Assembly: GCA_026014815.1 (NCBI GenBank)
Contig: JAOZHP010000110.1
Span: forward strand, 1,047 to 65,046
DNA: 64,000 bases
Direction: 5' to 3'
Source of the DNA: Candidatus Bathyarchaeota archaeon
GTDB lineage: Archaea; Thermoproteota; Bathyarchaeia; TCS64
This document shows positions 1-64,000 of the stretch, piece by piece. Positions within the stretch are counted from its first letter, which is position 1. Every line of letters begins with the position of its first letter. A program made the translations under genes and the position numbers. Under the pieces are notes generated by a model. The model searched no databases, was not told the origin of the DNA, and saw nothing but the letters and a program-made list of their open reading frames with translations.

Positions 1-213
1 AGACTCGACGTTCTGATCAGGCTCAACCACCACGACGATCCGCTTCTCAACGTCCCTACCAGGTTCAAAGGGAACCACCCTTAACGACCGATCTCTCTGT
101 ATCTCTAGATACACACGGTCTCCTTTCGTCAGACTGTTCACTCTCAACCAGTCTTTAGGCAGAGTTATGACAAGGGAGGCGCTTCCAAGAGCCACAATTT
201 TCCGGGTCTCCAT
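1..213 (-). CDS. AbrB/SpoVT-family swapped-hairpin DNA-binding protein, N-terminal part only (gene runs off the window start)
   Basis: Minus-strand ATG at 211-213 with an open frame to position 1. Translated N-terminus METRKIVALGSASLVITLPKDWLRVNSLTKGDRVYLEIQ resembles the AbrB/MazE motif. Absent from the ORF track because truncated. Confidence 0.45.
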   Translation of the reverse strand, partial: METRKIVALGSASLVITLPKDWLRVNSLTKGDRVYLEIQRDRSLRVVPFEPGRDVEKRIVVVVEPDQNVES

Positions 214-435
214 AGGTCCTCAGTATGGAAACAGAGTCATATGTTTATATATATTCGTGAAAAGTCTCTTTTTGAGCCCTTGATATTAACGCGTATATAC
301 GTTGTACGGTCGTGTGATGGGGTGAAGTACACATAAAAAAGTGATAAAACACTGAGACGCTAATTGCTTTGGATCTGATTCAAACTCGCATTCGTGAATC
401 TTTTAACCTAATAGAATAACGTTGATGTGATCTAA

Positions 436-1938
436 ATGATTCTTGGCGAATACCTCACCGTCCGTGAGATGATAACCGTCGAACATAATTCCGCGCACCT
501 CGGTGTCTCCACCATGATCATGATGGAGAACGCAGGAAGATCCATCGCAGATGAGATAAGCAAACGGTTCAAGCCAGGAAGCACAGTAACAGTTGTATGT
601 GGAATATCTGGAAACGGGGGAGACGGCTGCGTAGCTGCGCGTCATCTAGCGAACCGAGGATACATTGTGGAGGTTATCATTCTAGGTGATCCTAAGAACA
701 TAACTCTCGAGAACACCAGAGCCAACTACACAGCTGTCCACAACATGAAGAACAGTGTCAAGGTCAAGATACTGAAAGACACATCACTCATCCAGCCCAT
801 AGAGGCTGACGTAATAATTGACGCTCTTATTGGGACAAGCATGAAAGGTTCTCTGTTGCCTCCCTTTCTACAGATGGTGGAAGCCATCAACAACTCAGAC
901 GCTTTCAGGATATCGGTAGATGTGCCTACTGGAGTAGAGTCAGACACAGGCATCGCCCACGGGGAATACGTCAAAGCTGACCTCACGGTGACTTTCCATA
1001 AACCCAAGCAAGGATACAAACAACACCCAGACATAGGTGGAAAGCTAGTGGTAGCCAAGATAGGCATCCCACTTGAAGCCGAGATCTACACTGGGCCCGG
1101 TGACGTCTGGGCATCTCAGCCCAAAAGAGAGGAAACAGCGCATAAAGGAATGTATGGGAGCCTGCTGGTGGTGGGTGGAAGCGAGACTTACAGCGGTGCT
1201 CCTGCACTAGCCGCGATGGCGGCCTATGCCACAGGCTTGGATCTAGTATATGTAGCTGTGCCAGAGTCAGCAGCAGGCGCTGTGATGGGGTTCAGCCCGA
1301 GCCTAATAACTGTGAAACTCAAAGGAGAGAGACTAACCTCAAGCAACTTAGAGCAGCTGAAGCCCTTCCTTGATAAGGTGGACGCGGTTGCAGTTGGCCC
1401 AGGCTTAGGCGTCTACGATGATTCCGTCAAGGCGTTCCATCAACTATACCACATGGTTCAAGAGAAAGGGTTGCCGATGGTGATCGACGCTGACGGATTG
1501 AAGGCATATGCCAAAACAATGGCAGAGGTCAGATCACCGACAGTGTTTACCCCCCATACCAGAGAGTTCAAGCTACTCACCGGAACTGAAGCCAACGGCC
1601 GCTTCACCGAGAAAGGGGTTATTGTTGAAGCCGAAGCTAGAAACATTGGAGCAATCATATTACTGAAGGGGAGCGTAGATGTGTTAAGCGACGGAAAGAA
1701 AACACGTTACAACTGGACTGGAAACCCAGGGATGACGGTGGGAGGCACAGGCGATGTCCTCACGGGGCTTGTTGGAGGCTTCCTTGCGTTAGGCTCCTCT
1801 CCGATGGGTGCCGCTGCAGCGGCTGCTTACCTCAACGGCGCAGCCGGTAACGTGGTTAAGGAACGAAAAGGATACCATATTCTCCCAGAGGACTTGATCC
1901 AGGAGATACCCTACATCATTGAGAACTGTCTAGATTAA
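436..1938 (+). CDS. nnr: Bifunctional NAD(P)H-hydrate repair enzyme (YjeF-N epimerase plus ADP-dependent dehydratase)
   Basis: 500-aa ORF. N-terminal YjeF-N motif GISGNGGDG and a C-terminal carbohydrate-kinase-like dehydratase domain ending GTGDVLTG. Confidence 0.85.
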   Translation: MILGEYLTVREMITVEHNSAHLGVSTMIMMENAGRSIADEISKRFKPGSTVTVVCGISGNGGDGCVAARHLANRGYIVEVIILGDPKNITLENTRANYTAVHNMKNSVKVKILKDTSLIQPIEADVIIDALIGTSMKGSLLPPFLQMVEAINNSDAFRISVDVPTGVESDTGIAHGEYVKADLTVTFHKPKQGYKQHPDIGGKLVVAKIGIPLEAEIYTGPGDVWASQPKREETAHKGMYGSLLVVGGSETYSGAPALAAMAAYATGLDLVYVAVPESAAGAVMGFSPSLITVKLKGERLTSSNLEQLKPFLDKVDAVAVGPGLGVYDDSVKAFHQLYHMVQEKGLPMVIDADGLKAYAKTMAEVRSPTVFTPHTREFKLLTGTEANGRFTEKGVIVEAEARNIGAIILLKGSVDVLSDGKKTRYNWTGNPGMTVGGTGDVLTGLVGGFLALGSSPMGAAAAAAYLNGAAGNVVKERKGYHILPEDLIQEIPYIIENCLD

Positions 1939-2801
1939 GGCATCAAGAGCTGGATGTTCACGTCCAGCATAGCGCTTATCTTGTCCATTGGAATACGCAG
2001 GTCCTCGTGAGGCGCATACCTGTTTAGGTTAAGCAGCATATCCACGTAGGGTCGCTGCCTGACACCAGGATAATCTGTTCCAAAGATCATCTTATCCATT
2101 ACCCCAAGGTTCAGAGCCACCAGCAGGTCACGCCAAAGCATGTAAAGGAAGCTCGGATGATTCACGTCACCGTAAGGCCAACTGATGTCACACCAAACGT
2201 TCCTGTGCTTCCGAGTCACGTATAGCGTCTCCTCGACTCGGGGGTAACCGAGGTGAGCCAACACTATTTTTAGGTCTGGGAAGCTCTCGGCTACTACATC
2301 TATCTGCGCTGGGTCCGTGTGCTTCATCAAGTCATAGGCGGTAGGCATCCCCGCGTGATGAAACATTATGGGCATCCCGATCCCCGCTGCTGCCTCATAG
2401 ACCTTGAAGGCATGAGTGTCATCTGGGGAATACCCGTCACTGCATGGGTAAAGCTTCAAGCCGTGAAGACCCAGGTCATGACGCTGCTTCAAAACAACAT
2501 CAGCGGCTCCATGCCTCGTAGGGTTCACATAACCGAACCCTATGAAATGCTCTGGGTCCGCCTTAACGAACTCTGAAACCTGTTCAGGGCTCGTCCTGGG
2601 GTCACTGAGAACAATGGCCTTGTCGATGCCAGCCTCCTGAAGATCAGCGAGGAACTCTTCCCTCGTCACTCCAATGACCGTGGGGTTCGCTGGGTCGCTG
2701 TACTCAGTGATGCTGATGTGGCAGTGATAGTCTACCTTAGGGAGGTTCGTCTCCCTGAAGGACTCTTTTTTTTCTATCTGTGTTGTACCTAGGCTTGACA
2801 A
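1935..2801 (-). CDS. Amidohydrolase-2 family (TIM-barrel metal-dependent hydrolase)
   Basis: 288-aa ORF with His-rich metal-ligand pattern (HCHIS, HHAG, FGTDYPGV). Confidence 0.6.
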   Translation of the reverse strand: MSSLGTTQIEKKESFRETNLPKVDYHCHISITEYSDPANPTVIGVTREEFLADLQEAGIDKAIVLSDPRTSPEQVSEFVKADPEHFIGFGYVNPTRHGAADVVLKQRHDLGLHGLKLYPCSDGYSPDDTHAFKVYEAAAGIGMPIMFHHAGMPTAYDLMKHTDPAQIDVVAESFPDLKIVLAHLGYPRVEETLYVTRKHRNVWCDISWPYGDVNHPSFLYMLWRDLLVALNLGVMDKMIFGTDYPGVRQRPYVDMLLNLNRYAPHEDLRIPMDKISAMLDVNIQLLMP

Positions 2802-2846
2802 ATCAATCCAGAATAACGTGGATGCAGATAATTATATGATTATAGC

Positions 2847-3566
2847 TTACCGTCGAGCCGGTAATAGATCATGAGCGTACTTTCTCCCAGTCTTGCTGAT
2901 GAACGCCTCGGCGTAATCCACTCCAGCCTCCCTTCCAAGCTGCCTGAACCGATGAATATATCGGGTTACAACCTCCTCCAAGTAGCCCTCCTGTCTCTCA
3001 GGTGGCTCCCCCCAGCGCTGCCACTGGCTCACATGCTGCCTGAAGCTCTCCACCTTCACATCCATGTAATCCGAGACGTCAACATAGACATCAGGCTTTG
3101 CATCAGACATGGTGGACCCGAAGAAATAGACCTCGGGCTCTGGTCTATGAGCAGGATGAGCTGTCACATGAAGAGGAAGACTTGCCTTCATGGATGCATC
3201 TGATGCGGCGAGACCGACACGTCTATGGTCGTCTCTCCAGACCAAGGGGTGGAAGGTGATTACGATATCTGGTTTAAGCTCACGGATCACATCCACGAGG
3301 GCTTCCCTGAGCGTGTCGCCATCCGGGACAGACGCATCCTCATAGTCAAGGAACCTTACGTCAGCGCCCAGTATCTCAGCGGCTTTACTCATCTCCATGG
3401 TCCTTATCTCTTTGAGGTCTTCCGATGGTATCTCCCAGTGTCCTCTACCTCCTCTCGTTGCATGCACGATAGTAGCCTTGTGTCCTCTATCGACGTATTT
3501 CGCTATGGTACCGCTGGCGAAAGCCTCGTCGTCAGGGTGAGCCCCTATAAACACGAGATGCATCAC
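2847..3566 (-). CDS. PIG-L/LmbE family N-acetylglucosaminyl deacetylase
   Basis: N-terminal VFIGAHPDDEAFASG motif typical of the LmbE/PIG-L family. Overlaps the downstream GH4 gene by 4 nt. Confidence 0.75.
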   Translation of the reverse strand: MMHLVFIGAHPDDEAFASGTIAKYVDRGHKATIVHATRGGRGHWEIPSEDLKEIRTMEMSKAAEILGADVRFLDYEDASVPDGDTLREALVDVIRELKPDIVITFHPLVWRDDHRRVGLAASDASMKASLPLHVTAHPAHRPEPEVYFFGSTMSDAKPDVYVDVSDYMDVKVESFRQHVSQWQRWGEPPERQEGYLEEVVTRYIHRFRQLGREAGVDYAEAFISKTGRKYAHDLLPARR

Positions 3567-4846
3567 TCGGTCACCCCGAACTGGGGGAGCAGGTCCTTGT
3601 GCGCCTCCATAAGCTCGTTGAACGCCTTTTCCGCGGCCACTGTGTCGTGGACAACAGGGTCCGCGAGCATCGCCTGCACTGCAAGCCTCTTGTCGCCACT
3701 GACCCCTGCTTCAACAGCAAGACTCTGAATAAGTATCTGAATGTTGCATAGAGCTGCTAGACCTTGGGGCATATCACCCACGTGAATAGGTCGGACACCC
3801 CCCTTGTTTATGATGGCGGGCGTCTCGACTATCGCGTCGTTGATGAGGTTACTCACCTGCCCCTCGTTGGGAAGATTTACCTGGAGTTCCATATGGTTGC
3901 TGTTGGTGATGATGCCCGAGATTATGTGCATGGCTCGCTCCCCTGAGAGCTTTCCCTTGATATCCAGAGGCTCCTTGCCTTCAATGAAACGATTTATTTT
4001 CTCCCAGTTCCTGTTTCCATGCTCATCCATCCGGTCTATCCAGTTGAAGCCCCTGTCTTCTGGTGGACACACATCCCACGCATAAGCCAGATACTCGCCG
4101 AGGTGATTATCATCAGTTGAAGGGTAAAGACCGAACTTATCGTACATGGCCCTGCAGAGAGGCTGGAAGCCTTTTGCCTCTGCCATAGCATCTCTGAGTA
4201 ACGGGTACGCGTCAGAGCCATCCTTCAATGTGAGCTCCTTGTACCAGCTGAAATGGTTGATGCCACAGCTCACGGCGTCTATCAACGCAGTTGGCACCCC
4301 CATACGTGGGGCAAGTCGTTGGAGCTGATGCTCCACCTCATGACATAGTCCAACCACCTTCACGTCGGTGTACCGAGTTATCGCTAGACACAGCCTCGGC
4401 ACAGGGTTCGTGTAGTTGAGCAGTAACGCGTCGGGGCACTGTTCCTCCATATCCAAGGCGATATCAAGTACGGGTGGAATGTTCCTCAGAGTATGGAAGA
4501 GACCACCTGGACCCCCATTCTCGCCTATCACTTGCTTGATGCCGTGCTTGAAAGGTATCTCCCAGTCCATGCGCCACCGGTTCATCCGGTCAACCGCGAT
4601 GCTCATGAGGACAAAGTCCGCATCCTCCAGTGCCTCAGCTCTATCGATGGTTTGCTGTATCTCAAGTCCCGCGCCAGCTTTCTCGCTCATCTTCTCGGCG
4701 AGCCCAGTCATGGAGTCCAGCCGAGACTCATCGATATCATGTAAAACAAGGTTAGCGCCGTGAAGAGCCTCGATGTTAACGGCGTCAAGGACCGAGTTGT
4801 ATCCGAAAACGCTGCTCCCAGCCCCGATTAGAACGATACGTACCAT
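3563..4846 (-). CDS. Glycoside hydrolase family 4 (NAD-dependent alpha-glucosidase or 6-phospho-glycosidase)
   Basis: 427 aa. N-terminal Rossmann motif IVLIGAGSSVFG and a GH4-like core with conserved Cys/His. Confidence 0.75.
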   Translation of the reverse strand: MVRIVLIGAGSSVFGYNSVLDAVNIEALHGANLVLHDIDESRLDSMTGLAEKMSEKAGAGLEIQQTIDRAEALEDADFVLMSIAVDRMNRWRMDWEIPFKHGIKQVIGENGGPGGLFHTLRNIPPVLDIALDMEEQCPDALLLNYTNPVPRLCLAITRYTDVKVVGLCHEVEHQLQRLAPRMGVPTALIDAVSCGINHFSWYKELTLKDGSDAYPLLRDAMAEAKGFQPLCRAMYDKFGLYPSTDDNHLGEYLAYAWDVCPPEDRGFNWIDRMDEHGNRNWEKINRFIEGKEPLDIKGKLSGERAMHIISGIITNSNHMELQVNLPNEGQVSNLINDAIVETPAIINKGGVRPIHVGDMPQGLAALCNIQILIQSLAVEAGVSGDKRLAVQAMLADPVVHDTVAAEKAFNELMEAHKDLLPQFGVTE

Positions 4847-4867
4847 ACATAGGTGTTAGCACCGGGT

Positions 4868-5527
4868 TTAATTCAATATTGATGTAGCAATCATGTAAAG
4901 TCCGGCAGCCACAAGGATCAAGGCGTTAATCTTCTTTATGTGAGGCAGCAGGTTCATGACGCGTGTATGCATCTGCTCCTTGCTATAAGTTAACGCCAAG
5001 GTGAGGGGCACCATCAACGTGGCTGCCCCTAACCCATAAGCCGTAAACATGAGGAGCATATCCAAAGGTCCTCCCGCGGTAGCTGTCTGGAGCACAAGTA
5101 ACACAAATATGGGGAAGCTGCACGTCAGCGAAGCAGCGCCGTACCCCAACCCGTAGAGGTAAAAGTTTTTTACCCCTAGGCCCTGAGGAGCCTTCGTTGG
5201 TATGGATGGTATCCTGTACATGATGCTGCTGAACCCCGTCACGAGTCCTATGATAATCAGGAAGCCACCTATGAGTGGAGTGATATAGACAAGTCGCTCT
5301 GCTACGATGTTGATGGCGAAGCTTGGTAGAAGTCCAATGACGAGGAAGACAGTGAGGAAACCGAGAACTGTAGTGAAAGCGAATACCAGTGATCTCTTCA
5401 GGTCCAAGTCCGTCTCCTCGACATTCATATAGTAAGCCACATAGGAAGGAAGCATGGGCAACGCGCATGGCGCCAAGATAGCTAAGAAACCCGCGGAGAA
5501 AGTGAGACTCAGGCTTCCAAGGTCCAT
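4868..5527 (-). CDS. ccdA: CcdA/DsbD-family thiol-disulfide transporter (cytochrome c biogenesis transmembrane protein)
   Basis: Polytopic membrane protein with a conserved Cys in the first helix (LAPCALPMLP). Confidence 0.65.
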   Translation of the reverse strand: MDLGSLSLTFSAGFLAILAPCALPMLPSYVAYYMNVEETDLDLKRSLVFAFTTVLGFLTVFLVIGLLPSFAINIVAERLVYITPLIGGFLIIIGLVTGFSSIMYRIPSIPTKAPQGLGVKNFYLYGLGYGAASLTCSFPIFVLLVLQTATAGGPLDMLLMFTAYGLGAATLMVPLTLALTYSKEQMHTRVMNLLPHIKKINALILVAAGLYMIATSILN

Positions 5528-5531
5528 AGTA

Positions 5532-6041
5532 TCACCCGAACTGCTGGAAGACGGTCTCGAATTGACTTAGCGGCGTATAGAATCCCCTGTAACGAATGAT
5601 GCCTTCTTTGTCCACTATAACGATCACTGGGATGGCGTTGACCTTGTACTCTAGAGCTGACTCTGGGCTGTGCCCGAAGCTCCAAGTTATTCCCTCTTCG
5701 TCAGCGAAATCCATGAGCGATGTCATGTTGTATCTTGGATCGACGTTCACCGTAATTATCTCCACATCTGAGTATTGATTCACGAGTTGAAGTACCTTTA
5801 TCTGATCCTTGCACGGTGGACACCAAGGAGCCATAAAGTCAAGGACGATGAACTTGTCGTCAATCGTAGTGGTGTCGATAATACCCCCAAAAACTGATTG
5901 AATCTCAAGATCTGTAATTTTGTCGCCAACACTTGTGCCAACCTTGATTAGGTTATTTTGTTGCTCGAAGTAGAGATAAGCCGCTAATACCAGAATAATG
6001 GCGACAGCAGGTACAACGTACCTTTTTGGGAGATTCTCCAT
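5532..6041 (-). CDS. Thioredoxin-like TlpA/ResA-family thiol-disulfide oxidoreductase, membrane anchored
   Basis: N-terminal TM helix and a WCPPC active-site motif. Adjacent to ccdA. Confidence 0.7.
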   Translation of the reverse strand: MENLPKRYVVPAVAIILVLAAYLYFEQQNNLIKVGTSVGDKITDLEIQSVFGGIIDTTTIDDKFIVLDFMAPWCPPCKDQIKVLQLVNQYSDVEIITVNVDPRYNMTSLMDFADEEGITWSFGHSPESALEYKVNAIPVIVIVDKEGIIRYRGFYTPLSQFETVFQQFG

Positions 6042-6205
6042 AACGTTCAGATTCGCGGTACGACTGTTAAAAAAGATGTTGATAGTTGCCTACCAATTGT
6101 GAACACCATATGAAATCGCGTATTCCCTTAATCTGGATAACAAGATAGTATAACACCTCTTGGAGTTTAACATTAAAATTAGAGAGGAAATATGAATTTA
6201 AGGAG

Positions 6206-7036
6206 CTATCTTCTTTCAGCAGCACCCGCTAGATAGATGGCTGCACGCATCGCGTTAATGGCTGTTTTGTAGTCATTGAAATTTCCTTTCATGTTTCTAC
6301 CATCAATTCGCTCGAAGCTGGGCATAAGTGATGCTAAATCACACATTGTGGATGTGTTGAATAGCAACTTGACTTCGACTGGCTCATTTACAACTCTTGG
6401 TTCTGGAAGCGGTTTAGTTAGAGCTTCCTTCACCTTTGCTGTGATAAGTTTAGTGGACTCGTTAGGGTGAAGACATTTCGCGGAGTACCTGCCAACCGCC
6501 CATTTCACAGCGGCCGTAGTTATTCCGGGCACAAATGCGTTTGCTTCAACAGTTGCAGCATAGTCCCCTGCCAAGAACACGGAGGGAACACCATGTACTC
6601 CAGCTGTTCCGCTGTTTAGTCCGAACTCACCGGTCTCCCTGCTGTTGATCCAGATGCCGTCGATCGCTCTGCCACTGATTGTATGACACATGATGCCGTT
6701 AGATGTTCCCTTCATGCTATGGTAACCAACGTACATGGCTGCGTCGAAGGTGTCGTCGATTCCCTCCATCATGGCCCCAGGCTTGGGACTGCCCCTGACA
6801 AGATGAGCTGCCTCATGGACCTCCTCGGGGCGAAGGTTCCTCATGCCACCGTGGGCATCGCTTACAACGATCTCTTTAACTCCAGCATCCAAGGCTCCCT
6901 TGATAGCAGCGTTAAGGTCTCCTGCCATGAGCTTCCGGGCGAAGACGTACTCGCTGTTATTGCGGTCCACTTCGCTCCAGTCAACTATGCCTGAGATGCC
7001 TTCCATGTCGATGGATATGAAAACTCGTTTTACCAT
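6206..7036 (-). CDS. dppA: D-aminopeptidase DppA-like (peptidase M55)
   Basis: 276 aa. N-terminus MVKRVFISIDMEGISG is characteristic of M55/DppA. Confidence 0.7.
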   Translation of the reverse strand: MVKRVFISIDMEGISGIVDWSEVDRNNSEYVFARKLMAGDLNAAIKGALDAGVKEIVVSDAHGGMRNLRPEEVHEAAHLVRGSPKPGAMMEGIDDTFDAAMYVGYHSMKGTSNGIMCHTISGRAIDGIWINSRETGEFGLNSGTAGVHGVPSVFLAGDYAATVEANAFVPGITTAAVKWAVGRYSAKCLHPNESTKLITAKVKEALTKPLPEPRVVNEPVEVKLLFNTSTMCDLASLMPSFERIDGRNMKGNFNDYKTAINAMRAAIYLAGAAERR

Positions 7037-7067
7037 ACATCACAGTACATAACAGAGATATTTGACT

Positions 7068-7328
7068 TCACTGAAAGTCTCGTTTATACAGCTCCCAAGC
7101 TATCACACTGAAAATGAACACAAGGAGAAGGATGATGAAGCCAGTGACAAACCCGATAATCACTCCAAAACTCACAACATCACCAATGTATCCTAGAGAG
7201 GACTGAGTGAGTGGCAGAATAAGTATATAATCAATGTTAGAAAGTAAAGTTAAGCGGTGGGCGCTCCGACCCATCCGGAAACCCTGACACCCGCCACGCC
7301 TCCAAGCCAGGCCGGATACGAGGGCCAA
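7068..7328 (-). CDS. Hypothetical small protein with a C-terminal TM helix. The 5' third overlaps an anomalous GC-rich segment.
   Basis: ORF track only. Composition of the N-terminal part is atypical. Confidence 0.2.
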   Translation of the reverse strand: MALVSGLAWRRGGCQGFRMGRSAHRLTLLSNIDYILILPLTQSSLGYIGDVVSFGVIIGFVTGFIILLLVFIFSVIAWELYKRDFQ

Positions 7329-7420
7329 CGAGACGGGGGTGAGCCGACGCCGCCGTTCCTTTTCAAATTATCAATGACATACATATAGCACAATTCTCAC
7401 ATGGCGTGAGAGTTTCCAGA

Positions 7421-7585
7421 CTACTTATCATAGGTCTCGGGCATCTTGAATAGGATTGGTTCACCGCACCATAGGCACAGCATTGTCTTGGGTACAAGGT
7501 GTTCACATTTCTTACAGATGGTAAGAGCGCCATCGTCCTCAACGGTTGTTTCAACAGGCATCTCTAGCATTAACTTTTGGGCCAT
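7421..7585 (-). CDS. Small zinc-ribbon protein (about 54 aa, CxxC...CxxC)
   Basis: Hand translation of the minus strand gives MAQKLMLEMPVETTVEDDGALTICKKCEHLVPKTMLCLWCGEPILFKMPETYDK. Below the ORF-track length cutoff. Confidence 0.35.
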   Translation of the reverse strand: MAQKLMLEMPVETTVEDDGALTICKKCEHLVPKTMLCLWCGEPILFKMPETYDK

Positions 7586-7714
7586 GTTTATCGTGCTCGA
7601 ATCATCGTTTCGCCTTTTAAGTAAAACGGATCAGTATTCAGGAGAGAGATCAGTAAAAGTGACCACTGATCCATATGTCAGCATTCTTATAAATACAGGA
7701 AACTTGACTCCCTC

Positions 7715-8530
7715 ATGAACCCAAAGCTCATCCATGACCCAAAGCGACGCAGGATGAGGGTAGCCTGCTTCGTAAGCGGATCAGGAAGCAACGCCCGAAG
7801 GATAATCGAGAGAAGCCGTCAACCTGATAGCCTGTATGACGTGGTTCTAATGTTCACCGATGTGCGTGATAGTAGGAAGAAGAAAAACGGTGAGAAGCGT
7901 TGCAAAGCCAAGGACATCGCAGACGAGCATGGGATAGGATACGAGTGCGAGGACATACGGGACTTTTACAAGGAGAAAGGGGTACCCCGGAAGGACCTCT
8001 CAGTGAGACCGGAGTTCGATGAAAAGGCCATAAAAAAGATCAATCCTTACGACGTGGACCTCATCTGTAATGCAGGGTACATGACGATCATGACGCCGCC
8101 CATTCTCGACGCTTACTCGGGCAGGATAATCAACGTACACCCAGCTGATCTAAGCATAATGGATGGCCCTGAACGGAAATACGTGGGTATCCACGTGGTA
8201 GAGGAGGCAATCCTCGCCGGTGAAACAGAGATAAGAGCCACAACCCACATCGTCCGAAAGAAGGTTGACCATGGCGAGATACTTGTCATAAGCGAATCAG
8301 TCCCAGTACAGCTACCAGAGGGAGTAACCGTCGAAGCACTCAGCGAGGAAAAAAAATTGCTTAAACAAATAGTTAATGACCATCAGAGCAAGCTCAAGGA
8401 GCGCGGTGACTGGGCGATCTACCCTTTGACAGTGCAACTCATCGCAGAGGGCAAGTTCAGCCTAGCAAATGATCAAATCTATTTTGATGGAGAACCTGCG
8501 CCCAATGGGGTAAGGCTACCTCGTGATTGA
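7715..8530 (+). CDS. Formyltransferase-family protein (PurN-like phosphoribosylglycinamide formyltransferase)
   Basis: VACFVSGSGSN, NAGYM and HPADLS motifs of the formyl-transferase fold. True start is probably the internal Met near 7754. Confidence 0.6.
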   Translation: MNPKLIHDPKRRRMRVACFVSGSGSNARRIIERSRQPDSLYDVVLMFTDVRDSRKKKNGEKRCKAKDIADEHGIGYECEDIRDFYKEKGVPRKDLSVRPEFDEKAIKKINPYDVDLICNAGYMTIMTPPILDAYSGRIINVHPADLSIMDGPERKYVGIHVVEEAILAGETEIRATTHIVRKKVDHGEILVISESVPVQLPEGVTVEALSEEKKLLKQIVNDHQSKLKERGDWAIYPLTVQLIAEGKFSLANDQIYFDGEPAPNGVRLPRD

Positions 8531-8968
8531 GGCCACCACAGCCCCAGTAACCTTGATGACTTCATCTGACCTTAGCTCAAGGAGCCTGTCAGTGGAGCCT
8601 CCACCACAATAGAAAGTCTCCATCTCCGCAAGCTCCGTGTCAATAACGGTTCTGACTTTTTCCTTGAGACCGATGCTTGGAGTGCCTCCCGGCGGATAAC
8701 CACTCACGGTATGTGCCTGACTGAAAGGCATTAACTGGATATTCTTCACACCAAGAGCCTTAGAAGCCTTCTTAAGATCAACTCGGGCGTCTCCCGGAAC
8801 AACCAGCAGGACATATTCGCCTGTGTTAGCGGTGGATACAAGGTTCTTGGTGATGCTGTGGAGTGGGATACCGGTGGCTTCAGAGGCATCAGCGGTGTGC
8901 ACGGTATCCATCTTATCAACGAATCTATGCCAAACGCCTAGCTCCATGAGCTTGTTCTCTAGATTCAT
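8516..8968 (-). CDS. YbaK/ProX-type aminoacyl-tRNA deacylase domain protein
   Basis: 150 aa with the YbaK-like pattern (glycine-rich GGGST region). Confidence 0.55.
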   Translation of the reverse strand: MNLENKLMELGVWHRFVDKMDTVHTADASEATGIPLHSITKNLVSTANTGEYVLLVVPGDARVDLKKASKALGVKNIQLMPFSQAHTVSGYPPGGTPSIGLKEKVRTVIDTELAEMETFYCGGGSTDRLLELRSDEVIKVTGAVVASITR

Positions 8969-8969
8969 C

Positions 8970-9902
8970 TTAGTCGTCCCTGAGGATTGGGCAGGTCATG
9001 CAGTGAGGTCCACCGCCGCCGATCGCCAGCTGACTGCCTGGAATGCTTATGACATCGAAACCTCTGTCTTCTAGCAGCGGGATGATACGTTCATTCCACT
9101 CGTAGCTGACGCATTTGCCGTCGCCGAGGCCCACGATGTTGCTGCCGAAGACCCTGATCTCTGTGTCGTTGCAGTAGATGAGCTCGACATCCTTCTCTTT
9201 TAGATAGTCCTCTAGCCACATGAGCTCGACGCCGTCCTCGTTATAGATGTAGGCCGGGAACAGCTTCAGGGCTGTCGGATAGAAAAGCGCTAAATCGGGG
9301 GACATCATCATCAACGCTCCGTCAAGGTGAACCCTCCAGCTTGGAAGAGGCTGTGCAACAAACTCCTTGACACAATATCCAAGAAGAGTGTCCCTCATCT
9401 GGAATACGCCGTGCTCGTTACTTCGTGTTCCGTATCCCATCATAGGTGTATCCTTGTTGCACCAGACAAAGTCACCTCCCTCGACTATACCCGGTGGGGT
9501 CACCTTGTTGGCGATGGGTATGTTAAGCTTGTTAAACGCCTTCTCTATAATCGTCGGTTCCACGAACCGCGTGGGATAAGCCATCCTGAGTATGCTGGCG
9601 CCCGCCTTGGTTACCATCCCTACATCCCTTGTATATACTAGGTTAGGCAGTGTCTCAGCGATCTGTGTATGTCTATCGTCCAGAAGATCGGTGAGCATCA
9701 CTATATCGATGCCGTCGCCCTTCAGAGCGTCTGTTAGGAAATCATGTTCCTCTTGGAAGGCTTTCCAGTAGACAGGGGCGCGGAAAAGGTAGTCGTTCTT
9801 GTTGCCCGCGGTTACTGCACGCATTCCCTCGTTAGGGCGATGCATCAATACCTTGCGGAGTTTACCGTACTCTGTTTGAGCGCCATAACTCATCTGATTC
9901 AC
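8970..9902 (-). CDS. Amidinotransferase-superfamily enzyme (arginine deiminase or DDAH-like)
   Basis: N-terminal EYGKLRKVLMHRP and C-terminal GGGGPHCMTCPILR, the catalytic Cys motif of the guanidino-modifying superfamily. Confidence 0.6.
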   Translation of the reverse strand: MNQMSYGAQTEYGKLRKVLMHRPNEGMRAVTAGNKNDYLFRAPVYWKAFQEEHDFLTDALKGDGIDIVMLTDLLDDRHTQIAETLPNLVYTRDVGMVTKAGASILRMAYPTRFVEPTIIEKAFNKLNIPIANKVTPPGIVEGGDFVWCNKDTPMMGYGTRSNEHGVFQMRDTLLGYCVKEFVAQPLPSWRVHLDGALMMMSPDLALFYPTALKLFPAYIYNEDGVELMWLEDYLKEKDVELIYCNDTEIRVFGSNIVGLGDGKCVSYEWNERIIPLLEDRGFDVISIPGSQLAIGGGGPHCMTCPILRDD

Positions 9903-9931
9903 AGAGATAGGGGCGATGTCTCATCAGAATA

Positions 9932-10792
9932 ATGTTTCCTAGAGACCCCTGTAATTTTATCACATTTATTGAAAAATGTAACTATTTACAGAGTAACGGA
10001 CCATTTTGTTTTTATTTCAGACTACGGGATTCATTTAGATATGGTTTGACTATGCGACGAGATCTATCTGATGGCGATGTCCGCAGAATTGTCGAGGACT
10101 CAATCGATATGATCTCAGAGGCTCAGAGTCAATTAAATCTGAGTGTCGCGCCTCATCTTTCCAAGACCAAGAACAGGCTTAAAACTGGAAACTTCAAGGC
10201 GATACGCCTTAACAATAAGAGAAGTAAAAAATATGCAATGGATTTCGGGAGTTTCATTCCTCCAGCCACCATAATCCTCGATAAGCGTCTTCCTTCCTCA
10301 GATCACCCGTTGGATATGCCGGACTATGCGGAAACCTTGACAGCGTACAGCGCGATCCATGAAGTAGTTCACGCCGATGATCACACAGGCGGGGATAAAC
10401 TTCTGTTAGAGACGCGGAAGCACATCATTCGAGTTCATCAGGATAAACTGGAGAAAAGCATGAGCATTATAATGCAGGAGGGAGGTAGCAGCGCCATCAA
10501 GAACTTCGGTGACCTGGCGAGCCTATGGGCAGTCCAGTACGTGGACATGGTCACACATTACAGGAGCTACGTGGTGCTGCGACACAAAAAGTACCCCAAG
10601 CTGGATGAGCTTTGGAGTAGGCTAAGGAACGATTACTTCCCACCCAACCTGTTCACCTGTATCGAGTTAAGCAAAGGCACCGAGTACGTGTTCAGTCTAT
10701 TCAACGACCTGATTGGTGAGTACTGTCTGATAGAGGCCCTTGACGAGTACAAAGAGATCAAGGACAAAGACGCTTGCAGCTACACCGTATAA
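9932..10792 (+). CDS. Hypothetical protein with an HExxH motif (putative zinc metalloprotease). True start is likely near 10052.
   Basis: IHEVVHADDH motif and a basic N-terminal patch. The first 40 codons of the track ORF cover the likely promoter region. Confidence 0.4.
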   Translation: MFPRDPCNFITFIEKCNYLQSNGPFCFYFRLRDSFRYGLTMRRDLSDGDVRRIVEDSIDMISEAQSQLNLSVAPHLSKTKNRLKTGNFKAIRLNNKRSKKYAMDFGSFIPPATIILDKRLPSSDHPLDMPDYAETLTAYSAIHEVVHADDHTGGDKLLLETRKHIIRVHQDKLEKSMSIIMQEGGSSAIKNFGDLASLWAVQYVDMVTHYRSYVVLRHKKYPKLDELWSRLRNDYFPPNLFTCIELSKGTEYVFSLFNDLIGEYCLIEALDEYKEIKDKDACSYTV

Positions 10793-10825
10793 ATAAAAAC
10801 AGGAAGCCCCTTCTATCTGTTTAAG

Positions 10826-12583
10826 ATGCTCTTCGATACACTTGTCGAGTATTATGCAAAGCTAGAGGCTACAACCAAGCGCCTTGAGATGACGGATATT
10901 CTCACTGAACTCTTCACCAAGTCAGATGCGGAAGAGATAGACAAGATCATCTATCTGACCCAAGGCAAGATTCACCCTGACTGGAAAGGAGAACCAGAGA
11001 TAGGTATGGCCGAGAAGATGGTCATAGAGACTCTGGTGAAGGTCACAGGACTGAAGAAGGCCAAGGTAACAAGCCTTGTATCTGAGCTAGGAGATATCGG
11101 GCTAGTCGCTGAAGAGACTAAACGGGGAAAGAAGCAGGGAAACCTCTTCGCGAGGCAGCTCTCAGTGACGGACATCTACTATGGGCTCGACGAGATAGCG
11201 AGGAAATCAGGAACAGGAAGCTCCAAGCAGAAAATGGAGGCTCTAGGTGGATTAATCTCTGATTCCTCGCCGCTGGGAGCCAGATATCTTGCGCGGATGG
11301 TTGTAGGAAAACTCAGGCTTGGTATAGGTGATATGACTATTCTCGACGCGTTGTCGCAGGCTCACACAGGCTCCAAGGATGCGAGAGGCGTCCTTGAGAG
11401 AGCGTATAACCAAAGCAGCGACTTAGGGCTAGTCGCCAAAACCCTCGAAGAGGACGGTCTTGAAGGTATCGAGAACTTCCATGTAAGGGTCGGGAGCCCA
11501 ATCAGAGTCATGGCTGCTCAACGCCTCAGCACTTCTGAAGAGATAATCGAGAAGCTGGAGGGGCACTGTAGCGCCGAGTACAAGCTGGACGGTGAACGTT
11601 TCCAGATACACAAGGACGGGGAGACTGTTAACATCTTCAGCAGGCGCCTCGAAAACATCACCCACATGTACCCTGACGCAGTAAAATTCACACAGGAACA
11701 CGTGAAGGTGAAGGACGCCATCATCGAGGGTGAGGCAGTTGCATATGATCCGGATACCGGCAAGGACCTACCTTTCCAGACCTTGATGCAGAGGCGCCGC
11801 AAATACAAGATCGAGGAGATGATGAAGAAGATACCCGTCAGAGTGTACCTCTTTGACTGCCTCTACGCTGACGGAGAGGACTTGACTCTTACAGCGTACC
11901 CAAAGAGGATCGCGGCTCTGGAGAAAATCACCGACCAGAAAGACTATTTCAAGCTGGTTGAACGATTTGAGACCTCGGACCCCGAGGAGCTGGACAGGTT
12001 CTTCCAACAGAGCATCGAAGATGGTACAGAGGGACTCGTGGTTAAGTCAACGGGAGAGGAATCAATATACCGTGCTGGCGCCCGTTCATGGCTCTGGGTA
12101 AAGCTCAAACGAAGCTACCAGAGCAAGATGGAAGACCATGTTGACCTTGTCATAGTGGGTGCCTTCCATGGAAGAGGGCGACGCGCAGGAACATATGGCG
12201 CCCTTCTAGTAGCAGCATACGACCCTAAGAAAGACATCTACAGGAGCGTCTGCAAGGTTGGTACCGGGCTCACTGACGAGAACCTTGAACAGATTCCAAA
12301 GACCTTGGAGCCGTATAGACTCGACCATAGACATGCCCGCGTAGACTCATTGATGGAGGCAGAGATATGGTTTGAACCCGTCGTCGTGATGGAGGTGTTA
12401 GGAGACGAGTTGACTCTTAGCCCTAACCATACAGCTGCGTTCAACGAGATTAGGGAGGGCTCAGGGCTAGCAATCAGGTTCCCTCGGTTCACGCGGTGGC
12501 GTGACGATAAGTCCGCCGAGGAGACAACCACGGTTCAAGAGCTATTGGATATGTACAGTGCCCAGTTGAAGACGCTGGGTTAA
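10826..12583 (+). CDS. lig: ATP-dependent DNA ligase
   Basis: 585 aa. Adenylation motif EYKLDGER (KxDG) and a conserved C-terminal OB domain. Confidence 0.9.
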   Translation: MLFDTLVEYYAKLEATTKRLEMTDILTELFTKSDAEEIDKIIYLTQGKIHPDWKGEPEIGMAEKMVIETLVKVTGLKKAKVTSLVSELGDIGLVAEETKRGKKQGNLFARQLSVTDIYYGLDEIARKSGTGSSKQKMEALGGLISDSSPLGARYLARMVVGKLRLGIGDMTILDALSQAHTGSKDARGVLERAYNQSSDLGLVAKTLEEDGLEGIENFHVRVGSPIRVMAAQRLSTSEEIIEKLEGHCSAEYKLDGERFQIHKDGETVNIFSRRLENITHMYPDAVKFTQEHVKVKDAIIEGEAVAYDPDTGKDLPFQTLMQRRRKYKIEEMMKKIPVRVYLFDCLYADGEDLTLTAYPKRIAALEKITDQKDYFKLVERFETSDPEELDRFFQQSIEDGTEGLVVKSTGEESIYRAGARSWLWVKLKRSYQSKMEDHVDLVIVGAFHGRGRRAGTYGALLVAAYDPKKDIYRSVCKVGTGLTDENLEQIPKTLEPYRLDHRHARVDSLMEAEIWFEPVVVMEVLGDELTLSPNHTAAFNEIREGSGLAIRFPRFTRWRDDKSAEETTTVQELLDMYSAQLKTLG

Positions 12584-12594
12584 CCAATTTTTCT

Positions 12595-13797
12595 TTGGAT
12601 AACAATATAGACTACCAATTACTTGTTTTCTGGACTGTAATGTACGAGGACTTGCTAAGCAAACTGGATGACACATATACGTTACGGAAGCTTGAGGAGA
12701 TGATCAAGATTCCAAGCGTCGTAAAGGAAGAGAAAGAGCTGGCTCACTATTTGCAGGGTGAGTTAGAGAGCCTAGGAATGGAGACGGAGCTCCACATGGT
12801 AGAGCCGGGGAGACCAAACATCTATGGAAAGCTCAAGGGCAAAGGGGAAGGAAAACGAATCAACTTTGGTGGTCATATGGACACGGTTCCAGTTGTACCT
12901 TACTGGGATACTGATCCCTTCAAACCTGTTGTAAAGGATGGTAAAATCTACGGTTTGGGCTCTAACGATATGAAAGGGGGTCTCGCGTGTGTCCTCAACA
13001 TGATTCGAGCAGTCGCGGAGTCGGGTTACGAGTTCAACGGAGAACTCAGTTTCAGCGGCGTCATCGATGAGGAGGCTTTCGGCGAGGGCGCTAAGGCTAT
13101 GCTCAAGACAGAATACGGGAAAGTGGACGCTGTGGTCCTTGCGGAGCCGCATCTTGCGAACGAGCAGGAGCCAACAGCCCTCGGTATCACTGGGAAAGTT
13201 CTTTACGATATTTACGTGAAAGGCAAGGCAGCCCACGGGTTCAGTCCGGAGAAAGGTATAAACGCAGTGGAGCAGGCGGGAATCATTCTCGCTAACCTTC
13301 ACAAGCTTAGGATACCTGAGCATCCATTGTTCAAGGGTAACTACTCGACCCTGAAGATTGAAGGCGGGTATAAGGTCTACAGTGTCGTGGTTCCGGCTGA
13401 ATGTAGGTTTGAGGTGAACAGGCTTACTGTACCCGGAGAGACGATGGACTCAGTCATCAAGGACATGGAAGACCTTGTTAAGACGCTTAATCTTGACGCA
13501 GAGGTCGAGGTGAAGACTAAACCACCTTACTATTCGTCATATGTACTCGACAAGAATGAGCCGCTGATACAGGTCTTCGACTGGGCATATAGAGAAACAA
13601 CTGGAAAGAAGCCACACTATGGTTACAACAGCAGCATCACAGACGCCAACACGTTAACAGGAGAAGGTGGAATCCCATGTGTACATTTTGGCCCATACCC
13701 AGGAGGTTCTCATCAGAAGAACGAGTACACTACACTGGACTCGCTGCCTCCCGCCTCGAAAGTCTATGCTTTGATGGCTGCCAAGTTCTTATCCTAA
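12595..13797 (+). CDS. M20 family metallopeptidase (ArgE/DapE/acetylornithine deacetylase-like)
   Basis: HMDTVP and NDMKGG motifs. First of two tandem paralogs. Confidence 0.75.
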   Translation: MDNNIDYQLLVFWTVMYEDLLSKLDDTYTLRKLEEMIKIPSVVKEEKELAHYLQGELESLGMETELHMVEPGRPNIYGKLKGKGEGKRINFGGHMDTVPVVPYWDTDPFKPVVKDGKIYGLGSNDMKGGLACVLNMIRAVAESGYEFNGELSFSGVIDEEAFGEGAKAMLKTEYGKVDAVVLAEPHLANEQEPTALGITGKVLYDIYVKGKAAHGFSPEKGINAVEQAGIILANLHKLRIPEHPLFKGNYSTLKIEGGYKVYSVVVPAECRFEVNRLTVPGETMDSVIKDMEDLVKTLNLDAEVEVKTKPPYYSSYVLDKNEPLIQVFDWAYRETTGKKPHYGYNSSITDANTLTGEGGIPCVHFGPYPGGSHQKNEYTTLDSLPPASKVYALMAAKFLS

Positions 13798-13836
13798 GTT
13801 TTCTATATCTCTCAATATTCTTTCTAACTGAAACCT

Positions 13837-15000
13837 ATGATGGATGATATTCTGAAGCGGCTGGATGACGCTTACACGGTGAAGCTCAGCGAGGAGATGA
13901 TCGCCATCCCCTCAGTAACAGGAAATGAGGAGGAGCTCAGCCTCTACATTAAGGATAAACTGGAGAGCTACGGCATGAAGACAGAACTCCAGTATATCGC
14001 GGAGGGCAGACCCAACATCTATGGCATATTAGACTGGGGGAAGCCGGGTAAACGCCTAAACTACAACGCCCACACTGACACAGTTCCAGCTGGTGACGAC
14101 TGGGAGACAGACCCATTCAAAGCAGTCATCAAAGAGGGAAAACTCTACGGTCGAGGTGCCTGCGATATGAAGACAGGTATCGCGTGTACACTGAACATGT
14201 TAAAGGCAATCATGGACAGCGGTGTTGAGCTGGCTGGTGAGCTGAGTTTTAGTGGAGTAGTGGACCAAGAGGCCACCGATATCGGCGCATGGGCGATGAT
14301 GAAAGAAGAAAAATGGAGAAGCCTAGACGGCGTCGTCCTCACTTATAGTTACTGTGGCGACGAGACCAAACCCATCCCCCTCGGCCTCACAGGCAAGGTA
14401 CTATACAATGTGAACGTCAAAGGCAAGGCTGCCCACGGTTTCAGGCCTCATCTAGGAGTCAACGCAGTTGAGGACGCGGCCAAGATAATCGCCAACCTAG
14501 ACAAACTGCGTCTGATGGAGCACCCGGACTTCGGATCAGGCACCGTATGCACGTTGAAGACAGAGGGCGGGTATAAAAAGTACAGCGTCGTTGTCCCAGA
14601 GAGCGCCCGCTTTGAGGTGAATAGGTTAATCGTACCCGGTGAGAGCATCCAGTACGCTGTGGATGACATGGAGAGGCTGGTGAAAGAGCTGAGTCTCAAA
14701 TCCGAGGTGGATGTGGGAATCAAGCCACCCAAATATGAGCCGTACACAGCGTCAAAGGAAGACCCCCTCATGAGGATACTTGACGAGGTGTACAAGGAGG
14801 TCATGGGGAAGGAGCCCCTGTACGAGCACGCGTACGGCATCACCAACGCCAATATCTTCCAAGGAGAGCAAGGCATCGAGTGCATCCACATCGGCCCCCA
14901 GCGCGGGGGGGCGCATCAACCCAACGAGCATGTGAAGTTGGAGTGGCTTCCCCCCGTCTCTGAGATGTACGCTAGAATAGCTCTCGGGTACCTCTCCTGA
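13837..15000 (+). CDS. M20 family metallopeptidase, second tandem paralog
   Basis: HTDTVP and CDMKTG motifs. Collinear with 12595..13797. Confidence 0.75.
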   Translation: MMDDILKRLDDAYTVKLSEEMIAIPSVTGNEEELSLYIKDKLESYGMKTELQYIAEGRPNIYGILDWGKPGKRLNYNAHTDTVPAGDDWETDPFKAVIKEGKLYGRGACDMKTGIACTLNMLKAIMDSGVELAGELSFSGVVDQEATDIGAWAMMKEEKWRSLDGVVLTYSYCGDETKPIPLGLTGKVLYNVNVKGKAAHGFRPHLGVNAVEDAAKIIANLDKLRLMEHPDFGSGTVCTLKTEGGYKKYSVVVPESARFEVNRLIVPGESIQYAVDDMERLVKELSLKSEVDVGIKPPKYEPYTASKEDPLMRILDEVYKEVMGKEPLYEHAYGITNANIFQGEQGIECIHIGPQRGGAHQPNEHVKLEWLPPVSEMYARIALGYLS

Positions 15001-15091
15001 TTTTTCTTTAAACCCCCGCCTTCTGTTTGTCGTATTCGTCGAGGAATGACTAGGCTTAAAAATGATCACATTTGAGTGAAAAGAGAACAAG

Positions 15092-15424
15092 ATGAGCACA
15101 GAAGTTAGCTATAGGGACTTTAAGAAACTGGATATTCACATAGGCACCATCGCCGAGATAGAGAAGGTGAAAGGCTCAGACAAGCTCTACAAGATTCAGG
15201 TAGACATGGGTGATCATACAAGGCAGATACTCAGCAGCCTCGTAGATTACTACACCGAGGAGCAGATGCAAGGCAAAGTAATAGCTATAGTTTGCAACAT
15301 GAAGCCAGCCAAGATGTTCGGACACGTGAGCAACGGAATGCTACTAGCTGCGGAAACCAACGAAGGCGACCTTGCATTACTGACAACAGACCAAAGCATA
15401 GCTAACGGCGCTAAAATCACGTGA
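15092..15424 (+). CDS. tRNA-binding domain protein (Trbp111/CsaA/EMAP-like)
   Basis: OB-fold tRNA-binding motif DIHIGTIAEIEKVKGSDKLYKIQVDMG. Confidence 0.7.
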   Translation: MSTEVSYRDFKKLDIHIGTIAEIEKVKGSDKLYKIQVDMGDHTRQILSSLVDYYTEEQMQGKVIAIVCNMKPAKMFGHVSNGMLLAAETNEGDLALLTTDQSIANGAKIT

Positions 15425-15472
15425 TTTCCACATAGATTTTTATCGCGCCATTCTCACGCTGAACTGATTCAT

Positions 15473-15805
15473 TTGAGTTCAAAGTTACTTGTCATAATCG
15501 CAACTGGAGATAAAGCCAAGGCGCTAACGGGCCTCATGTACGCTAAGAACGCTATCGTACGTGAGTGGATGGAAGACGTTAAGGTGGTCTACTTTGGTCC
15601 ATCTGAGCAGCTCATGTACAGTGACGCTGACGTAGCGAACGCGGCGATCGAGATCGCGGGAATGAGCGAGACGTTCGCGTGTAAAGCTATCAGCGACCGT
15701 GAGGGGATAAGCGAGAAGATCGACGAGATGGGAGTCAAGGTCGAGTACGTGGGCACCATCATCAGCGACTACATAAAACAAGGCTACGTCCCCATGGTGT
15801 GGTAA
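15473..15805 (+). CDS. DsrE/DsrF-like family protein (tentative)
   Basis: 110 aa with an N-terminal LLVIIATGD pattern and a conserved Cys. Weak call. Confidence 0.3.
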   Translation: MSSKLLVIIATGDKAKALTGLMYAKNAIVREWMEDVKVVYFGPSEQLMYSDADVANAAIEIAGMSETFACKAISDREGISEKIDEMGVKVEYVGTIISDYIKQGYVPMVW

Positions 15806-16468
15806 ATGATCCTCGGGATAAGCGCAAGCGGCAGACCAGCAAAACGGGACGAGAACGGACGCCTTCTCTGCGGGGTAACAGAGGAGATGGTCAAGTACAT
15901 ATTAGAGAAAACAGGTGAGCCCTATGAGTACATGAGCCTCGGCGGCAAGACTATCAAGGGATGCCAGGCATGCCTCAAATGCGCAGGTACCAACACCTGC
16001 GTCGTCAAGGATGACTGGGCAGAGATCAGGGACAAAATGTTCGAGGCCGACGCCATTGTCTTCGGGGCTCCCAACTATTACGGCAGCATCAACGCTTTGG
16101 GTCACGCTTTCCTCGAACGTACATTCAGTCTACGTCACAGGTCCCAGTTCAAGCTCGCAGGTAAACTCAACGCCATCATAGCTATAGGCGGCGGCTCACC
16201 GAACCCGGCCGAGGAGTATACGAGAAAAATATTCCGAAGCAACTACATGACTGAGCCTGTCGGCGTTCTCAAAACCACGGGTCTTGGCCAGTGTTACCAG
16301 TGTGGCTACGGCGAGAATTGCGCGTCAGGCGCCGTCGTTCCACGACACGGATTCCTGGACGAGATCAAGGACTATCATCTGCCTCACGTCGAGGCTGACG
16401 CTTATAGGCGTGCGGATATTCTCGCTAACCGTCTCGGAGAGATAATTAGGGCCAACAAGAAAGCCTAA
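15806..16468 (+). CDS. NAD(P)H-dependent FMN reductase-like flavoprotein with a Cys cluster
   Basis: Flavodoxin-like MILGISASGR N-terminus and CQACLKCAGTNTC motifs. Confidence 0.55.
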   Translation: MILGISASGRPAKRDENGRLLCGVTEEMVKYILEKTGEPYEYMSLGGKTIKGCQACLKCAGTNTCVVKDDWAEIRDKMFEADAIVFGAPNYYGSINALGHAFLERTFSLRHRSQFKLAGKLNAIIAIGGGSPNPAEEYTRKIFRSNYMTEPVGVLKTTGLGQCYQCGYGENCASGAVVPRHGFLDEIKDYHLPHVEADAYRRADILANRLGEIIRANKKA

Positions 16469-18483
16469 GTTTTCCTTATTTTTACCGCGCATACCTTATA
16501 CTCAGGAATCTTGGCTTTCGGGTCAAGCGCGTTGTTGGTCAGTTTGTTAGCTGCTGCCTCGGCGTAGTGGAACGGTATGAACACTGTCCCTGGTTTTATA
16601 CGGTCCGTCACCTGAGCTTTTAACTCGATCTCCCCGCGCCTGCTGGCAACATTAACCGTCTCTTGGTCAACTATTCCCAGCGTCTCTGCGTCAACTGGGT
16701 TTATCTCCATGAACGCTTGATTCACTTGATCCGTCAAAGTCTGTGACCGCCGCGTCATGGTGCCTGTGTGCCAGTGGAAAAGAAGTCTGCCAGTTGTCAA
16801 GATGTAGGGGTACTCCTCGTCGGGGACCTCTGCTGGTGCCCGGTACTCGATTGCGTGGAACCTGCCTTTGCCTCTACTGAATCTTTCCTGATGCAGGATA
16901 TGTGTCCCGGGGTCACCGCTGTCTCTGCATGGCCATCGTAGGTCTTCTGATTCAAGTCGCTTATGGCTTATGCCACCGTAGAGGGGAGCCATCTTGGCAA
17001 GCTCATCCATGATCTCTGAGGGCTCACTGAACCGTCTCTCGTATCCTAGACGCTCGCCGAGTTCCTGAATGATCCACCAGTCAGGCATTGAGCCACCAAG
17101 AGGCTCTATGGCTTTCCTTACACGCTGCACTCGCCTATCCGTCGCGGTGAACGTTCCTTCCTTCTCGGCGAAGCTGCAAGCGGGCAGCACGACATCGGCG
17201 AGCATGGCTGTCTCGCTCATGAAGATATCGATGACTACGAGAAAATCCAGTTTCTTCAGCTGCTCCTCGACGTGGTTCAGGTCAGGGTCGCTTATCATTG
17301 GGTTCTCCCCCATCACGAATATGCCCTTGATGTCGTCTCCGCATGTGTTCATCATCTCTGTGAGTGTCAATCCCTTATTCAGCGGAGGTTCTACGCCCCA
17401 GATCTCCTTGACCTGAGCTCTGACCTCGGGGCTGGTGGTGCTCTGGTAACCGGGAAGATAGTTGGGTAGCGCAGCGACGTCGCACGCCCCCTGCACGTTA
17501 TTCTGCCCTCGGAGGGGGTTAACCCCGGTCCCGGGTTTCCCCACGTTACCTGTGAGCATCGCAAGGTTAGCCGTGCTCATGACGTTGTCCACACCAGTGG
17601 TGTGCTGAGTTATTCCCATGCTGAAGAAGAGGGAAGCCTTGTCAGCGGATCCATAGAGGCGTGCGGCTTCCCTGATCTTCTCCGCGGGAACACCTGTGAT
17701 CTCCTCTACCTTCTCAGGAGCATACTGCATGACTGCTTCCTTGAACTCGCTGAAGCCTTCCGTTCGTTCATCAATGAACTTCTGGTCGTGAAGGTTCTCG
17801 GTGAGGATTACATACATCATGGCGTTGAGTAGAGCCACATCTGAGCCGGGGTGTTGCTGCAAATAGATATCAGCGTACTCACTGAGATCGATCTCCCGTG
17901 GATCAGCGATTATCATCTTAGCGCCCCTCTTGACGGCGTTGATCATTCGCCTAGCTATGAGGGGATGCTGCTCACTGGTATTGCTCCCCGTGATGAAGAT
18001 AACGTCACTCTCCTCCACGTCTTCCTGACTGTTTGTCATTGCACCGCTACCGAACGCCGCAACGAGACCTGTTACAGTGCTGGCGTGGCATAGCCGAGCA
18101 CAGTGATCCACGTTATTTGTTCCTATAACAGCCCGTGCCAGCTTTTGCATCATATAATTATCCTCGTTGGTAGCCTTGGCTGAGCTAAAGAAGCCAAGAG
18201 AGTCAGGTCCATTTTTGGCTTTAATCTCGTTGAGTCTAAACGCGATCAGATCGAGGGCTTCCTCCCATGTGGCTTCTCTGAATGTGTCGTTTTCCTTGAT
18301 GAGAGGCATCTTCAACCGGTCTGGGTGGTGTATGAACTCGTGTGCGCTCCAGCCTTTGATGCAGAGTTTGCCTTCACCGGGTCCTCTTTTTCCGGGGGTG
18401 ACCGCTATAACAATTCCATTCCTGATATGGAGGTCAAGGTGGCATCCAACGCCGCAGTAGATGCATGTTGTGGTGACAATCAT
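16465..18483 (-). CDS. fdhA: Formate dehydrogenase alpha subunit (molybdopterin oxidoreductase), Cys-type
   Basis: N-terminal Fe-S motif CIYCGVGCHLD and molybdopterin domains. Cys at the Sec-equivalent position (ARLCHAST). Confidence 0.85.
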   Translation of the reverse strand: MIVTTTCIYCGVGCHLDLHIRNGIVIAVTPGKRGPGEGKLCIKGWSAHEFIHHPDRLKMPLIKENDTFREATWEEALDLIAFRLNEIKAKNGPDSLGFFSSAKATNEDNYMMQKLARAVIGTNNVDHCARLCHASTVTGLVAAFGSGAMTNSQEDVEESDVIFITGSNTSEQHPLIARRMINAVKRGAKMIIADPREIDLSEYADIYLQQHPGSDVALLNAMMYVILTENLHDQKFIDERTEGFSEFKEAVMQYAPEKVEEITGVPAEKIREAARLYGSADKASLFFSMGITQHTTGVDNVMSTANLAMLTGNVGKPGTGVNPLRGQNNVQGACDVAALPNYLPGYQSTTSPEVRAQVKEIWGVEPPLNKGLTLTEMMNTCGDDIKGIFVMGENPMISDPDLNHVEEQLKKLDFLVVIDIFMSETAMLADVVLPACSFAEKEGTFTATDRRVQRVRKAIEPLGGSMPDWWIIQELGERLGYERRFSEPSEIMDELAKMAPLYGGISHKRLESEDLRWPCRDSGDPGTHILHQERFSRGKGRFHAIEYRAPAEVPDEEYPYILTTGRLLFHWHTGTMTRRSQTLTDQVNQAFMEINPVDAETLGIVDQETVNVASRRGEIELKAQVTDRIKPGTVFIPFHYAEAAANKLTNNALDPKAKIPEYKVCAVKIRKT

Positions 18484-19370
18484 GCCAGTATGCCTCCTAT
18501 CTTGGCTTCAAAACCAGAGTCTTTCACCCGGTGGCTTCCGTATCCAACCTCTTCGAGGCTGTACCCCATGGCGAGGGCTAGATACTGAACGTAAAACAGC
18601 GCTGGCAGCTTAAAGTCTAGTTTCAGGGCGCGTCCCGCCATCATCTGCCCCGTGTCAAGCTGGGCGAGGCATTGGGGACAGATGACGTTGACGCTGTCTG
18701 CCCCAGCATCATACATTCCACGGAGCTTATCTCCGAGGAGTCTGTTGGCTGAGGCTCGGTCACCGAAATTGCTGAGAGTCCAGCCACAGCACTGAGTCTT
18801 GTAACTGTAGTCAAGGGGCTCCGCGCCGAGAGCCTTGATCATTCCGTCGAGGCGGACTGGGTTCAGTGGGTCATCGAACTCCATAACCTCGGGTGGACTC
18901 AATATGTGACACCCCGTGTGGCTGGCCACCTTGAGGCCCTTGAGCGGTTTCTCCACTTTTCCTCGAATTATTTCGAGGCCAATATCTTCACTGAGCACCT
19001 TGGCGAAGTGCCTAACCTTGATGGTTCCCTTGAACTGGTGATCTGTCTCAGCTAACACCTCGTTTACTTTGTCTCTGAGCTCTGTGTCCTGTTTCAGCTG
19101 CAGGTTGACCTGCTTCAACGTGTAGGTGCAGCCGTTGCAGAGTGTGATTATGTCATTGTCTTTCTCCTCGGCTATGGCGAGGTTTCGCGCCGAGATCACC
19201 GTGCCTGTGAACTTGTGGGGTAGGCTGACTCCCATGGGCTCGGGGCAACATGTGAAGCCGGTCACTGTATCAAGTTCAACTCCGAGTTCAGGGAGGATTT
19301 TATGTGCCAGTTTCTCGATGTGGGGCTGCCTGATGGGTATGAAGCAGCCCTTGAAGAAGCTATACCTCAA
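18480..19370 (-). CDS. hdrB: Heterodisulfide reductase subunit B-like (CCG-domain protein)
   Basis: CCG motifs (TCCPEP, CCGW). Overlaps fdhA by 4 nt. Confidence 0.7.
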   Translation of the reverse strand: MRYSFFKGCFIPIRQPHIEKLAHKILPELGVELDTVTGFTCCPEPMGVSLPHKFTGTVISARNLAIAEEKDNDIITLCNGCTYTLKQVNLQLKQDTELRDKVNEVLAETDHQFKGTIKVRHFAKVLSEDIGLEIIRGKVEKPLKGLKVASHTGCHILSPPEVMEFDDPLNPVRLDGMIKALGAEPLDYSYKTQCCGWTLSNFGDRASANRLLGDKLRGMYDAGADSVNVICPQCLAQLDTGQMMAGRALKLDFKLPALFYVQYLALAMGYSLEEVGYGSHRVKDSGFEAKIGGILA

Positions 19371-19864
19371 TCTTGGGCCTCCTTCAGTGAATTGAGTAAT
19401 TCGAGAAGCCCAGTCTTCTCGGCGATGATACCTAGTTCATGGTTTAATTTAACGGGCTCAAGGCCGAGGCGTTCACGTTGCCGCGTCGTGTTGGGGGTTA
19501 TTGGGAAAGCGTAACCTGTGGTTATGACTTGCATAAGTTCGCCTATGATTGATTGGGGTGCATGTCCTCCTTGAAGAGCCTGCTCCTTCATGGCCTCGAT
19601 GAAGTCGACGGGGCTCACCTCGTATGGACACATCTCCTCACATTTATGGCAGCTCACGCACTGCCATATGTTCTTGTTACCGGAAGGCTCTTCGTGGCCC
19701 AAGCAGTCGTACACATAGGTCTGTGTTGGTTTGAACTGGGCGTCGTACTGGGCGGGGCAGCTGTAGCCCTCTATGACGCAGCAGACCCCGCACTTTAGGC
19801 ATATCTCGGCTGCTTCCTTGATTCCGTGGGGCGTCTTGACTGAGTAAGGTATGTTTAGGACCAC
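19367..19864 (-). CDS. hdrC: Heterodisulfide reductase subunit C-like 4Fe-4S protein
   Basis: Two CxxCxxC-type clusters (CLKCGVCC, CVSCHKCEEMCP). Overlaps hdrB by 4 nt. Confidence 0.7.
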   Translation of the reverse strand: MVLNIPYSVKTPHGIKEAAEICLKCGVCCVIEGYSCPAQYDAQFKPTQTYVYDCLGHEEPSGNKNIWQCVSCHKCEEMCPYEVSPVDFIEAMKEQALQGGHAPQSIIGELMQVITTGYAFPITPNTTRQRERLGLEPVKLNHELGIIAEKTGLLELLNSLKEAQD

Positions 19865-19921
19865 TTTGATCTAGAAGAATTGGATTAATGGGCTAATAAC
19901 AGTTTATTGAAGGAAAAATTG

Positions 19922-20206
19922 TTACTCTTTCTTCTTGAGGTACCAGGTCTCTCCCTTGGGGCTGGTGGTTATCTCGAAGCTGGGGTTATAGTGAAGCATC
20001 TCCTTCACGAACTCTCTCATGGTGGCCTTGGTGCCGTCGCTCCTGATGATTACCTCGTCCAGGTCGATGGTGACACGTTTACCCTTTTTATTATCAATAT
20101 CCATAACGATCAAAAGATACTTGCCTAAATCAACCTTTATTTCTTTTGAAAAAACACCGCCCCTGACTTCATACTCCATAAAAGAAAACTGTTTCTCACT
20201 GTTCAT
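19922..20206 (-). CDS. Hypothetical protein
   Basis: ORF track only. Confidence 0.3.
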   Translation of the reverse strand: MNSEKQFSFMEYEVRGGVFSKEIKVDLGKYLLIVMDIDNKKGKRVTIDLDEVIIRSDGTKATMREFVKEMLHYNPSFEITTSPKGETWYLKKKE

Positions 20207-20288
20207 GCGAGATATTCATTTGAGTTAGTCATATTGTTTTCAAGTAGTGATTGATGTCACTACAGGTGGCGCATGTGTTTATTCTCAG

Positions 20289-20867
20289 CTACTCTTTGTA
20301 TAAAAGATCATAATCAGTCAAGACCTCATAGATTTTTCCAACGGATTCATAGACCATTTCCGCGCTTTTAGCACCCGTGCAGACAAGCTTACCGGACGCA
20401 AAGAGAAGAAGAACAGTCTTAGGGTCCTGCATCCGGTAGATGAGGCCGGGGAACTGCTCTGGCTCGTACATCACGTTATCCAGTACATCCGCAGCGGTCT
20501 CCAAGTCGATCAATCCGTGGAGGTTCCCCGAGGCAACCATGTTCTGTATCACAATCTTTGGTTTACCCAGGATGACGATTCCATTGCTTTTTAACTCCCT
20601 GACTACCTTATTGACCGCGCTTCTCGCCTGTTTCTCTGACTTGGCGCCGGTGCACACCATTTTACCTGAGCTGAAGATTAAAGTGGCTGTCTTCGGCCTC
20701 TTGAGCCTGAAAACAAGGCCGGGGAACTGTTTCGGCCTGTACTCCACGTTCCTGAACACCTTCATGATATCAAGTAGGTTGATCTTCTGGTCGAGGCTTG
20801 CAGACGCTACGACGTTCACTATGTTGATGCCCAAGTCCCCGGGATCTATAATTGGTTCTTGTGTCAT
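20289..20867 (-). CDS. tbp: TATA-box binding protein
   Basis: 192 aa with two direct TBP repeats (QNMVAS...FPGLIYR, NVVASA...FPGLVFR). Confidence 0.95.
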   Translation of the reverse strand: MTQEPIIDPGDLGINIVNVVASASLDQKINLLDIMKVFRNVEYRPKQFPGLVFRLKRPKTATLIFSSGKMVCTGAKSEKQARSAVNKVVRELKSNGIVILGKPKIVIQNMVASGNLHGLIDLETAADVLDNVMYEPEQFPGLIYRMQDPKTVLLLFASGKLVCTGAKSAEMVYESVGKIYEVLTDYDLLYKE

Positions 20868-21912
20868 ACTTTTTTACTCCGCGTGTGTGTTCAAGCATCG
20901 TTTCCTCGCAGGCAATGTGGCTTGAACAAGTGTCATATGGATACCTTCAACCGGGTTTAAATACGTCACGGTGAACCCCGGGAGGCGCACACGCACCTCG
21001 GTTTAAAATAGTCATATAATTATCAAGTCGTGGCGAATCCGCGCTTCGCGCGCTCATGAATAAAAAGACTGGTTATTTCTATAGAAATGTCTCCGGTTCC
21101 TTCCATGCGCTGTACATTCTATTCAGCCTCTCTGATATCTCAAGTATCCGCGGCCTCCGAACCCAATCCTAGGTCAGTAGACTAGTGGGGTTCAACCTAT
21201 ACCCCCATTTTTTTCTCGTATAATCGCAGTCCCGACTTGATGGAAAACATCCTTCGTTGAGCAGAGCGCGGAACGTCTCCACGTTAACAAATATGGCCAG
21301 ACCTCCACCAATGTACATGAACTCGGAGAGCAAAAAGCAGGGTTCCCGCGTTGAAGCGCTGAGTACCCGTAAAGGGGTAGCTCACTTCGCTGCTCGTTTC
21401 TCTTTACGCTTTTTTCTTTTTTCTTTTCTTTCCTTCTTGGTCAAAGGTTTCTTCTTAGCACTACGCATACCCAATTCAATCGCCTCATACACTGATTGTA
21501 ATTGATGACACATAAGTCTATCAATCGATGATGACGCTCATCGCCTCAGATGGTGTCCAATCATCTTCAGTCTATGATACAATTGTGGTGAAGTGGATAA
21601 AATATTCAATTGAAAAGGATGGTGATATCATCACGAGATATAAATTTCGAACCTCACCTCCAGCACCATGTTTCTGGTGGAAAAGAGACATACTCACCGG
21701 TTAACATACACGTTTTTGTGCTTACTGGACGGCGTTTGTGAGCACATTTTGATCCAAACGGGGATGTTTTATGGCTTCTTTTAGGTAATAAGGCTTGTAT
21801 TTCCCTTTCCTTAGGTACCCCCCCGCCCCCCTGTTAGCGGCTATTCTTGTTTTAGGATAGGAAAGATGGTGATATCCTCTTTTAATCCATAATTTTTGGG
21901 GGTTTAACCAAG

Positions 21913-22458
21913 TTGCTGATTGTATCCTTGACTAATCTATACATTTATTTTCACTTCACCGAAAGTATATGTGGTGTAAAAATGGGTGGAGAAGTGGAGC
22001 ACAGTACTGCTACAAAGGTGTATGCTCTCTATGGTGCACTATTCAAAGAGATTGCTAAAGAACTAGGAGAAGGGAAAGCTCTGACACTCCATAAGAATGC
22101 GCATGAATACATCGGACTGAATACAGGTAAACAAATTCGAGAACAGATGGGCGACATCGATTATGACCTTGAGACCCTCACCAAGATTCTCCAAAAAGGC
22201 AATCAAAGTATAGGCATTGAATGTCAGATGGTCAAAAGTGCTAATTCGCTTTTACTGAGAAACTTGAGGTGCCCAATGTATGATGGTTACCGATTGGGTG
22301 GATTGGATGATAAGCTAGCTGAGATGCTATGTCAGGTTGGGGCACCTGCTAAACTTTGGACCACACTCAAGCAGTTGAATCCTGATATTATTTACAGCCT
22401 GAATCACTATAGAGATGTACCTGACGAGAGATGTGAAGAAGAAGTCAAACTACCATAA
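21913..22458 (+). CDS. Hypothetical protein. True start is probably the internal Met near 21982.
   Basis: ORF track; AT-rich island context. Confidence 0.35.
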   Translation: MLIVSLTNLYIYFHFTESICGVKMGGEVEHSTATKVYALYGALFKEIAKELGEGKALTLHKNAHEYIGLNTGKQIREQMGDIDYDLETLTKILQKGNQSIGIECQMVKSANSLLLRNLRCPMYDGYRLGGLDDKLAEMLCQVGAPAKLWTTLKQLNPDIIYSLNHYRDVPDERCEEEVKLP

Positions 22459-22500
22459 CTCTTTCTTTATCCATAATTTTGTCCACAATTCACTGTAGAT

Positions 22501-22527
22501 CAGCATCTGAGTGGTTTCAAGAAAAAG
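22501..22527. repeat. Repeat family A copy 1 (CAGCATCTGAGTGGTTTCAAGAAAAAG). Lies at the 3' end of a minus-strand gene; the reverse complement carries an oligo-T tract.
   Basis: Near-identical 27-nt core found 4 times: 22501, 23464, 26338 and 26822. Confidence 0.8.
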
Positions 22528-22590
22528 ATAGGAGACTCATTCAACGTATCAATATTAGAACTTTAACGTCAAAGGGCTTCTCAACGAGCA

Positions 22591-23337
22591 TCATTCATCC
22601 CAACTACCACTCAAGAACTCTAACGCTACACGTTTGATCTCTGAAACATATTTTTTTACAATCGAATGACCTGTATTCGGAGCAATCCACAGATACGAAT
22701 CTGGAATATAATTGTACATATTCACAGGAATAGATACAGGAAAGAAACCATCCCTATCACCATGGATTATCAGCGTCTTAGCCGTAATCGTAGAAAGATA
22801 AGGCGGTGTAAAATTCATATCATCGTAGCTATCTTTCATCTCGTAAAATTGATTCCACCACAGTCTAATCTGCTCATCGCCATGAAGGTGGATACTACGG
22901 TAGTAATTCCATTGATCTTCAGTCAAATCATCAATATTTTCTTGAGCCATTAACTCACGACATTCCTTTGGAAAATGTGGAGAGGCAGAGACAAGTATCA
23001 TAGCCTCAACACGCTTGGGCTCCTGAGTTGCCATGTGGATCAAAGTCATACCTCCTGAGCTCCATCCAACGGCTTTGAATCTCTCAATTTTTAAATGGTC
23101 AAGTAAGGCGTAGATGTCGAGTGCCGATTGTCTGTGTGTGAACTTTTTAGACGGGTTAGTTGAACGTCCGTGTCCCCTCATGTCAGGGATGATTAGCTTG
23201 TAACGTTTTTTGAAGTCTGGGATGAATGGGTTCCACATTTGGTTAGACCATGAAAATCCATGTAGGAGCACAAGCGGTTCACCTTCTCCATGAACTTCAA
23301 AGTACATCTCTATGTCGTTGACCTTAGCCAGAGGCAT
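22591..23337 (-). CDS. Alpha/beta-hydrolase fold protein
   Basis: HGFSWSNQMW and GWSSGG nucleophile-elbow motifs. Confidence 0.75.
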   Translation of the reverse strand: MPLAKVNDIEMYFEVHGEGEPLVLLHGFSWSNQMWNPFIPDFKKRYKLIIPDMRGHGRSTNPSKKFTHRQSALDIYALLDHLKIERFKAVGWSSGGMTLIHMATQEPKRVEAMILVSASPHFPKECRELMAQENIDDLTEDQWNYYRSIHLHGDEQIRLWWNQFYEMKDSYDDMNFTPPYLSTITAKTLIIHGDRDGFFPVSIPVNMYNYIPDSYLWIAPNTGHSIVKKYVSEIKRVALEFLSGSWDE

Positions 23338-23463
23338 CTATTCATCCCTCCAATGAAATTCAGAACTCATCCAAGAATGGTTGAAGACGATTTAACGGTT
23401 TAGAGGGAAGAACACTCAGAACTCAAGACCTGACTGCCCCATACTCTTTTCTTCACTAGAAAC

Positions 23464-23491
23464 AGCATCTGAGTGGTTTCAAGAAAAAAGA
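23464..23491. repeat. Repeat family A copy 2
   Basis: Same core as 22501-22527. Confidence 0.8.
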
Positions 23492-23519
23492 TGGAGAATA
23501 GCTAGGGCTCTCGACTGCT

Positions 23520-23990
23520 TCATTCCTGTAACTGCTGTACCGCCATATCGGGATTGTAGAAGATCTTGAAGACCTTAACCTTCCCATCCTTGAAATCCAC
23601 GATCCAAACCGCCACCATTTCAACCCTCTTCCCAGTCGCAGGAATCCCGGCAACGTCCTCACCAGTATGAACACCAGTCCAGTGAACCTCCGCTACAACC
23701 GTATCACCCTTGGAGATCATGCGATCCACCCGATAGACGCCATCAGACCATATCGAGAAACTTCCCTCGAACAACTCACGTAATCCCTTTTTGTCCCGTT
23801 TCTCTCCTCCAACCGTTTGAACAGTCACATCATCGGTGAAGTACTCCAGCATCTCGTCAAGTTTACGAAGATCTATCAATTCCACAATCTTGCCGATGAT
23901 CTTCTCGTTCTCACTCTCAGTCAATTCTTCATCACTCTTCCCATTCTTGTTGGTATTTGTATAGCCCCCCACCTCGGGGCTAGGTTCCAC
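23520..23990 (-). CDS. SnoaL-like/ester-cyclase (NTF2-fold) protein. The N-terminal 25 codons are encoded by repeat B, so the true start is uncertain.
   Basis: NTF2-like pattern IGKIVELIDLRKLDEMLEYFTDDVTVQ. Confidence 0.55.
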   Translation of the reverse strand: MEPSPEVGGYTNTNKNGKSDEELTESENEKIIGKIVELIDLRKLDEMLEYFTDDVTVQTVGGEKRDKKGLRELFEGSFSIWSDGVYRVDRMISKGDTVVAEVHWTGVHTGEDVAGIPATGKRVEMVAVWIVDFKDGKVKVFKIFYNPDMAVQQLQE

Positions 23991-24048
23991 CAGTTAGCCA
24001 GTGGAACCTTGAATTTCATCTGATCCTAAGAATCTATAATGTTTTGGA
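23957..24048. repeat. Repeat family B copy 1. Contains an 8-bp inverted repeat, GGTTCCAC(N10)GTGGAACC, and lies at the 5' end of a minus-strand gene.
   Basis: Shared 70-90-nt element at 23957, 26226 and 26605, with compensatory variation in the stem. Confidence 0.75.
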
Positions 24049-24164
24049 TAGTTTATCTGTTCTGCGTGGTTTCGATGAAAACCGCCACTTTTCTCGCTGA
24101 GGGCGGGGAGCTCCGAGAAGTGTAGAAAAAGAAGGGAAAAAAGAGCATTGGTTGAGGGTTTAAG

Positions 24165-24974
24165 CTATTTTTTAGATTTCAACCTTGTATTTGATAATGA
24201 ATATAAACTGTTTTTGGTCTCTTTCAGGATTTCTAAGTCTAAATCCATTAGAAATGTGTCACAATCTGCCTTTGTTAATCTGCTTAACCCAATTGCTCTT
24301 GCCCAGTCAATACATTGATCAACTAACGAAGAAAGTTCCTCTCTTTCCTGTTTTATCCTCTCAAGATATTGATTTTCTAATCTCAATTGCATTTTTTCAA
24401 GAATGTCTCTTTCCGTATCTGCTAGCAAGTCTAGTTCATATTCAGATGTAAACCTACGAACATCAACAAGTCGTGCTTTATCCAGACCTCTTTCGAATAG
24501 CCAGTCACCAAATCTATCAACATAAGACGGTAACTCTGCTCGTTCTAGTTCCATTCGTGTCTGCCTTTCTTGTTCTCGTTCTTTTTCCTGCTCCATCGAG
24601 AACAGTGCCCTAGCTTTGCTAATTTTCATCTCGATTTCAAAAGGTAGTCCGAACCTTTCATCGAGTCCTTTTGATCGTAAAAACAAGTCAAACATATTAT
24701 AGGACGGTTGAATTTCTGGGTCTGGAAACTCAGTTTGTATGAAAGTTACATACTCAGAAGCTAAGTCTTGAGGGGAGATCGTCTTAAGATAATCTGGGAC
24801 TTCTCTAGGCGATATTTCAGGATAATATTCTATTTGCCCTGATTCAATATCTTCCTCTGAAGGGATAGCCGTTTGAATTTTTTGTAGAAAATTTACGACC
24901 ATGCAGTTTTCATCGAGCCACATAACACATTGATTGCCTTTACATTCTTCTTTATAGAAGGGACAAAAACTCAC
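24165..24974 (-). CDS. Hypothetical protein with an N-terminal Cys4 zinc-finger-like motif (CPFYKEECKGNQCVMWLDENC), an acidic and coiled-coil middle, and a C-terminal coiled coil. Downstream partner of the nuclease gene.
   Basis: ORF track. Overlaps the upstream gene by 4 nt (ATGA), consistent with an operon. Confidence 0.55.
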   Translation of the reverse strand: MSFCPFYKEECKGNQCVMWLDENCMVVNFLQKIQTAIPSEEDIESGQIEYYPEISPREVPDYLKTISPQDLASEYVTFIQTEFPDPEIQPSYNMFDLFLRSKGLDERFGLPFEIEMKISKARALFSMEQEKEREQERQTRMELERAELPSYVDRFGDWLFERGLDKARLVDVRRFTSEYELDLLADTERDILEKMQLRLENQYLERIKQEREELSSLVDQCIDWARAIGLSRLTKADCDTFLMDLDLEILKETKNSLYSLSNTRLKSKK

Positions 24975-25885
24975 TTTTCTGACACCCTCCCAAGTTCTTC
25001 AAAAGCATTCTCAATCTGAGCAGAAAGTTTTCTCTTGTATTCTTTGACAACAGAGGTTATCTTATCAATGTCTCGAATATTGCGAGTTTTCAGGCTTTCA
25101 GCGGTATTATTTATTGTATCAAGTGATTTGCTGAGTGTTTGAATTTCAGTAATAATATCGTTAACTTTTGTGAGTGTTTTACTCAAATCCTCAGTTGGCT
25201 GATCCTGTATCTTGAGAGTTTCCAACTCGATGAGTTTCTTAACAATATAGAAGGCAAACAAGTGACCAGAATGGTTTAACTCGCTCTCCACCACGAAAAC
25301 TGCGGTTCGGTCCAAGTTATGTTTTAAATTAATGCAACTTGAACACTTGGAAATTCTCGAACGAAGAGATACAAAGATTCCATATTTTGTGTCTCTAACT
25401 TCCATATCTCTCCAGAACTTGTCTACTTGTGAGGTAGGGACTATACCCGTGTAGTCTTTTACTTCAATTAGAACAGGCGTGCTAGAACTGGCGACAGTAG
25501 CTAGAATGTCTGAGTGTCTACCGATTCCTGAAACATCCTCGAAAGAATCATCCATAAAATGTTCTTCAAAACTTTTGAAAACAGCTTCCTCAGTAAATTC
25601 TCCTCGTTTTGCTGGGGTCATTACTGTTGGAACAATGTGCTTTAGTTGTTCTCTAATCGTATTGATGTCTTGTCTGAGTGGTGAAAAGAATGCTTCTACT
25701 GATTCTTTACTAGTACTAATTGAAGCATGTGTAACGACCATATCGCCAAGAATAATATATTTTTCAATTATACTGTCTCGCTGTTCTTCTGGAATAGTTT
25801 CAACAATTTTAATCGCTGTTGGGTCGGTCAATGTAAGCTCAAGTTTTACTTCGTTTTGGGGTTGGTTGAGAATCATTAGTTTCAA
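24971..25885 (-). CDS. PD-(D/E)xK (Mrr/Hjc-like restriction-endonuclease fold) nuclease-domain protein with a C-terminal coiled coil
   Basis: Pattern GEFTEEAV...SDILATV...PVLIEVKDY fits E...D...ExK spacing. Residues about 200-304 are heptad-rich. Confidence 0.55.
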   Translation of the reverse strand: MKLMILNQPQNEVKLELTLTDPTAIKIVETIPEEQRDSIIEKYIILGDMVVTHASISTSKESVEAFFSPLRQDINTIREQLKHIVPTVMTPAKRGEFTEEAVFKSFEEHFMDDSFEDVSGIGRHSDILATVASSSTPVLIEVKDYTGIVPTSQVDKFWRDMEVRDTKYGIFVSLRSRISKCSSCINLKHNLDRTAVFVVESELNHSGHLFAFYIVKKLIELETLKIQDQPTEDLSKTLTKVNDIITEIQTLSKSLDTINNTAESLKTRNIRDIDKITSVVKEYKRKLSAQIENAFEELGRVSEK

Positions 25886-26225
25886 TCAAGAAGTGTAACT
25901 ATTTATTGTTTTTGAAACATCCCCCCACGGGTCGGGGCACCCTATGAATTTTCAAGATAGGGGTATGCCTTCTAGGATGCTGTGCCCCAAGTTACAATGT
26001 TACCCTCCTTAGAGGGGTTCATTAGATAGGGTAGCGTCCTTGGGCGCTGTGCTTTGTAGACTCAGTTTTGCCGTCTTCAGACGGTCACATTAAATCAGCT
26101 GAAGGGGTACCAAGAAGAGGAAAAAATTTTAAATATGTAGGGCTGTTCTGTGTGACGTTACAAATTAGCTACCACGTCTAAAAATTAGCTAATTAGATAA
26201 TCGACTAATACCCCTTTCTTAGTTC

Positions 26226-26310
26226 TCCCCACTTTGGAGCTAGGGCTCCACCAGTTAGCCAGTAGAACCTTGAGTGACATCTTATCCTTTACGTCTATAA
26301 CGTTTTGGAC
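26226..26310. repeat. Repeat family B copy 2
   Basis: Homologous to 23957-24048, including the TCTATAAYGTTTTGGA tail. Confidence 0.75.
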
Positions 26311-26337
26311 GTTCAAAGATGAATTCAAACTAGAAAA

Positions 26338-26363
26338 AGCATCTGAGTGGACTCAAGAAAAAG
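26338..26363. repeat. Repeat family A copy 3 (variant GGACTC for GGTTTC)
   Basis: Same core. Confidence 0.75.
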
Positions 26364-26396
26364 AGGGGGAATCAGCTAGTTCGGTTTTTCGGATGA

Positions 26397-26579
26397 CTAC
26401 TCGTCTTTAAAAGCAGCTTTAACTTTCGCTACCAGTTCGGGCGTGAGTTCAATCTCTGGATGTACGTTTTTTGCGTGTTCAGCAATAAGTTCCATGAGAC
26501 CTTCCTCGGTTTCGCTAGAGGCTGACCAATCACAGTCCACACCTACATCTCTACAAGCATATGTTTTTACCATCTTCAT
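26397..26579 (-). CDS. DUF1059-like small metal-binding protein
   Basis: 60 aa; MKMVKTYACRDVGVDCDWSASSETEEGLMELIAEHAKNVH matches the DUF1059 signature. Confidence 0.6.
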   Translation of the reverse strand: MKMVKTYACRDVGVDCDWSASSETEEGLMELIAEHAKNVHPEIELTPELVAKVKAAFKDE

Positions 26580-26604
26580 TTCTCCTTGTTCTTTCTTTCA
26601 CTTC

Positions 26605-26672
26605 TTGGTAATTGTATAGCTCCCAACTCCGGAGCTAGGACTCCACCAGCTAACCAGCAGAACCTTGAGTGT
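26605..26672. repeat. Repeat family B copy 3 (acts as the 5' leader of the DUF1059 gene)
   Basis: Homologous to the other B copies. An in-frame TGA upstream of the ATG shows it is untranslated here. Confidence 0.7.
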
Positions 26673-26821
26673 CAATAGACTCAAATAATATTTAACAACT
26701 TGTAAAGGATTTAATGATTTTATTTTCTTATTGTATATAATATTCGTGAAATCCAGCGTTTTGATAACGAGCTTCGACAATATTCAAATAACTATCTCCT
26801 CGACTTTTATCCTACTAAATT

Positions 26822-26850
26822 CAGCATCTGAGTGGTTTCAAGAAAAAAAG
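26822..26850. repeat. Repeat family A copy 4, followed by a tRNA T-arm-like fragment (GGGAGGGACTCGAACCC, 26850-26867)
   Basis: Same core. The adjacent segment is the reverse complement of a GGGTTCGAGTCCC T-arm. Confidence 0.7.
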
Positions 26851-26932
26851 GGAGGGACTCGAACCCTACTATATGTGGTGATATCACCCGATATCTCCTT
26901 TTTTTATATATCGTATGTAGGACCATGAAGAA

Positions 26933-26993
26933 TTTTTTATCTCAATATGACAAATTACTTGAAGCCAAAAAAAATATGGTGCAGGGGGTGGGA
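26933..26993. repeat. Distal att-like direct repeat: a copy of the 3' end of tRNA-Leu(CAG) plus about 40 nt of its 3' flank
   Basis: TTTTTATCTCAATATGACAAATTACTTGAAGCCAAAAAAAATATGGTGCAGGGGGTGGGA here, against TTTTTTCTCAATATTACAGGTTACTTGAAGCGAAAATAATGGTGCGGAGGGTGGGA at 29545-29605. Confidence 0.7.
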
Positions 26994-27034
26994 TGCCCAC
27001 ACAAAAATACTAGTAAAAACCGTGTGTGAGCATA

Positions 27035-27568
27035 TTATAATGGGAAGAGTTCTCTTTCTAATTCGTTCATCTTCTCCCTGAATCGCACATTAAAATCGCT
27101 AACCAATTCGAGATACGTCGCAAACCACGCCTCAAATACTATAACAACTTCATGAAGCCGCTTTGCCTCGTCACTATTTTTTTCTTCATCAGAGAGATTG
27201 TTCCACTCATCAAGAATTGATTCAATAACATCTAGCTTGCCAGTGACAAATCGTTCAGATATGTCTACGGTCCTCTTGAATTCGTCAAAGAAGGATTTTG
27301 CTCGTTCACCATACAACTGGGTACGGGAGCCTGGTTTAGACTCTTTTCTGATCAAGCCCCGTTGCTCTAAATTTGATAAATACCTTGATATTTGTGATCT
27401 TGAGTATCCGGTTTTTTCTGAGATCTTTTCTTGAGTAAGTGGTTCAGGAGATAATACGATCATAGAGTAGATACAGGCTATCGTTGGCTCGGTTCCCCTG
27501 AATCTGACTATGTCCTCAAGAACCCCTAGGAACGCCTCATGTAGTTTTTCGTACCCGTTGTTTGTCAT
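27035..27568 (-). CDS. Winged-helix (MarR/TrmB-like) transcriptional regulator
   Basis: HTH segment ISEKTGYSRSQISRYLSNLEQRGLIRK. Confidence 0.6.
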   Translation of the reverse strand: MTNNGYEKLHEAFLGVLEDIVRFRGTEPTIACIYSMIVLSPEPLTQEKISEKTGYSRSQISRYLSNLEQRGLIRKESKPGSRTQLYGERAKSFFDEFKRTVDISERFVTGKLDVIESILDEWNNLSDEEKNSDEAKRLHEVVIVFEAWFATYLELVSDFNVRFREKMNELERELFPL

Positions 27569-27682
27569 TGTTATCTTCTCTTATTGTTTTATAGAAAGTT
27601 CCATAGTGCTACACTAGAAAAGTGAGGATATTATAGTTACTTTCTCTACCATATATAATGTAAAACCTATTTGAAAGCTTTG

Positions 27683-28606
27683 TTATTCTTTCTTTAATTC
27701 TTTTCTCTCTATTTTATTTAATATAACGCCACATGATTTACACTTATAATCAACATCATAAACCTTCGAAACTACATCATTACTTTCATCTTCTTTAATT
27801 AATTTTGATTCAAAATATTCCAAAGACCCAATATTATTACAAACCTCACATCTAGTTCTTTCACTTATTTCTAATATAGACAATGGAATTAACCCCAAAA
27901 TAATTGATATACCCAAATATGTAGGATATCCTGTTAATATATCTCTATTGAAATAAATGGCATAAAAAATAGGGGTTTCAAATAATACAAATAAAACCAC
28001 CATTATAATTTTTTCTTTTATTAGCGGAGTTGTTTGATTATCATATACATATTGTGAATATTTTTCAATTAAACTACTCACAACATTAAACCATGAAGAC
28101 CCCTGCGGAAATTCATCTATTGATAGTGGCGAATTTGAAGTAATATCCTGAATAAATGTAACTTTTGATACCATATCAAACCATTGATCTCTGTGTTTTT
28201 TTAATTCTGAAGGAGTGTATTTTCTTCCTTTGGGATGATTTGGGTTATATGAACCCACATCGGCATGACAATCAAAACAGAGAGGAATCCCATTATCCTC
28301 ATCGTTTCCTCCATCAGGTTCTATATGATGAATTTCGATTTTTGTACCCTTGAAAGTTCTACAAAGACAACAACGCCTATTACTTTTTACTAATAAAGAT
28401 TCAGCTACAATTGGTGGAAATGGTTTAGGAGGCATTGAAATTACCTTTAATTTTAGTATTATTTTAGGGTTGTTAAGAATTTGGACAGATTTTGTAAGGA
28501 CCATTGCCCCCCCCGCTAATTTCTTCGGGTGAAACTCAGAAGGTGGGGGGGCTGCGAAATTAATTATACTTGTATGTGTAACTGAAAGTGATATTGATGG
28601 AGCCAA
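27683..28606 (-). CDS. HNH endonuclease domain fused to two TM helices and a C-terminal zinc ribbon. True start is probably the Met near 28435.
   Basis: HNH motif CCLCRTF...IEIHHIEPDGGNDEDNGIPLCFDCH. Hydrophobic helices IIMVVLFVLF and GISIILGLIPL. C-terminal CEVCN...CKSCG. Confidence 0.55.
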   Translation of the reverse strand: MAPSISLSVTHTSIINFAAPPPSEFHPKKLAGGAMVLTKSVQILNNPKIILKLKVISMPPKPFPPIVAESLLVKSNRRCCLCRTFKGTKIEIHHIEPDGGNDEDNGIPLCFDCHADVGSYNPNHPKGRKYTPSELKKHRDQWFDMVSKVTFIQDITSNSPLSIDEFPQGSSWFNVVSSLIEKYSQYVYDNQTTPLIKEKIIMVVLFVLFETPIFYAIYFNRDILTGYPTYLGISIILGLIPLSILEISERTRCEVCNNIGSLEYFESKLIKEDESNDVVSKVYDVDYKCKSCGVILNKIERKELKKE

Positions 28607-28896
28607 ATCTAAGAGGGAGAGTCGAAGCGTTTCTTGATAGATTATTAACTGATGAAATATTTTCTAATGTAATGCGAGGAATTACTACACTTAAAAACGA
28701 GTGGATGTTTGAGTCAATTGATAGCTTCTATTTAGGAGTAATATTCGGATTAACAACAGAATATATCTTACGTGATTATTCTGACCAAGGAAAAGATATC
28801 GAAGACTGGGAGAAGTTATCAAATGAAACAGTCTCTGTTCTTACTAGAAGATTATCAGAGATTAGAAGACAATTCGAACTACACATCAATAAGTAA
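28588..28896 (+). CDS. Hypothetical protein
   Basis: ORF track only. Confidence 0.3.
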   Translation: MILMEPNLRGRVEAFLDRLLTDEIFSNVMRGITTLKNEWMFESIDSFYLGVIFGLTTEYILRDYSDQGKDIEDWEKLSNETVSVLTRRLSEIRRQFELHINK

Positions 28897-29009
28897 TAAT
28901 AACACCATACTTTAACATCCAAAGCCAACATTCAATTATTTTTTAAATCTGGCAAACCCTCTTAGAAGTTTTACATAAAAAGTTTTACGAAATAAATTCT
29001 ATGAATAAA

Positions 29010-29294
29010 TTATTTGATTTTAACATTTTTCATGTTTCTCAGTTCATCAGCAAATCCATCTATTTGTTCAATTATCTTCTCAATATATTCTCTGATGTAA
29101 TCTATTCCCTGAATAGGCGGAAGTTCATCAACTGTCTCGATTGTAAACGAAAACTTCCCTGACTCAATGAGAGCGTCAATCTCAGCAGCTCTTTCTGGAT
29201 CAATATACGTTAGTTCATCATAAGCTAATTTAAGTGATTCAAGAGAAATATCTACTAACCTAGATAATCTCTCAATCAAATGGTTCTCAGTCAT
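29010..29294 (-). CDS. Hypothetical acidic protein
   Basis: ORF track only. Confidence 0.3.
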   Translation of the reverse strand: MTENHLIERLSRLVDISLESLKLAYDELTYIDPERAAEIDALIESGKFSFTIETVDELPPIQGIDYIREYIEKIIEQIDGFADELRNMKNVKIK

Positions 29295-29544
29295 CTCATT
29301 TCCTCTTTCTAACTATCTTGCAATCAGCATAGTCTGATACATATTCATATCTTTTACTTAATGCATTTATGTAATCATTCAAATCGTATATACCTTAACC
29401 AGATAATTATCATCAGGCTCCTCATCCAATAAATGAATGTAAACTATAGTATTTTGGGTATTGACATGTTAACCTACTATTTCGCTACCAGAGAACGGGT
29501 AGCTCTTTTTTTTCAAGATTCCCAGATACAAAGTACAAAAAATA

Positions 29545-29605
29545 TTTTTTTCTCAATATTACAGGTTACTTGAAGCGAAAATAATGGTGCGGAGGGTGGG
29601 ACTCG
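29545..29605. repeat. Proximal att-like direct repeat (the 3' end of tRNA-Leu plus its flank)
   Basis: See 26933-26993. Confidence 0.7.
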
Positions 29606-29670
29606 AACCCACGAAGGACTAGTCCATCAGGACCTGAACCTGACCCCTTTGACCACTTGGGAACCCCCGC
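29585..29670 (-). tRNA. tRNA-Leu (anticodon CAG), encoded CCA, long variable arm
   Basis: Hand-folded cloverleaf GCGGGGG/CCUCCGC acceptor, anticodon loop UUCAGGU, variable stem GGAC/GUCC, T-arm GUGGGUUCGAGUCCCAC. Confidence 0.9.
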
Positions 29671-29687
29671 AACGAAAAATAATGTGA

Positions 29688-30104
29688 TTAGAGAGTCGCC
29701 ATAAACTCCTTGTACGCAGCGGCATCCATCAGGTTACCAAGATCCGCGTCCAAGCTACTAGGCTCAACCTTAACGATCCAGCCCTCACCGTAAGGATCAT
29801 TATTAATCTTCTCGGGGCTGTCCAGCAGGCTCTCATTCACCTCAACCACCTTGCCAGCCACAGGGCTGTAAAGATCACTGACGGCTTTAACGGACTCCAC
29901 GGCTCCCAGGGCCTCGCCCTGACCTACCTCGGCGTCCATATCGGGTAGCTCAACGTACACTATCTCATGGAGCTGTCCCTGAGCGTAGTCATCGATACCA
30001 ATCAAGACCATGCCACCGTCTACCTTCGCCCACTCATGCTCCTTAGTGTAGTAGAACCCTTCCTCAACTTTGTACTCGTCGGTCATTTCTTTTCCCTCTT
30101 CCAA
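29688..30104 (-). CDS. gcvH: Glycine cleavage system H protein
   Basis: Lipoyl-lysine motif ESVKAVSD. Confidence 0.9.
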   Translation of the reverse strand: MEEGKEMTDEYKVEEGFYYTKEHEWAKVDGGMVLIGIDDYAQGQLHEIVYVELPDMDAEVGQGEALGAVESVKAVSDLYSPVAGKVVEVNESLLDSPEKINNDPYGEGWIVKVEPSSLDADLGNLMDAAAYKEFMATL

Positions 30105-31213
30105 CCGTACACGGAATCATCATAGAAGGGTCGATGCTTAACTACTTTTCCCTTAACAAACTTATTCCTAATCTTGATGTAAAGCTCAGTACCCTTAGCC
30201 TTAAACTCTGGAGGCACGTACGCCAATGCAATACCTTTACCCAGAGTAGGACTCATCCCACCGCTGGTTACGACGCCAATCAGGTTCTCCTCCATGTCCA
30301 TAACCTCGTAGCCATGCCGCGGGATACCACGCTCCTCCATCATAACACCCACAAGAGTCTTCTTGACGCCCTCATCCTTCATACTCTGGATGGCGCGACG
30401 CCCAACGAAGTAACCAGGCTTTTTAAGCTTCACCGTCCACCTGAGACCCGCCTCAAGGGGGTTAATGGACTCATCAATATCGTTCCCATATAGCCATAAA
30501 CCAGCCTCCAGCCGTGTACTGTCCCTCGCTCCCAGACCACAAGGCACAGCCCCTGCACCCACCAAATCGTTCCAGATCTTAAGAGCCTTCTCAGGGTTAT
30601 CCAGAGAACAATCCAGCACGAAAACCTCGAACCCATCCTCACCAGTATAACCAGTCCGACCAGCCAACACCTTGTATCCACTAATTGTAAGGTCAGCGAT
30701 CCCGAAACGAGGAACCTCACCAATATTCTCCTCAGTGATCTTCTGCAATACATCAACGGCCTTCGGGCCCTGTACCGCAATCATTCCGACGCCGTCGCTT
30801 ACATCATTCAACTTGACTTTGAAGTCCTTGCTGTTCTTTTTAAGCCACTTAAAGTCCTTCTCCCTGTTTGAAGCATTGTAGACGAGTAGATACTTTTCAG
30901 TACTGAACTTGTACAGAATGAGGTCATCAACTATGCCTCCAGTGGGCTTACACATAACAGTGTACAGGCCGCCATATGGCTCCAGCTTGCTAACATTGTT
31001 TGTGACCACATAGTTGAGGAACTTCTCGGCTTCCGGTCCCTCAGCCCATGTCCTACCCATGTGGCTGGTATCAAAGATACCGCATCCTTCTCTGACCGCT
31101 TTATGCTCTACCTGAATGCCGTCATACCATACGGGCATAGCGAACCCACCGAAATCCACGACGTTACCATGTTCGGCGTGATACTCGTAGATATGAGTCT
31201 TCTTTAATTCCAA
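30083..31213 (-). CDS. gcvT: Glycine cleavage system T protein (aminomethyltransferase)
   Basis: 376 aa with the GcvT folate-binding core. Overlaps gcvH. Confidence 0.9.
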   Translation of the reverse strand: MELKKTHIYEYHAEHGNVVDFGGFAMPVWYDGIQVEHKAVREGCGIFDTSHMGRTWAEGPEAEKFLNYVVTNNVSKLEPYGGLYTVMCKPTGGIVDDLILYKFSTEKYLLVYNASNREKDFKWLKKNSKDFKVKLNDVSDGVGMIAVQGPKAVDVLQKITEENIGEVPRFGIADLTISGYKVLAGRTGYTGEDGFEVFVLDCSLDNPEKALKIWNDLVGAGAVPCGLGARDSTRLEAGLWLYGNDIDESINPLEAGLRWTVKLKKPGYFVGRRAIQSMKDEGVKKTLVGVMMEERGIPRHGYEVMDMEENLIGVVTSGGMSPTLGKGIALAYVPPEFKAKGTELYIKIRNKFVKGKVVKHRPFYDDSVYGWKREKK

Positions 31214-31269
31214 ATGAATTACCGGTATGAAGTCTCACGGTACTCAGTTAAATCTATTGTTTGAGAAGG

Positions 31270-31494
31270 TTACTTGGACTCGAAGGGCTGAACCTTCACG
31301 GCGTTTGTCATAAAACTCAGCTCTTTTTTGCATTTGGGGCAAACCCCCTCAAACTTCTTGATAACATCCTGTGGAGACTTCAAAAGATCGCCCTCGTACA
31401 GAACCTCCCCGCACTCTCTGCAATTAATCTTCTGTGGCATGTGTCTACCTCGGCACCATGACATACTGAAACTTCGCTTTATAAACTTCATCAT
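31270..31494 (-). CDS. Small zinc-ribbon protein. True start is probably the internal Met (MPQKINCRECG...).
   Basis: CRECG...CPKCK pattern. Confidence 0.4.
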   Translation of the reverse strand: MMKFIKRSFSMSWCRGRHMPQKINCRECGEVLYEGDLLKSPQDVIKKFEGVCPKCKKELSFMTNAVKVQPFESK

Positions 31495-31529
31495 TTATCG
31501 GCACATGAAAACGCCTAAAGGATTATATC

Positions 31530-31976
31530 TTGAACTTGGTACCTATTCCGCTGGAGGAATCCGGGATATCATCCAAAAGCAAGAGACCAAGAAAAAAACG
31601 TGGCTCAGGCAAAAAAAGCAAGACCTGGAAGATACCCAGCAACGTCCTAACTATCGGTGTAGTGCTTTTCTGCTTATTCATAGTCAGTGGTGGATTCTAC
31701 AACATCCTAGAGAAGCCGCCAGCCGTCCTCCCAGTGGGTAACACTTTTATCACGCTTCACCCGTACTTCACGGACCAGACGGTCTATGAGAGTGTCTTCG
31801 TGTTTCTCACAAATGGCGCAGCCTTCATAGGTCTATGGCTGAGCTACAAGGCAACACAGGTCGTCTACGATAAAGATAAGGCTAACAGGTACCTGGTGTT
31901 CGGCATCGGGTTCGCCCTCCTCGGAGTCTCAGGTCTGTACCTGATTATAAACATGAAGCGAGCAATCCTAGGCTAA
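31530..31976 (+). CDS. Hypothetical membrane protein with a basic N-terminus and 3-4 TM helices
   Basis: ORF track; hydrophobic segments. Confidence 0.4.
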   Translation: MNLVPIPLEESGISSKSKRPRKKRGSGKKSKTWKIPSNVLTIGVVLFCLFIVSGGFYNILEKPPAVLPVGNTFITLHPYFTDQTVYESVFVFLTNGAAFIGLWLSYKATQVVYDKDKANRYLVFGIGFALLGVSGLYLIINMKRAILG

Positions 31977-32020
31977 CGAAACTGTTTAGAGGCTAATCGC
32001 CTCTTACTTCTTGAATTAAT

Positions 32021-32908
32021 TTGAAGCGCATAGGATTCATAGGGCTAGGTCTCATGGGCACAGGAATGTCCAAGAACCTTGTCAAAGCAGGATACCAAGT
32101 CACCGTCTGGAACAGGACCGAAGCAAAAGTAAAACCGGTAGTTGAGGCAGGAGCCACTGCAGCCAAGACTCCAAAAGAGGTTGCAGAGAACGCGGATGTG
32201 GTAATCACCATCGTCACAGACAGCCCAGATGTAGAGCAAGTGCTATTAGGACCCGATGGAGCCATCCACGGCGCCAAGAAAGATGACGTATTCATCGACA
32301 TGAGCACCATCAGCCCCATCGCAACCATGAAGATCGCTGAAAAACTCTCAGAGAAGGGAATAGAAATGCTAGACGCACCAGTAAGCGGCGGGGTCATCGG
32401 AGCAAACAACGGCACCCTCAGCATAATGGTGGGAGGTAAGAAGAAGGTCTTCGAAGAGAACCTACCCATCCTGGAAGCCATGGGCAAGACCATCATTTAC
32501 ATCGGTGGCAACGGCGATGGACAGGTCTGCAAAGCAGTGAACCAGATACTAGTCGGCACAGCCATGCTTGGAGTAGCGGAGGCACTGGTCTTCGCCGCCA
32601 AGGCAGGCGTAGACGTAGCGAAAGTACATCAAGCCGTGTCAGGGGGCGCAGCTGGAGGATGGCAGCTAACCAACAACGGCGGCAGACTCCTCAAGGGCGA
32701 CATGAACCCTGGGTTCAAGATCAAGGACTACCTCAAGGACCTAGGAATCATCATGGAGACAGCAGCAGCAAACAAGATGCCGCTACCAGCCACAAGCCTC
32801 GTGCTACAAATGTATAGACACTGCCAAGCCGAGAACATGCTGGACAATGGCACACAGGCCGTTAGTAAAGCAGTTGAGAAGCTAGCTGGAAAAACTATCC
32901 TAGGGTAA
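32021..32908 (+). CDS. NAD(P)-dependent 3-hydroxyisobutyrate/2-hydroxy-3-oxopropionate dehydrogenase family
   Basis: N-terminal IGFIGLGLMG Rossmann motif and a 6PGDH-like C-terminal domain. Confidence 0.8.
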   Translation: MKRIGFIGLGLMGTGMSKNLVKAGYQVTVWNRTEAKVKPVVEAGATAAKTPKEVAENADVVITIVTDSPDVEQVLLGPDGAIHGAKKDDVFIDMSTISPIATMKIAEKLSEKGIEMLDAPVSGGVIGANNGTLSIMVGGKKKVFEENLPILEAMGKTIIYIGGNGDGQVCKAVNQILVGTAMLGVAEALVFAAKAGVDVAKVHQAVSGGAAGGWQLTNNGGRLLKGDMNPGFKIKDYLKDLGIIMETAAANKMPLPATSLVLQMYRHCQAENMLDNGTQAVSKAVEKLAGKTILG

Positions 32909-32977
32909 GCCCTCCTCACAACTTTATTCTTTTTTTCATTACCTACAGCGCGGTTTTTTCATCGAGTTGCTGAGAAG

Positions 32978-33094
32978 TGGTCCCGCCCGCAGGAGTTGAA
33001 CCTGCAACCCTCCGGTGTCTGCTCATGGTCTGATTGCCACTGCCCCGCGGGGCGATGACTACAGCCGGATGCTCTGCCATTGAGCTAGGGCGGG
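32978..33094 (-). tRNA. tRNA-Tyr (anticodon GUA) with a 42-nt intron after position 37, a C1-G72 pair, and encoded CCA
   Basis: Hand fold: acceptor CCCGCCC/GGGCGGG, D-arm GCUCAAUGGCAGAGC, anticodon stem UCCGG/CCGGA, loop CUGUAG[intron]A, T-arm GCAGGUUCAACUCCUGC, discriminator A. Confidence 0.8.
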
Positions 33095-33257
33095 CGGGAC
33101 ACCGAGAAGTGATATAGAAACCCAAATTTAAGAGATTTGGTCAGCCTGACCTAGCCAACATGGATTAAGAGTCTATACTAGTTTTACCAAACATTACTCT
33201 GAATCGAGGCTCCGCAAATGATATCCTCCAATATAGCTAGAAACGTTCAGGAGCCGT

Positions 33258-33668
33258 GTGAATGTGTCACTCCGTGTAGAAGACGTAATGATAACAGACG
33301 TTATCACCATCAAGGCAGATTACCCTGTAAAGTACGCTGACAGCCTCATGAAGTACTTCGGTATTGACTGCCTCGTCGTCATGGAGGACAACCAGCCCAT
33401 TGGTATTATTACTGACAACGACATCGTACGAAAAGTCTACACGAATAACGATGACCCTCACCTAGTTTTTGTTAAAGAAGTAATGACTGAACCTATTCTA
33501 TGGGTGACCCCTGAGACCCCACTCAACGAGGCAGTGGAAACAATGGTGGGAAAGAACATCAAGCGTCTACCAGTTATTGGGAACCTATCAAATGGACCTG
33601 TCCTACTTGGACTTATCTCAAGGAAAGTGACAGAGCGATCCATCGAGGAAATAGTGTTCTCGAAATAA
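33258..33668 (+). CDS. CBS-domain pair protein
   Basis: Two CBS motifs. Confidence 0.8.
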   Translation: MNVSLRVEDVMITDVITIKADYPVKYADSLMKYFGIDCLVVMEDNQPIGIITDNDIVRKVYTNNDDPHLVFVKEVMTEPILWVTPETPLNEAVETMVGKNIKRLPVIGNLSNGPVLLGLISRKVTERSIEEIVFSK

Positions 33669-33704
33669 TCTTTTAACCGTATTTAAATCCGGGTGGAAGC
33701 CCTA

Positions 33705-34787
33705 CTACCCGAAGGTCCAAGAGATGCCTTCCCTGTAAGGCGGTTTTATTATTCCTCTGTCCGTGATGAAGGCCGTGATATACTTTGCAGGAGTCACGTC
33801 GAACGCAGGGTTTCTTGCGATGGTTCCTTCACGCGTGATCATGACCCTCGTGGGTTCTCCAGCTTCGTCTACGCCCCACATCATGGTAACCTCCTCCGAG
33901 TCACGTTCCTCGATCTCGACATCGTCACCAGTAGGAGTTTCCAAGTCAAAAGTCATTCCCGGAGCTGCCACATAGAAAGGAATATTGTTCTCGTAGGCGA
34001 GAACTGCTTTCTCGTAGGTACCTATCTTGTTGACCACGTCACCGTTGGCTGTGACCCTGTCAGCCCCCACGATAACCATGTCAACCTCACCACGCCTCAT
34101 ATAATAACCAGCGGCGTTGTCCACAATCACAGAGTAGGGAATGCCCTCCTGCTGCATCTCCCATGCAGTAAGGCGGGAACCCTGACACCTTGGACGAGTT
34201 TCATCTACCCATACGAAAACCTTCTTCCCTTCCCTGTGAGCGTAACGGATGGGACTCAAAGCGGTTCCATGATCAGTGAAAGCCAACGCGCCTGCGTTAC
34301 AATGAGTAAGTATCCTGAACCCGTCCTCGATGAGCCTTGCACCAGACTCACCCATTGCCAGTGACGCCTTCAGGTCCTCGTTAGCAATATTATCTGCCTC
34401 CTTGATTAAACGTTCAAGCCTGTACTCTTTATCTCCCCACCCAGCGGCGACGAGGCAACGATCCACCGCTTTGAAAAGGTTTACTGCCGTGGGTCTCGTC
34501 GTTTTTATCGTCTCAGCTGCATTGTTCAGATACTCCATGAACTCATGGAAAGGCAGGTCCTTGGCCTCCAGAGCTGCTTGAGCCATGCCGAAACCAGCAG
34601 CACATCCTATGGCTCCCGCGCCTCGCGTCACCATGGTCTTGATTGCTTTCGCGGTTTCCTTATGGTTCTTAAGTGAGATTATCTCGAACTTGTGCGGTAA
34701 CTTACGCTGGTCGATCATCCAGACGGTGCTGTCTTCCCTCCACAGGGTCTTTACGTCCCTTGTCTCGCCGTCGATCTTGACCTTCAT
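33705..34787 (-). CDS. eIF-2B alpha/beta/delta family protein (MtnA / ribose-1,5-bisphosphate isomerase-like)
   Basis: 360 aa with the conserved GAGAIG...VIVGADRV pattern of the family. Confidence 0.75.
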   Translation of the reverse strand: MKVKIDGETRDVKTLWREDSTVWMIDQRKLPHKFEIISLKNHKETAKAIKTMVTRGAGAIGCAAGFGMAQAALEAKDLPFHEFMEYLNNAAETIKTTRPTAVNLFKAVDRCLVAAGWGDKEYRLERLIKEADNIANEDLKASLAMGESGARLIEDGFRILTHCNAGALAFTDHGTALSPIRYAHREGKKVFVWVDETRPRCQGSRLTAWEMQQEGIPYSVIVDNAAGYYMRRGEVDMVIVGADRVTANGDVVNKIGTYEKAVLAYENNIPFYVAAPGMTFDLETPTGDDVEIEERDSEEVTMMWGVDEAGEPTRVMITREGTIARNPAFDVTPAKYITAFITDRGIIKPPYREGISWTFG

Positions 34788-34823
34788 CGCTGACAGAAGA
34801 GGTGCTCCCCACTAAAAAAGAGA

Positions 34824-35495
34824 TTACTTCAGTACCTTGCCGGTTTTCCTGTACCATAAGTAGAGGTCTAGCTCACCTGGAAGCATATTCAGCATTTTGG
34901 CAACCTTGTCGAGGGTCTCCTCGTACTGGAAGTAACGCTTCTTAGTGATACTTTTCCTGCCTTCCTCGCCGATGAGTCCATGTTCCATCAGGTTGCTGAT
35001 GATATGTCGATCAATTATCGCCAAGTCAAAGTACCCTACGTTTCTCAGGTAATGACTGCCCTCTTTCCATCCAATGCCCTTCACGTTCTCTACCAACCAG
35101 ACTCTTGCTTCACGTGAGTCCTTGAAGCCCTGAATAGTAGACTTCAGTAAAGGTGCAAGGTGTCTCGTGTTATTGATGTACTCAGCACGGACATTCGGAA
35201 ACCTGTGGCCCTGTTCTTTCAGGCATGAGCGGATGTCTTCAAGCTCTCCCTCACGAATTATGTTGTCACAACAGAGGGCGTCCACACATTTCTGGCCCAT
35301 GAGAGCGCTGGCGTTCGCCGTTAGAAGACAGTAGACTAGCTCCTCGTACCATTTCTGAGTGTCTTGTTCGTGAACCCACCTGAACTCTCTCATCCTTTCC
35401 TCAACCATCTTTTGCACTCGGGGATTATTGGTGAGGTCTCTCACCTTTTCAGCCATTGAAACTATTCCAGGGTGCTCGTTGAGAGTGGAATGCAT
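34824..35495 (-). CDS. ogg: Archaeal 8-oxoguanine DNA glycosylase/AP lyase (Ogg2-like, HhH-GPD fold)
   Basis: Family-like length and sequence pattern. Confidence 0.5.
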   Translation of the reverse strand: MHSTLNEHPGIVSMAEKVRDLTNNPRVQKMVEERMREFRWVHEQDTQKWYEELVYCLLTANASALMGQKCVDALCCDNIIREGELEDIRSCLKEQGHRFPNVRAEYINNTRHLAPLLKSTIQGFKDSREARVWLVENVKGIGWKEGSHYLRNVGYFDLAIIDRHIISNLMEHGLIGEEGRKSITKKRYFQYEETLDKVAKMLNMLPGELDLYLWYRKTGKVLK

Positions 35496-35545
35496 TGTGG
35501 ATTTTCTGATGCGGCTTCATTTAAACTCAATTAATCTCATTTGCT

Positions 35546-36112
35546 GTGAGAATCGTTTTTTATGAATGTCATAGGCTATACCTCAACATGACTTCCGGTA
35601 GCCCTAGCGAGAAGTATGAGAATTCTGAGGTCAAGTGTCGCGCCCTAAAGAAGATACCAAGATTGCAGACTCTAGGACTGAACCTCCCTGAGGTGGAGGA
35701 GGGAAACGAGTTCACTGCATATTTCTGGGTCGCAAGGGAGCTAGTGAACGCGGGACTCGCCGCTTACACAGAGGACGCTATCAACCCAACGGAATGGACA
35801 CAGATACACTTCAAGGAAAGACTCAACCCAGCGGGCCCACCAAGTCCGTTGCTGGATAACTTCTATGAGAGGGCCTACGTGAGCTTCATCCAAGCCGAGG
35901 ATGACGCTGAGCGAGTCAGTAACCTCAACAGGATGAGGGCAAGGTACCGTGATGTAGTAGAGTCAAGAATAGGAAGAATCACTAGGTTAGCGTCATCGGA
36001 GGCAGTTTCGCCCACCCGTCCACTACAACCGGAGGAGACCAAGTTATATGAGGCGCTGCATCGCTTCATCTCGGCTTGGCGCGGGGAAATGCGTGAGTTA
36101 GGAGAGGAATAG
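35546..36112 (+). CDS. GINS subunit-like protein (tentative), directly upstream of mcm
   Basis: Position 1 nt before mcm and a GINS-like alpha-helical motif (FWVARELVNAGLAAY). Confidence 0.4.
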   Translation: MRIVFYECHRLYLNMTSGSPSEKYENSEVKCRALKKIPRLQTLGLNLPEVEEGNEFTAYFWVARELVNAGLAAYTEDAINPTEWTQIHFKERLNPAGPPSPLLDNFYERAYVSFIQAEDDAERVSNLNRMRARYRDVVESRIGRITRLASSEAVSPTRPLQPEETKLYEALHRFISAWRGEMRELGEE

Positions 36113-38158
36113 TTGGCTAGATTAGAGACTCAGGAAGAGTCATTCACACGATTCATCGAGGACTTCCTTGACGAAAATGACAAGCTCAAATACGACCAAG
36201 CCATCAGCGAGATGCCGGTCAAAGGCACCAAGAGCCTAGTCATCGACCTTACAGACCTTTACAGCTATGACATGGACCTCATGAGAAGTATACTAGATGA
36301 CCCCGAGTCTATCTTGTCTACCTTAAGCTCCGTCGTAAGGTCAAAGCTCCGAACCAGAGACCCCATCTATGCTGAGAGCCTCAAAAGGATCAACATCAGG
36401 TTCAGGAACCTTCCTCACGAAACAGCTCTCAGAAAGATTGGAAGTGACAACGTGAGCAAACTCATCATGGTCAACGGCATAATCGTCCGTGCGTCATCCA
36501 TCACACCCCTAGTCATGAAAGCTACCTTCAGGTGCCCAGTATGCGGGGAGATGAACCATGTAGAGCAGAGCGGCCAGACATTACATAAGCCACAAAAGTG
36601 CATCGCCTGCGATAACAGGAAAAACTTCGAGTTGGTTCCAAAGGAATCCGTGTTCATCGACAGCCAGAGCGTCACAATCCAAGAACGTCCCGAGGATCTA
36701 CCACCAGGACAGCTTCCCAGATCTGTGAACGTCGAACTCAAGGACGACATAGTAGATATTGCCAGGCCGGGGGACAGGATACAGCTAACTGGCTTCATCA
36801 GGCTACTGCCAAGGTACGGTCGAGGCGGGGAACTCAGGACATTCGACCTAATGGTAGACGCCAGTCACACTGATGTTAGTGGCAGGGAGATGGACCTCAT
36901 CGAGCTCAGCCCCGAGGACAAAGAGAAGATACTTGAGGTAGCCAGAGACCCATGGGTCCACCAGAAACTGTTGAGCAGCATAGCCCCCAGCATCTACGGC
37001 AACGACCACATCAAGGAAGCCACTCTATATCTGCTCCTCGGTGGAGTCTCCAAGGAACTTGAGGACATGAGGATTAGGGGCGACATCAACGTCCTCCTCG
37101 TAGGTGACCCAGGTACAGCAAAAAGCCAGATGCTTGGCTTTGCCGCCAAGGCAGCTCCAAGAGGCCTCATGACCACCGGCAGGGGAAGCTCCGCTGCAGG
37201 ACTCACGGCTGCCGTCGTCAAGGAAGGAGGAACAGGCAGCTTCATGCTAGAAGCAGGAGCACTGGTCCTCGCAGACAAAGGAATATGCTGCATCGACGAG
37301 ATCGATAAGATGAGAGACGAGGATAGAGGCGCGATACACCCAGCCATGGAGCAACAGATAGTGCCCATCGCCAAAGGAGGCATCGTAGCGACGCTGAACG
37401 CCAGAACTAGCATCTTCGCCGCCGCGAACCCAGCGCTAGGCAGATATAATCCCTACCAGACTATCGCTCAGAACATCACTCTCCCTGTCACTATGCTCAG
37501 TAGGTTCGACCTCATATTCATACTCAAGGATCAGCCTGATATACAGAAGGACACGGAGATCGCCGAGCACATCCTTGGCATCCATAAGACCCAGTCATCT
37601 CATGATGTGCCGCTGAGACTAGAGTTCCTCAAAAAGTACATCAGCTACGCCAAGACAATCAACCCAAGGATCACAGACGAAGTCATTGTACGGTTCCGTG
37701 ACTTTTACGTGAAGATGAGGAGCGCCAGCATAGAGGGAGGCGAAGCGTCAGCTGTAGCCATCACAGCGCGTCAACTGGAGAGCCTAGTCAGGATGGCTGA
37801 GGCAAGAGCACGAGCCCACCTCAGGGAGGAGATCACTGTCGAGGACGCCGAGGCCGTACAGAACCTGATGCAGAAAAGCCTTGAGCAAGTCGGAATCGAC
37901 ATAACAACAGGTCAGATAGATATCGACATCCTGTATACAGGTAAGCCTCGTAGCCTGCAAAACCAGTTGCAGAAGGTGCTACAGGTTTTGAGCGAGATGG
38001 AGAGGCTTAGCGGATCAGTCAGAGACGACGACCTGTACGATGCTATGCAGAGCGACCATGGTATCAACAGGTCCGAGTCCGCGAAACTAATAGGAGTACT
38101 AATGAAGGACGGGACAATCTACTCGCCGAGGCCAGGGTACTATAAGCGCACCTCATAG
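36113..38158 (+). CDS. mcm: MCM replicative helicase
   Basis: Zinc-finger CPVCG...C, Walker A GDPGTAKSQ, Walker B CIDEIDKM, arginine finger SRFD. Confidence 0.95.
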   Translation: MARLETQEESFTRFIEDFLDENDKLKYDQAISEMPVKGTKSLVIDLTDLYSYDMDLMRSILDDPESILSTLSSVVRSKLRTRDPIYAESLKRINIRFRNLPHETALRKIGSDNVSKLIMVNGIIVRASSITPLVMKATFRCPVCGEMNHVEQSGQTLHKPQKCIACDNRKNFELVPKESVFIDSQSVTIQERPEDLPPGQLPRSVNVELKDDIVDIARPGDRIQLTGFIRLLPRYGRGGELRTFDLMVDASHTDVSGREMDLIELSPEDKEKILEVARDPWVHQKLLSSIAPSIYGNDHIKEATLYLLLGGVSKELEDMRIRGDINVLLVGDPGTAKSQMLGFAAKAAPRGLMTTGRGSSAAGLTAAVVKEGGTGSFMLEAGALVLADKGICCIDEIDKMRDEDRGAIHPAMEQQIVPIAKGGIVATLNARTSIFAAANPALGRYNPYQTIAQNITLPVTMLSRFDLIFILKDQPDIQKDTEIAEHILGIHKTQSSHDVPLRLEFLKKYISYAKTINPRITDEVIVRFRDFYVKMRSASIEGGEASAVAITARQLESLVRMAEARARAHLREEITVEDAEAVQNLMQKSLEQVGIDITTGQIDIDILYTGKPRSLQNQLQKVLQVLSEMERLSGSVRDDDLYDAMQSDHGINRSESAKLIGVLMKDGTIYSPRPGYYKRTS

Positions 38159-38230
38159 CCCCATTTTTACCTACCCCCCTCACACATTTTTGTCGTTCAG
38201 CTTTTTATTTAAACAATTTACATTGTTGAT

Positions 38231-39202
38231 ATGAGCGAAGTGGGCTTACAGATTGATCCATTGAGCTATCTCAGGGGTTGTACAGAGCCTTGGATCGTGT
38301 ACAAACTTGTTGAGCATCTAAAAAAACCCACTGAACACGTTCTCAGTATCCTGGTTCAAAACGAGAAAATCACCGAGATCATCGATGAATGTAAAACATG
38401 GCCTGGGGAACCCATAAAGAGACATAATGACACGACTCACCTGTTTCATAAGATAGAGTTCCTTGCAGACCTCGGGCTCACAGTGGAGATTGAAGGGATA
38501 AGGGAGGTAGCTGACAGGGTGCTGGCTCACCAATCAGAGGAAGGTATGTTCCTGTCCAGCATCATTGTGCCTAAGGTCTGGGGAGGCTACGACAAGCCAT
38601 CGATGGACTGGATGCTCTGCGATGCCCCTGTTCATCTATATTCTCTGCTGTCTTTCGGAGTATCCAACGAGCAGACAGATGAAGCCGCGAGGAACCTAGT
38701 ATGGCTAGTCGAAAACAATGGATGGAGATGCATAAACTCCCTAGAAAAGTTCAGAGGACCAGGGAGAAAGGAAGATTTCTGTCCCTACGCCAACCTCATA
38801 GCATTGAAGGCACTGTCACTGCACCCAAAGTACAGGAAATCAGAGAGCTGTGAGCTAGGGATCGACGCCCAGTTGATGCATTGAGAGAACCGGGAAGGAA
38901 AAAAGGTCAGGATGTTCGGGATCGGCACCACTTTCAAACGACTGAAGTACCCGAACTTCTGGTACGACATTCTTCACGTGGTGGATGTGCTTAGCAGGTA
39001 TCCATACGCAGTAGAGCAGCCAGCCTTCAAGGAGATGTGGAACATTATAAGCGGGAAACAAAACAGAGAGGGGAGCTTCACACCTGAATCCATCTACAAG
39101 GCGTGGAGCGGCTGGAGCTTCGGTCAAAAGAAACAGCCGTCACCTTGGATGACGTACAAGATATGGCGGATTGACCAGAGGATTCGCGAGGTTGATGGTT
39201 AA
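38231..39202 (+). pseudogene. Prenyltransferase/squalene-oxidase repeat (PFTB) protein interrupted by an in-frame TGA at 38882-38884
   Basis: ORFs 38231..38884 and 38912..39202 are in the same frame and carry QxxxG(F/W) repeats (QSEEGMF, ENNGWRC, QNREGSF). Confidence 0.5.
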
Positions 39203-39326
39203 CAATTCTCGGTACCCATTAAGGATCGAGGAAGAGGTCATCAAGTGACCCCTTGAAGGCCCGTATTCTAGGCTCCATCCATCTTTCAGAAAAAATTGAT
39301 AAAACCCTTTCATCAATATCATTCAT

Positions 39327-39722
39327 GTGAGCTACCTCTTCTACTGCACTAACAAGACCACGGACGAGTGCCTAGAGAAGGGACTTTTCGGGAACAGTAA
39401 ACAACACTGGGACAAAGTAAAGAAGATCAAGATAGGTGACCCAGTGTTTCTGTACAACCTTAGCACCGGGTGCCTTATAGGACCATTCAGAGCATCATCA
39501 AGACCCAAGATACATCTTGACCCATACGCGTTTCTGAAAAAAGGCAATTTCCCGGCGCAGGTGGAGGTCACATGGACTCTGATAGGTGAGATCAAGGCAG
39601 CACACAAGATACTTCCCTTCCTCTCGAGGCAGTTGAAGTGCAGGTTGACGCCGACTGAGACAGTGAAGGTGCTCCAAGCCCTTCATGAGGTGATGGGGAG
39701 GAAGGTATATTCTTGGCTCTAG
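39327..39722 (+). CDS. DCD-domain (PUA-like) protein
   Basis: FYCTNKTTDECLEKGLFG, VFLYN and FPAQV motifs match the DCD signature FxCN...EC...LFG / LFLY / PAQV. Confidence 0.5.
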   Translation: MSYLFYCTNKTTDECLEKGLFGNSKQHWDKVKKIKIGDPVFLYNLSTGCLIGPFRASSRPKIHLDPYAFLKKGNFPAQVEVTWTLIGEIKAAHKILPFLSRQLKCRLTPTETVKVLQALHEVMGRKVYSWL

Positions 39723-39780
39723 GTGGAAACTCTTAAAGGGTTATCTAGTTGATACGTCTCCTATCAGAAGGTTTGTTCAC

Positions 39781-40851
39781 ATGGGCATCAGGGTAGCAAT
39801 CGCGGGTGTAGGCAACTGCGCGTCAGCCCTCATCCAAGGAGTAGAGTACTATAAGGACGCGAAACGAGATGAGATGATACCGGGCGTCATGCACGTCTAT
39901 TTCGGCGACTACCACATCAATGAGATCGAGTTCGTCGCTGCCTTCGAGGTAAACAAGCACAAGATCGGTAAAGACCTCTCAGAGGCCATCTGGGCCGAGC
40001 CTAATAATTGCGCAAAATTCGCAGAGGTTCCAGAGACCGATGTAATTGTTCAACCAGCACCTATCATGGACGGCGTCGCTCCCCACATGTACGAGAGCTT
40101 CCACGCAGACAAATCCATCGAGCCAGTTGATGTGGCACAGGTGCTACGTGACACCAAGGCGGATATGCTTATCAACTATCTTCCAGTCGGAAGCGCTGAG
40201 GCCACACAGATGTACGCACAAGCCTGTCTAGACGCCGGCTGCGCATTCATCAACTGTATCCCCGAGTTCATCGCCTCAAGACCAGAGTGGGCCCAAAAGT
40301 TCGTGGACGCTGGTCTACCAGTAGCAGGAGACGACATCAAGAGCCAAGTAGGTGCAACCATCCTTCACCGCGTGGTCGCCAAACTATTCTATGACAGAGG
40401 CGTAGTCCTTGACAGCACGTACCAGCTCAACATAGGTGGAAACACTGATTTCGAGAACATGACAGTCGAGAACAGGCTCCAAACCAAGCGAGTAAGCAAG
40501 ACCCAGGCAGTCCAGAGCCTCATCCCATACGATGTGCCAACACGAATAGGCCCAAGTGACTACGTTCCCTTCTTAGAGGACCAAAAGATCTGCTACATCA
40601 GGGTCAACAGTCACAGCTTTGGTAACCTGCCCATCACTTTCGACGCAAAACTTGTGGTAAACGACAGCCCCAACAGCGCAGGAGTAGTCATCGATGCTAT
40701 AAGAGCGACGAAGATCGCGCTCGACAGGAAGATCAGCGGTCCACTACTGGGTATAAGCAGTTACAGTTTCAAACATCCGCCACAGCAGGTGTCAGATGAC
40801 AAAGCCCACCAGTGGGTTGAGGACTTTATTCAGGGAAAAGTAGAGCGTTAG
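39781..40851 (+). CDS. ino1: myo-Inositol-1-phosphate synthase (archaeal type)
   Basis: N-terminus IRVAIAGVGNCASALIQGVEYYK. Confidence 0.85.
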   Translation: MGIRVAIAGVGNCASALIQGVEYYKDAKRDEMIPGVMHVYFGDYHINEIEFVAAFEVNKHKIGKDLSEAIWAEPNNCAKFAEVPETDVIVQPAPIMDGVAPHMYESFHADKSIEPVDVAQVLRDTKADMLINYLPVGSAEATQMYAQACLDAGCAFINCIPEFIASRPEWAQKFVDAGLPVAGDDIKSQVGATILHRVVAKLFYDRGVVLDSTYQLNIGGNTDFENMTVENRLQTKRVSKTQAVQSLIPYDVPTRIGPSDYVPFLEDQKICYIRVNSHSFGNLPITFDAKLVVNDSPNSAGVVIDAIRATKIALDRKISGPLLGISSYSFKHPPQQVSDDKAHQWVEDFIQGKVER

Positions 40852-41345
40852 GGAAGCCAGAGCTCAAGCTCTGCCTCAGCTTCCTCAGGGTTCCCTGAGG
40901 CGTGGACCAAATTTTCCACGGCTCGCCCTTCCTCAGTGCTCTTAGCGATGGAGTCAATGCCAAGGTCACCCCTTATCGTGCCTTTCTCAGCCGAAGCTGG
41001 GTCCGTGTACCCTGTGACCCTTCGCACTTCTTTGATAGCGTCATCGCCTCCGATCCGGATAGCCAGTATCGGTCCCCTGCTGAAGTAGCCTCTAAGTTTC
41101 TCAAGGACCTTCATTCCATGTGCCGCGGGATCTGTGATACTGGGCACAACTGCCTGAGCTTTCTTGCCTATGCTGAGAGCCATCGTGTCAGGATAATGTT
41201 TCTTGAGCCGATCAATCTCCACCTTGCCGTAGAACTTAATGTCGAGGATCTTGAGGCCTGCGTCCTCGTAGTACTTGATAGCATTGCCTATTAGGTTGCG
41301 TTCAAGGGCGTCTGATTTGAGTATAACAAGTGTCTCCTGATACAT
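40848..41345 (-). CDS. ndk: Nucleoside diphosphate kinase
   Basis: ETLVILKSDA N-terminus and a C-terminal HASGNPEEAE pattern. Confidence 0.75.
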   Translation of the reverse strand: MYQETLVILKSDALERNLIGNAIKYYEDAGLKILDIKFYGKVEIDRLKKHYPDTMALSIGKKAQAVVPSITDPAAHGMKVLEKLRGYFSRGPILAIRIGGDDAIKEVRRVTGYTDPASAEKGTIRGDLGIDSIAKSTEEGRAVENLVHASGNPEEAEAELELWLP

Positions 41346-41425
41346 GGTGAACCGATATACGGGCGTGTTTTAAGGTTTAACGGTCACTGTGTTGAAAAAA
41401 AGGAGGACGGCGGATCATCTCACAT

Positions 41426-41701
41426 CTACTCAGTAAGCTCTGCTCTTGGTATGACGGCCAGAGCCTTCACCATTTCAGAGTCTAGCTCAGAGTTTTCCTC
41501 GTAGTATGTCTTATGTTGAATGTCGTAACGGCTCTCCATGTTTGGGTCAGCCTTCATTATGAGGTGCATCCGTAGGGCACCTGGGCCAAGTCTAGTAGTG
41601 AACTCGCAGCCTGGGACTGGACACTTGAATCGATCAATATTGTCACCGTGAGGCGTGAGTATGATGTACTTTTTAAATTGGTCTGGGATGTTAAGGGACA
41701 A
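41426..41701 (-). CDS. Hypothetical small protein with a C2H2-like zinc-finger motif
   Basis: FKCPVPGCEFTTRLGPGALRMH. Confidence 0.35.
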   Translation of the reverse strand: MSLNIPDQFKKYIILTPHGDNIDRFKCPVPGCEFTTRLGPGALRMHLIMKADPNMESRYDIQHKTYYEENSELDSEMVKALAVIPRAELTE

Positions 41702-41844
41702 GTCTTCCCAGTATATTTACAGATAAGAACGCGAGATATATGCGTTACCCGTAATTGTAGCTAAATTCCATTAAAACGTGAAGGAAGCAAGCTATTATTC
41801 CACTAGAAATAAAACAAGAAAAAATTAGATTTAACAGAGCAGGA

Positions 41845-42039
41845 TTATCTTCGCTGTCGGAGCTTCCAAGCCTCGGTCCACTTGAACTTTCGTGGGTCAC
41901 GGCCCAGCTTTATAGTGCTCTTACGGCATTTACCGCTACAGAACCTCAAAACTCTTCCGTCACGCCTAACGAAGTTCATCCCCGTTCCTGGCGCTATCTC
42001 CGTGCCGCAGAAACTACATTTATGGACTTGGGGCACCAC
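41845..42039 (-). CDS. rpl24e: Ribosomal protein L24e
   Basis: [13 protein letters not shown]...RFCSGKC zinc ribbon. Confidence 0.9.
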
Positions 42040-42046
42040 GATTCAC

Positions 42047-42259
42047 CTATCGGATCTTCCTGGCTTCACGTTCTGTGTCCCTAAGGCGCAGAATGTCGTC
42101 GATCCTCACAGGACCTTTGATGTTCCTTGTGATGATACGACCCTTGTCCCTGCCGTCCTCAATCCTGACTCTTACCTGCATAATCTCGCCTGTTAGCCCA
42201 GTCCTTCCAAGGATCTGTATTACGGTAGCGGGTGTGAGAAGGTCAGAATCTTGGCTCAT
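42047..42259 (-). CDS. rps28e: Ribosomal protein S28e
   Basis: 70 aa; ...[16 protein letters not shown]... pattern. Confidence 0.9.
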
Positions 42260-42260
42260 T

Positions 42261-42722
42261 CTACTTCACAATTTCCTGTAGTTTGTTTATGATCTCTGAC
42301 ACCAGAGCCTCTGCGTCGCCAGCTTCTTCGATGGCGGCTGCAGCGGAACTAACGTTAATACCGAGAGCGTCACCGATCTTCTGCCTCTCAGGCACATACA
42401 CGTATGGTGCCTTCCTCTCATCGCAGAGTAGCGGTAGGTGTGCCACAATCTCTGGTGGCTGCACGTTCTCAGCTATGAGTACGAGCTTTGCTTTACCCCT
42501 CTCGATGGCTTTGGTGGCCTCGTTTGTTCCCTTTCTGATTTTTCCTGACTCTGAGGCAATCTTAAGTGCCTCGTAGGCTGCGTCTGCAACTTCTTTCGGT
42601 ACTTCGAACCTTACGTAGAAGGGTTTCGAAGGATCTACATCTGTGGACATGTCATTTCCCTCAGCGTGCATAGTGTTACCTATGCATTCTTTATTAAACG
42701 TATCGTTGGTTAACATGAACAT
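42261..42722 (-). CDS. rpl7ae: Ribosomal protein L7Ae. True start is probably an internal Met near 42650.
   Basis: [30 protein letters not shown] core. Confidence 0.9.
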
Positions 42723-42766
42723 GTGAATTTTTAACGAAAAGACTTACCTGTCGATGAAGCGAGGAG

Positions 42767-43120
42767 TTAGACTTGAGTTACTTGCTCCTTGGACTGGTTA
42801 TACTCCTCGAATATCGGAGCGTAGACCCGGCAGAAATAATCGCATGCCTCCTGAGCACCCACTCTTCCTTTCTCGGTGAGTGTGTATATCTTCTTTCTTC
42901 CCTCTTCTCGTGTTGTGACCATCCCGTTTTTCTCTAGTTCCTTTAACGCAGGGTACAGTGTTCCGGGGTTGGGTTTGGTTCCTCTCATCTTCTCTAATGC
43001 TTTCGCTAGCTCCTGTCCGTACATGTCTTTTTTCATGAGTTGCCACAGGATCGTGAAGGATAGGAATCCTCTCATGTCGCAGCATGTTGGTGCGCAGCAT
43101 ACGTCGTTTTGTTGGTCCAT
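42767..43120 (-). CDS. PadR-family transcriptional regulator
   Basis: PadR wHTH pattern YGQELAKALE...PGTLYPALKELEKNGMV. Confidence 0.75.
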   Translation of the reverse strand: MDQQNDVCCAPTCCDMRGFLSFTILWQLMKKDMYGQELAKALEKMRGTKPNPGTLYPALKELEKNGMVTTREEGRKKIYTLTEKGRVGAQEACDYFCRVYAPIFEEYNQSKEQVTQV

Positions 43121-43185
43121 TACTACTTATTGGATGACCGATACTTTTTTATATTTCGCTCAAATATTATTGGATACCCAATAAT

Positions 43186-43968
43186 ATGATGAGTGTAATG
43201 ACGGAAAAAGAGTCAATTAAAGAAGTAATAAAGGAGAGATACGGGTCCCACGCCCTCAAAGCACAGCAGACAGCACAGTCATGCTGCGGGCCAACCACGA
43301 TAACAGATTGTGGGTGCGGATGTGGAGCAACCCCTGACCAATACGCCAAGGGCATAGGTTACACCCAAGAAGAGTTAACCAACTTACCCGATACAGCTAT
43401 AACTGCGGCAGCCGGATGCGGCAACCCCACAGCCATAGCTGGACTAAAGGAAGGAGAGGTGGTTCTAGACTTGGGGTCGGGTGGAGGAATCGACGTTTTC
43501 CTGTCAGCCCAGAAAGTAGGGCCGAACGGAAAAGCTATCGGCGTAGACATGACCGATGAGATGCTGGACCTCGCGAGGAAGAACGCCAAAGAGTTAGGAA
43601 TAGAGAACGTAGAGTTTAGGAAAGGTGACATCGAGGAACTTCCAGTCGAGGACGAATCGGTGGATGTCATAATCAGCAACTGCGTCATCAACCTAGCGCC
43701 AGATAAAGACAAAGTTTTCAGAGAAGCCTACAGAGTACTCAAGCCAGGAGGCAGACTCACGGTTTCAGACATAGTCACCAAAAATGAGCTTCCACAACAC
43801 ATCAAAGATAACCTAGACCTCTGGGCTGGATGCGTCTCAGGGGCTATACCCGCTGAACAGTACATGGGTAAGCTCAGGGACGCAGGATTCAAGGAAGTCA
43901 AAGAGATCGCGAGCAGAGGCTTCGGTGCGGTGTACAGCGCGGAGATAGAGGCCCACAAGCCACTGTAG
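43186..43968 (+). CDS. arsM: ArsM-like SAM-dependent methyltransferase (arsenite methyltransferase family)
   Basis: Cys-rich N-terminus (CCGP, CGCGCG) and SAM motif VLDLGSGGGID. Confidence 0.7.
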   Translation: MMSVMTEKESIKEVIKERYGSHALKAQQTAQSCCGPTTITDCGCGCGATPDQYAKGIGYTQEELTNLPDTAITAAAGCGNPTAIAGLKEGEVVLDLGSGGGIDVFLSAQKVGPNGKAIGVDMTDEMLDLARKNAKELGIENVEFRKGDIEELPVEDESVDVIISNCVINLAPDKDKVFREAYRVLKPGGRLTVSDIVTKNELPQHIKDNLDLWAGCVSGAIPAEQYMGKLRDAGFKEVKEIASRGFGAVYSAEIEAHKPL

Positions 43969-43981
43969 GTAAACGAAAGAC

Positions 43982-44215
43982 ATGACAGAATGTATAGTAA
44001 CCGAAAAGGAAGTGCTGGAGGACCCAACCTGCTACACCCTAGAGGGAGTGTTAACCGTCTTTCATCTGAGGGACATCGAGCTAAAGAAAAAGAACCAAGT
44101 CGCATTAACAAGCATACAAGAAATTCTAATGACTGAGGAAGACCGGGTCTACAGCGTCGAGGAGACGCTGGACAGAGTCCTTGGATTTTATAAGAGGTTC
44201 GTACCCTACACTTGA
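43982..44215 (+). CDS. Hypothetical protein
   Basis: ORF track only. Confidence 0.3.
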   Translation: MTECIVTEKEVLEDPTCYTLEGVLTVFHLRDIELKKKNQVALTSIQEILMTEEDRVYSVEETLDRVLGFYKRFVPYT

Positions 44216-44222
44216 CTCCTTT

Positions 44223-45959
44223 TTATTTATGGGAGTAGTATGCCACGAAAGGCTCAACGGAGTCTACGCGGCAGAACCCGAACCGTTCGAACTGGAACAT
44301 TTCATCGATTTTCATATCAAGGCACTGTTCCTCAATCAAGCCCTTCACAACAGAGGCGTCAGGCATAATCACTTTTCCCTCGACTCCGACACCCATCGGC
44401 AGCCAGTGTATGAACGGTGCCTTTGCCTCACGGGCAACTTGATATTCCTCTGAGTGGAACCGGGCCTTCACTTCACCTGATGAAACTTCAGTTACTTCAA
44501 AGTTCATCACGCTCATAAGCCGTACCAGTTTACCGACTTTTAATTTCTCAAGGTCTGAGCCCGAGATGTTAAACGTGAAGCTCCCGTTCTCGGGAGTAAT
44601 CACGTAGTCTCTTGTACCTTTCTCAGGATGATCCGGGTGAAGCGGGAGCTTTGCCACGTGACTAGTGGGTATATCCGAGACAGTGAACTTGACTGGAGTC
44701 GAAATAAAGAAGAACCTGTTTGCGGATGGATCGATGAGTTTCCTGTTCTCCGCTGCGATGTTATCCCAGCTGATTGTTACATTTACGGGTTTCGGGCCTA
44801 TATGGATCATTATTGCTCGGATGGTCTCGGGCTGAAAACCGCGTTTCCTGAGCGCCTTCAGTGTACCAAGCCGAGGATCGTCCCATCCACTGTATGTGCC
44901 TTCCTCGATACCAGCCCTTATCTTGGATTTACTGAGTATGCCCACCTCAAGTCCGAGGCGGCCTACGTTGATTATCTCGGGGTATTGCCAGCCGAGATGT
45001 TTCTGGAGCCACCTCTGCCGCGTGGTATTCACGTCGTGCTCCTTGCCCCTGATGATATGTGTAACGCCCATCAAGTGGTCGTCCAGCCCACAACTAAAGT
45101 TGTACAAAGGCCATACACGGTACTTATTACCCTGTCTGGGGTGCTCCACGTCGCTTATTCTTAACGCCGGCCAGTCACGCACTGCAGGGTTAGGGTCGTT
45201 AAGGTCGGTCTTGATGCGCACCACCGCGTCTCCTTTCTTGTAGGTGCCGTCAAGCATCATGTTCCAGCGTTTCAACTGCTCCTCTACTGGCAGGTCCCGG
45301 CATGGGCAGGCGCAGCTCTTCATGTATAGCTCCCGAAAGTCTTCGGGTTCGCAGGTACAGACATAGGCGTTCCCTTCTTCAAGCACCTTCACGGCGTACT
45401 TATGGTAAAGCTCGATGCGATCGCTCTGGATGTACTTCTCATCCACCTTTACTCCTAGCCAGTCAAGGTCCTCTAAGATGGCGTCATACATCTCAAGTAT
45501 CGGGGGCTTGACCTCGGCGCTTGTGTCCTCATACCTGAGAATGAAGTGACCGTCATACATCTTGGCGTACTCATCACAGAAGATGATGGGCTCAGCGCTT
45601 CCCAGGTGGAGCGCGCCGTCAGGGTTAGGCGCGAACCTTGTCTTGACCATAGGCCACTTGTCAACGTTCTCCAGCGGGGGAAGAGTCTTTTTCGCCTCCT
45701 TGACCTTCTTCTTCTCAAGTAACTCTGGGTATTTTTCTTCTATGAATCGTTGCTGCTGTTCCTGTGTCCATGAGTTCACTTCCTTGATTGCCTGATTGAT
45801 GACGGGTACAACCTCTTTGACTCTCTGTTTCAGCGCAGGGTACTCGGCGAGGACCTTGCCAATTACTGAGCCTGTGCTGGCTTTGCCGTCGTGCTGAGAG
45901 GCGTTGTGAGCCGCGAACTTTGATGCGGCTGCCTTGATGTCTTCGTTACTCATGGACAA
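44223..45959 (-). CDS. gltX: Glutamate--tRNA ligase, archaeal type
   Basis: 578 aa class-I aaRS with HLGSA-like and KMSKS-like elements. Archaeal GluRS length. Confidence 0.8.
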   Translation of the reverse strand: MSMSNEDIKAAASKFAAHNASQHDGKASTGSVIGKVLAEYPALKQRVKEVVPVINQAIKEVNSWTQEQQQRFIEEKYPELLEKKKVKEAKKTLPPLENVDKWPMVKTRFAPNPDGALHLGSAEPIIFCDEYAKMYDGHFILRYEDTSAEVKPPILEMYDAILEDLDWLGVKVDEKYIQSDRIELYHKYAVKVLEEGNAYVCTCEPEDFRELYMKSCACPCRDLPVEEQLKRWNMMLDGTYKKGDAVVRIKTDLNDPNPAVRDWPALRISDVEHPRQGNKYRVWPLYNFSCGLDDHLMGVTHIIRGKEHDVNTTRQRWLQKHLGWQYPEIINVGRLGLEVGILSKSKIRAGIEEGTYSGWDDPRLGTLKALRKRGFQPETIRAIMIHIGPKPVNVTISWDNIAAENRKLIDPSANRFFFISTPVKFTVSDIPTSHVAKLPLHPDHPEKGTRDYVITPENGSFTFNISGSDLEKLKVGKLVRLMSVMNFEVTEVSSGEVKARFHSEEYQVAREAKAPFIHWLPMGVGVEGKVIMPDASVVKGLIEEQCLDMKIDEMFQFERFGFCRVDSVEPFVAYYSHK

Positions 45960-46052
45960 TTTATTTCTCGGAGGATAAACAGTGGGATATCTATTATTCC
46001 TTTCTCATAAACCCAAAAAATAAGAAAACAGGGTTATCCCCTCGAATACCCT

Positions 46053-46331
46053 CTAAAGATTATTCTTGAGAGCCTCAAAGTCTCTCTCAAGACTAAATGA
46101 ACGAACCTTGTACTCAAGCAGGTGTTTTATCGCCCTTATATCGTCCTCTAAAAACTTGATTTGATGAAGGGTTTCAAGAATATACTCAACGTTCTCTGGG
46201 GTAATGTCCTGTTCTGAGAAATGCGCCTCTAGTTGCCTAAAAGAGCTATTCAGTAGATCCTGTGTCTGATCTATATTTCGTGTTTTACTTTTTTTCACAG
46301 TTCTATCCTCGCACACAGGTAGTGAATGCAA
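46053..46331 (-). CDS. Hypothetical protein
   Basis: ORF track only. Confidence 0.3.
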   Translation of the reverse strand: MHSLPVCEDRTVKKSKTRNIDQTQDLLNSSFRQLEAHFSEQDITPENVEYILETLHQIKFLEDDIRAIKHLLEYKVRSFSLERDFEALKNNL

Positions 46332-46483
46332 CTTAACGTATTGATGAGAGCATATGTAAAGAACGCTGTGGAACGATTGTTCCTAACTATTCCAAGTATA
46401 TATTTCGTATATAGAATACATATCTAAAAAATCAAGAATTTATTACAAATTATAGAGAATTTAAGGAAAATATATGAGTTTAA

Positions 46484-47488
46484 TTAATAATCACGTTTTA
46501 CGAAATACTCTACCAGAGACTTTAACTCGTCTTTAGCTGGGTTATCCGGTATCACATCCAGCATTTTCAGCGCGTTCTTAGTGTAATCTTCCGCCACCTT
46601 CACAGCGCTTTGGATGGAGCCAATGTCGTATAGCGTTTTCACCGCAGCTTCAATGGACTCAGTTGACGCGTCCTCAACTCCGAGAGCACTCATTAATACT
46701 TTCTTTTGCTCAGGCGTGGCATTCTCGAGGGCGTGTATCACTATTAGGGTCTTCTTGCCTTCCCTGATGTCGCTTCCAACGGGCTTACCAAGCTTCTTCT
46801 CATCCGCGGTGATGCCCAGAATATCATCCACTATCTGGAAAGCGATGCCTGCGTCCCACGCGAACCTACCAAGCGCCTCGATCTGTTCATCTGAAGCGCC
46901 TCCAACGGTGGCGCCGACCTCGGCACATGCGCTGAAGAGAGCACTGGTCTTTGCGCCTACCATGAGGATGTAATCCTTTGAGTTTACGTCACCGGCGTCA
47001 GGAAAGCTGATATCAAGAGCCTGACCCTCGCATAGAGTCAGAGTTGCGTTCGTGGTTTTTCTGATTGCTGAAAGTACTTTGATGGGGCTCATTGACGCGG
47101 GGGCGTTCTTCGCCATGATGTCGTAGACCTTAGCGAATAGGAGATCACCAGCGAGAATTGCCATAGCGTCACCATACTTTGTGTGAACAGTTGGGTTGCC
47201 TCGCCTCAGGTTGTCATGGTCCATCACGTCGTCATGGACCAGCGTGAAGTTATGCAATATCTCCAATGCAGCCGCGAAGGGCACAGCGTCAGCGGGGTTT
47301 CCGCCCACTGCTTCACATGCCTTCACGGTTAAGAAAGGTCGCAGCCGTTTGCCTCCTGCCTCGATTAGGTGGCGACTGGCCTCGTAAAGAATCTTAGGCT
47401 TCCTGTCTTTCAGGGCTTCAACGATGAATGAGTCTACCTTCTCGGCGTTCTCGACAATCTTTCTCTTGATGATCTGGTCCTGAGCCAT
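46484..47488 (-). CDS. idsA: Geranylgeranyl diphosphate synthase (trans-polyprenyl synthetase)
   Basis: DDxxD motifs (LVHDDVMDHD, DDILG). Confidence 0.85.
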   Translation of the reverse strand: MAQDQIIKRKIVENAEKVDSFIVEALKDRKPKILYEASRHLIEAGGKRLRPFLTVKACEAVGGNPADAVPFAAALEILHNFTLVHDDVMDHDNLRRGNPTVHTKYGDAMAILAGDLLFAKVYDIMAKNAPASMSPIKVLSAIRKTTNATLTLCEGQALDISFPDAGDVNSKDYILMVGAKTSALFSACAEVGATVGGASDEQIEALGRFAWDAGIAFQIVDDILGITADEKKLGKPVGSDIREGKKTLIVIHALENATPEQKKVLMSALGVEDASTESIEAAVKTLYDIGSIQSAVKVAEDYTKNALKMLDVIPDNPAKDELKSLVEYFVKRDY

Positions 47489-47538
47489 TATGATCCCTGT
47501 TTCACACTATGACATTTAAGAAAGTTGATAAAAGTTAC

Positions 47539-48630
47539 CTAAGAACGCTGTGCATACGCTTCAGGTTTGAAGCCTCTAAGCTTGAGCCACTCAGCAGTAC
47601 GGCCCATAACTAGCGCGGGCACCGTCTTCAAGTCATCGACACGCCGCGCACCCACGAGGAACATGACTACCTTGAATTCTTGGATAATATGATCCACGTA
47701 TTCCGCCAACTGTTCGCGTCCAATGATAGCTTTCTTTAGGAATGGCTTCGCCATACCCGCTGCATCCGCCCCCAAGACAATGGACTTGGCGACCTCGGCT
47801 CCTGTCCTGATTCCCCCTGATGCGATGATCTTTAACTTTGTCCTTTGACTAGTCTCTACGACGCTGACGGCTGTCGGTATACCCCAGTTCCAGAGGGCCT
47901 TTCCTAGATACTCCATATCCTTTTTACCGACCTCCTTAGCGATGTGATACTCTACGGCGCTCCAACTGGTGCCTCCAAGCCCACTGATCTCCAATCCTTT
48001 TATGCCCGCCTTCTCAAACGCTTCTGCTTCCTCGTATGCTATTCCGCAGCCCGTCTCCTTCATGATGATTGGAGTGGTGATCTCGTCTACGATCTCTTTG
48101 ACCTTGACCATTATCCCGCTGTAGTTGGTGTCTCCGCCAACCTGAACCGCTTCCTGTAGTGGGTTCATGTGAAGCGCCATAGCGTCTGCCTTGACCATCT
48201 CGATACAGGTTCTAACCTCATCGACGCCCCAACCAATAGATAGCTGGGGAGTGCCAACGTTCCCGATGACAAGGGAGTTAGGCGCTTCCTCCCTGATGAT
48301 GCTGAAAGTATGGGCGGTCTCGGGTTGGTCAACGGCTATTCTCTGGCTTCCAGCGCTGATGCCTATGCCCTTCTCCTCGGCAACTGAGGCGAGGACTTTG
48401 TTGATCTCCTTGGCTTCCTCGGTTCCACCTGTGATGGCGCTGATGATGAGTGGGGCCGCGAGTTTTCTTCCGAACAACATCGTCTCGGTGGAAACATCAT
48501 CTAAGTCTAGCTCAGGTAACGCCCTGTGAATGAGGCGTACGTCACTGAACCCGGTCCCTATGTCTCCCTCCACGTCCTCCTCAAGGCTGACACGGATATG
48601 TCTCAATTTCCTTTCTTCTATCCCACTCAT
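47539..48630 (-). CDS. fni: Isopentenyl-diphosphate delta-isomerase type 2 (FMN-dependent)
   Basis: 363 aa, IDI-2 TIM-barrel pattern. Confidence 0.85.
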   Translation of the reverse strand: MSGIEERKLRHIRVSLEEDVEGDIGTGFSDVRLIHRALPELDLDDVSTETMLFGRKLAAPLIISAITGGTEEAKEINKVLASVAEEKGIGISAGSQRIAVDQPETAHTFSIIREEAPNSLVIGNVGTPQLSIGWGVDEVRTCIEMVKADAMALHMNPLQEAVQVGGDTNYSGIMVKVKEIVDEITTPIIMKETGCGIAYEEAEAFEKAGIKGLEISGLGGTSWSAVEYHIAKEVGKKDMEYLGKALWNWGIPTAVSVVETSQRTKLKIIASGGIRTGAEVAKSIVLGADAAGMAKPFLKKAIIGREQLAEYVDHIIQEFKVVMFLVGARRVDDLKTVPALVMGRTAEWLKLRGFKPEAYAQRS

Positions 48631-48634
48631 AGTA

Positions 48635-49426
48635 TCACCTTGTCAGTGTTGTACCAATTACTTTTTCCCCGCGGAGAGCAGCTTGGACACGGCCGGGCTC
48701 ACAAGCGTTAAGGAGAATCACGTCCACACCAGCTTTCGCTGCCTCCGAGACCTCCATGATTTTCCCCAGCATTCCACCTGTTACGTCGGTGCTCAATGCC
48801 TCCCCGATCTTAACTTTCCCTGTGACATCGCTAATAGGAAGGACTCTCAGAAGCTCCGCGGTTTCCACGAGCTTCGGGTCAGCAGTATAGACACCGTCCA
48901 CATCGGACCCTAGGATGACTCTTTTAGCATCCAGATATTTCGCCAGTTTAACGATCAGCTGATCCCCTGAGAGTATAGCGAATCGTTGATGAGAGTCCAG
49001 CACAGCGTCCCCATAGAGTACAGGAACCATCCCAGAGTCAAGCAACTTGATAACGATACTCAGGTCTAAGGTGGTGATTCGCTTCTTCTCGGTGACAATA
49101 AAAGATGAGGGAGATACGCTGAATGCAGGGACTCCTGCCGCCAGTAACGCGTCAACGATTATATGGTTGAGTTGAATCATAGCCTGATGAGTCTTGGAGA
49201 ACCCAAGTATCTGATCAGGGCTCTTGTAACCTTCATTGATGCTGAATTTCTTTGCCACAGGATGACCATAACTCCCGCCGCCATGAACTATAACCAGTGA
49301 CTGCGGTGCCGAGGCTGCTATCTCTCTTGCTAGCCTCTCGATGTTCTCGGTGTGGGGCTTGAATGGCTGGTCTTTGTCGGTGACCACGCTTCCCCCTAGC
49401 TTAAGAATCTGCATTCTTTTCCTCAA
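48635..49426 (-). CDS. ipk: Isopentenyl phosphate kinase
   Basis: Amino-acid-kinase fold; ILKLGGSVVTDK N-terminus and HGGGSYGH. Confidence 0.85.
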   Translation of the reverse strand: MRKRMQILKLGGSVVTDKDQPFKPHTENIERLAREIAASAPQSLVIVHGGGSYGHPVAKKFSINEGYKSPDQILGFSKTHQAMIQLNHIIVDALLAAGVPAFSVSPSSFIVTEKKRITTLDLSIVIKLLDSGMVPVLYGDAVLDSHQRFAILSGDQLIVKLAKYLDAKRVILGSDVDGVYTADPKLVETAELLRVLPISDVTGKVKIGEALSTDVTGGMLGKIMEVSEAAKAGVDVILLNACEPGRVQAALRGEKVIGTTLTR

Positions 49427-50402
49427 TCCTTCTGCTTTCGACGCCTCGATCCGTTAGGGAAACTCGGTATGAGTCGCTCTTTCGTCGCCTGATAGCGCGC
49501 TCAACTTCCGCTAGCTCTGTCTCCTCAGCCAGTGCTATCATGCATCCGCCTCCGCCGGCTCCTGTTAGTTTTGCTCCCAGCGCACCGTTGGCTCTCGCTG
49601 TGTGGCATAGTGTCTCCAGCTTCATTGTGGAGACGCCTATAGAGGACAGGAGCCCGTGGTTAATGTTCATCAGGTCCCCAAGTCGCTTAAGATCCTTTTT
49701 CAGTAACGCGTCAAGTCCCTCCGACGCAATGGAGCCCATGACGTCTATCACGTTATCCATGAGTGCCGGGTTCCTCTCCCTGAGTACAGCAACAGTCTCC
49801 ACCATCTTCTTTGTGGACCGCTTCTTTCTTGTGTTCCCAATGATGAAAGGGATACTCCCCTCGATCTGGTGGTGGTTGAAGCCCTTGCCACGTTCATAAC
49901 TCATGACTCCACCAAAGGTACTGACATTGTTATCCACGCCACTGGGTTTACCATGGATAATCGTCTCACCCTCAAATGCAATATTTGAGATCTCCTCTTT
50001 ACTGAGGTCGCCGTCGAAGAGGCGTTGAACCGCACCTACGGTAGCTACATTAACAGCGGCTGAGCTACCGAGACCCACAGCGATGGGAATCATGGACCTG
50101 ACCTTCAGATTCACACCGCTCTCCACATCAAGACGCTCCATTGTCTTCCGCGTCGACATGTTAAGTGCAGCCAGGTTACGTCCACGCCAAGCCTTACCAC
50201 GAACTGCGTGATACTCGTCGCCCTCAAAGTACCCAGAGAATCCTAGGTTGTCGGCGTCGATGTAGACTTTCTCGTCGTCACGTTTCCCAGCGATTACCTT
50301 TGCCCTACGGTCTATCGCGAGGACCACGGCTGGGCCTCGGTAGACTACGCTGTGCTCCCCGAAAAGAATCATTTTTCCTGGTGCTGTCGCCTCTCCTAGC
50401 AT
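49401..50402 (-). CDS. mvk: Mevalonate kinase
   Basis: GHMP kinase motifs (GKMILFGEHSVV, GLGSSAA). Confidence 0.85.
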   Translation of the reverse strand: MLGEATAPGKMILFGEHSVVYRGPAVVLAIDRRAKVIAGKRDDEKVYIDADNLGFSGYFEGDEYHAVRGKAWRGRNLAALNMSTRKTMERLDVESGVNLKVRSMIPIAVGLGSSAAVNVATVGAVQRLFDGDLSKEEISNIAFEGETIIHGKPSGVDNNVSTFGGVMSYERGKGFNHHQIEGSIPFIIGNTRKKRSTKKMVETVAVLRERNPALMDNVIDVMGSIASEGLDALLKKDLKRLGDLMNINHGLLSSIGVSTMKLETLCHTARANGALGAKLTGAGGGGCMIALAEETELAEVERAIRRRKSDSYRVSLTDRGVESRRIEEKNADS

Positions 50403-50411
50403 TGTGGTCCC

Positions 50412-51254
50412 TTACTTTGTTACCATGGCTGCGGCGTACCCCACGACCGCACCATAGTCTCCTATAATATCACCACTGGTATAGTAAGAAAGTAACTCTG
50501 ATCCTGCGGCTCCAGCCAGCTTTGAAGCCACCAAAGCGACGGAAACTGGGCCATAACCACACATAGATATCCTGTTTTCTTGCACAACTCTCTGGAGTTT
50601 TCTCTCGTCCATCTCTAGTATCGCGTCGATGACCATCCTGTCCTTCCTGTTCGTTGATTCTTGAGGCTCTTGATGAGACAGGTCGGTCGACGCGATTATC
50701 ACTGTGTTCTTGCCTTGGGTGGCCTTATGCAAGGCTTCTCCTAGAATTGTGCTTGTCTCTAGGTCTTGGTTGCCCATGGATATGGGTACGAGCTTGAAGT
50801 CACCGTAGATGTATTGGAGAAATGGCACATGAACCTCATGGTTGTGCTCCCGTATGAACGCGGTCTCATCGTACTGTATGATATCAGAGTTGTCAGCTAT
50901 CGCTTTGGCGAGGTCACTGTCCAGCTCTACGCTGCCTAGAGGCGTCTCCCAGGCTCCTTCACCCATCATTGAGATGCGGGTGCCCCACCCTGTATGGTTT
51001 GGCCCTAGGATGATTACGGTGTCTGGTTTCTTCTGCTCTGCGAGCGCCAAGTAGCAGTGAGCAGCTCCCGCGCCCGAGTAAACATATCCAGCGTGAGGGC
51101 ATATCGCTGCTAGAATGTTTCTCTCGTCACTGGGTTCAGCGGGTAGTCTCCCTGGACCTAATTTATGCTGAAAACAAGTTACGATCATGGCTTTAAGACG
51201 TTCAGGCTGCGCGGGGTAGAAAGTCCCTGCAACGGCTGGACGCCTGACAGTCAT
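50412..51254 (-). CDS. MEMO1/AmmeMemoRadiSam system protein B family
   Basis: Family pattern with conserved synteny beside mvk. Confidence 0.7.
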   Translation of the reverse strand: MTVRRPAVAGTFYPAQPERLKAMIVTCFQHKLGPGRLPAEPSDERNILAAICPHAGYVYSGAGAAHCYLALAEQKKPDTVIILGPNHTGWGTRISMMGEGAWETPLGSVELDSDLAKAIADNSDIIQYDETAFIREHNHEVHVPFLQYIYGDFKLVPISMGNQDLETSTILGEALHKATQGKNTVIIASTDLSHQEPQESTNRKDRMVIDAILEMDERKLQRVVQENRISMCGYGPVSVALVASKLAGAAGSELLSYYTSGDIIGDYGAVVGYAAAMVTK

Positions 51255-51262
51255 GATCTCAC

Positions 51263-51874
51263 CTAAAGGGTTGTCTCGAAGTCCTCGATGGATGCCCCGA
51301 ACTCTCCGCTAGTTGGGAGGGTGCCTTTCTCTCTGAGAATCTCTCTGGTCAGGAGCCAGTAGACGATTGCGAGGCTTCTGCGGCCCTTGTTGTTGACGGG
51401 GATCACTAGGTCCACGTCATTGAGGCTATTGTCCGTGCTGCATAGAGCGATTACGGGTACACCGATCTGTCCTGCTTCTTCTACTATCTGCTGGTCTGCG
51501 AGACTGTCCGTCACTATTACAGCTACAGGCTCGAAGAAGTCGGCGTACACAGGGTTCGTGAAGGTTCCGCTGGTGAACCTACCTACATATGATTTGCATC
51601 CTAGTACGTCGCAGAACTTTTCGACGGGGTTTCTTCCATATCTCTTGCTGCTGGCTACAACGATCTTGCTGATGTCCATTCTTGAGATGAACTTGGCTGT
51701 GATCTTTACGCGCTCGTTCATCTGCTCCATGTCGAGGACGAACAATCCGTCTGGCCTTACCTTGTAGATGAAGGGCTCCATGTCCTTGGTCTTGATGCGT
51801 GTCCCGATGTGGACGCCGGCGCTGAGCAGAACTTCCTGTGGTAGGAGTAAGTTATCGTTTACTTCGATTTCCAT
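51263..51874 (-). CDS. rps2: Ribosomal protein S2
   Basis: 203 aa, S2 family pattern. Confidence 0.9.
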   Translation of the reverse strand: MEIEVNDNLLLPQEVLLSAGVHIGTRIKTKDMEPFIYKVRPDGLFVLDMEQMNERVKITAKFISRMDISKIVVASSKRYGRNPVEKFCDVLGCKSYVGRFTSGTFTNPVYADFFEPVAVIVTDSLADQQIVEEAGQIGVPVIALCSTDNSLNDVDLVIPVNNKGRRSLAIVYWLLTREILREKGTLPTSGEFGASIEDFETTL

Positions 51875-52104
51875 TATGAATTACCTCCCCTAAGATCGGG
51901 GCTTTCTCTCTCCTCGTGGAACTTTATTACATCATCAATTATCTCTACATGCGATAGGAGCATTCTTCTGCAACAGTACCTGGAAATACCCAAGCTGTCG
52001 AGTACCTCGCCGGGTTTCTCCCCAGCCTCGACGCGTTTATTGAAGTCCTCCCATTTATCGCCTACGACCTTCCCACACGAGAAGCACCGAACAGGGATTA
52101 TCAT
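51874..52104 (-). CDS. rpoN: DNA-directed RNA polymerase subunit N (Rpo10)
   Basis: [13 protein letters not shown]...CCRRML zinc motif. Confidence 0.85.
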
Positions 52105-52233
52105 ACATTTTTCGCCTATTTTGATTGTTTCGCACAGTATCAGCTTATGCTAACCCGTACGTTCTACCACCTTCAAACCTAGGAGCCTATTTAAAAATAC
52201 TTCTTATTTGAGAAGGATGCTTATTTCTAGTTT

Positions 52234-52965
52234 TCAGCCACCTGAAAAGTAAGTTAGCGTTGAGTTGTAATCAGGGTCACACCCTACCATGTCCATCGTG
52301 TACCTCACCGAGTCTGAGACGTTGAGCCCGTCGCTTACATGCGCCGTTAAGAAGCAGAGGAAGGCATCATCTGTATGGTCTAGGGAGACCGGGCCGTCCC
52401 AACTCACATATGCCTTGGCTTCGTTATCGGTGAATGCACGGGCGAAGTCATCTGTAGAGAGGCCGTCACATCCCATCACAAGTATGGTAGATTCCTTGAA
52501 CATGTTGTTCATGAAGTGGCGTACAAAGTCAGAGCCCACTGCGAATAGGTGATCTGAGGATAGGCTTGGTCGTGCAGGGTGAACCTCGTCTGCGAGTTGC
52601 TCAAGGATGTATTTGTCGCTGCTCGCAGTCTCTCCTGTGAATACCCATACCATGCCGTTGTTCACTGTGCTGTGCACTCGCAGTAGCCATACTTTGTAGT
52701 GATTCTTGTTCCGGCGCAGAAGTTCAACGGTCACGTCCTCACCGATATACGAATCTACACGGTATCCTTTCTCTTCAAATAACGCTATTATCTCGTCGTG
52801 GTACCCTGGGTCTTGCGGGTACAATGGATCAAGGAAGATAACGGCTTTATTGACTTCCCGGTTATCCTTGGTCACGACGTCAAGGTAAGATACTGCTATC
52901 AGGAAAGCCATGAAGACAAGAAATATTTTCCATGACCCCCATGTACGCCTGTTCCTCTGGGCCAA
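52234..52965 (-). CDS. Hypothetical membrane-anchored or secreted protein
   Basis: N-terminal TM/signal anchor; no recognised domain. Confidence 0.35.
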   Translation of the reverse strand: MAQRNRRTWGSWKIFLVFMAFLIAVSYLDVVTKDNREVNKAVIFLDPLYPQDPGYHDEIIALFEEKGYRVDSYIGEDVTVELLRRNKNHYKVWLLRVHSTVNNGMVWVFTGETASSDKYILEQLADEVHPARPSLSSDHLFAVGSDFVRHFMNNMFKESTILVMGCDGLSTDDFARAFTDNEAKAYVSWDGPVSLDHTDDAFLCFLTAHVSDGLNVSDSVRYTMDMVGCDPDYNSTLTYFSGG

Positions 52966-53077
52966 AACAGTTCAGAGTCTAACAGTCTCGATCAAGGGTT
53001 CAATGTAATGTGCACACATAATCATCTATACGGTCATACTAACGCAATAATTTGGAGAGAATACTAAAAATGCAGGG

Positions 53078-53413
53078 TTACTCCAAGATTTTCACGTTGA
53101 CAGGTCTACCCTTCTCGAAGACAATGCTGAGGCTAGTGAACAAGGTCTCGAAGATGCGTATCTTGCCGTACCGTTTCTCCCTTAGGAGCCCCAGCTCCTT
53201 TAGTTTCATGAGGTGTCGCTCTACGCTGCTGTAGTTGAGTCCAGTGCGTCTGCCTACCTCACTGATATTGAGTTCAGTGCTCTCCGCAAGCACTTGGAGG
53301 ACCCTGATCCTGCCCCTGCTGCCGAGGATCTCCTCTGCCCTTCGGTCGGGTCGTAGCCTACTCAAGGATCTCCACCACCGCGTTCTCCAGTTCTTCGGCT
53401 GGCACCTTCTCAA
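53078..53413 (-). CDS. ArsR-like winged-helix transcriptional regulator. Start is uncertain because the track ORF overlaps the cdc6 3' end.
   Basis: HTH motif ISEVGRRTGLNYSSVERHLMKLKELGLL. Confidence 0.5.
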   Translation of the reverse strand: MRRCQPKNWRTRWWRSLSRLRPDRRAEEILGSRGRIRVLQVLAESTELNISEVGRRTGLNYSSVERHLMKLKELGLLREKRYGKIRIFETLFTSLSIVFEKGRPVNVKILE

Positions 53414-54656
53414 GGCTTATGAGCTGGGTTCGTCCCTGGCTGGATGCCTGAAGCTTTATCTTGACGAAGTCCAAGCTGCTAAGGTTCTTGAGGTACTTCC
53501 AGTACTGGGTGTGCCCCCGTGGTTTCTCGCCTCGCTCCTCACAGACCAGATGGTAGCTGTTCTCTATCTCGCCTGTAGTGGCCTGGGTCACGGTGCTTGA
53601 CTTGAAAAACCGTGCCACAGCTAGGAGTGTCAGCTGCTCGTGGAGGTTTAGCTGCCCCACGGCCTCCCTGTCCAGAACGGGGAAGAGACCTACGGCTACC
53701 TTCCGCACGTGCTCTGGTTGAACCTGCTGGGACCCAACGGCGTTAGCGTTGGCACCTGCCCCGTGGAGAAGGTCTATAGCGTATCTTGCGTCGCTGCGTT
53801 CCTTGACGGCAAGCTCAGAGATGAAGTCCACGATCTCGAGGGGCACCGCGTCCTTCCTGAACGCCCGCTCCACACGGTATAGTAGAATGTCTGTAAGTTG
53901 TCCTCTGTTGTATTCAGGCATCCTGATGACGTTGCGTTGGAGGCTGCTGAGGGTGCTCCTGTCTAGTTTCCTGAAGACCTCGGGGTCCTTGCTGATGCAG
54001 ATGAGGCTTAGCCGCTTGGGTGCCTCAGGCTCAGCCTCGTGGAACCTAGTGAGGTAGTAGAGGGCATCGCTGCCCTCTTTGTCTATTAGTACGTTCACCT
54101 CGTCCAGTGAGAGAAGTATCTGGGCGTTGTCCTCATTCATTATCTGTCTCAGGATCTCCATGAGCTCGTTGGCCGCGTAGCCACGCTCAGGGAACTCTGG
54201 TCTAAGCCGTTTTACTATTCGGCTGAGGATCATGAATAGGCTGCCACGGAGCTCACGGCAGTTCAGGTGGATATATTTGAGGTTCCTCCTTCCCCGGGTG
54301 GCTCGCTCCTCTAGGCGTTTCCCGTAGTACTGGCTCAGGAGGGTTTTTCCGCTTCCGACGCCACCCACTATAACTGCTTTCTGGCTCATCTCGTATGGCG
54401 CGGTCACAAGGTTGTCGAATAGGGTCTCCAGCATCCTGTACTCGGCGTCTCTGTGGAGAATCCTTTCAGGCATGTAGCTGATTTCGAGGATAGCCTCGTC
54501 TGTGAATACATTTCGATGAGCCAATCTAACCCCTGTCTGATTCTCAGTGGTTATACATTTATGCATTTCGTCTGTTCTAACAAACAAAAAGCGGGGGGGT
54601 GAGTGAAAGTGGCTAAGCTTGCTCCTCAAGCACACGGAACAACTCGTCTTGGTCAA
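53358..54656 (-). CDS. cdc6: Orc1/Cdc6 replication initiator. True start is probably an internal Met around 54566.
   Basis: AAA+ Walker A GGVGSGKT, Walker B LDEVN and a C-terminal winged helix. Confidence 0.85.
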   Translation of the reverse strand: MTKTSCSVCLRSKLSHFHSPPRFLFVRTDEMHKCITTENQTGVRLAHRNVFTDEAILEISYMPERILHRDAEYRMLETLFDNLVTAPYEMSQKAVIVGGVGSGKTLLSQYYGKRLEERATRGRRNLKYIHLNCRELRGSLFMILSRIVKRLRPEFPERGYAANELMEILRQIMNEDNAQILLSLDEVNVLIDKEGSDALYYLTRFHEAEPEAPKRLSLICISKDPEVFRKLDRSTLSSLQRNVIRMPEYNRGQLTDILLYRVERAFRKDAVPLEIVDFISELAVKERSDARYAIDLLHGAGANANAVGSQQVQPEHVRKVAVGLFPVLDREAVGQLNLHEQLTLLAVARFFKSSTVTQATTGEIENSYHLVCEERGEKPRGHTQYWKYLKNLSSLDFVKIKLQASSQGRTQLISLEKVPAEELENAVVEILE

Positions 54657-55656
54657 CGGAGCCAGCGGACCTCACTTTGCCGTCGCCTTGAATTATCAGA
54701 TGTTCTTCTGGATCAGAACTAATCTCACCAATAATTCTTGCATCGACACCTATCTCGTTGATACCGGTAATAACTTTCTCAGCCATCCCGGGTTCAACAA
54801 CGATCAACAAGCTACCCGAACTAAGCAATCTCAATGGATCGATGCCTAACGCCTCGCATATCTGACTGGTCTCATCTGAGATGAGAAGCTTGTCTTCGTT
54901 GAGCTTGAAACCCAGCCCTGAAGCCTCAGATATCTCAAGGAGCCCGTTCAGTACTCCACCCTCGGTGGGTGTGTGAATGCTATTTACTCCACCGATGCTG
55001 CATGCCTTTAACGCCTCAGGAACAACGCTTATCATATCTAGCATCTTTGAGGCACGTTCTAGAGTGGCGTCGTCAACTCTTCCTTGAAGTCGGGTCTTGA
55101 GGTCCTCTGCCAATATGCCTGTGCCTTCGATGGCTACACCCTTCGTGAGGATGATCTTGTCACCGGTTTTTGCCCCTCCTGTAGTGATGCATCTCTCCTT
55201 GGATACTTCCCCTAACATGAAACCAGATACAATGGGCTTGGTCAAGCCAAGGGCTACCTCGGTATGCCCCCCGATAATACTCACCCCGAGTTCCATGCAT
55301 GCCTCATGCATCTCTACCATGATGGTCTCCAACAAGCTCTCATCTGATCCCTCGGGAAGAAGGATGACGCTGAGGAACCACTTGGGTTCGGCGCCTCTCA
55401 CAGCCACATCATTGGCGTTGATATGTACTGTGAGCCATCCTATCCTTGACTCGGCGCCAGTGATTGGGTTGGCTTTAGCTATCAGGATACGATCGTCCAT
55501 ATCTATGAGTGCAGCGTCTTCGCCTACGTGAGGCCCTTTCAGTACTCTATCCGAAGGAGCGCCAAGATGCGTGAATACAAGGCGTTTCAAGACATCTTTG
55601 GGTACTTTTCCAGTAGGAAGACGAGTTAGCTTAGGCATAGCTACCAGCATGATCAA
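54613..55656 (-). CDS. PurM-like (AIR synthase-related) protein, possibly thiamine-monophosphate kinase-like
   Basis: GEDAA...D and GWLTVHINANDVAVRGAEP PurM N-domain patterns. Confidence 0.5.
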   Translation of the reverse strand: MIMLVAMPKLTRLPTGKVPKDVLKRLVFTHLGAPSDRVLKGPHVGEDAALIDMDDRILIAKANPITGAESRIGWLTVHINANDVAVRGAEPKWFLSVILLPEGSDESLLETIMVEMHEACMELGVSIIGGHTEVALGLTKPIVSGFMLGEVSKERCITTGGAKTGDKIILTKGVAIEGTGILAEDLKTRLQGRVDDATLERASKMLDMISVVPEALKACSIGGVNSIHTPTEGGVLNGLLEISEASGLGFKLNEDKLLISDETSQICEALGIDPLRLLSSGSLLIVVEPGMAEKVITGINEIGVDARIIGEISSDPEEHLIIQGDGKVRSAGSVDQDELFRVLEEQA

Positions 55657-55675
55657 TGCTGTACAGGATTTAGGT

Positions 55676-56599
55676 TTATCCGGTTCCTTTGATGCAAGTT
55701 ACCCCCATGACCACGGGGTGATACTCCATCCCATGGAAACCTACCTCACTTAAACGGTTCATGACTCCCTGCTGTAGCCTGACACCCCGATACTTAGAAC
55801 GAGGCTCACCTGTATAATGAAACAACGAGCCACCCGGCTTCAATACTTTGAAAAGTTTCTCATAGAACTCTTTTCCGTACAAGTTCCCTGCCTTTCTATG
55901 GCGAGGAGGGTCATGGATCACGTAGTCAAAAAACTCGTCTGGTAAACCATTAATGACGGTGAAACTATCTCCGAGCATCTTGTGTATCGCTTGATTTGAG
56001 AACAAATCACTGGACCACGGGTTCATCTGGGCTATTCTAAAAACGGATGGCTCTATTTCAATTGTCACAATGACCTCGGCTCCATTGTTCAACGCTTCTA
56101 TTGAGGTGTATCCGAGTCCCATGCAGGTATCCAGAACCTTTCCCCCGTGTAATCCAATGATCTGAAGCTTGGTCTGGGTGTCAATATCAGGCGTTGTATC
56201 TTTTGTCCTATGCATCCTGATTCCGTCTATCTCCAAGGTTGGAGCACCGGCGGTTGGCACAAGTTTATAAAAATGTTTTCCCGCTACAGCGACCTGAAAA
56301 ACGCCTTCCTCTGATATGAAGAATGCTGCGTTCTTTTTTTGCGCCACTTTTCCGAGGGTTTCATGATCGATGAATTCTCCCGTTTCGAATATTACGCCTT
56401 GATTTGTCTGTTTTACGGTTGTTTCGGTTAATCCCAGGTCAGTGGATATTATTGTTTTTCCTTCTATTAGCGCGTTTGCCGTGTCCGCGGTGAGTATGGG
56501 CGGGAGTTTACGTGACATCTCTTGCTTTGTTTCATTCATTTCCCACGTATCTAAAGGTTTTCGAGGGGAAAGACAGTGTAGAGACGGCTTTCTATTCAT
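55676..56599 (-). CDS. Class I SAM-dependent methyltransferase with a DPP motif
   Basis: VLDTCMGLGYTS (motif I) and VIHDPPRH (DPPx catalytic motif). Confidence 0.6.
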   Translation of the reverse strand: MNRKPSLHCLSPRKPLDTWEMNETKQEMSRKLPPILTADTANALIEGKTIISTDLGLTETTVKQTNQGVIFETGEFIDHETLGKVAQKKNAAFFISEEGVFQVAVAGKHFYKLVPTAGAPTLEIDGIRMHRTKDTTPDIDTQTKLQIIGLHGGKVLDTCMGLGYTSIEALNNGAEVIVTIEIEPSVFRIAQMNPWSSDLFSNQAIHKMLGDSFTVINGLPDEFFDYVIHDPPRHRKAGNLYGKEFYEKLFKVLKPGGSLFHYTGEPRSKYRGVRLQQGVMNRLSEVGFHGMEYHPVVMGVTCIKGTG

Positions 56600-56753
56600 G
56601 GGATTCCAGTGTTTGAGACTCCGATTTTTACCGGAAAAATGAATCTTCAGAACAGATTGTTAATACATATCGTACCTGTTAACTTGCATTATAGTATCTG
56701 AGTCATTTTAACTACGGACTATCAACTGGGAAAAGTGTTTTCGGAAGCCTTAT

Positions 56754-57056
56754 ATGGAGATTTTTTCCGTTTCCCACCGAATGCCAATGGCATCAGACGA
56801 TAAGCATAACGACCTCAAAAGCATCGTGAAGGACGTAATCGACCAGATCCTGCCTCCCAGCGAAGTCGAGCTGGAAACTATTAAGGCTGAGGTTTGGGGT
56901 GACCTTTCCGCTCTCTACTACAAGTACGAGGACGAGGAGCAGAAGAAAGCATTCAGAGAGGTCATGTACGATATTTGTGAGAGGATAAGTCAGGGGAAAT
57001 GGGAATCGGTGTACCGGAAGCTTTACCGTGTAGAGCAGAGGGAAAAGGTATTCTAG
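56754..57056 (+). CDS. Hypothetical protein
   Basis: ORF track only. Confidence 0.3.
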   Translation: MEIFSVSHRMPMASDDKHNDLKSIVKDVIDQILPPSEVELETIKAEVWGDLSALYYKYEDEEQKKAFREVMYDICERISQGKWESVYRKLYRVEQREKVF

Positions 57057-57841
57057 TCTCAGTTCGGGGATAACTTCCATTAACACTTATTCTGTCACTT
57101 GAATAGAGTCTTCTCGGTTACACATGTAAAGGTTTAAAAATTAATGAACATAGCTAACTACGGTAAGACTCGGGTATTTCATTGCGTTTCCCTACCATGA
57201 AACGAGTCTTACCACTTTTTCTCGGTAATTACTGAAGAATGATATGAGTAAATTAAGAAAGTGTAACCACAGAAAATATGGCGTATCATGATCCATGATA
57301 CCAGTGTTTAGTAAAAAACCGACTTAAGTTAGTAGATTGTTTTCCCATGGGGGTATAAGTTTGGATGTTATAATTCTATCATTATTTTTGAGTATAAAAA
57401 AAGGATAAGATGTCGAATGCAGAATAGGGCTCCTCCCCATCTACCTCAGCTTCTTGTTGCATCTTGGGCAACGAGCTGGTGGATTTATGATGAAGGTTCT
57501 CAGCCCTCTTGCAAACCACACATATCCGCACTTTGTACAGATCATAGTTCTGCTCCATTTGGGTAGTCTCATATTTTTCTACCACCACCAAGGGCTTGTA
57601 GCCCTAGACTTCCCAAACAGAGTACTATGATGTATCTATCTGTTAGAAACTACTACAAATAAAGATATCGTTTTCTCCGAATCGTCCTATTTAGATAGGA
57701 TTGTCGTATGGTCATTTTATAAGGAAGAAAGAGGATTTCAGGATAGGGCTTCCTGAAAGGTACTGCTCCTTGGAACCCAAGCTAAGACGGCTGGATACCG
57801 CCCTGCTTTGAGGAGCCTTGTACCACCCTATTCTCCTGTCC

Positions 57842-58507
57842 TCATTCCTCCTCGTCGTTCGAGTCTACTTTAATCTGTGATTTTAACAACTCAAGGAAAC
57901 CTTTTGCATATTCGACCCCTTCGATTGTGTAGGGTATTGTTTGGTTATATGGTCCAACTTGTATGTTGATTGACCATCCACCCGCACTTGGTGTGCGGGT
58001 TGGGGTCATTGCAGGTGTATTATCGGGGGCCATAACTGGTTCCTGTGTCTTAGGGAGATGATTTATATCGCCCAGATAGGCTCTCCGCACATTCTCGGCG
58101 TGTTTTTGAGCATCCAAGGGATCCAAACCTGTAATCTTCTGTAATTGCACCCAAAAATTACTTTCAGGTGGATCAGAACCAAAACGGCTATGAAGTTCTT
58201 TCCACAGTGGCACTTTTAAAATTGCATCGGTAATAGCTCTTTCTTTTTCTTCATCTGTGCCATAAGTAAGTGCCTCCGCTAACGATGTTAGTTGAAGGGC
58301 TCTAGGCTCCATTAAACCATATAATCTGAAATCTGCTTTCTTGTACTTCCAAGCACCACTATTAGGAGACTTATGACCACACAGTTGGGCGGCTGCGTCC
58401 TCATTCACAATCTCTTCTAATCTGTATGCTTCATAGAGTTGTTTTAACCAACCGTGCAACTTGGGAAATAGTCTCATTTCCGGTATCGAGTAGCTTCCTA
58501 CTTTCAT
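57842..58507 (-). CDS. Hypothetical protein
   Basis: ORF track only. Confidence 0.35.
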   Translation of the reverse strand: MKVGSYSIPEMRLFPKLHGWLKQLYEAYRLEEIVNEDAAAQLCGHKSPNSGAWKYKKADFRLYGLMEPRALQLTSLAEALTYGTDEEKERAITDAILKVPLWKELHSRFGSDPPESNFWVQLQKITGLDPLDAQKHAENVRRAYLGDINHLPKTQEPVMAPDNTPAMTPTRTPSAGGWSINIQVGPYNQTIPYTIEGVEYAKGFLELLKSQIKVDSNDEEE

Positions 58508-58820
58508 ACTATCACTACCAGTACGGTACGAGTATGGTACTGTGTACGATACTTAAAACGTTTTTGATCCGTTGACAGTAAATTGGTCAGATTTAGTTAA
58601 CAGACGATAAAGTTGAGGTCGTTTCAAGGGATGAGGATGACGGCTATGAAGAATCGAACCGCAAATGGTACACCTATACATACAGGAGCCTCCTCCCCAA
58701 GCGTGAGAATTCTAGGAAGTTTAAGGAGTCTGGCAAACTAGAATTACTATTTGGTTTAAGAAATTCTGCATAAAGTATATATTGTACTCATATGGTATCA
58801 GCCGTGGAGTGGAGGATCGA

Positions 58821-58891
58821 CCTCCTGGGGTGTAATGGTAGCACAACTGGCCGTGGACCAGTTAGAGTGGGTTCGATCCCCACCAATTTGA
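58821..58891 (+). tRNA. tRNA-like gene 1. D-arm GUGU/GCAC, anticodon stem ACUGG/CCAGU with loop CCGUGGA (GUG, His-like), T-arm GUGGGUUCGAUCCCCAC. The acceptor stem was not closed by hand folding.
   Basis: Canonical GGTTCGATCC T-loop and cloverleaf arms read directly from the sequence. Confidence 0.35.
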
Positions 58892-58962
58892 GCAGTGATA
58901 GCTTAATGGGAAAGCGCCGAGTTGAGTTCTCGGTGTCGGGGGTTCGATTCCCCCTCACTTTT
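58892..58962 (+). tRNA. tRNA-like gene 2. Acceptor GCAGUGA/UCACUUU with one mismatch, D-arm GCUU/AAGC, anticodon stem CCGAG/CUCGG with loop UUGAGUU (GAG), T-arm GGGGGUUCGAUUCCCCC.
   Basis: Hand fold. The anticodon and variable-arm type are inconsistent (GAG reads Leu but the variable arm is short), so identity is unresolved. Confidence 0.35.
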
Positions 58963-59189
58963 ACCTACAAAATGTTGCTCTCGAAACCTTTTTTATTACC
59001 ATTATTATAAAATAAATTGGTTCATGGAAGGCGGGTTAATCCCTTAATTCGCTGAAATTGAGCCAAGGTGGCCAACGTGGGTTGGTTTCCTCCTGCCTAT
59101 ATGTGCCGAAAGGAGCTTATGGGGGCTGGTGGGCTTGGGCTCATCGGCTGGGGGTGTGGACGTGGGTTCACACAGATCCCCCAGAAAAT

Positions 59190-59687
59190 TTACTCACAAG
59201 CTTTTTGATATAATATTTCAACTACCTGTCTACAGTTAGAGACAAGCTCATTGACCTCATCTACATCCATTAATTCATGCGGAGCATATCCATCGTGAGG
59301 ATACTTCTCATGTGCGATCATGCCGGTAATACAGTCAATTATACTTGCTCTGGTGTCTGGGTCAGCTACGTCCGTGTGGGATATTCTTTCAATAACGACC
59401 GATGGAATGTCTGTTGATTCAACCCAACCATTTTCTATAGCGTATTCCCACAGATCTAATATACTATGCCCCATTCTTCCTCCAACAAATTGTCTAGGTA
59501 TATTACCTTCCTTAGCTTCGATTAAGCCCTTTAAAGCAAGTTCTACTGAATGTTTGGCTGAATAATCAGCAACTTCATAATTATGATATTGTTCTCGTTC
59601 AGCACTTTCATTGAACCTAAAAGAGGCAGTGAACCAAGCTCTCCAATTCTCCCTTGTTTGAGGCGGTGGCCCTCCTGAATATACCAT
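59190..59687 (-). CDS. HEPN-domain protein
   Basis: Helical pattern with an R-x-x-H-like motif (GGRMGHS). Accessory context. Confidence 0.45.
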   Translation of the reverse strand: MVYSGGPPPQTRENWRAWFTASFRFNESAEREQYHNYEVADYSAKHSVELALKGLIEAKEGNIPRQFVGGRMGHSILDLWEYAIENGWVESTDIPSVVIERISHTDVADPDTRASIIDCITGMIAHEKYPHDGYAPHELMDVDEVNELVSNCRQVVEILYQKACE

Positions 59688-59973
59688 GTTATCTTAAAAG
59701 TACGATGAAACTAAAATTATTTACGAGTTAGATACCTTAAAATGAATGTATAACATACCGTTCAATTATGCAATATTGGATATTACCAGCTGTAGCAGGA
59801 TTCGCAGTGCATTAGTACTTATCCAATATAAGTCTAGGGCAAACACCGTTTTACTGAGTTTTATATCAGTGGTTTGTGGAGCATTAGGATCGATCATTGT
59901 GGGGGTGAGCTCAGATCAAATATTCGTATTCCTCATCGCGTTTGGGCTGTTGTTTTTTGTCTCATGGGTTATT

Positions 59974-60417
59974 CTACCACGGGGGCATAATGTACTCAAA
60001 GTACAGGACTTTCCCATATTGAGTGTCCTCGTAACCTGCCGCTGATATATTGTGGAGACTCGCTCGGGTAACAACGCTGAGTAATTCGTCTCTCGTCGAG
60101 ACCTTGAGGTTCCCGACCAGCAGTTGTAGTTTCACACCTTCAATGTTTATGCCCTTGATCTCAATTACTTTATCAAGACGTTCGATAAAATCTGCGATGT
60201 ATTCTCCCTCAAATGTATATTTGGTTCCTATACCTCTGATTCGTTCGATGCCCTGTTTTACTTCGTCGTTCATCTGGTTCAAGGGTTGACTGGTATGGTT
60301 GGAATTAACCTTTACTGGTACCGGTTGTGGTGCTGGGTTACCAGAGACGCTGTGGATAGTACCGCCATTATCCATGAGAGGATGTTGACTGCGTACCAAA
60401 AGTCTCGTGCCCACCAC
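59974..60417 (-). CDS. Hypothetical protein. True start is probably the internal Met near 60273.
   Basis: ORF track; overlaps the next ORF in another frame. Confidence 0.3.
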   Translation of the reverse strand: MVGTRLLVRSQHPLMDNGGTIHSVSGNPAPQPVPVKVNSNHTSQPLNQMNDEVKQGIERIRGIGTKYTFEGEYIADFIERLDKVIEIKGINIEGVKLQLLVGNLKVSTRDELLSVVTRASLHNISAAGYEDTQYGKVLYFEYIMPPW

Positions 60418-60584
60418 TTATTTACGCTCCAGATATAGAAGGGAAAATCAAAAACATCGCCGGGGAAAGCTGACGCGACCTCGATCTGCCAAAGGCTAGC
60501 CATGAGTAGCCCTGTGGATAAAACCATTCCTAGTAAGCTGAACATAAATATTTTATATGGGGGCTGCTCGTCAATTAGCTTCAT
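60312..60584 (-). CDS. Hypothetical small membrane protein (2 TM)
   Basis: ORF track; hydrophobic segments. Confidence 0.3.
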   Translation of the reverse strand: MKLIDEQPPYKIFMFSLLGMVLSTGLLMASLWQIEVASAFPGDVFDFPFYIWSVNKWWARDFWYAVNILSWIMAVLSTASLVTQHHNRYQ

Positions 60585-60677
60585 TTTCCCCCAAATCCAG
60601 CTGAGGGTTGGATTTAAACAATCCTAAAATCTCAGGTAAAACAGGTTTTTAGAAATGAAAATTAAGTAAAAAGAGTG

Positions 60678-61961
60678 CTACTTGAGCCTCGTCAAGTGCA
60701 CCGAGCATGAGATACATGGATCGTAGGCTCTTGCCATAACCTCTATGGCGTGCTTGATCGTCTCGTCGCTTGAGCCACTTAGGTTACCGGCGATGACTCG
60801 CACGTCTTTCTCAATGTTCGCGGCGTTCTGGGCTGTGGGGGTTATGATGTTTGCTTTTGTTATCCTGCCCTGATCGTCGAAGCTGTAATCGTGGTAGAGT
60901 ATACCTCGGGGAGCTTCTATTGCGTTGATTCCCCTGCTCTCATATACATCGAACTCCACGAGGTCCTCATCGTCGAGGCCGTTGCTCAGGAGTTCATCTA
61001 CGTCCATTATACATCTCTCAACGTCATGAACCAGCTCTATGGCTTGACAGAAGTTGTTGCTTATAGTGTTGTTACGATCTATGAGTTCCTTGTGTTGTTT
61101 ATATAACTCGTATGCCTTACCTTCGAGTTTATCTCCGTTCAAGTGGAGTCGAGGTAAGGCGCCCACCATGAAGGTTTTTCCCTTATAATTGCTGAACTTT
61201 GCGTAGCTATGCTTGATAACCTGTTCGTTGGTTAGCTTCTCGTACTCGGTCTCATGGACCCTCTCACCGGCGCTGGTCAAGATATGGTCACCCATATAGC
61301 CGAATCGTTCACCAGAATCCAACGCTAGAAGAAGGTTCTCAGATACATTATGCTTCGGAGGCACAACGTCTGCTAAGAGCTTCACTGCCAGTTCAGCCAC
61401 CGGCATCACCTCCTCCATGGACGTTCTTATGTCGAGTAACTCCTGCTGAGAGGGTACTTTACTGAAGCCTCCTACTCGCTCATTCATACCATGTACTTCC
61501 CTGCCGCTGAGGGTGTTGTGGATCTGGTTGCCAGCCTTCTTGAGGTTGAGAGCCATCTTCACGGCGTCAAGGTGCTCTGACGCCATGCTGAAAGCGTCTG
61601 GGAAGCCCAGAAAATCGGGTAAAGCCAACATATAGACGTGAAGAGCATGGCTCTCGATGGTCTCCCCGTGGATGAGCAGATCTCTTAGTGTATTTGTCTG
61701 CGGCGTAGGTTTAACTTTGAACGCGTTCTCTATAGCCCCTATGCTAGCGAGGCTGTGGGATGCAGTGCATATTGCGCAGATCCTTCTGGTGATATCTGGA
61801 ATCTTCTCGTAGTGAACGGTCTTTATGAGGCTCTCGAAGAACCGGGGACCCTCGAAGACGTTGAACTTGACGTCCTTCACCTTGTCACCGTCTAGGGTGA
61901 CCTCTATGCCTCCATGCCCTTCGACCCTCGTTAATTCCTCTATTTTAATTGTCTTAGTCAT
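60678..61961 (-). CDS. hydA: [NiFe] hydrogenase large (alpha) subunit, group 3b sulfhydrogenase type
   Basis: N-terminal RICAICTASH and C-terminal DPCISCSVH Ni-binding motifs. Confidence 0.9.
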   Translation of the reverse strand: MTKTIKIEELTRVEGHGGIEVTLDGDKVKDVKFNVFEGPRFFESLIKTVHYEKIPDITRRICAICTASHSLASIGAIENAFKVKPTPQTNTLRDLLIHGETIESHALHVYMLALPDFLGFPDAFSMASEHLDAVKMALNLKKAGNQIHNTLSGREVHGMNERVGGFSKVPSQQELLDIRTSMEEVMPVAELAVKLLADVVPPKHNVSENLLLALDSGERFGYMGDHILTSAGERVHETEYEKLTNEQVIKHSYAKFSNYKGKTFMVGALPRLHLNGDKLEGKAYELYKQHKELIDRNNTISNNFCQAIELVHDVERCIMDVDELLSNGLDDEDLVEFDVYESRGINAIEAPRGILYHDYSFDDQGRITKANIITPTAQNAANIEKDVRVIAGNLSGSSDETIKHAIEVMARAYDPCISCSVHLTRLK

Positions 61962-62732
61962 TCACTTGGCACCTCCAAGAAAGTCCTCTGGGAGCTCTCC
62001 GCTGAAGATTCTAAGCCTGTTCATGATAAATTCCTCCGTGTATCCCTTGTCGAGGAGCATCTGAAGCTCCGCCGCGAAGTTACTCCCATCCTCGACAGGC
62101 CCCCTGCAGCCGATGCAGTCGAGACCTAGGCCGGGGCATCTTGCTTCACAACCTGCCCGGACCACAGGTCCGAGGCATGGTTTGTTATCCTCCACTATAA
62201 CGCATGGGTACTCGTGGAGCTTGCACTCGACACAGACCGGGTATGAGTATCCAAGAGGGCTGTCACCGTGAAGCAGTGAGGTTATTGCTTTAACTACCTC
62301 GTCCTTCTCGACGGGGCAGCCAGGTATGCTGAAGTCCACCTTCACGTACTCACGGATAGGTTTTGACTCTAATGCGTCGTAGTAGTCTGGCTCGACTCCG
62401 TATACATCCTTGAGGCGCTGTGCCAATGTGGTCTCTCCGTTCCTCATTGCCTGGACGCAGCCATCAGTGGCGCAGTTCCCGAAAGCGATGAGGACGCTTG
62501 ATCGTTCTCTTATCTCTTTGAGATGCCTGAGATCGGTCTCGGTGGACACAGAGCCCTCCACGAAAGCAATGTCGATAGGCCCTGACTCCTTGTGGCTACT
62601 TCCCTCCTGAAAATCCACGATGTGGAACCTAGCTACTAGGTTTAGTAGCTCATCCTCCATATTGAGTATCTGTAACTGGTCACCCGCGCAGCCTGTGAGG
62701 CTGAATATGCCTAATCTTGGTTTAGTCATCAC
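61962..62732 (-). CDS. hydD: [NiFe] hydrogenase small (delta) subunit
   Basis: GIFSLTGCAGD proximal-cluster motif. Confidence 0.85.
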   Translation of the reverse strand: MMTKPRLGIFSLTGCAGDQLQILNMEDELLNLVARFHIVDFQEGSSHKESGPIDIAFVEGSVSTETDLRHLKEIRERSSVLIAFGNCATDGCVQAMRNGETTLAQRLKDVYGVEPDYYDALESKPIREYVKVDFSIPGCPVEKDEVVKAITSLLHGDSPLGYSYPVCVECKLHEYPCVIVEDNKPCLGPVVRAGCEARCPGLGLDCIGCRGPVEDGSNFAAELQMLLDKGYTEEFIMNRLRIFSGELPEDFLGGAK

Positions 62733-62741
62733 TGTTGCCTC

Positions 62742-63626
62742 CTAGATCATCCCCTTGGTGTTCATCGCGTCCCACAATGTGAACACAGGACCGTCCTTGC
62801 AGACGTACTTGATGGATTTGCCTGTGCCTACGATGCATTGACCGCACTGGCCGACGCCGCACTTCATCCTCCGTTCAAGCGTCATGTAGACTTGTTCAGG
62901 TGTGAAACCCATCTTCTCTAGCTCCATTACTGTAAACTTGTACATTATAGGTGGACCGCCTAGGATAGCAACTGTGTTGTCCGCTGGCTCATCCATGATG
63001 GCGAAGAGCTTGGTGACAAGACCGTTGGTTATCCTGTCATCTCTCTCGCTCACAAGGCCATTGAGGACAAGGTCTTCTTGGTCCTCGTAGCTGAGGTAGA
63101 GCTTGACTCCCTCGGCGTCGCCTTCCCTGAAATAGTGGAGTACATCATCCTTGAACAGCATCAAGTCGTATGACCTGATCCCGTATAGAACAATAATCTC
63201 ACCATACTTTTCCCTATTTTGAGTGGCATACTGGAGCACACCCCTGATAGGTGCAATGCCTAACCCTCCCGCTACTAGGAGAAGATCCTTGCCATAGAAT
63301 TCATCCATGGGGAACCCGTTTCCGTAGGGTCCCCTAACCCAAATTACGTCGCCTACCTTTTGACTGTGTATGGCGTTGGTTACCCTACCAGCGTTTCTTA
63401 TACAGAACTCCAGCTCAGAGTTGTCACTCTGGGCTGTGCATAGGGATATGGGTGCCTCACCTACACCCATGACTCCTAGCTTAACGAATTGACCAGGAGT
63501 GTAATTGAAGTTCTCTGCGTACTCTGGGTTTTGGAACTTTATAGTCACAAGGTTCTCGATCTCGGTCATCTTACGGATGTCTGTGATCCTTGCTTTGACT
63601 GGCTTCAGTGTGCTTTTGTTGCTCAC
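62742..63626 (-). CDS. hydG: Sulfhydrogenase gamma subunit (FAD/NAD(P)-binding ferredoxin-reductase-like with a C-terminal 2Fe-2S)
   Basis: FNR-like fold and C-terminal CGVGQCGQC. Confidence 0.8.
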   Translation of the reverse strand: MSNKSTLKPVKARITDIRKMTEIENLVTIKFQNPEYAENFNYTPGQFVKLGVMGVGEAPISLCTAQSDNSELEFCIRNAGRVTNAIHSQKVGDVIWVRGPYGNGFPMDEFYGKDLLLVAGGLGIAPIRGVLQYATQNREKYGEIIVLYGIRSYDLMLFKDDVLHYFREGDAEGVKLYLSYEDQEDLVLNGLVSERDDRITNGLVTKLFAIMDEPADNTVAILGGPPIMYKFTVMELEKMGFTPEQVYMTLERRMKCGVGQCGQCIVGTGKSIKYVCKDGPVFTLWDAMNTKGMI

Positions 63627-64000
63627 TTGATGTCACCTCTCACTTTCTGTAATATCTCAACGAAGTCTATATCGGCGGGGCAGAATACTGTACATCTTCC
63701 ACAGCCCACGCAGTTGGGCATCTCCTCTCTGAGACTGCCCTTACAGTTGATCCTATTCCTGAGCCGCTCCATAGATGTGGGCCTAAAGTTGTGGCCACCC
63801 GCCACTAATCCATGGTCCTTGAGCATACATGAGTACCACATCCTTACACGTTCACCCGTGTTCATGTCTAGATTAATGTAGTCCTGTACATCATAGCACC
63901 TGCAACGCGGGCAAACGAGGTTGCATGAACCGCAGCCTAGACATTTTTCCGCGTACTCCGCCCAGAGGGGATCATCATATGACATGTCCAGGTGGTCCTG
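63623..64000 (-). CDS. hydB: Sulfhydrogenase beta subunit (4Fe-4S), C-terminal part; the gene continues beyond the window end
   Basis: CLGCGSCNLVCP and CVGCGRCTVFCP motifs. The frame stays open upstream of 63985 to position 64000. Confidence 0.75.
   Translation of the reverse strand, partial: QDHLDMSYDDPLWAEYAEKCLGCGSCNLVCPRCRCYDVQDYINLDMNTGERVRMWYSCMLKDHGLVAGGHNFRPTSMERLRNRINCKGSLREEMPNCVGCGRCTVFCPADIDFVEILQKVRGDIK

Follow-up and report, generated by a model that had tools for sequence, protein, structure and literature searches.

A probable composite integration hot-spot at a tRNA-Leu(CAG) gene in Bathyarchaeia containing an array of gene cassettes joined at a 22-nt core

The AT-rich island beside the tRNA-Leu(CAG) gene in the 64,000-nt stretch of Bathyarchaeota DNA analysed here (the window) is probably a decayed hot-spot for integration at that gene's 3′ end in a Bathyarchaeia chromosome, a composite of at least two layers: the remnant of an integrative element and an array of gene cassettes. 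This reading follows from relatives of the island's integrase that lie beside tRNA genes and from sibling elements that are bounded by repeats. The array (~21913–26900) consists of cassette-like transcription units joined at an invariant 22-mer, TTCTTGAAACCACTCAGATGCT, which is present four times in the island and nowhere else in the 64 kb (0.02 copies expected by chance).

Base composition sets the island apart from the surrounding genome, as an earlier note on this DNA had described. Its GC content is 0.387 compared to 0.496 ± 0.032 in 1-kb windows outside 21–30 kb, with an average of 0.332 in the segment 26934–29584. The codon usage comparison proposed in the same note agrees with this, as GC3 is 0.19–0.42 in island genes (0.57 in the SnoaL gene) against 0.56–0.66 in flanking core genes, and both measures are depressed and heterogeneous from gene to gene. 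The left boundary, previously placed at 20870, lies further inward since 20868–~20995 has 82–88% nucleotide identity to the tbp upstream regions of relatives. The core genome therefore reaches ~20995 and the island begins between 20996 and 21913, that is, somewhere within a stretch (20996–21912, GC ~0.44, no strand assigned) lacking a convincing ORF, in which searches found no homology. We found no distal att copy marking this end of the island.

The tRNA-Leu(CAG) gene, with its CCA encoded (29585–29670, minus strand; ARAGORN; Rfam tRNA 50.3 bits), is the probable target of integration and bounds on the right the island, which it adjoins as previously noted. Its 3′ end, from T-arm to CCA, forms together with 40 nt of 3′ flank the first copy of an att-like repeat (29545–29612, minus strand, by self-comparison), and a diverged copy of both parts lies at 26934–27001 (minus strand, by self-comparison and tRNA query), closing a 2.6-kb segment of 33% GC. 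Positions 26934–26993 match 29545–29601 at 82% over 60 nt (E=1.7e-8 in the island self-comparison, 3e-10 with the tRNA as query), and the second copy extends to ~27001 with both T-stem strands, the acceptor strand and the CCA present and the T-loop deleted. A third tRNA-Leu-derived piece, a T-arm at 26849–26868 (minus strand; 17/18 identical to tRNA positions 61–78, a weak tRNA-like match), is directly fused to the first junction element of the cassette array. The earlier note was thus right about the duplicated 3′ end with its ~40 nt of flank and about the additional T-arm fragment. Its description of a 'classic' integration signature does not hold, as the repeat includes the flank whereas the repeats of sibling elements stop at the tRNA end; an extra assumption is therefore needed, namely that the flank was captured by the element or that the duplication was local.

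Between the tRNA and the second repeat copy lies a remnant from the C-terminus of a Xer-like tyrosine integrase, split by a frameshift (29299–29468, minus strand, ~57 codons), which overturns the earlier statement that no integrase is present and which was recovered by the tblastn search proposed alongside it. The remnant is 62% identical to the integrase of locus L002 (PF00589, E=8e-14), split over two frames; it retains the catalytic-Tyr box HVNTQNTIVYIHL and a stop codon (29296–29298), and ~260 N-terminal codons are missing. The family has 465 homologues at E<=1e-20, annotated as Bathyarchaeota integrases, and is placed in the Xer/IntI branch, with a tail of 45 residues past the catalytic Tyr, terminating in GFEYVSDY..RKRK. 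In other Bathyarchaeia, intact relatives lie directly 3′ of tRNA-Leu(CAG), tRNA-Pro(GGG), tRNA-Val and tRNA-Met and are followed by AT-rich DNA. Two sibling elements, L174 (9.3 kb) and L081/L181 (12.7 kb), run from tRNA-Pro through an integrase and AT-rich cargo to a repeat of the tRNA 3′ end (direct repeats of 26–42 nt in L174 and L081), past which both have the same chromosomal flank, and both contain cassette arrays within the repeat-bounded element.

The remaining genes of the right segment comprise a 94-aa ORF (29010–29294, minus strand) that starts 2 nt past the integrase-remnant stop codon, a 102-aa ORF (28588–28896, plus strand; ORF call, Pfam), neither with an assigned family, an HNH-motif protein with a C-terminal membrane region (27683–28606, minus strand; Pfam HNH E=3e-4, just below the cutoff; GC3 0.19) and a winged-helix (MarR/TrmB-like) regulator (27035–27568, minus strand; Pfam). 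The true start of the HNH protein is probably internal because its homologues are 224–256 aa long; these adjoin TIR proteins and Cas1 fragments, and PADLOC gave no match for the protein.

The gene order gcvT-gcvH-tRNA-Leu is kept in at least 14 relatives, and synteny extends as far as the tRNA and is lost directly beyond it. The content past this point differs in every relative: L008 and L012 have a pilus cluster, L002 an integrase, and L003, L013 and L017 still other genes. Four contigs terminate at the tRNA 3′ end or within 9 nt of it. On the other side, the neighbours of tbp differ on both sides in relatives with 91–92% identical TBP. An empty site, tbp-tRNA-gcvH, which the earlier note had proposed as a check, was sought in these relatives and not found, and because of this we infer acquisition of the island from composition and comparison rather than having seen it directly. 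It is very unlikely that the region is instead ancestral, AT-rich and fast-evolving, with the tRNA repeat being a local tandem duplication or pseudo-tRNA rather than an integration scar. The missing empty site would fit such an origin, as would the 40 nt of flank, unlike a simple attL/attR pair, and the 18% divergence and T-loop deletion of the second copy. Against it stand the integrase remnant between tRNA and repeat, the sibling tRNA-integrase loci with bona fide att repeats, the low and variable GC3, the wholly different genes past the tRNA in relatives, and the closest relatives of the island genes, which sit in unrelated contexts on other contigs. The previous proposal of an island at the tRNA that was acquired and is degraded or composite thus gains from the remnant, the siblings and the synteny break, and is limited by the lack of an empty site, by the flank within the repeat and by the left 5 kb, which simple tRNA integration leaves unexplained.

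Two repeat families that the earlier note overlooked structure these left 5 kb, a junction core (modA, the 22-mer) and a leader (modB), within units that run from a promoter through a structured leader and a small ORF to a palindromic, T-rich end. Read along the minus strand, on which all features lie unless stated, the array opens with core copy 1 (26823–26844, by sequence search), followed by a leader (26602–26704, by self-comparison) with hairpin 1, hairpin 2 (AGCTCC..GGAGCT) and ATACAATTACCAAGAA upstream of a DUF1059 cassette ORF (26397–26579; Pfam E=7e-19). This ORF has 87% aa identity to a cassette in L122 and is also found in L094, L104 and L112. Core copy 2, a GAGTCC variant (26338–26359), lies 38 nt past the DUF1059 stop, and a second leader (26225–26309, by self-comparison) with the promoter-like CCAAAACGTTATAGA precedes ~340 nt without an ORF (25886–26224) and two overlapping ORFs (24165–25885; Pfam; GC3 0.30–0.32). 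One product, of 304 aa, has a weak Mrr-like nuclease core, and the other, of 269 aa and without an assigned family, is 56% identical to an ORF in L059. A degenerate junction element and leader copy 3 come next (together 23947–24140, by self-comparison; core-like 24061–24078, leader 23947–24048), with the leader running into the start of a SnoaL-like cassette ORF (23520–23990; Pfam E=3e-18). Translation of the latter likely begins at the GTG at 23972, so that its N-terminus would read MGGYTNTNK; other cassettes have similar N-termini, and the ORF has 80.5% aa identity to a cassette in L168. Core copy 3 (23464–23485) follows 35 nt past the SnoaL stop, then an alpha/beta-hydrolase cassette ORF (22591–23337; Pfam E=6e-29) with core copy 4 (22502–22523) 68 nt past its stop, and finally an ATC_hydrolase-like ORF in a reverse-oriented cassette (21913–22458, plus strand; Pfam E=2e-6), which has 86% aa identity to L169 and 82% to L105, with nucleotide homology running from 22534 to 22015. 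Pfam upheld the earlier calls of the cargo, namely the alpha/beta hydrolase, the SnoaL-like and DUF1059 proteins and the regulator (a wHTH protein), along with the nuclease (Mrr-like) and the HNH protein, whose matches are both weak. Cassettes elsewhere thus include counterparts of the ATC_hydrolase-like, SnoaL and DUF1059 ORFs and a more distant one of the 269-aa ORF (56–87% aa identity); in the same comparison, none of the window's core genes has one. In the leader, 95% of cells are paired against 34–57% in slid controls, none of 500 shuffles reaches the covariation score, and G-U pairs occur frequently on the sense strand.

Beyond the window, the 22-mer is present in at least 120 sediment metagenome contigs, where it is confined to AT-rich islands; it is absent from 652 kb of other Bathyarchaeia loci and from 55 kb of the window's core genome. 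Cores within contigs are co-oriented in 176 cases versus three opposed, with a same-strand ORF stop a median of 33 nt upstream and core-to-core spacings of at least 452 nt that cluster at 450–580. Their junctions have an imperfect palindromic consensus of ~60 nt with bulged bases (−24.4 kcal/mol as RNA, −11.5 as DNA), and a census of the cargo returned NTF2-like, DUF3303, SRPBCC, GNAT, alpha/beta hydrolase and DUF4760 families. Among pairs at 75–96% identity, 40 share the upstream cassette alone and 44 the downstream cassette alone, giving 84 cases of junction exchange, whereas only 11 spans cross a junction, all of them overlaps of at least 97% identity from the same strain. The switch in linkage maps between core positions −3 and +24, with the left flank linked to the upstream gene and the right flank to the downstream gene. 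The 27-nt block shared at junctions is compatible with homologous recombination too, and a clean pair of filled and empty cassette sites was sought and not found.

The same features could in principle belong to a bidirectional terminator or 3′-UTR element, with the leader as a regulatory 5′ UTR of co-regulated genes and the shuffling as ordinary rearrangement or homologous recombination. T-runs on both palindrome strands directly past ORF stops, convergent ORF ends within 80 nt of about half of the cores and a promoter-like box and leader in each unit fit this reading, as do the palindrome arms, which show no copy-by-copy covariation, and the lack of a dedicated recombinase among the 237 ORFs from 22-mer loci. 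We nevertheless consider it rather unlikely since a terminator does not need an exact 22-nt loop, yet this loop is kept across the contigs while flanking genes are 75–90% identical, and since a symmetric terminator gives no reason for a 176:3 co-orientation among ORFs pointing both ways; confinement to AT-rich islands, with none in the core genome or the other loci, also argues against it. A non-autonomous mobile repeat of the REP/MITE type, placed behind genes and moved in trans by a transposase (RAYT, IS200/IS605-type), would share with our element the short, imperfect extragenic palindrome, the many copies and the strand co-orientation, which is typical of single-strand transposition too. 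This is improbable because contigs would still have both neighbours in common after a small repeat had entered a conserved gene order, where we observed 84 one-sided cases versus 11, and because each flank is linked to its own gene. Unlike REP/BIME and MITE sequences, moreover, the 22-mer is confined to islands and strictly oriented to the upstream ORF, neighbours across it are not conserved, no target-site duplication was seen and no RAYT or other transposase family recurs among the 237 ORFs.

The array resembles integrons, chromosomal cassette arrays and CALINs in its mostly single, small ORFs in units of 450–1000 nt separated by co-oriented, imperfect palindromes, in the reshuffling of order and neighbours at the junction, in its cargo of small enzymes and DUFs typical of integrons (NTF2-like, GNAT, cupin) and in a junction sequence near-uniform within the lineage, as in Vibrio VCRs. 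The neighbouring integrases belong to the Xer/IntI branch, and Thermoproteota MAGs are reported to contain integrons (Ghaly et al. 2022, PMC9668308), offering a precedent for reading the array as a canonical integron fragment with the 22-mer palindromes as attC. However, none of the 163 junction segments contains the paired boxes RYYYAAC...GTTRRRY on either strand, where shuffles give 2.2, and the loop is the most and the stem the least conserved part, the reverse of attC. Exchange falls inside the central core rather than at the stem base, each cassette has its own promoter and structured leader instead of a common Pc, and IntI is absent, the nearby integrases scoring 47–59 bits against a cutoff of 265 for the integron-integrase model; a canonical integron is therefore highly improbable. 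The integrase family is commoner in 22-mer loci (6 in 425 kb versus 1 in 652 kb), but this linkage is inconsistent, as the independently sampled members L179 and L180 have no 22-mer within 10 kb and integrase orientation relative to the array varies among loci.

Gene modules bounded by Xer recombination sites are also found in Acinetobacter plasmids, where the pdif sites are 28-bp dyads (11-6-11) of alternating orientation. The cassettes are similar in being discrete modules in varied contexts, bounded by a short conserved recombinase-type site, with Xer-family recombinases featuring in both cases, whereas the 22-mer lacks such a dyad and is co-oriented, and a Xer-like enzyme acting at it is only a candidate. 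The island as a whole matches integrative elements that target tRNA genes in Archaea and Bacteria (tyrosine-integrase genomic islands such as integrated plasmids and proviruses) in the tyrosine integrase directly 3′ of the tRNA, the AT-rich cargo, the far-side tRNA repeat of the sibling elements and the tandem accretion and decay of a hot-spot. It differs from these in its Xer-like integrase with the long tail, reduced here to 57 frameshifted codons, in the repeat reaching 40 nt beyond the tRNA, and in a putatively older part without a distal boundary repeat.

Based on these comparisons, we propose that layer 1 (26934–29584, 33% GC) is the remnant of an integrative element from a family common in Bathyarchaeia, whose Xer-like integrase, encoded directly 3′ of the tRNA, would have carried out recombination between the chromosomal tRNA and a copy of its 3′ end borne by the element. 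Deletion of the ~260 integrase codons and frameshifting of the rest would have come later, leaving the HNH/membrane gene and its wHTH regulator as cargo and the diverged repeat of tRNA 3′ end and flank as a putative mark of the far end. Layer 2 (~21913–26900, 40% GC) may be what an earlier element of this type left behind. Each cassette is a small autonomous unit of transcription with a TATA-like promoter and a 5′ leader of two hairpins, in most cases one small ORF, and a C-rich, T-run end that supplies half of the imperfect palindrome, neighbours being joined at the 22-nt core. Cassettes are swapped between genomes and reordered via recombination inside this core, probably in a site-specific manner, and the 22-mer may thus mark an undescribed archaeal system of cassette exchange.

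tRNA-Leu(CAG) (29585–29670, minus strand) lies directly after gcvH and closes a gene block (HIBADH-like/orf148/orf74/gcvT/gcvH/tRNA-Leu(CAG)) kept in at least 14 relatives, the closest of which by gcvT are Bathyarchaeia MAGs with 75–80% amino acid identity. Proteins identical to the TBP and the HNH protein of the window are annotated in a Candidatus Bathyarchaeota MAG. Past this tRNA the window and its relatives have no content in common, and the relatives mostly differ among themselves as well: two contigs (L008 and L012) carry a pilin/FlaI/FlaJ cluster, another (L002) has, in this order, an integrase, an hsdM fragment and the pilus ATPase, and L003, L013 and L017 have other content, different in each. 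Four independent MAG contigs (L007, L010, L011 and L022) each stop at, or at most 9 nt from, the 3′ end of tRNA-Leu(CAG), which suggests population-level variability there in several Bathyarchaeia lineages, such breaks being what strain-level variability does to assemblies. tRNA-Leu(CAG) is an integration hot-spot. Neither a genome scan with gcvT nor the inspection of three neighbourhoods after a search for TBP homologues gave the arrangement tbp–tRNA–gcvH, and relatives with 75–80% gcvT and 91–92% TBP identity have no common synteny past the tRNA or around tbp.

The GC content is 0.496 ± 0.032 outside 21–30 kb (1-kb windows) and falls to a mean of 0.387 in the island and to 0.332 in its tRNA-proximal part (26934–29584), which bears out the drop in base composition described in the earlier note. 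The codon usage comparison proposed there also separates the two gene sets. Since GC3 is 0.19–0.42 in island genes (SnoaL excepted, at 0.57) and 0.56–0.66 in the flanking core genes, the island is both compositionally foreign and heterogeneous. Its left limit, which had been placed at 20870, had to be moved: the 125 nt 5′ of tbp (20868 to ~20995) share 82–88% of their nucleotides with the corresponding stretch in relatives and are therefore core genome, so that the island starts between 20996 and 21913. Synteny cannot set this boundary because in genomes with 91–92% identical TBP the neighbours of tbp differ on both sides. The 0.9-kb stretch 20996–21913 yielded no ORF, homology or att copy, and a search for more att copies at the left end gave nothing significant (best 75% over 24 nt, E about 1).

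Two observations concern the surroundings of the island. The tbp upstream region (20868–20995) retains 82–88% nucleotide identity while the TBP proteins of these relatives are only ~91% identical, and it contains an inverted repeat (20888–20906/20910–20928); this unusually strong non-coding conservation may reflect tbp autoregulation or a leader. A second patch of low GC content (0.41–0.44) with small hypothetical ORFs occurs at 56000–60000, around tRNA-Leu(GAG) (58891–58965), and gave no match to the integrase family or to the 22-nt repeat described below.

The 3′ end of tRNA-Leu(CAG) and 40 nt of its flank are repeated at 26934–26993, as the earlier note had reported, with 82% identity over 60 nt (E = 1.7e-8; 3e-10). 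The distal copy runs on to ~27001, matching 29545–29612 at about 82% (E = 3e-10), since both strands of the T-stem are kept and the T-loop is lost. A separate T-arm fragment, likewise recognised earlier, is present at 26849–26868 and matches tRNA-Leu positions 61–78 at 17 of 18 nucleotides. The repeat had been read as a classic signature of integration into a tRNA gene; a tRNA 3′ repeat does bound the element, and the inclusion of 40 nt of flank makes it atypical. In two sibling elements the repeat ends at the tRNA end: L174 has a perfect 26-nt copy of tRNA positions 52–77 located 9.3 kb downstream, and L081 a 42-nt tRNA copy (90%) 12.7 kb downstream. One and the same chromosomal flank follows both copies, and these are therefore two different elements at one site in related strains. 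At the related locus L181, the GC content changes from 0.61–0.65 to about 0.3 at the tRNA. The simplest account of the flank in the window repeat would be an attP region that had captured it, or else a local duplication.

An integrase, which the first reading had considered absent, has left a remnant. The recommended tblastn search, run with the 315-aa ORF adjoining tRNA-Leu(CAG) in L002, a tyrosine recombinase (PF00589, E = 8e-14), matched the window at 29468–29391 and 29385–29299 in two frames of the minus strand with 62% identity. This C-terminal remnant (29299–29468, minus strand) lies 117 nt from the tRNA end, corresponds to residues 259–315 of the query and reads HVNTQNTIVYIHLLDEEPDDNYLVKV/DLNDYINALSKRYEYVSDYADCKIVRKRK*, with the GH...Y catalytic box and the family tail (...GFEYVSDY..K[IV][VL]RKRK); ~260 N-terminal codons are missing, and it is non-functional as it stands. 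At E ≤ 1e-20 the family counts 465 proteins, which carry the annotation Bathyarchaeota integrase. Members lie directly 3′ of tRNA-Pro(GGG) in L174 and L081/L181 and 3′ of tRNA-Val in L180, and L160 has an N-terminal fragment 3′ of tRNA-Met; full-length copies occur in L072, L127 and L179 and a C-terminal fragment in L077. They fall in the Xer/IntI branch under every curated threshold, the best model being archaeal XerA (XerA_Arch, 67–93 bits against a cutoff of 220). An integrase gene by a tRNA, a bounding repeat and a distinct composition are features shared with tRNA-integrated elements that carry a tyrosine integrase, and the proposal of an acquired, decayed and composite island at a tRNA is right in outline. 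As a separate observation, the integrase in L002 is immediately followed (12584–12615) by a 97% match to positions 3–34 of tRNA-Leu(CAG), from its 5′ part and in inverted orientation, which is not the expected attR geometry.

From the tRNA outwards, the layer bounded by the repeat consists of 117 nt, the integrase tail, two ORFs of 94 and 102 aa, an HNH/membrane protein and a wHTH regulator. The cargo listed in the earlier note was recovered in Pfam, the nuclease and HNH calls being weak. PADLOC gave no match for the HNH-membrane, Mrr-like, 269-aa, 94-aa or 102-aa ORFs, and only generic HTH matches for the regulator. Full-length homologues of the HNH/membrane protein adjoin TIR-domain proteins and Cas1 gene fragments (L175–L178), and its HNH N-domain occurs in fusions with many different C-terminal domains, HEAT repeats among them; these contexts suggest that the window protein is a defence-island gene of an uncharacterised defence-type family.

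Beyond the distal repeat lies an array of gene cassettes with a definable anatomy, a wide distribution and shuffled units. Two repeat families are confined to the island. One is a 22-nt core, TTCTTGAAACCACTCAGATGCT, found on the minus strand at 26823, 26338, 23464 and 22502, with a degenerate copy near 24061; it sits 35–68 nt past the stop codons of the DUF1059, SnoaL and alpha/beta hydrolase genes, and one copy directly follows the T-arm fragment. The other is a structured leader (26602–26704, 26225–26309 and 23947–24048, minus strand) which precedes DUF1059, a 340-nt ORF-free stretch followed by the nuclease pair, and SnoaL. In order, a unit shows the core, either a right arm, for which GATTCTAGTGAAGAAAAGAGTATGGGG is common, or a variant that bears a putative promoter (..AAATAGTTAAATA..), the leader, comprising hairpin 1 (AAGGTTC...GAACC, variable stem), hairpin 2 (AGCTCC-GAGGTG-GGAGCT) and ATACAAGTACCAAGAA, and then an SD-like box rich in purines, the ORF, some 20 nt and CCCATCTTTT before the next core. 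Cassettes have their own TATA-like box, marking a predicted promoter, and structured leader, rather than being promoterless and dependent on a common promoter.

A metagenome scan recovered the core in at least 120 contigs, mostly from marine and estuarine sediment. Among the matches listed, several contigs hold two to eight copies, cores within a contig are co-oriented in 176 cases and opposed in 3, and core-to-core spacing is at least 452 nt and clustered at 450–580; the nearest same-strand ORF end lies a median of 33 nt upstream of the core, and no further than 80 nt in 82%. Neither repeat motif had a match in IMG/VR, and a viral origin of the repeats was set aside on this ground. With its usual arms the junction folds into an extended imperfect hairpin whose loop holds the core (RNA −24.4, DNA −11.5 kcal/mol). 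Shuffling the flanks of real copies makes the fold poorer (p = 3e-7), but chimeras built with the arms of other copies fold no worse, which fits arms that come from two different units; copy-specific covariation of the arms is absent. By eye the 22-mer contains a weak dyad, TCTTGA/TCAGA around AACCAC, for comparison with pdif-like 28-bp dyads with a 6–8 bp spacer. We also considered whether the right arm signals a convergent gene downstream, and do not claim this, since the trend was weak and the ORF calls noisy.

There is good support for the structure of the leader. In 41 aligned copies hairpin 2 reads AGCUCC-GAGGUG-GGAGCU followed by AUACAAGUACCAAGAA; 95% of cells are paired compared with 34–57% for slid partners, covariation exceeds that in all 500 shuffles, and in hairpin 2 U-A is replaced by C-G in eight double compensations. 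The sense strand also has frequent G-U pairs, a feature that indicates RNA. The alternative of a small ORF was rejected because the reading frame is not kept between copies and substitutions are compatible with G-U pairing. In Rfam the tRNA alone passed, all else having E ≥ 1, with no match for leader or junction element; we consider the leader a candidate new cis-regulatory RNA. A cassette ORF can take its start codon and initial codons from the 3′ part of the leader, and unrelated cassette proteins have near-identical N-termini (MGGYTNTK, MGSYTSTK and MGSYISTK; window 23972, with GTG start, L072:5374, L081:8678, L114 and L077:3980); ahead of DUF1059, these nucleotides instead make up a short ORF upstream that overlaps the DUF1059 start. 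A leader copy on one side and the Mrr-like/269-aa pair on the other enclose the 340-nt ORF-free stretch (25886–26224), where GC content is locally higher. Several short GC hairpins can be picked out there by eye, but the fold energy of 25886–26215 does not surpass that of shuffled sequence for either strand (z = −0.6 and −1.1), and no homologous sequence turned up.

Units are exchanged at the core. Among the matches listed, 40 pairs at 75–96% identity share the upstream unit only and 44 the downstream unit only, whereas the 11 alignments that cross a core are all same-strain overlaps of at least 97% identity. Followed position by position, linkage to the left of the core is with the unit upstream and to its right with the unit downstream; the change-over falls between −3 and +24, within the invariant block. 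The ATC_hydrolase-like, SnoaL, DUF1059 and, more distantly, 269-aa products of the window recur elsewhere at 56–87% amino acid identity beside other neighbours; none of the window's core genes recurs in the 22-mer contigs listed. The sole candidate for a filled versus empty cassette pair, L112 and the window, is not clean. Cargo among 237 ORFs in these matches includes NTF2-like (SnoaL/DUF4440), DUF3303, SRPBCC, ATC_hydrolase, DUF1059, PNPOx and GNAT proteins, alpha/beta hydrolases and DUF4760 membrane proteins, with no recurrent transposase or recombinase family. DUF4760 proteins are by far the commonest mid-size product (23 of 122 ORFs in L055–L174, e.g. L110:1303–1902); their ORFs lie mostly on the strand opposite to the core and directly 3′ of it (also L114:7576–8109 and L077:4394–4972).

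Co-oriented sites between reshuffled cassettes (176:3 in orientation, 84 exchanged pairs against 11 alignments across a core, spacing of at least 452 nt) resemble an integron or CALIN. A canonical integron or CALIN is nevertheless rejected: the attC box pair RYYYAAC...GTTRRRY occurs in 0 of 163 junction segments on either strand among the matches listed, the centre is conserved and not the stem bases, cassettes have a putative promoter and leader of their own, and the integrases are not of IntI type, scoring 47–59 bits with the integron-integrase model TIGR02249 against a cutoff of 265. The archaeal integrons already published had been detected with the canonical attC model (PMC9668308), and we found no description of the present elements in the literature searched. 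A REP/RAYT system or a MITE does not agree with gene neighbours that are not kept across the element or with the lack of a recurrent transposase among the 237 ORFs. The junction element has T-runs that probably terminate transcription, but a plain terminator is insufficient for an invariant 22-nt loop, co-orientation and restriction to islands.

Arrays lie inside att-bounded elements in L174 and L081, and among the matches listed 22-mer loci are enriched in the integrase family, with six members in 425 kb as against one in 652 kb of other loci. Two independently sampled members have no 22-mer within 10 kb, and relative orientation varies, which weakens the case for this integrase as the dedicated cassette recombinase; we therefore regard the family as the tRNA-integration enzyme of the carrier elements and no more than a candidate enzyme of cassette exchange. 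The array of the window lies past the distal repeat and starts at the T-arm fragment fused to a core (26849–26844); this would agree with an older element that was displaced outward when another integrated later.

Bathyarchaeia may exchange small cassettes without an integron, through site-specific recombination inside the invariant 22-nt core that would capture and reorder cassettes. An imperfect palindrome, with its arms contributed by two adjoining cassettes, would carry the core in its loop, and the arrays would ride inside tRNA-integrating elements, the recombinase being the neighbouring Xer-like integrase family or an enzyme acting in trans. We put forward this complete scheme, an integron-independent system of self-expressed units with core recombination, arrays in tRNA elements and an Xer-like or trans-acting recombinase, tentatively and at somewhat less than even confidence.

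An island next to a tRNA is in itself routine, and its content is what matters here: it belongs to a widespread Bathyarchaeia cassette set with fixed anatomy, an invariant junction and a gene order reshuffled between genomes. The two-hairpin leader is, separately, of interest as a candidate cis-regulatory RNA. If the junction is a recombination site, it would represent a second, non-integron way to cassette arrays, in an archaeal group that is among the most abundant in anoxic sediments. Each cassette would then bring its own expression signals, which would help to explain the exchange of small accessory enzymes in uncultured archaea, and the 22-mer would serve as a tag by which PCR or read mining could retrieve the pool of mobile genes from metagenomes, much as attC does for integrons.

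Follow-up and report, generated by a model that had tools for sequence, protein, structure and literature searches.

The window, a 64-kb stretch of DNA from a Candidatus Bathyarchaeota archaeon, contained two repeat families, A and B, confined to a low-GC stretch at approximately 21000–29600. The elements of both families shared a single orientation throughout and were interleaved with minus-strand genes to form an array, and the GC content of the array region was 33–46% (vs. ~50%). The A core was found on the plus strand at 22501, 23463, 26337 and 26822 with 0–3 mismatches, and family B was found at approximately 23941–24055, 26207–26318 and 26597–26711; no chance matches were expected for either repeat (for the A core, 100 shuffles). 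The first-pass annotation of this region had reported four copies of A and three copies of B. The repeats were real and all of these copies were recovered, together with a fifth, degenerate copy of A, and six details of the description were corrected.

At the low-coordinate end of the array, A1′ (22454–22535, minus strand; core 22501–22527) was a long form: besides the oligo-T tract and CTTGAAACCACTCAGATGCTGAT, it held a purine-rich distal arm. The element was located between the 3′ end of an alpha/beta hydrolase cassette gene (22591–23337, minus strand, 248 aa) and a convergent, ATC_hydrolase-like gene on the plus strand (21913–22458), the stop codon of which abutted the distal end of A1′; elsewhere (L129), the ATC_hydrolase-like family is itself a cassette gene flanked by B′ and A′. 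The alpha/beta hydrolase gene lacked a B and was preceded by a TATA-like region of its own. The next element, A2′ (23424–23497, minus strand; core 23463–23489), was a long form with an imperfect palindrome of the X1 class, and it was followed by a SnoaL-like cassette gene (23520–23924, minus strand, probably 134 aa) and by B1′ (23941–24055, minus strand), which carried a TATA-like box, hairpin 1 (GGTTCCACTGG/CTGGTGGAACC), hairpin 2 (AGCCCC/GGGGCT) and then UACAAAUACCAA. The fifth, degenerate A′ (TTTTCATCGAAACCACGCAGAAC; 24055–24085, minus strand) was fused directly to B1′, a junction of the same class as those at L014:5047 and L023:11.

Of the two proteins encoded by a two-gene cassette (24165–25885, minus strand), one (304 aa) gave a weak Mrr_cat-like match and the other (269 aa) was of unknown function. 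Beyond this cassette, B2′ (26207–26318, minus strand) retained its promoter part and hairpin 1 intact, while its hairpin 2 and leader were decayed, and some 320 nt of non-coding DNA followed. The short-form A3′ (26329–26370, minus strand; core 26337–26363, 3 mismatches) ran straight into B2′. A DUF1059 gene (26397–26579, minus strand, 60 aa) occupied a B′-gene-A′ cassette, with a B3′ (26597–26711, minus strand) that carried an alternative promoter part (GTTAAATAT) in common with L080. The first array element on the gene strand was the long-form A4′ (26790–26856, minus strand; core 26822–26848). Copies of A had been said to lie always just 3′ of a minus-strand gene; A4′ departed from this rule, adjoining a tRNA-like remnant (26836–26906, minus strand) and not a protein gene. 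The remnant, the scores of which were not significant, comprised an acceptor-like stem (AAAAAAAGG/CCTTTTTTT), a GATATC hairpin and a T-arm (AGGGTTCGAGTCCCT), and its 3′ strand was the T-run of A4′.

On the gene strand, B consisted of a TATA-like box, TCAAGG, two hairpins, UAYAAGUACCAAGA, a Shine–Dalgarno sequence (SD) and a start codon located about 15 nt after B. Including the second hairpin, the element measured about 115 nt, much longer than originally described, and the conserved motif reported after the inverted repeat, GCTATACAA, was present as the 3′ arm of this second hairpin plus the bases that follow. B2′ lacked this 3′ module (no GCTATACAA) and was about 320 nt away from the next gene, an exception to the placement of B at the 5′ end of a cassette gene. 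Across 76 unique B copies, a TATA-like A/T peak was located at −29 to −22 from TCAAGG, with an A/T fraction of 0.87–0.95, whichever of several promoter sequence families the copies carried; a TATA-like octamer at a fixed upstream distance is the arrangement of archaeal promoters, in which BRE/TATA precedes the transcription start by about 26 nt. The BRE/TATA-like box was often preceded by a GGAC.GTCC palindrome. As read from its sequence, B is a putative promoter joined to a structured 5′ leader, with a predicted transcription start.

In the leader stems, 96.1% of cells were paired, compared with 32–57% when the 3′ partners were slid, and the pair types in hairpin 2 were UA (63), CG (11), GC (4) and UG (2). 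Hairpin 1 folded at −11.5 kcal/mol in the sense and −6.5 kcal/mol in the antisense direction, the sense fold being the better one in 68/76 copies; G·U accounted for 20% of its pairs, and its z-score averaged −3.4. Pairing was kept up through one-sided, G·U-rich changes and through UA/CG/GC covariation, as expected of a structured 5′ leader RNA, the pairs of which hold on the transcribed strand alone. This covariation together with the strand-specific G·U pairing indicates that the B hairpins behave as RNA. True covariation was seen only in the wider data set; within the window, the compensatory changes claimed for the inverted repeat turned out to be one-sided, with G·U kept on the minus strand only. 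The claim that B is translated as an N-terminal extension in one cassette was also set aside, as the GTG-started open reading frame through B1′ was an ORF-calling artefact. The SnoaL-like gene most likely starts at TTG 23924, in agreement with a homologous cassette that also begins MTESENE, and B would therefore be 5′ UTR in every case.

In the proposed mechanism, the box at −29 to −22 would act as an archaeal promoter for a transcribed leader of about 75–110 nt. A variable-length 5′-terminal hairpin would come first, then a conserved hairpin whose loop shows an SD-like GAGGUG, and then UAYAAGUACCAAGA, the real SD and, about 15 nt on, the start codon. Stability of the mRNA, its translation or both are most likely under the control of the leader. 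Like the cis-regulatory 5′ UTR RNAs catalogued in Rfam (riboswitch candidates, leaders and RNA thermometers), B has a covarying conserved structure with a variable-length stem directly upstream of the SD and start codon, and its hairpin 2 holds an anti-SD-like CUCC and an SD-like GGAG/GAGGUG. Unlike those RNAs, it serves genes with no common pathway, it travels in the company of a promoter and a 3′ element that are both conserved, and it matches no family in Rfam 15: only tRNAs reached the gathering score in the window, and an E-value scan of 21000–30000 yielded nothing for A or B. B represents a new, conserved candidate promoter-plus-leader motif of archaea with clear RNA covariation, and it precedes more than 100 small genes whose function is unknown.

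Family A consisted of an oligo-T tract and CTTGAAACCACTCAGATGCTGAT, often extended into an imperfect palindrome. The terminator-like character first ascribed to the tract held on the gene strand, where the tract shortly followed the stop codon, as does the run of at least five T in archaeal oligo-T terminators; termination itself is a prediction. This T-run was the best-conserved part of A outside the search anchor. The median gap from stop codon to A was 26 nt, with most copies 15–40 nt after protein-gene stops, and 79/86 A copies lay within 80 nt of a same-strand stop codon, compared with 27% of random positions. The random scatter expected of a dispersed MITE was therefore not observed. The A core was nearly invariant and ended at a sharp 3′ boundary, beyond which several discrete sequence classes were found. 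In the long form, the imperfect palindrome had a z-score of −2.3 with little strand asymmetry, and its right arm was missing in about a third of A copies.

A may be pictured as a 3′ module in which an oligo-T termination signal, about 26 nt past the stop codon, would be followed by the invariant CTTGAAACCACTCAGATGCTGAT. Because the long-form palindrome puts a T-rich tract on both strands, it could be a bidirectional terminator for convergent genes. The conservation of the 23-nt core in more than 100 copies exceeds the apparent need of a terminator alone, which suggests an added function, either as a protein or recombinase site or as an RNA processing signal. This conserved terminator-palindrome element is also new.

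Bathyarchaeia are among the most abundant uncultured archaea of sediments, and, to our knowledge, almost nothing is known about their gene regulation and accessory-gene exchange. Family A was detected in 14 metagenome-assembled genome (MAG) loci labelled Bathyarchaeia or Thermoplasmata (the latter by label only, four loci), and family B in at least 120 metagenome contigs. Profile searches turned up A 112 times and B 180 times, the two sharing one orientation. The two elements flanked approximately 130 small unrelated genes on at least 120 contigs, singly or in arrays, and arrays like that of the window were present in L014, L093, L111, L052, L054 and L108. The flanked genes had a median length of 101 aa and belonged to diverse families, including DUF3303, SnoaL, GYD and DUF1059. 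No viral or plasmid matches for A or B were found. B and A were linked across a gene in 47/97 and 51/84 cases, and A was followed by B in 30/96 and B preceded by A in 28/154, figures that carry an ascertainment bias because the loci were retrieved by A or B searches. The stronger linkage across the gene indicates that the cassette unit is gene-centred. These comparative data support the organisation originally proposed, in which a shared module is reused around unrelated genes, and not simple gene duplication.

The DUF1059 B′-gene-A′ cassette of the window recurred in L126, L069, L080 and L097 at 85–94% identity, and these five contexts, the window included, had different neighbours. A breakpoint between L111 and L093 was located at the edge of the A core. 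Loci of two strains, L117 and L133, that were 99.7% identical differed by one gene, and this difference was bounded by a 21-nt repeat module. The boundary of the L117/L133 indel was an X-type module, not the A core, and the event could be a simple deletion between repeats.

The explanation that we favour, with slightly better than even confidence, is that these units are self-contained single-gene expression cassettes built from portable regulatory modules. The in silico evidence lends good support to an expression role for A and B. Because the modules share high nucleotide identity around many unrelated small accessory genes of Bathyarchaeia, they would also be portable stretches of homology or possible recombinase sites, and they may have a role in recombination. 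The modules would be the points at which cassettes enter, leave and change places, which would produce arrays like the one beside tRNA-Leu in the window. Putative mobile promoters, reportedly described in 2012 by Nijveen, Matus-Garcia and colleagues, are said to be homologous promoter regions before non-homologous prokaryotic genes. B resembles them as a highly similar promoter segment before unrelated genes, within and between genomes, and differs from them in that it is archaeal, occurs in arrays and is coupled to a structured leader and a matching 3′ module. The data point to an undescribed, non-integron kind of gene cassette, a new architecture that, like an integron, bears the marks of single-gene units that are modular and shuffled. 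The A and B sequence models can be used for the annotation of MAGs, and the modules offer ready-made candidate expression parts (promoter, leader and terminator) for Bathyarchaeia, a lineage for which we know of no genetic tools.

More tentatively, and with a low probability, the cassettes could form a hitherto undescribed archaeal system analogous to integrons but expression-ready, each gene moving with its promoter, leader and terminator. In such a system, a putative recombinase would excise and insert genes at the A core, the invariant sequence of which would fold into an imperfect palindrome bearing bulged bases. If so, small accessory genes would spread among Bathyarchaeia and into Thermoplasmata. 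The A/B cassettes are a directly testable candidate for a new route of archaeal gene mobility or recombination.

A site-specific, integron-like system, in which the A core or the A-plus-B junction is the site of a recombinase encoded elsewhere and this distant enzyme excises and inserts B-gene-A cassettes, appears doubtful. The near-invariant core, its sharp 3′ boundary, the discrete classes beyond and the occurrence of the elements under two phylum labels are in keeping with it. In long A, a first stem leads through a 5-nt bulge to another, which has one extra-helical C and is closed by a loop, a fold that recalls the attC layout of R-box, spacer and L-box. As in integrons, the genes are short, mostly of the same orientation, unrelated and largely uncharacterised (DinB, SnoaL, polyketide-cyclase-like and DUF families), each is bounded by a conserved repeat whose dyad symmetry is imperfect, and one cassette occurs in different arrays. 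CALINs are by definition clusters of attC sites without an integrase, and the VCRs of Vibrio are the homogeneous repeats of chromosomal integrons.

However, the repeats lack the R″/R′ cores (RYYYAAC...GTTRRRY) of attC. Pairs of these cores 40–150 nt apart were found twice in 21000–30000 (21190–21262 and 23064–23165), and none was in A or B. Among the window's listed ORFs, taken without a Pfam scan, none of integrase size attracted attention. No integrase or transposase was recurrent among 148 neighbouring ORF families, of which the 25 commonest Pfam families included no recombinase, and none was linked to the A/B elements; no circular or empty-site junction at the A core was observed directly. 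Two distinct modules are present instead of a single attC, and every B-led cassette comes with a TATA-like box of its own, set at a constant distance, and with a structured 5′ leader, unlike promoterless integron cassettes that depend on a common Pc promoter. The B hairpins act as sense-strand RNA, the right palindrome arm is not universal, and many cassettes are solitary and dispersed, with many A copies standing as lone gene ends among ordinary metabolic genes. Archaeal integrons have likewise been found in Bathyarchaeia and Thermoplasmatota, the two phylum labels under which the A/B elements occur; their published attC sites are canonical (xxCTAAC...GTTAGxx), and the A core is absent from the supplement of that study (Ghaly et al. 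2022, PMC9668308).

We judged it unlikely that the cassettes are an immobile regulon, with B as a riboswitch-like or protein-bound cis-regulatory 5′ UTR RNA, A as the common terminator or 3′ UTR element of co-regulated small stress proteins, and module similarity kept by selection and gene conversion. Sense-strand RNA structure with covariation, recurring small-protein families among the genes served, and dispersal among normal genes with no mobility genes nearby would all fit. Selection poorly explains, however, why the nucleotide sequence is nearly the same from promoter through spacer and leader to terminator when the genes are unrelated and the phylum labels differ. The reuse of the DUF1059 cassette, the low-GC, strain-variable, tRNA-adjacent position of the window array and the module-bounded indel between near-identical strains also argue against it.

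It is highly improbable that the spacer from A to B, with TTCTTGAAAC...GTACCAAGAA as weak terminal inverted repeats, is a MITE-like mobile unit that enters intergenic DNA and supplies a terminator and a promoter there. Contiguous A-B units of 130–230 nt do exist (window 26207–26370, L014:5036–5182 and L069), and their two ends, read directly from the sequences, are alike at 8/10 bases as inverted repeats. This likeness is weak, though, no target-site duplications were seen, the stretch from the A core to B varies greatly, with several classes, A-B adjacency is less frequent than linkage across the gene, and placement relative to gene ends is non-random.

The array adjoins tRNA-Leu(CAG) (29585–29670, minus strand) and a diverged duplicate of its last ~25 nt plus ~50 nt of downstream flank (26934–26998, minus strand). 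Least probable of all is that small elements integrated repeatedly at a tRNA or tRNA-like gene and left the repeats behind as att sites, with A as the duplicated att core (tRNA 3′ end plus downstream flank) and B as a conserved element arm. The T-arm and acceptor-like remnant beside A4′, the RATTCCCCCATC-like bases before many A copies that recall a T-loop and T-stem, and an integrase fragment beside the same tRNA-Leu in one relative favour it, but the tRNA-like match, at 20 bits vs. a gathering score of 40, is not significant, the A core bears no relation to the tRNA-Leu 3′ end, tRNA genes occur in only L006 and L014 of the 14 MAG loci scanned and neither adjoins an A copy, most A copies follow protein genes, and the 0.4–1 kb cassettes, like the window array as a whole, contain no integrase. 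Tycheposon-type islands are an example of tRNA-adjacent genomic islands and tandem integrative elements. The window resembles these in its low-GC, strain-variable array immediately downstream of a tRNA with a 3′-end duplicate and in the relative's integrase, and differs in that A/B is not a tRNA att repeat and its integrase-free cassettes are widespread away from tRNAs. The 3′-end duplicate itself was located outside the A/B array and, together with tRNA-Leu, bracketed a 2.6-kb insert of 33% GC. In related Bathyarchaeia, the order gcvT-gcvH-tRNA-Leu was shared and the region downstream of tRNA-Leu was variable.

The A and B repeats of the window are real, and with somewhat better than even confidence we read them as the two ends of portable, self-expressing cassettes, each with a 5' promoter and structured leader (B), a 3' terminator palindrome (A) and exchange by shuffling at the shared modules. 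Four copies of the 27-nt family A core lie on the plus strand at 22501, 23463, 26337 and 26822 with 0-3 mismatches, while none is expected by chance in dinucleotide-preserving shuffles. The three family B copies span about 23941-24055, 26207-26318 (B2, its 3' part lost) and 26597-26711. The first-pass annotation had counted four A and three B copies, which was borne out, but its A count was incomplete, with a fifth, degenerate A at about 24055-24085; a profile search of the 64-kb window found no further copies. The repeats are confined to a stretch of 33-46% GC (about 21000-29600) in a genome of about 50% GC, the low-GC stretch ending at tRNA-Leu(CAG) (29585-29670, minus strand). Every gene between the repeats is on the minus strand, and the genes are mutually unrelated: they encode an alpha/beta hydrolase, a SnoaL-like protein, an unknown and a weakly Mrr-like protein, and a DUF1059 protein. 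Defence-system models gave generic wHTH matches only among the island proteins. That A always follows a minus-strand gene held for most copies, the exception being A4, which is preceded by a tRNA-like remnant and no protein gene. The N-terminal extension that B1 had been thought to encode is an ORF-calling artefact: TTG 23924 is the most likely start of the SnoaL-like gene, in line with a homologous cassette that likewise begins MTESENE.

Read on the minus (gene) strand, as A' and B', the order from 5' to 3' is A', B', gene. B' is about 115 nt long. At its 5' end lies a short palindrome (at its best TTTTGGAC.GTCCAAAA), and next are a tract rich in A and a TATA-like box (CGTTATAGAC, GTTAAATA or ATAAATAG). 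TCAAGG, some 27 nt past the box, opens hairpin 1; 3' of it come hairpin 2 (AGCYCC-GAGGUGG-GGRGCU), UAYAAGUACCAAGA and a purine-rich SD, with the start codon about 15 nt past the B' end. In 76 unique B copies, the A/T fraction reached 0.87-0.95 at -29 to -22 from TCAAGG, and this peak held across several different promoter sequence families. The peak has the geometry of a predicted archaeal TATA box; with the transcription start so placed, transcription would begin about TCAAGG and hairpin 1 would form the 5' end of the mRNA.

Standard pairs filled 96.1% of the pair cells in 28 aligned leaders, compared with 32-57% when the 3' partners were slid. Helix 1 varied in these leaders chiefly by U·A, U·G and C·G exchanges, and the sole free pair of helix 2 was UA 63, CG 11, GC 4 and UG 2 times among 83 leaders. 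Within the window copies, the compensatory changes claimed earlier were not seen: differences in the inverted repeat are one-sided, with G·U pairs kept on the minus strand only. The length of hairpin 1 varies between 17 and over 40 nt, yet the hairpin is closed in 62 of the 76 copies; G·U accounts for 20% of its pairs and its mean z-score is -3.4. Its fold energy is -11.5 kcal/mol in sense against -6.5 in antisense, sense giving the better fold in 68 of the 76. The B hairpins behave as coding-strand RNA. The loop of hairpin 2, GAGGUG, is SD-like and CUCC lies within its 5' arm; ribosome recruitment or SD masking would be a plausible role, as would protection of the mRNA 5' end by hairpin 1. 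No Rfam family matched the B leader, and known RNA families were rejected for A and B alike, neither having an Rfam match. Half-copies of B are present in L054, L074 and L133, three of the loci retrieved from MAGs and metagenomes (e.g. L054:1602-1648 and 6773-6819), so B is itself modular: larger genes of 153-906 aa are preceded by the 5' promoter part alone, and other genes by the 3' hairpin-2/leader part alone. Between B2 and the Mrr-like gene, ~320 nt of non-coding sequence (25886-26206) contain several GC-rich hairpins and, on the plus strand at ~26108-26121, GTACCAAGAAGAGG, which is like the inverted 3' end of the B leader. This interval was rejected as an ncRNA, its fold z-score being about -1 on both strands with no Rfam match.

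A' comprises a C-rich patch, a T-run and then CTTGAAACCACTCAGATGCTGAT, and in its long form continues as TCTAGTGAAGAAAAGAGTATGGGG (the X part), an imperfect reverse complement of the left half. Upstream sequence was long enough in 86 A copies, and in 79 of these a same-strand ORF (50 codons or more) ended no more than 80 nt upstream, compared with 27% of random positions, and the median gap from stop codon to A was 26 nt. The T-run is the best-conserved portion of A outside the search anchor and would fit an archaeal oligo-T terminator, as expected. A alone was rejected as a stable RNA hairpin, its consensus fold being no better than that of shuffles (z-score -0.06); the fold of an imperfect palindrome is reached by the long X1 class alone, with a mean z-score of about -2.3 and little strand asymmetry. 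Long A fits a putative bidirectional terminator, given its frequent position between convergent genes, such as A1' and the plus-strand gene 21913-22458 of the window. In 26 loci the convergent gene encodes a predicted membrane protein of 170-200 aa, from one recurrent family without a Pfam match (e.g. L113:1162-1761, L014:3292-3825, L111:9-542 and L133:2491-3024), and its stop codon lies right against the distal palindrome arm of A.

The X arm of A is split between AAGAAAAGAG and TATGGGG by the same ~26-nt A/T-rich insert, TAAATCTATTTATAAAATATTAAGAG, with a TATA-like box, in two unrelated loci (L097:~380-450, and the minus strand of L007 downstream of an A copy at 365-416). Pairing of the A core with the 5' part of B as inverted repeats (about 13/17 bases) was judged too weak. 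The ~1 kb separating the TBP gene from the island (20900-21900) has no convincing gene, contains C-runs and may be decayed cassette debris; short motifs occur there in two diverged copies and again at the distal end of A1 (21877-21896 vs 22461-22480).

With each species represented by a single genome, an exact-pattern scan placed the A core in 15 loci, just 3' of a gene in 14 of them; by MAG label, ten are Bathyarchaeia, four Thermoplasmata and one Peribacteria. The Peribacteria match (L009), a bare 23 nt in a coding region, was taken as chance, and the four Thermoplasmata-labelled loci carry no housekeeping gene, their phylum being that of the MAG label. A Black Sea Bathyarchaeota contig (L014) carries a like interleaved array of four B' and four A' with genes of 78-126 aa, one end of which adjoins tRNA-Val. 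A degenerate hairpin-2 pattern was found in at least 120 metagenome contigs, mostly from marine and estuarine sediments. Across all 136 sequences, profile searches gave counts of 112 for A' and 180 for B', the two being co-oriented; L093, L111, L052, L054, L108 and L113 carry long arrays. A full-text literature search by core sequence strings returned no paper.

The complete genes led by B (n=130, median 101 aa) fall into many unrelated families, including DUF3303, SnoaL/DUF4440, GYD, DUF1059, ATC_hydrolase, SCO4226-like, DinB_2, polyketide-cyclase-like, ydhR and DUF3795. Across the gene, 47 of 97 B' had an A' after them and 51 of 84 A' had a B' before them. This linkage is stronger than the adjacency of A' to the next B' (A' then B' in 30/96; B' preceded by A' in 28/154). 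Unrelated small genes within shared B/A modules, linked across the gene, support the proposal of the first-pass annotation that such modules are reused in a cassette organisation distinct from gene duplication. Four other loci, L126, L069, L080 and L097, carry the window's DUF1059 cassette (B3'-gene-A3') at 85-94% identity, with different neighbours on both sides. Past ...CAGATGCTGAT, sequences continue in several discrete classes, either the X arm or one of several B' promoter variants, and the breakpoint at which L111 and L093 diverge separates the A core from the X part. L117 and L133, 99.7% identical, differ by a 646-nt single-gene segment (L117:2613-3258 vs L133:3529-3556) flanked by a 21-nt direct repeat, GTGAGRATAAAATCATCGATT, which is an X-type module directly 5' of the B' start; the segment's gene is antisense and, judged by eye, peptidase-E-like. 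Judged by sequence comparison, these loci show cassettes reshuffled at shared modules, and homologous recombination or a dedicated enzyme would both fit.

At a rather low probability, the A core could be the target of a dedicated recombination system. The near-invariance of CTTGAAACCACTCAGATGCTGAT would seem to exceed the apparent need of a terminator; in a search for a recombinase by association, ordinary metabolic and transport families were seen among the 148 neighbouring ORF clusters. The main conservative rival, a purely static regulon in which genes share the B and A modules and stay in place, seems improbable beside the differing contexts of the DUF1059 cassette. In behaviour, the closest analogue of the shuffled cassettes is the integron cassette array or CALIN, a cluster of attC recombination sites lacking the integrase. 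Integron arrays and CALINs have been reported in Archaea, Bathyarchaeia included, with canonical attCs (PMC9668308), and the A core is absent from the supplement of that study. Integron membership fails on each defining feature: the A/B repeats have no RYYYAAC/GTTRRRY cores and differ from the published archaeal attCs, no integron integrase (IntI) was noticed in the window ORF list or recurred among the commonest Pfam families near the elements, and, unlike in an integron, each cassette has its own promoter-like box. An intergenic MITE was not supported, since A is tied to gene ends, the scatter unrelated to them expected of a MITE was not seen, and the stronger linkage across the gene argues against it. 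Viral origin was not supported, IMG/VR scans with the A and B patterns giving no match, nor was plasmid origin, PLSDB having no match to the A3-B2 unit.

Proteins named Candidatus Bathyarchaeota match the window's GcvT at 81% identity, which marks this DNA as bathyarchaeial. Related Bathyarchaeia (GcvT 78-81% identity) all have gcvT-gcvH-tRNA-Leu(CAG) followed by differing genes. One related contig (L136) stops exactly at the tRNA; in another, a Phage_integrase-domain fragment (L140:11221-11598) lies directly downstream of the orthologous tRNA, where the contig ends. In the window, the last ~25 nt of tRNA-Leu(CAG) with ~50 nt of downstream flank form a diverged direct repeat (26934-26998 vs 29545-29610) bracketing a 2.6 kb, 33%-GC insert (within 26934-29670). 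The insert, which encodes a wHTH regulator (27035-27568), an HNH-like protein of 307 aa (27683-28606) and small ORFs, looks like the remnant of a tRNA-integrated element whose integrase is gone. The A/B array begins just past the 26934-26998 copy, at the tRNA-like remnant (26836-26906, minus strand), which has an acceptor-like stem of 9 bp, all A/T, then a hairpin of perfect GATATC and a T-arm bearing TTCGAGT; the T-run of A4' doubles as the 3' strand of the acceptor-like stem. ARAGORN made no call for the remnant and Rfam scores were under thresholds, with weak matches to the Tymo_tRNA-like and mascRNA models. This neighbourhood places the array in a classical tRNA-adjacent variable region; A is distinct from the tRNA-Leu att repeat, and its identity as a tRNA att repeat was not supported. 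Elsewhere in the window, Rfam detected a 114-nt tRNA (32981-33094, minus strand), presumably intron-containing and missed by ARAGORN, and a partial tRNA-like match (58826-58885, plus strand) directly upstream of the tRNA at 58891-58965.

Follow-up and report, generated by a model that had tools for sequence, protein, structure and literature searches.

A candidate restriction-like defence module of Bathyarchaeia that pairs a predicted Mrr-type nuclease with a Cys4 protein

Among the closest known systems to the gene pair described here are the Mrr restriction endonucleases, whose Mrr_cat domain family (PF04471) has AF1548 (PDB 1y88) as its structural representative. DUF2130 (PF09903) and RmuC proteins, found mostly in bacteria and lacking a Cys4 partner, carry a PD-(D/E)xK domain and an extended helical or coiled-coil segment on a single polypeptide; the coiled coil of RmuC lies N-terminal to its nuclease domain. 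In Lamassu (LmuA/LmuB) and Rad50-Mre11, a nuclease is encoded alongside a helical partner, and the cysteines of Rad50 hooks coordinate metal. Furthermore, the view that restriction genes can behave as small, selfish and mobile units is part of the restriction-modification literature. In a survey of PD-(D/E)xK proteins, the function of DUF2130 was given as unknown (PMC3424549).

The pair analysed here lies in a 64,000-nt stretch of a Candidatus Bathyarchaeota MAG (hereafter the window). Both ORFs were found where an earlier reading of the sequence alone (the sequence-only reading) had placed them, and they are 100% identical to NWE89_12600 (nuclease) and NWE89_12595 (partner). The nuclease gene (24971..25885, minus strand) is a maximal ORF of 304 aa from a TTG; the start is likely the ATG at 25876, judging from homologues, which gives 301 aa, and the product is 100% identical to P0001 (301 aa). 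The partner gene (24165..24974, minus strand) encodes 269 aa from a GTG start. The two genes overlap by 4 nt (24971..24974, minus strand), as had been noted, although the sequence is GTGA, combining the nuclease stop TGA with the partner start GTG, and not the ATGA originally read; ATGA is found at the corresponding overlap in one homologous locus (L005). At most loci, the partner likewise starts at or overlaps the nuclease stop. The 4-nt GTGA overlap implies translational coupling of the nuclease and partner. The probable promoter of the two genes is a TATA-like box (AATAAATAG; 25899..25907, minus strand), which precedes the ATG at 25876 by about 27 nt; the segment with this proximal box is common to the window and its closest relative, L020, and TATA-like boxes are found upstream of the nuclease in most homologues. 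A structured non-coding leader had also been proposed here. Such a leader, or a riboswitch, was rejected, since the region folded no better than shuffled sequence (z = −0.49), matched no Rfam family and was not conserved 5′ of any homologue. No such leader is needed, because the proximal TATA-like box suffices to explain expression.

The nuclease had 276 homologues at E ≤ 1e-3; the best 120 of these were mostly ca. 300 aa long, and all matches among these 120 were at least 50% identical. Across 44 sequences, 44 of the 304 residues were invariant. The core (residues 99–203; 25277..25591, minus strand) carries the invariant motif HFxDDxF (H109–F115) together with D126, E141 and K143, whose codons (25508–25510, 25463–25465 and 25457–25459, respectively) lie within 25457..25510 on the minus strand. 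The E…D…E-V-K pattern that had been recognised in this protein (FTEEAV, SDILATV and LIEVKDY) was borne out for the last three positions, which were invariant in 44/44 homologues and kept in 22/22 homologues with an absent or decayed partner, whereas the first acidic position (E99/E100) was only partially conserved. An AF2 model placed an alpha/beta core at residues 99–203 and a long helix at residues 207–303. The nuclease has a PD-(D/E)xK fold with a restriction-endonuclease-like alpha/beta core, as had been suggested. Hjc and NucS matches were generic fold matches and ranked below those to restriction-type nucleases.

The sequence-only reading had recognised no characterised family for the nuclease, whose domain probably belongs to Mrr_cat. 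The window protein scored 18.5 bits (E = 0.0022) against Mrr_cat, below the Pfam gathering threshold of 21 bits, but other family members scored 22.4–33.4 bits, and PF04471 is among the precomputed matches of several close homologues; it is through these relatives that the nuclease domain is most plausibly placed in Mrr_cat. Unlike Mrr, the nuclease has no Mrr_N winged-helix reader, and neither protein of the pair contained Mrr_N, SRA or another modified-base reader domain in Pfam and NCBIfam searches. A conserved N-terminal helical region precedes the core, a tail of ca. 95 residues predicted to form a coiled coil follows it, and the enzyme has a dedicated Cys4 protein as its partner. The N-terminal region (residues ca. 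12–88; 25622..25852, minus strand) contains AF2 helices at residues 22–30, 36–55 and 60–88, the last being heptad-patterned (observed score reached by 2 of 2000 shuffles). The C-terminal region (residues 207–303; 24977..25267, minus strand) comprises modelled helices at 207–228 and 233–303. Its reported heptad-rich character was confirmed, since no more than 7 of 2000 shuffles scored as high as residues 233–303, and from the model this region is probably a coiled-coil oligomerisation tail. The tail is also present in clades without a partner and in distant relatives. The arrangement is similar to that in DUF2130 and RmuC, except that the main coiled coil lies C-terminal to the nuclease domain, unlike that of RmuC. 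Two distant relatives gave weak but long alignments to DUF2130 (21.3 and 15.9 bits; gathering threshold, 26.7), and the window nuclease gave no match. In distant relatives of 400–500 aa, no fusion to a partner-like module was found, the domain that extends them C-terminally being unrelated. Sequence searches of the PDB returned no solved-structure relatives of the nuclease, the partner or the Cys4 peptide.

The partner begins with a Cys4 knot (24903..24965, minus strand) of the form C4-x6-C11-x4-C16-x7-C24, with the consensus FCPFxxxxCxGNxCxMWxxxxC. In agreement with the zinc-finger-like element read previously, all four cysteines, as well as P5, were invariant in 49/49 unique homologues, and the knot presumably binds metal; AF2 predicted a beta-hairpin at residues 15–28 with low confidence. 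The public annotation of the partner starts at M18 and thereby loses C4, C11 and C16. At other loci too, the Cys4 N-terminus was encoded upstream of mis-called starts. The acidic segment expected after the knot is a fast-evolving, disordered linker (residues ca. 29–60; 24795..24890, minus strand; pLDDT < 50 at residues 28–53). Net charges ranged from −3 to −12 among sampled linkers and averaged −8 for whole partners; this strong acidity argues against a simple DNA-binding role. The C-terminal part contains two copies of a helical module. Copy 2 (residues 205–269; 24168..24362, minus strand) is universal in the family, was recovered by the unit HMM with an i-E of 4e-31, was modelled with a pLDDT of > 90, and carries the conserved motif ELPSLV..C.DWA and an LKSKK tail. 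Copy 1 (residues 139–201; 24372..24560, minus strand) is an extra copy restricted to the long-form clade; an HMM for the C-terminal unit of short-form partners recognises it (i-E 3e-21), and it is 30% identical to copy 2 (BLASTP, E = 2e-8). The long form was limited to relatives with nucleases at least 62% identical.

The long coiled coils ascribed to the partner were not recovered: the heptad scores of its long helices were reached by 1125 and 721 of 2000 shuffles. By composition, these are E/R/K-rich charged helices and not evident coiled coils. The related suggestion of an SMC-like or Zn-hook protein also found no support, as the partner showed no ATPase, no PADLOC match, no heptad pattern, no structural neighbour and no match to a DNA-binding fold. 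Unlike SMC, Rad50 and LmuB proteins, it has neither an ATPase head nor a significant match to the PADLOC LmuB model, and its knot is N-terminal with C-x6-C-x4-C-x7-C spacing, whereas Rad50-type proteins have a CxxC hook at the coiled-coil apex. The partner family comprised only 57 clusters and had no distant relatives.

The two genes were closely associated. Of 95 informative loci, 78 had the partner immediately 3′ of the nuclease, and no partner was found without a nuclease; all three partner matches that otherwise appeared unlinked followed a nuclease-sized gene of ca. 300 aa, two of these with a weak Mrr_cat match. Distance matrices of the two proteins were correlated (r = 0.85, Mantel p ≤ 0.001). 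Nucleases with intact catalytic residues were retained in at least six lineages without a partner. They were also retained in three lineages whose partner is disrupted by premature stops or frameshifts, including one with 97% identity to a locus where both genes are intact, which makes at least nine independent cases. In alternative clades, an N-terminal CxxC…CxxH zinc finger was fused to the nuclease or a downstream HNH protein replaced the partner.

As had been noted, the pair lies in a low-GC island (ca. 21.0–29.6 kb; GC 0.385 versus 0.497 outside) adjoining a tRNA-Leu (29585–29670). Its cassette is indeed framed by repeats, with D2 (26244–26309, containing a hairpin) and D1 (26329–26379) at the upstream boundary (26244..26379), and a D1-like copy (24061–24078) and D2 (23983–24048) at the downstream boundary (23983..24078). 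Both repeats were confined to the island of the window and absent from all other loci of the family. The other nuclease genes mentioned for the island are represented by a borderline HNH protein (27683–28606). The island contained no methyltransferase, and no integrase was found among the window ORFs scanned or read at 12–40 kb and 55.5–61 kb. An integron or CALIN cassette array was rejected because of this lack of an integrase and because D1 and D2 have no attC cores, the latter in a weak test made by eye for R″/R′ cores (RYYYAAC/GTTRRRY).

Only 14 of 185,579 species genomes contained the family, in Bathyarchaeia, Nitrososphaerales and Chloroflexota bins together with four distant relatives (26%–30% identity); a look-up of the partner added one more pair, from a Methanomethylicaceae MAG. 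The module was also widespread in sediment metagenomes. GC was lower in the pair than in its flanks at 22 of 24 loci, and at L021 (0.35 versus 0.67) and L034 (0.29 versus 0.61) the low-GC block was exactly the pair, defining a minimal transferred unit of 1.7–2.2 kb. These boundaries showed no terminal repeats or target duplication, only short matches at chance level, and insertion sites were not conserved. The pair is thus, on compositional and phyletic grounds, horizontally mobile and patchy rather than housekeeping in its distribution. Like selfish restriction units, it forms a minimal nuclease unit inserted among host genes, sharply delimited in composition and patchily distributed across the phylogeny; unlike them, it lacks a cognate methyltransferase, and the product of its second gene is a non-enzymatic Cys4 protein. 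A viral or plasmid origin was rejected, as no relatives were found in IMG/VR contigs, INPHARED phages or PLSDB plasmids; the sole PHROG match was marginal (E ca. 1e-3, family labelled RusA-like resolvase).

The neighbourhoods examined agreed with the expectation of a conserved operon that co-occurs widely, and its neighbours were mostly restriction-modification, Abi, TIR, OLD and integrase genes. More specifically, they encoded type IIG enzymes, TIR, OLD, NACHT, AbiE, C5 and N4/N6 methylases and PLD proteins. A census of 283 neighbouring ORFs in 37 loci, given as raw counts without a matched background control, yielded 12 matches to methylase models (mad2) in addition to type IIG, AriA, PD-T4-6, DrmC and AbiEi, and the commonest Pfam neighbours were Mrr_cat, Eco57I, N6_N4_Mtase, N6_Mtase, integrase, AAA_21, HNH, NA-iREase1 and TIR_2. 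Some loci (L021 and L008) had housekeeping neighbours only. Neither the nuclease nor the partner matched any model of PADLOC-DB v2, and distant relatives gave only weak matches to the LmuB, LeoBC and ZorA models; our literature search returned no paper joining Mrr_cat, coiled-coil and defence. This gene context makes the pair a candidate for a role in defence. The core of the sequence-only reading withstood each computational check that it had called for: the nuclease was not assigned to Hjc or NucS alongside conserved housekeeping neighbours, and the two genes recur together at other loci.

We consider the pair to be, with a probability of roughly one half, a self-contained and horizontally mobile module that combines an Mrr-type endonuclease effector with a dedicated accessory subunit, most likely for restriction-like defence or genetic conflict. 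The nuclease would oligomerise through its heptad-patterned helices (residues 60–88 and 233–303) and might cut DNA at D126, E141 and K143, while the start/stop overlap would supply the partner in a fixed ratio. Being found only beside the nuclease, co-diverging with it and made in this ratio, the partner therefore most likely binds it. The Cys4 knot, which the acidic linker and the charged helices connect to one helical module or two, could serve as an adaptor for regulation or sensing; the partner would gate or direct the nuclease without joining in catalysis. This role is modular, and other clades use the fused finger, the HNH protein or neither. We infer physical interaction, DNA cleavage and defence for the pair. 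Counting against a defence function, conservation was unusually high for a defence gene, and no sensor, ATPase or DNA-recognition domain was recognisable in either protein. More tentatively, the pair might be a previously unrecognised, archaea-centred immune module in which the Cys4 knot senses an invader cue (possibly foreign DNA ends, a viral protein or a shift in redox or metal state) and releases or targets the oligomeric Mrr-type nuclease. The partner would then represent a new fold family, its role being filled in sister clades by the fused zinc finger or the HNH protein.

Type IV enzymes typically sit beside other restriction-modification systems, as this module often does. A modification-dependent, Mrr-like Type IV enzyme would need no cognate methylase, and its partner would be a specificity or recognition subunit; the Mrr_cat-type domain and the lack of a methyltransferase in the island and directly beside the pair at most loci are consistent with this. 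Such an enzyme is nevertheless unlikely, given that no modified-base reader was detected, that the acidic partner matches no DNA-binding fold, and that a C5 methylase is divergently transcribed right beside the nuclease at L022-24, an arrangement more like classical Type II systems. The acidity of the partner and its disordered linker would fit an antitoxin or DNA mimic that restrains a nuclease toxin in an addiction or selfish module, stabilising the island or spreading itself. The tight translational coupling and the small size of the transferred unit point in the same direction, and archaeal cassette arrays commonly carry toxin-antitoxin and restriction genes (PMC9668308). However, the partner has been lost or has decayed while the nuclease stayed catalytically intact, so it is not an essential antitoxin, and its gene lies downstream rather than upstream of the nuclease; we regard this explanation as improbable.

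The transfer of just the pair at L021 and L034 and the repeat-framed cassette of the window, located in a tRNA-adjacent array with no integrase seen, could instead indicate a homing-endonuclease-like or recombination-initiating nuclease that inserts its own cassette, with defence being incidental. Yet the clean boundaries at L021 and L034, the restriction of the framing repeats to the window and the variable insertion sites make this the least probable of the explanations considered. A housekeeping repair or recombination nuclease (RmuC/DUF2130-, Hjc- or NucS-like) with a structural cofactor is hardly more convincing. Housekeeping-only surroundings occur, but the L021 example is a low-GC insertion with sharp edges in a genome of 67% GC. 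In addition, the family is rare among species genomes, the matches to Hjc and NucS reflect only the general fold, and no housekeeping neighbour is conserved across the varying neighbourhoods.

In uncultured archaea such as Bathyarchaeia, defence systems are for the most part predicted from models carried over from bacteria. The module described here is invisible to such models, with no PADLOC match, yet repeatedly occurs among restriction, Abi, TIR and OLD genes, and it is a candidate restriction-like defence module with a new accessory subunit. Our analysis also corrects the public annotation of the partner, restoring three of its four cysteines. The long and short partners, fused zinc finger, HNH partner and solo nucleases provide a comparative series for studying the role of the accessory subunit. 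If the pair is a defence system, it would contribute a new protein family, marked by an invariant C-x6-C-x4-C-x7-C knot, and would represent an archaeal lineage-specific design, in which an Mrr-type effector is combined with a small, exchangeable metal-binding adaptor.

The nuclease and partner genes are best explained as a mobile module built around a restriction-like nuclease, with an accessory subunit that is both dedicated and exchangeable. Both minus-strand ORFs described in the sequence-only reading (nuclease, 24971–25885; partner, 24165–24974) were present in an ORF check and were 100% identical to NWE89_12600 and NWE89_12595, respectively, of a Candidatus Bathyarchaeota MAG. The nuclease ORF has a TTG at its 5′ end (25885); its homologues are about 300 aa long, and translation probably begins at the ATG at 25876. 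For the partner, the start codon is the GTG at 24974, and therefore its overlap with the nuclease stop reads GTGA rather than the ATGA given previously. The public annotation of the partner (NWE89_12595, 252 aa) begins at M18, leaving out 24923–24974 and costing the protein three of its four invariant cysteines (C4, C11 and C16). Because the Cys-rich peptide upstream of M18 is conserved at the protein level, also where gene callers overlooked it, the longer ORF is the correct version. The same mis-call was found in several metagenomic gene calls, such as at the homologous locus L005.

The window nuclease matched the Pfam family Mrr_cat (PF04471) with 18.5 bits, below the 21-bit cut-off, and had no match in PADLOC or NCBIfam. 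Across 44 aligned homologues, D126, E141 and K143 were invariant, as were an HFxDDxF motif and a KFWxD helix. The catalytic pattern proposed earlier (E...D...E-V-K) stands for these three residues, whereas its first glutamate was only partly conserved. The AlphaFold model (mean pLDDT 76, core 80–91) consists of N-terminal helices (residues 22–88), a PD-(D/E)xK-type alpha/beta core (99–203) and a long C-terminal helix (207–303). Significant heptad periodicity was detected at residues 60–88 and 233–303, the latter bearing out the heptad-rich tail predicted behind the core. The protein would be expected to cleave DNA. A profile search against 1.84 billion representatives retrieved 1353 clusters at E ≤ 1e-3, many of them 400–500 aa long and aligned over the greater part of the profile, N-terminal helices and C-terminal helix included. 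Five of 10 sampled representatives passed the Mrr_cat threshold, and two matched DUF2130 weakly. Many of the 400–500-aa relatives (P0168–P0204 and others) carried an extra conserved C-terminal domain of ca. 130 residues (motif ...GTKTRLDL...), which was unrelated to the partner and lacked annotation, and one relative (P0190) had a SAP DNA-binding domain at its C-terminal end.

The partner matched no family in Pfam, NCBIfam, PADLOC or PHROGs. Its N-terminal cysteines C4, C11, C16 and C24 were invariant in all 49 unique homologues (consensus FCPFxxxxCxGNxCxMWxxxxC). The structure model (mean pLDDT 80) runs from a low-confidence beta-hairpin through a disordered acidic linker into confidently predicted helices, and the protein is strongly acidic (mean net charge −8). 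Residues 139–201 and 205–269 represent a tandem duplication of one module of ca. 65 residues (HMM i-E 3e-21 and 4e-31); most homologues, ca. 200 aa long, have a single copy, and the two-copy form occurred only in the clade closest to the window. Long coiled coils had been suggested for this protein, but its long helices are rich in E, R and K and show no heptad-like pattern, leaving that suggestion unsupported. The Cys4 knot might have a regulatory or sensing role, and the partner probably forms a complex with the nuclease.

The two-gene operon was conserved across loci gathered from genomes, metagenomes and exact-protein look-ups. Of 95 informative loci that carried a close homologue of the nuclease, 78 had the partner immediately downstream on the same strand; some of these loci are redundant copies of one another. 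A partner profile search yielded only 57 clusters, all of 184–273 aa; the three with no previous nuclease link each directly followed a nuclease-sized gene (ca. 300 aa), and two of these three genes matched Mrr_cat weakly. The two proteins co-diverged, with correlated pairwise distances (r = 0.85, Mantel p ≤ 0.001, 49 unique pairs), and the partner evolved faster than the nuclease (mean distance 0.52 vs. 0.34). Their dependence is one-sided. The partner was absent at 17 loci and carried a premature stop or frameshift at five, and all 22 nucleases concerned, in many separate lineages, kept their catalytic residues. In a partner-less sister clade (loci L012, L013 and L100–L104; e.g., L013:9791–10882), the nuclease had an N-terminal extension of 60–100 residues with a CxxC...CxxH motif (YYCxxCKQxIS...PLCxxHQ), which is possibly a functional analogue of the Cys4 knot within the same polypeptide. 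In another clade, the partner was replaced by a protein of 369 aa with a C-terminal HNH domain (L003:8897–10006, L078:2223–3344), surrounded at L003 by three TIR-domain genes (one an Mrr_cat fusion), an OLD-family ATPase and an HD protein. At other loci, the downstream gene encoded an RNase_H_2 exonuclease, a second Mrr_cat protein, a PIN protein or a kinase.

The distribution of the family was patchy, with only 14 loci in one-genome-per-species collections (185,579 species). Ten close relatives came from Bathyarchaeia, Nitrososphaerales and two Chloroflexota bins; the other four, in MAGs of Thiomargarita, Methanosuratincola, Poseidoniales and Methanobacteriota, were distant (26%–30% identity). 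A partner look-up added a pair in a Methanomethylicaceae MAG. The family was not found on any of the viral contigs, phages or plasmids searched. Close homologues with 58% and 49% identity lay on contigs binned as Chloroflexia (L010; CAVWGE010000004.1, 251 kb), where the partner is split into two ORFs, and Dehalococcoidales (L014); they may reflect either archaea-to-bacteria transfer or mis-binning. The pair was compositionally foreign: in 22 of the 24 long loci, its GC was lower than in the flanking DNA. At L021:6890–8650 and L034:4900–7100, a block with a GC of ca. 0.3–0.38 lay between host genes with a GC of 0.6–0.7, and no terminal repeats were found at these sharp boundaries. Because this block holds only the nuclease and partner genes, the transferred unit is the pair with its own promoter.

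The low-GC island recognised previously was evident in the window (GC 0.385 at 21.0–29.6 kb vs. 0.497 elsewhere), between the TATA-binding protein gene (20289–20867) and tRNA-Leu plus glycine-cleavage genes; the flanking regions that were inspected showed no integrase. As the sequence-only reading had indicated, local repeats separate the island genes and bound the nuclease–partner cassette. Repeat D1 has four to five copies (22493–22543, 23455–23505, 24061–24078, 26329–26379 and 26814–26864), and D2, with a perfect internal 8-bp hairpin, has three (23983–24048, 26244–26309 and 26639–26704). They follow each island gene or cassette (alpha/beta hydrolase, SnoaL protein, nuclease pair and DUF1059 protein), lack attC core motifs and were absent from the rest of the window and from the other loci. 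The supposed structured leader upstream of the nuclease consists of these repeats and a spacer, folded no better than shuffled sequences and was not conserved. A ca. 65-nt copy of the tRNA-Leu(CAG) 3′ end and downstream flank (about 26929–26995, 86% identical to 29540–29612), located 2.6 kb from the tRNA gene, looks like an attL/attR-type duplication around a putative integrated element (26996–29584) that contains a MarR/TrmB-type wHTH gene, an HNH/transmembrane gene and two small ORFs without an integrase. Rfam additionally detected a tRNA missed by ARAGORN (32981–33094, minus strand), whose 114-nt length suggests an intron, and a partial tRNA-like match (58826–58885, plus strand) directly upstream of a second tRNA-Leu, tRNA-Leu(GAG) (58892–58962, plus strand). 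The latter lies in another lower-GC stretch (56–60 kb, GC 0.41–0.44), among whose ORFs no integrase was seen.

Neighbours across loci included MmeI/Eco57I-type enzymes, C5 and N4/N6 methylases, AbiEi/AbiEii, three TIR proteins, OLD-family ATPases, NACHT proteins, PLD nucleases and integrases. In a PADLOC and Pfam census of 283 ORFs from 37 non-redundant loci, the commonest families, as raw frequencies without a matched background, were methyltransferases, type IIG enzymes, Mrr_cat, HNH, integrases, AAA_21, NA-iREase1 and TIR. A Type IV restriction enzyme would be compatible with the pair, although neither protein has a reader domain. A toxin–antitoxin function is made less likely by the partner having been lost repeatedly while the nuclease stayed intact, and a housekeeping role of the nuclease by its distribution and sharp insertions. 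The module was absent from PADLOC and its description was not found in the literature searched; therefore, we rated it as an effector of the Mrr family whose partner belongs to a novel family. Such a mobile module would most likely be used in defence or genetic conflict.
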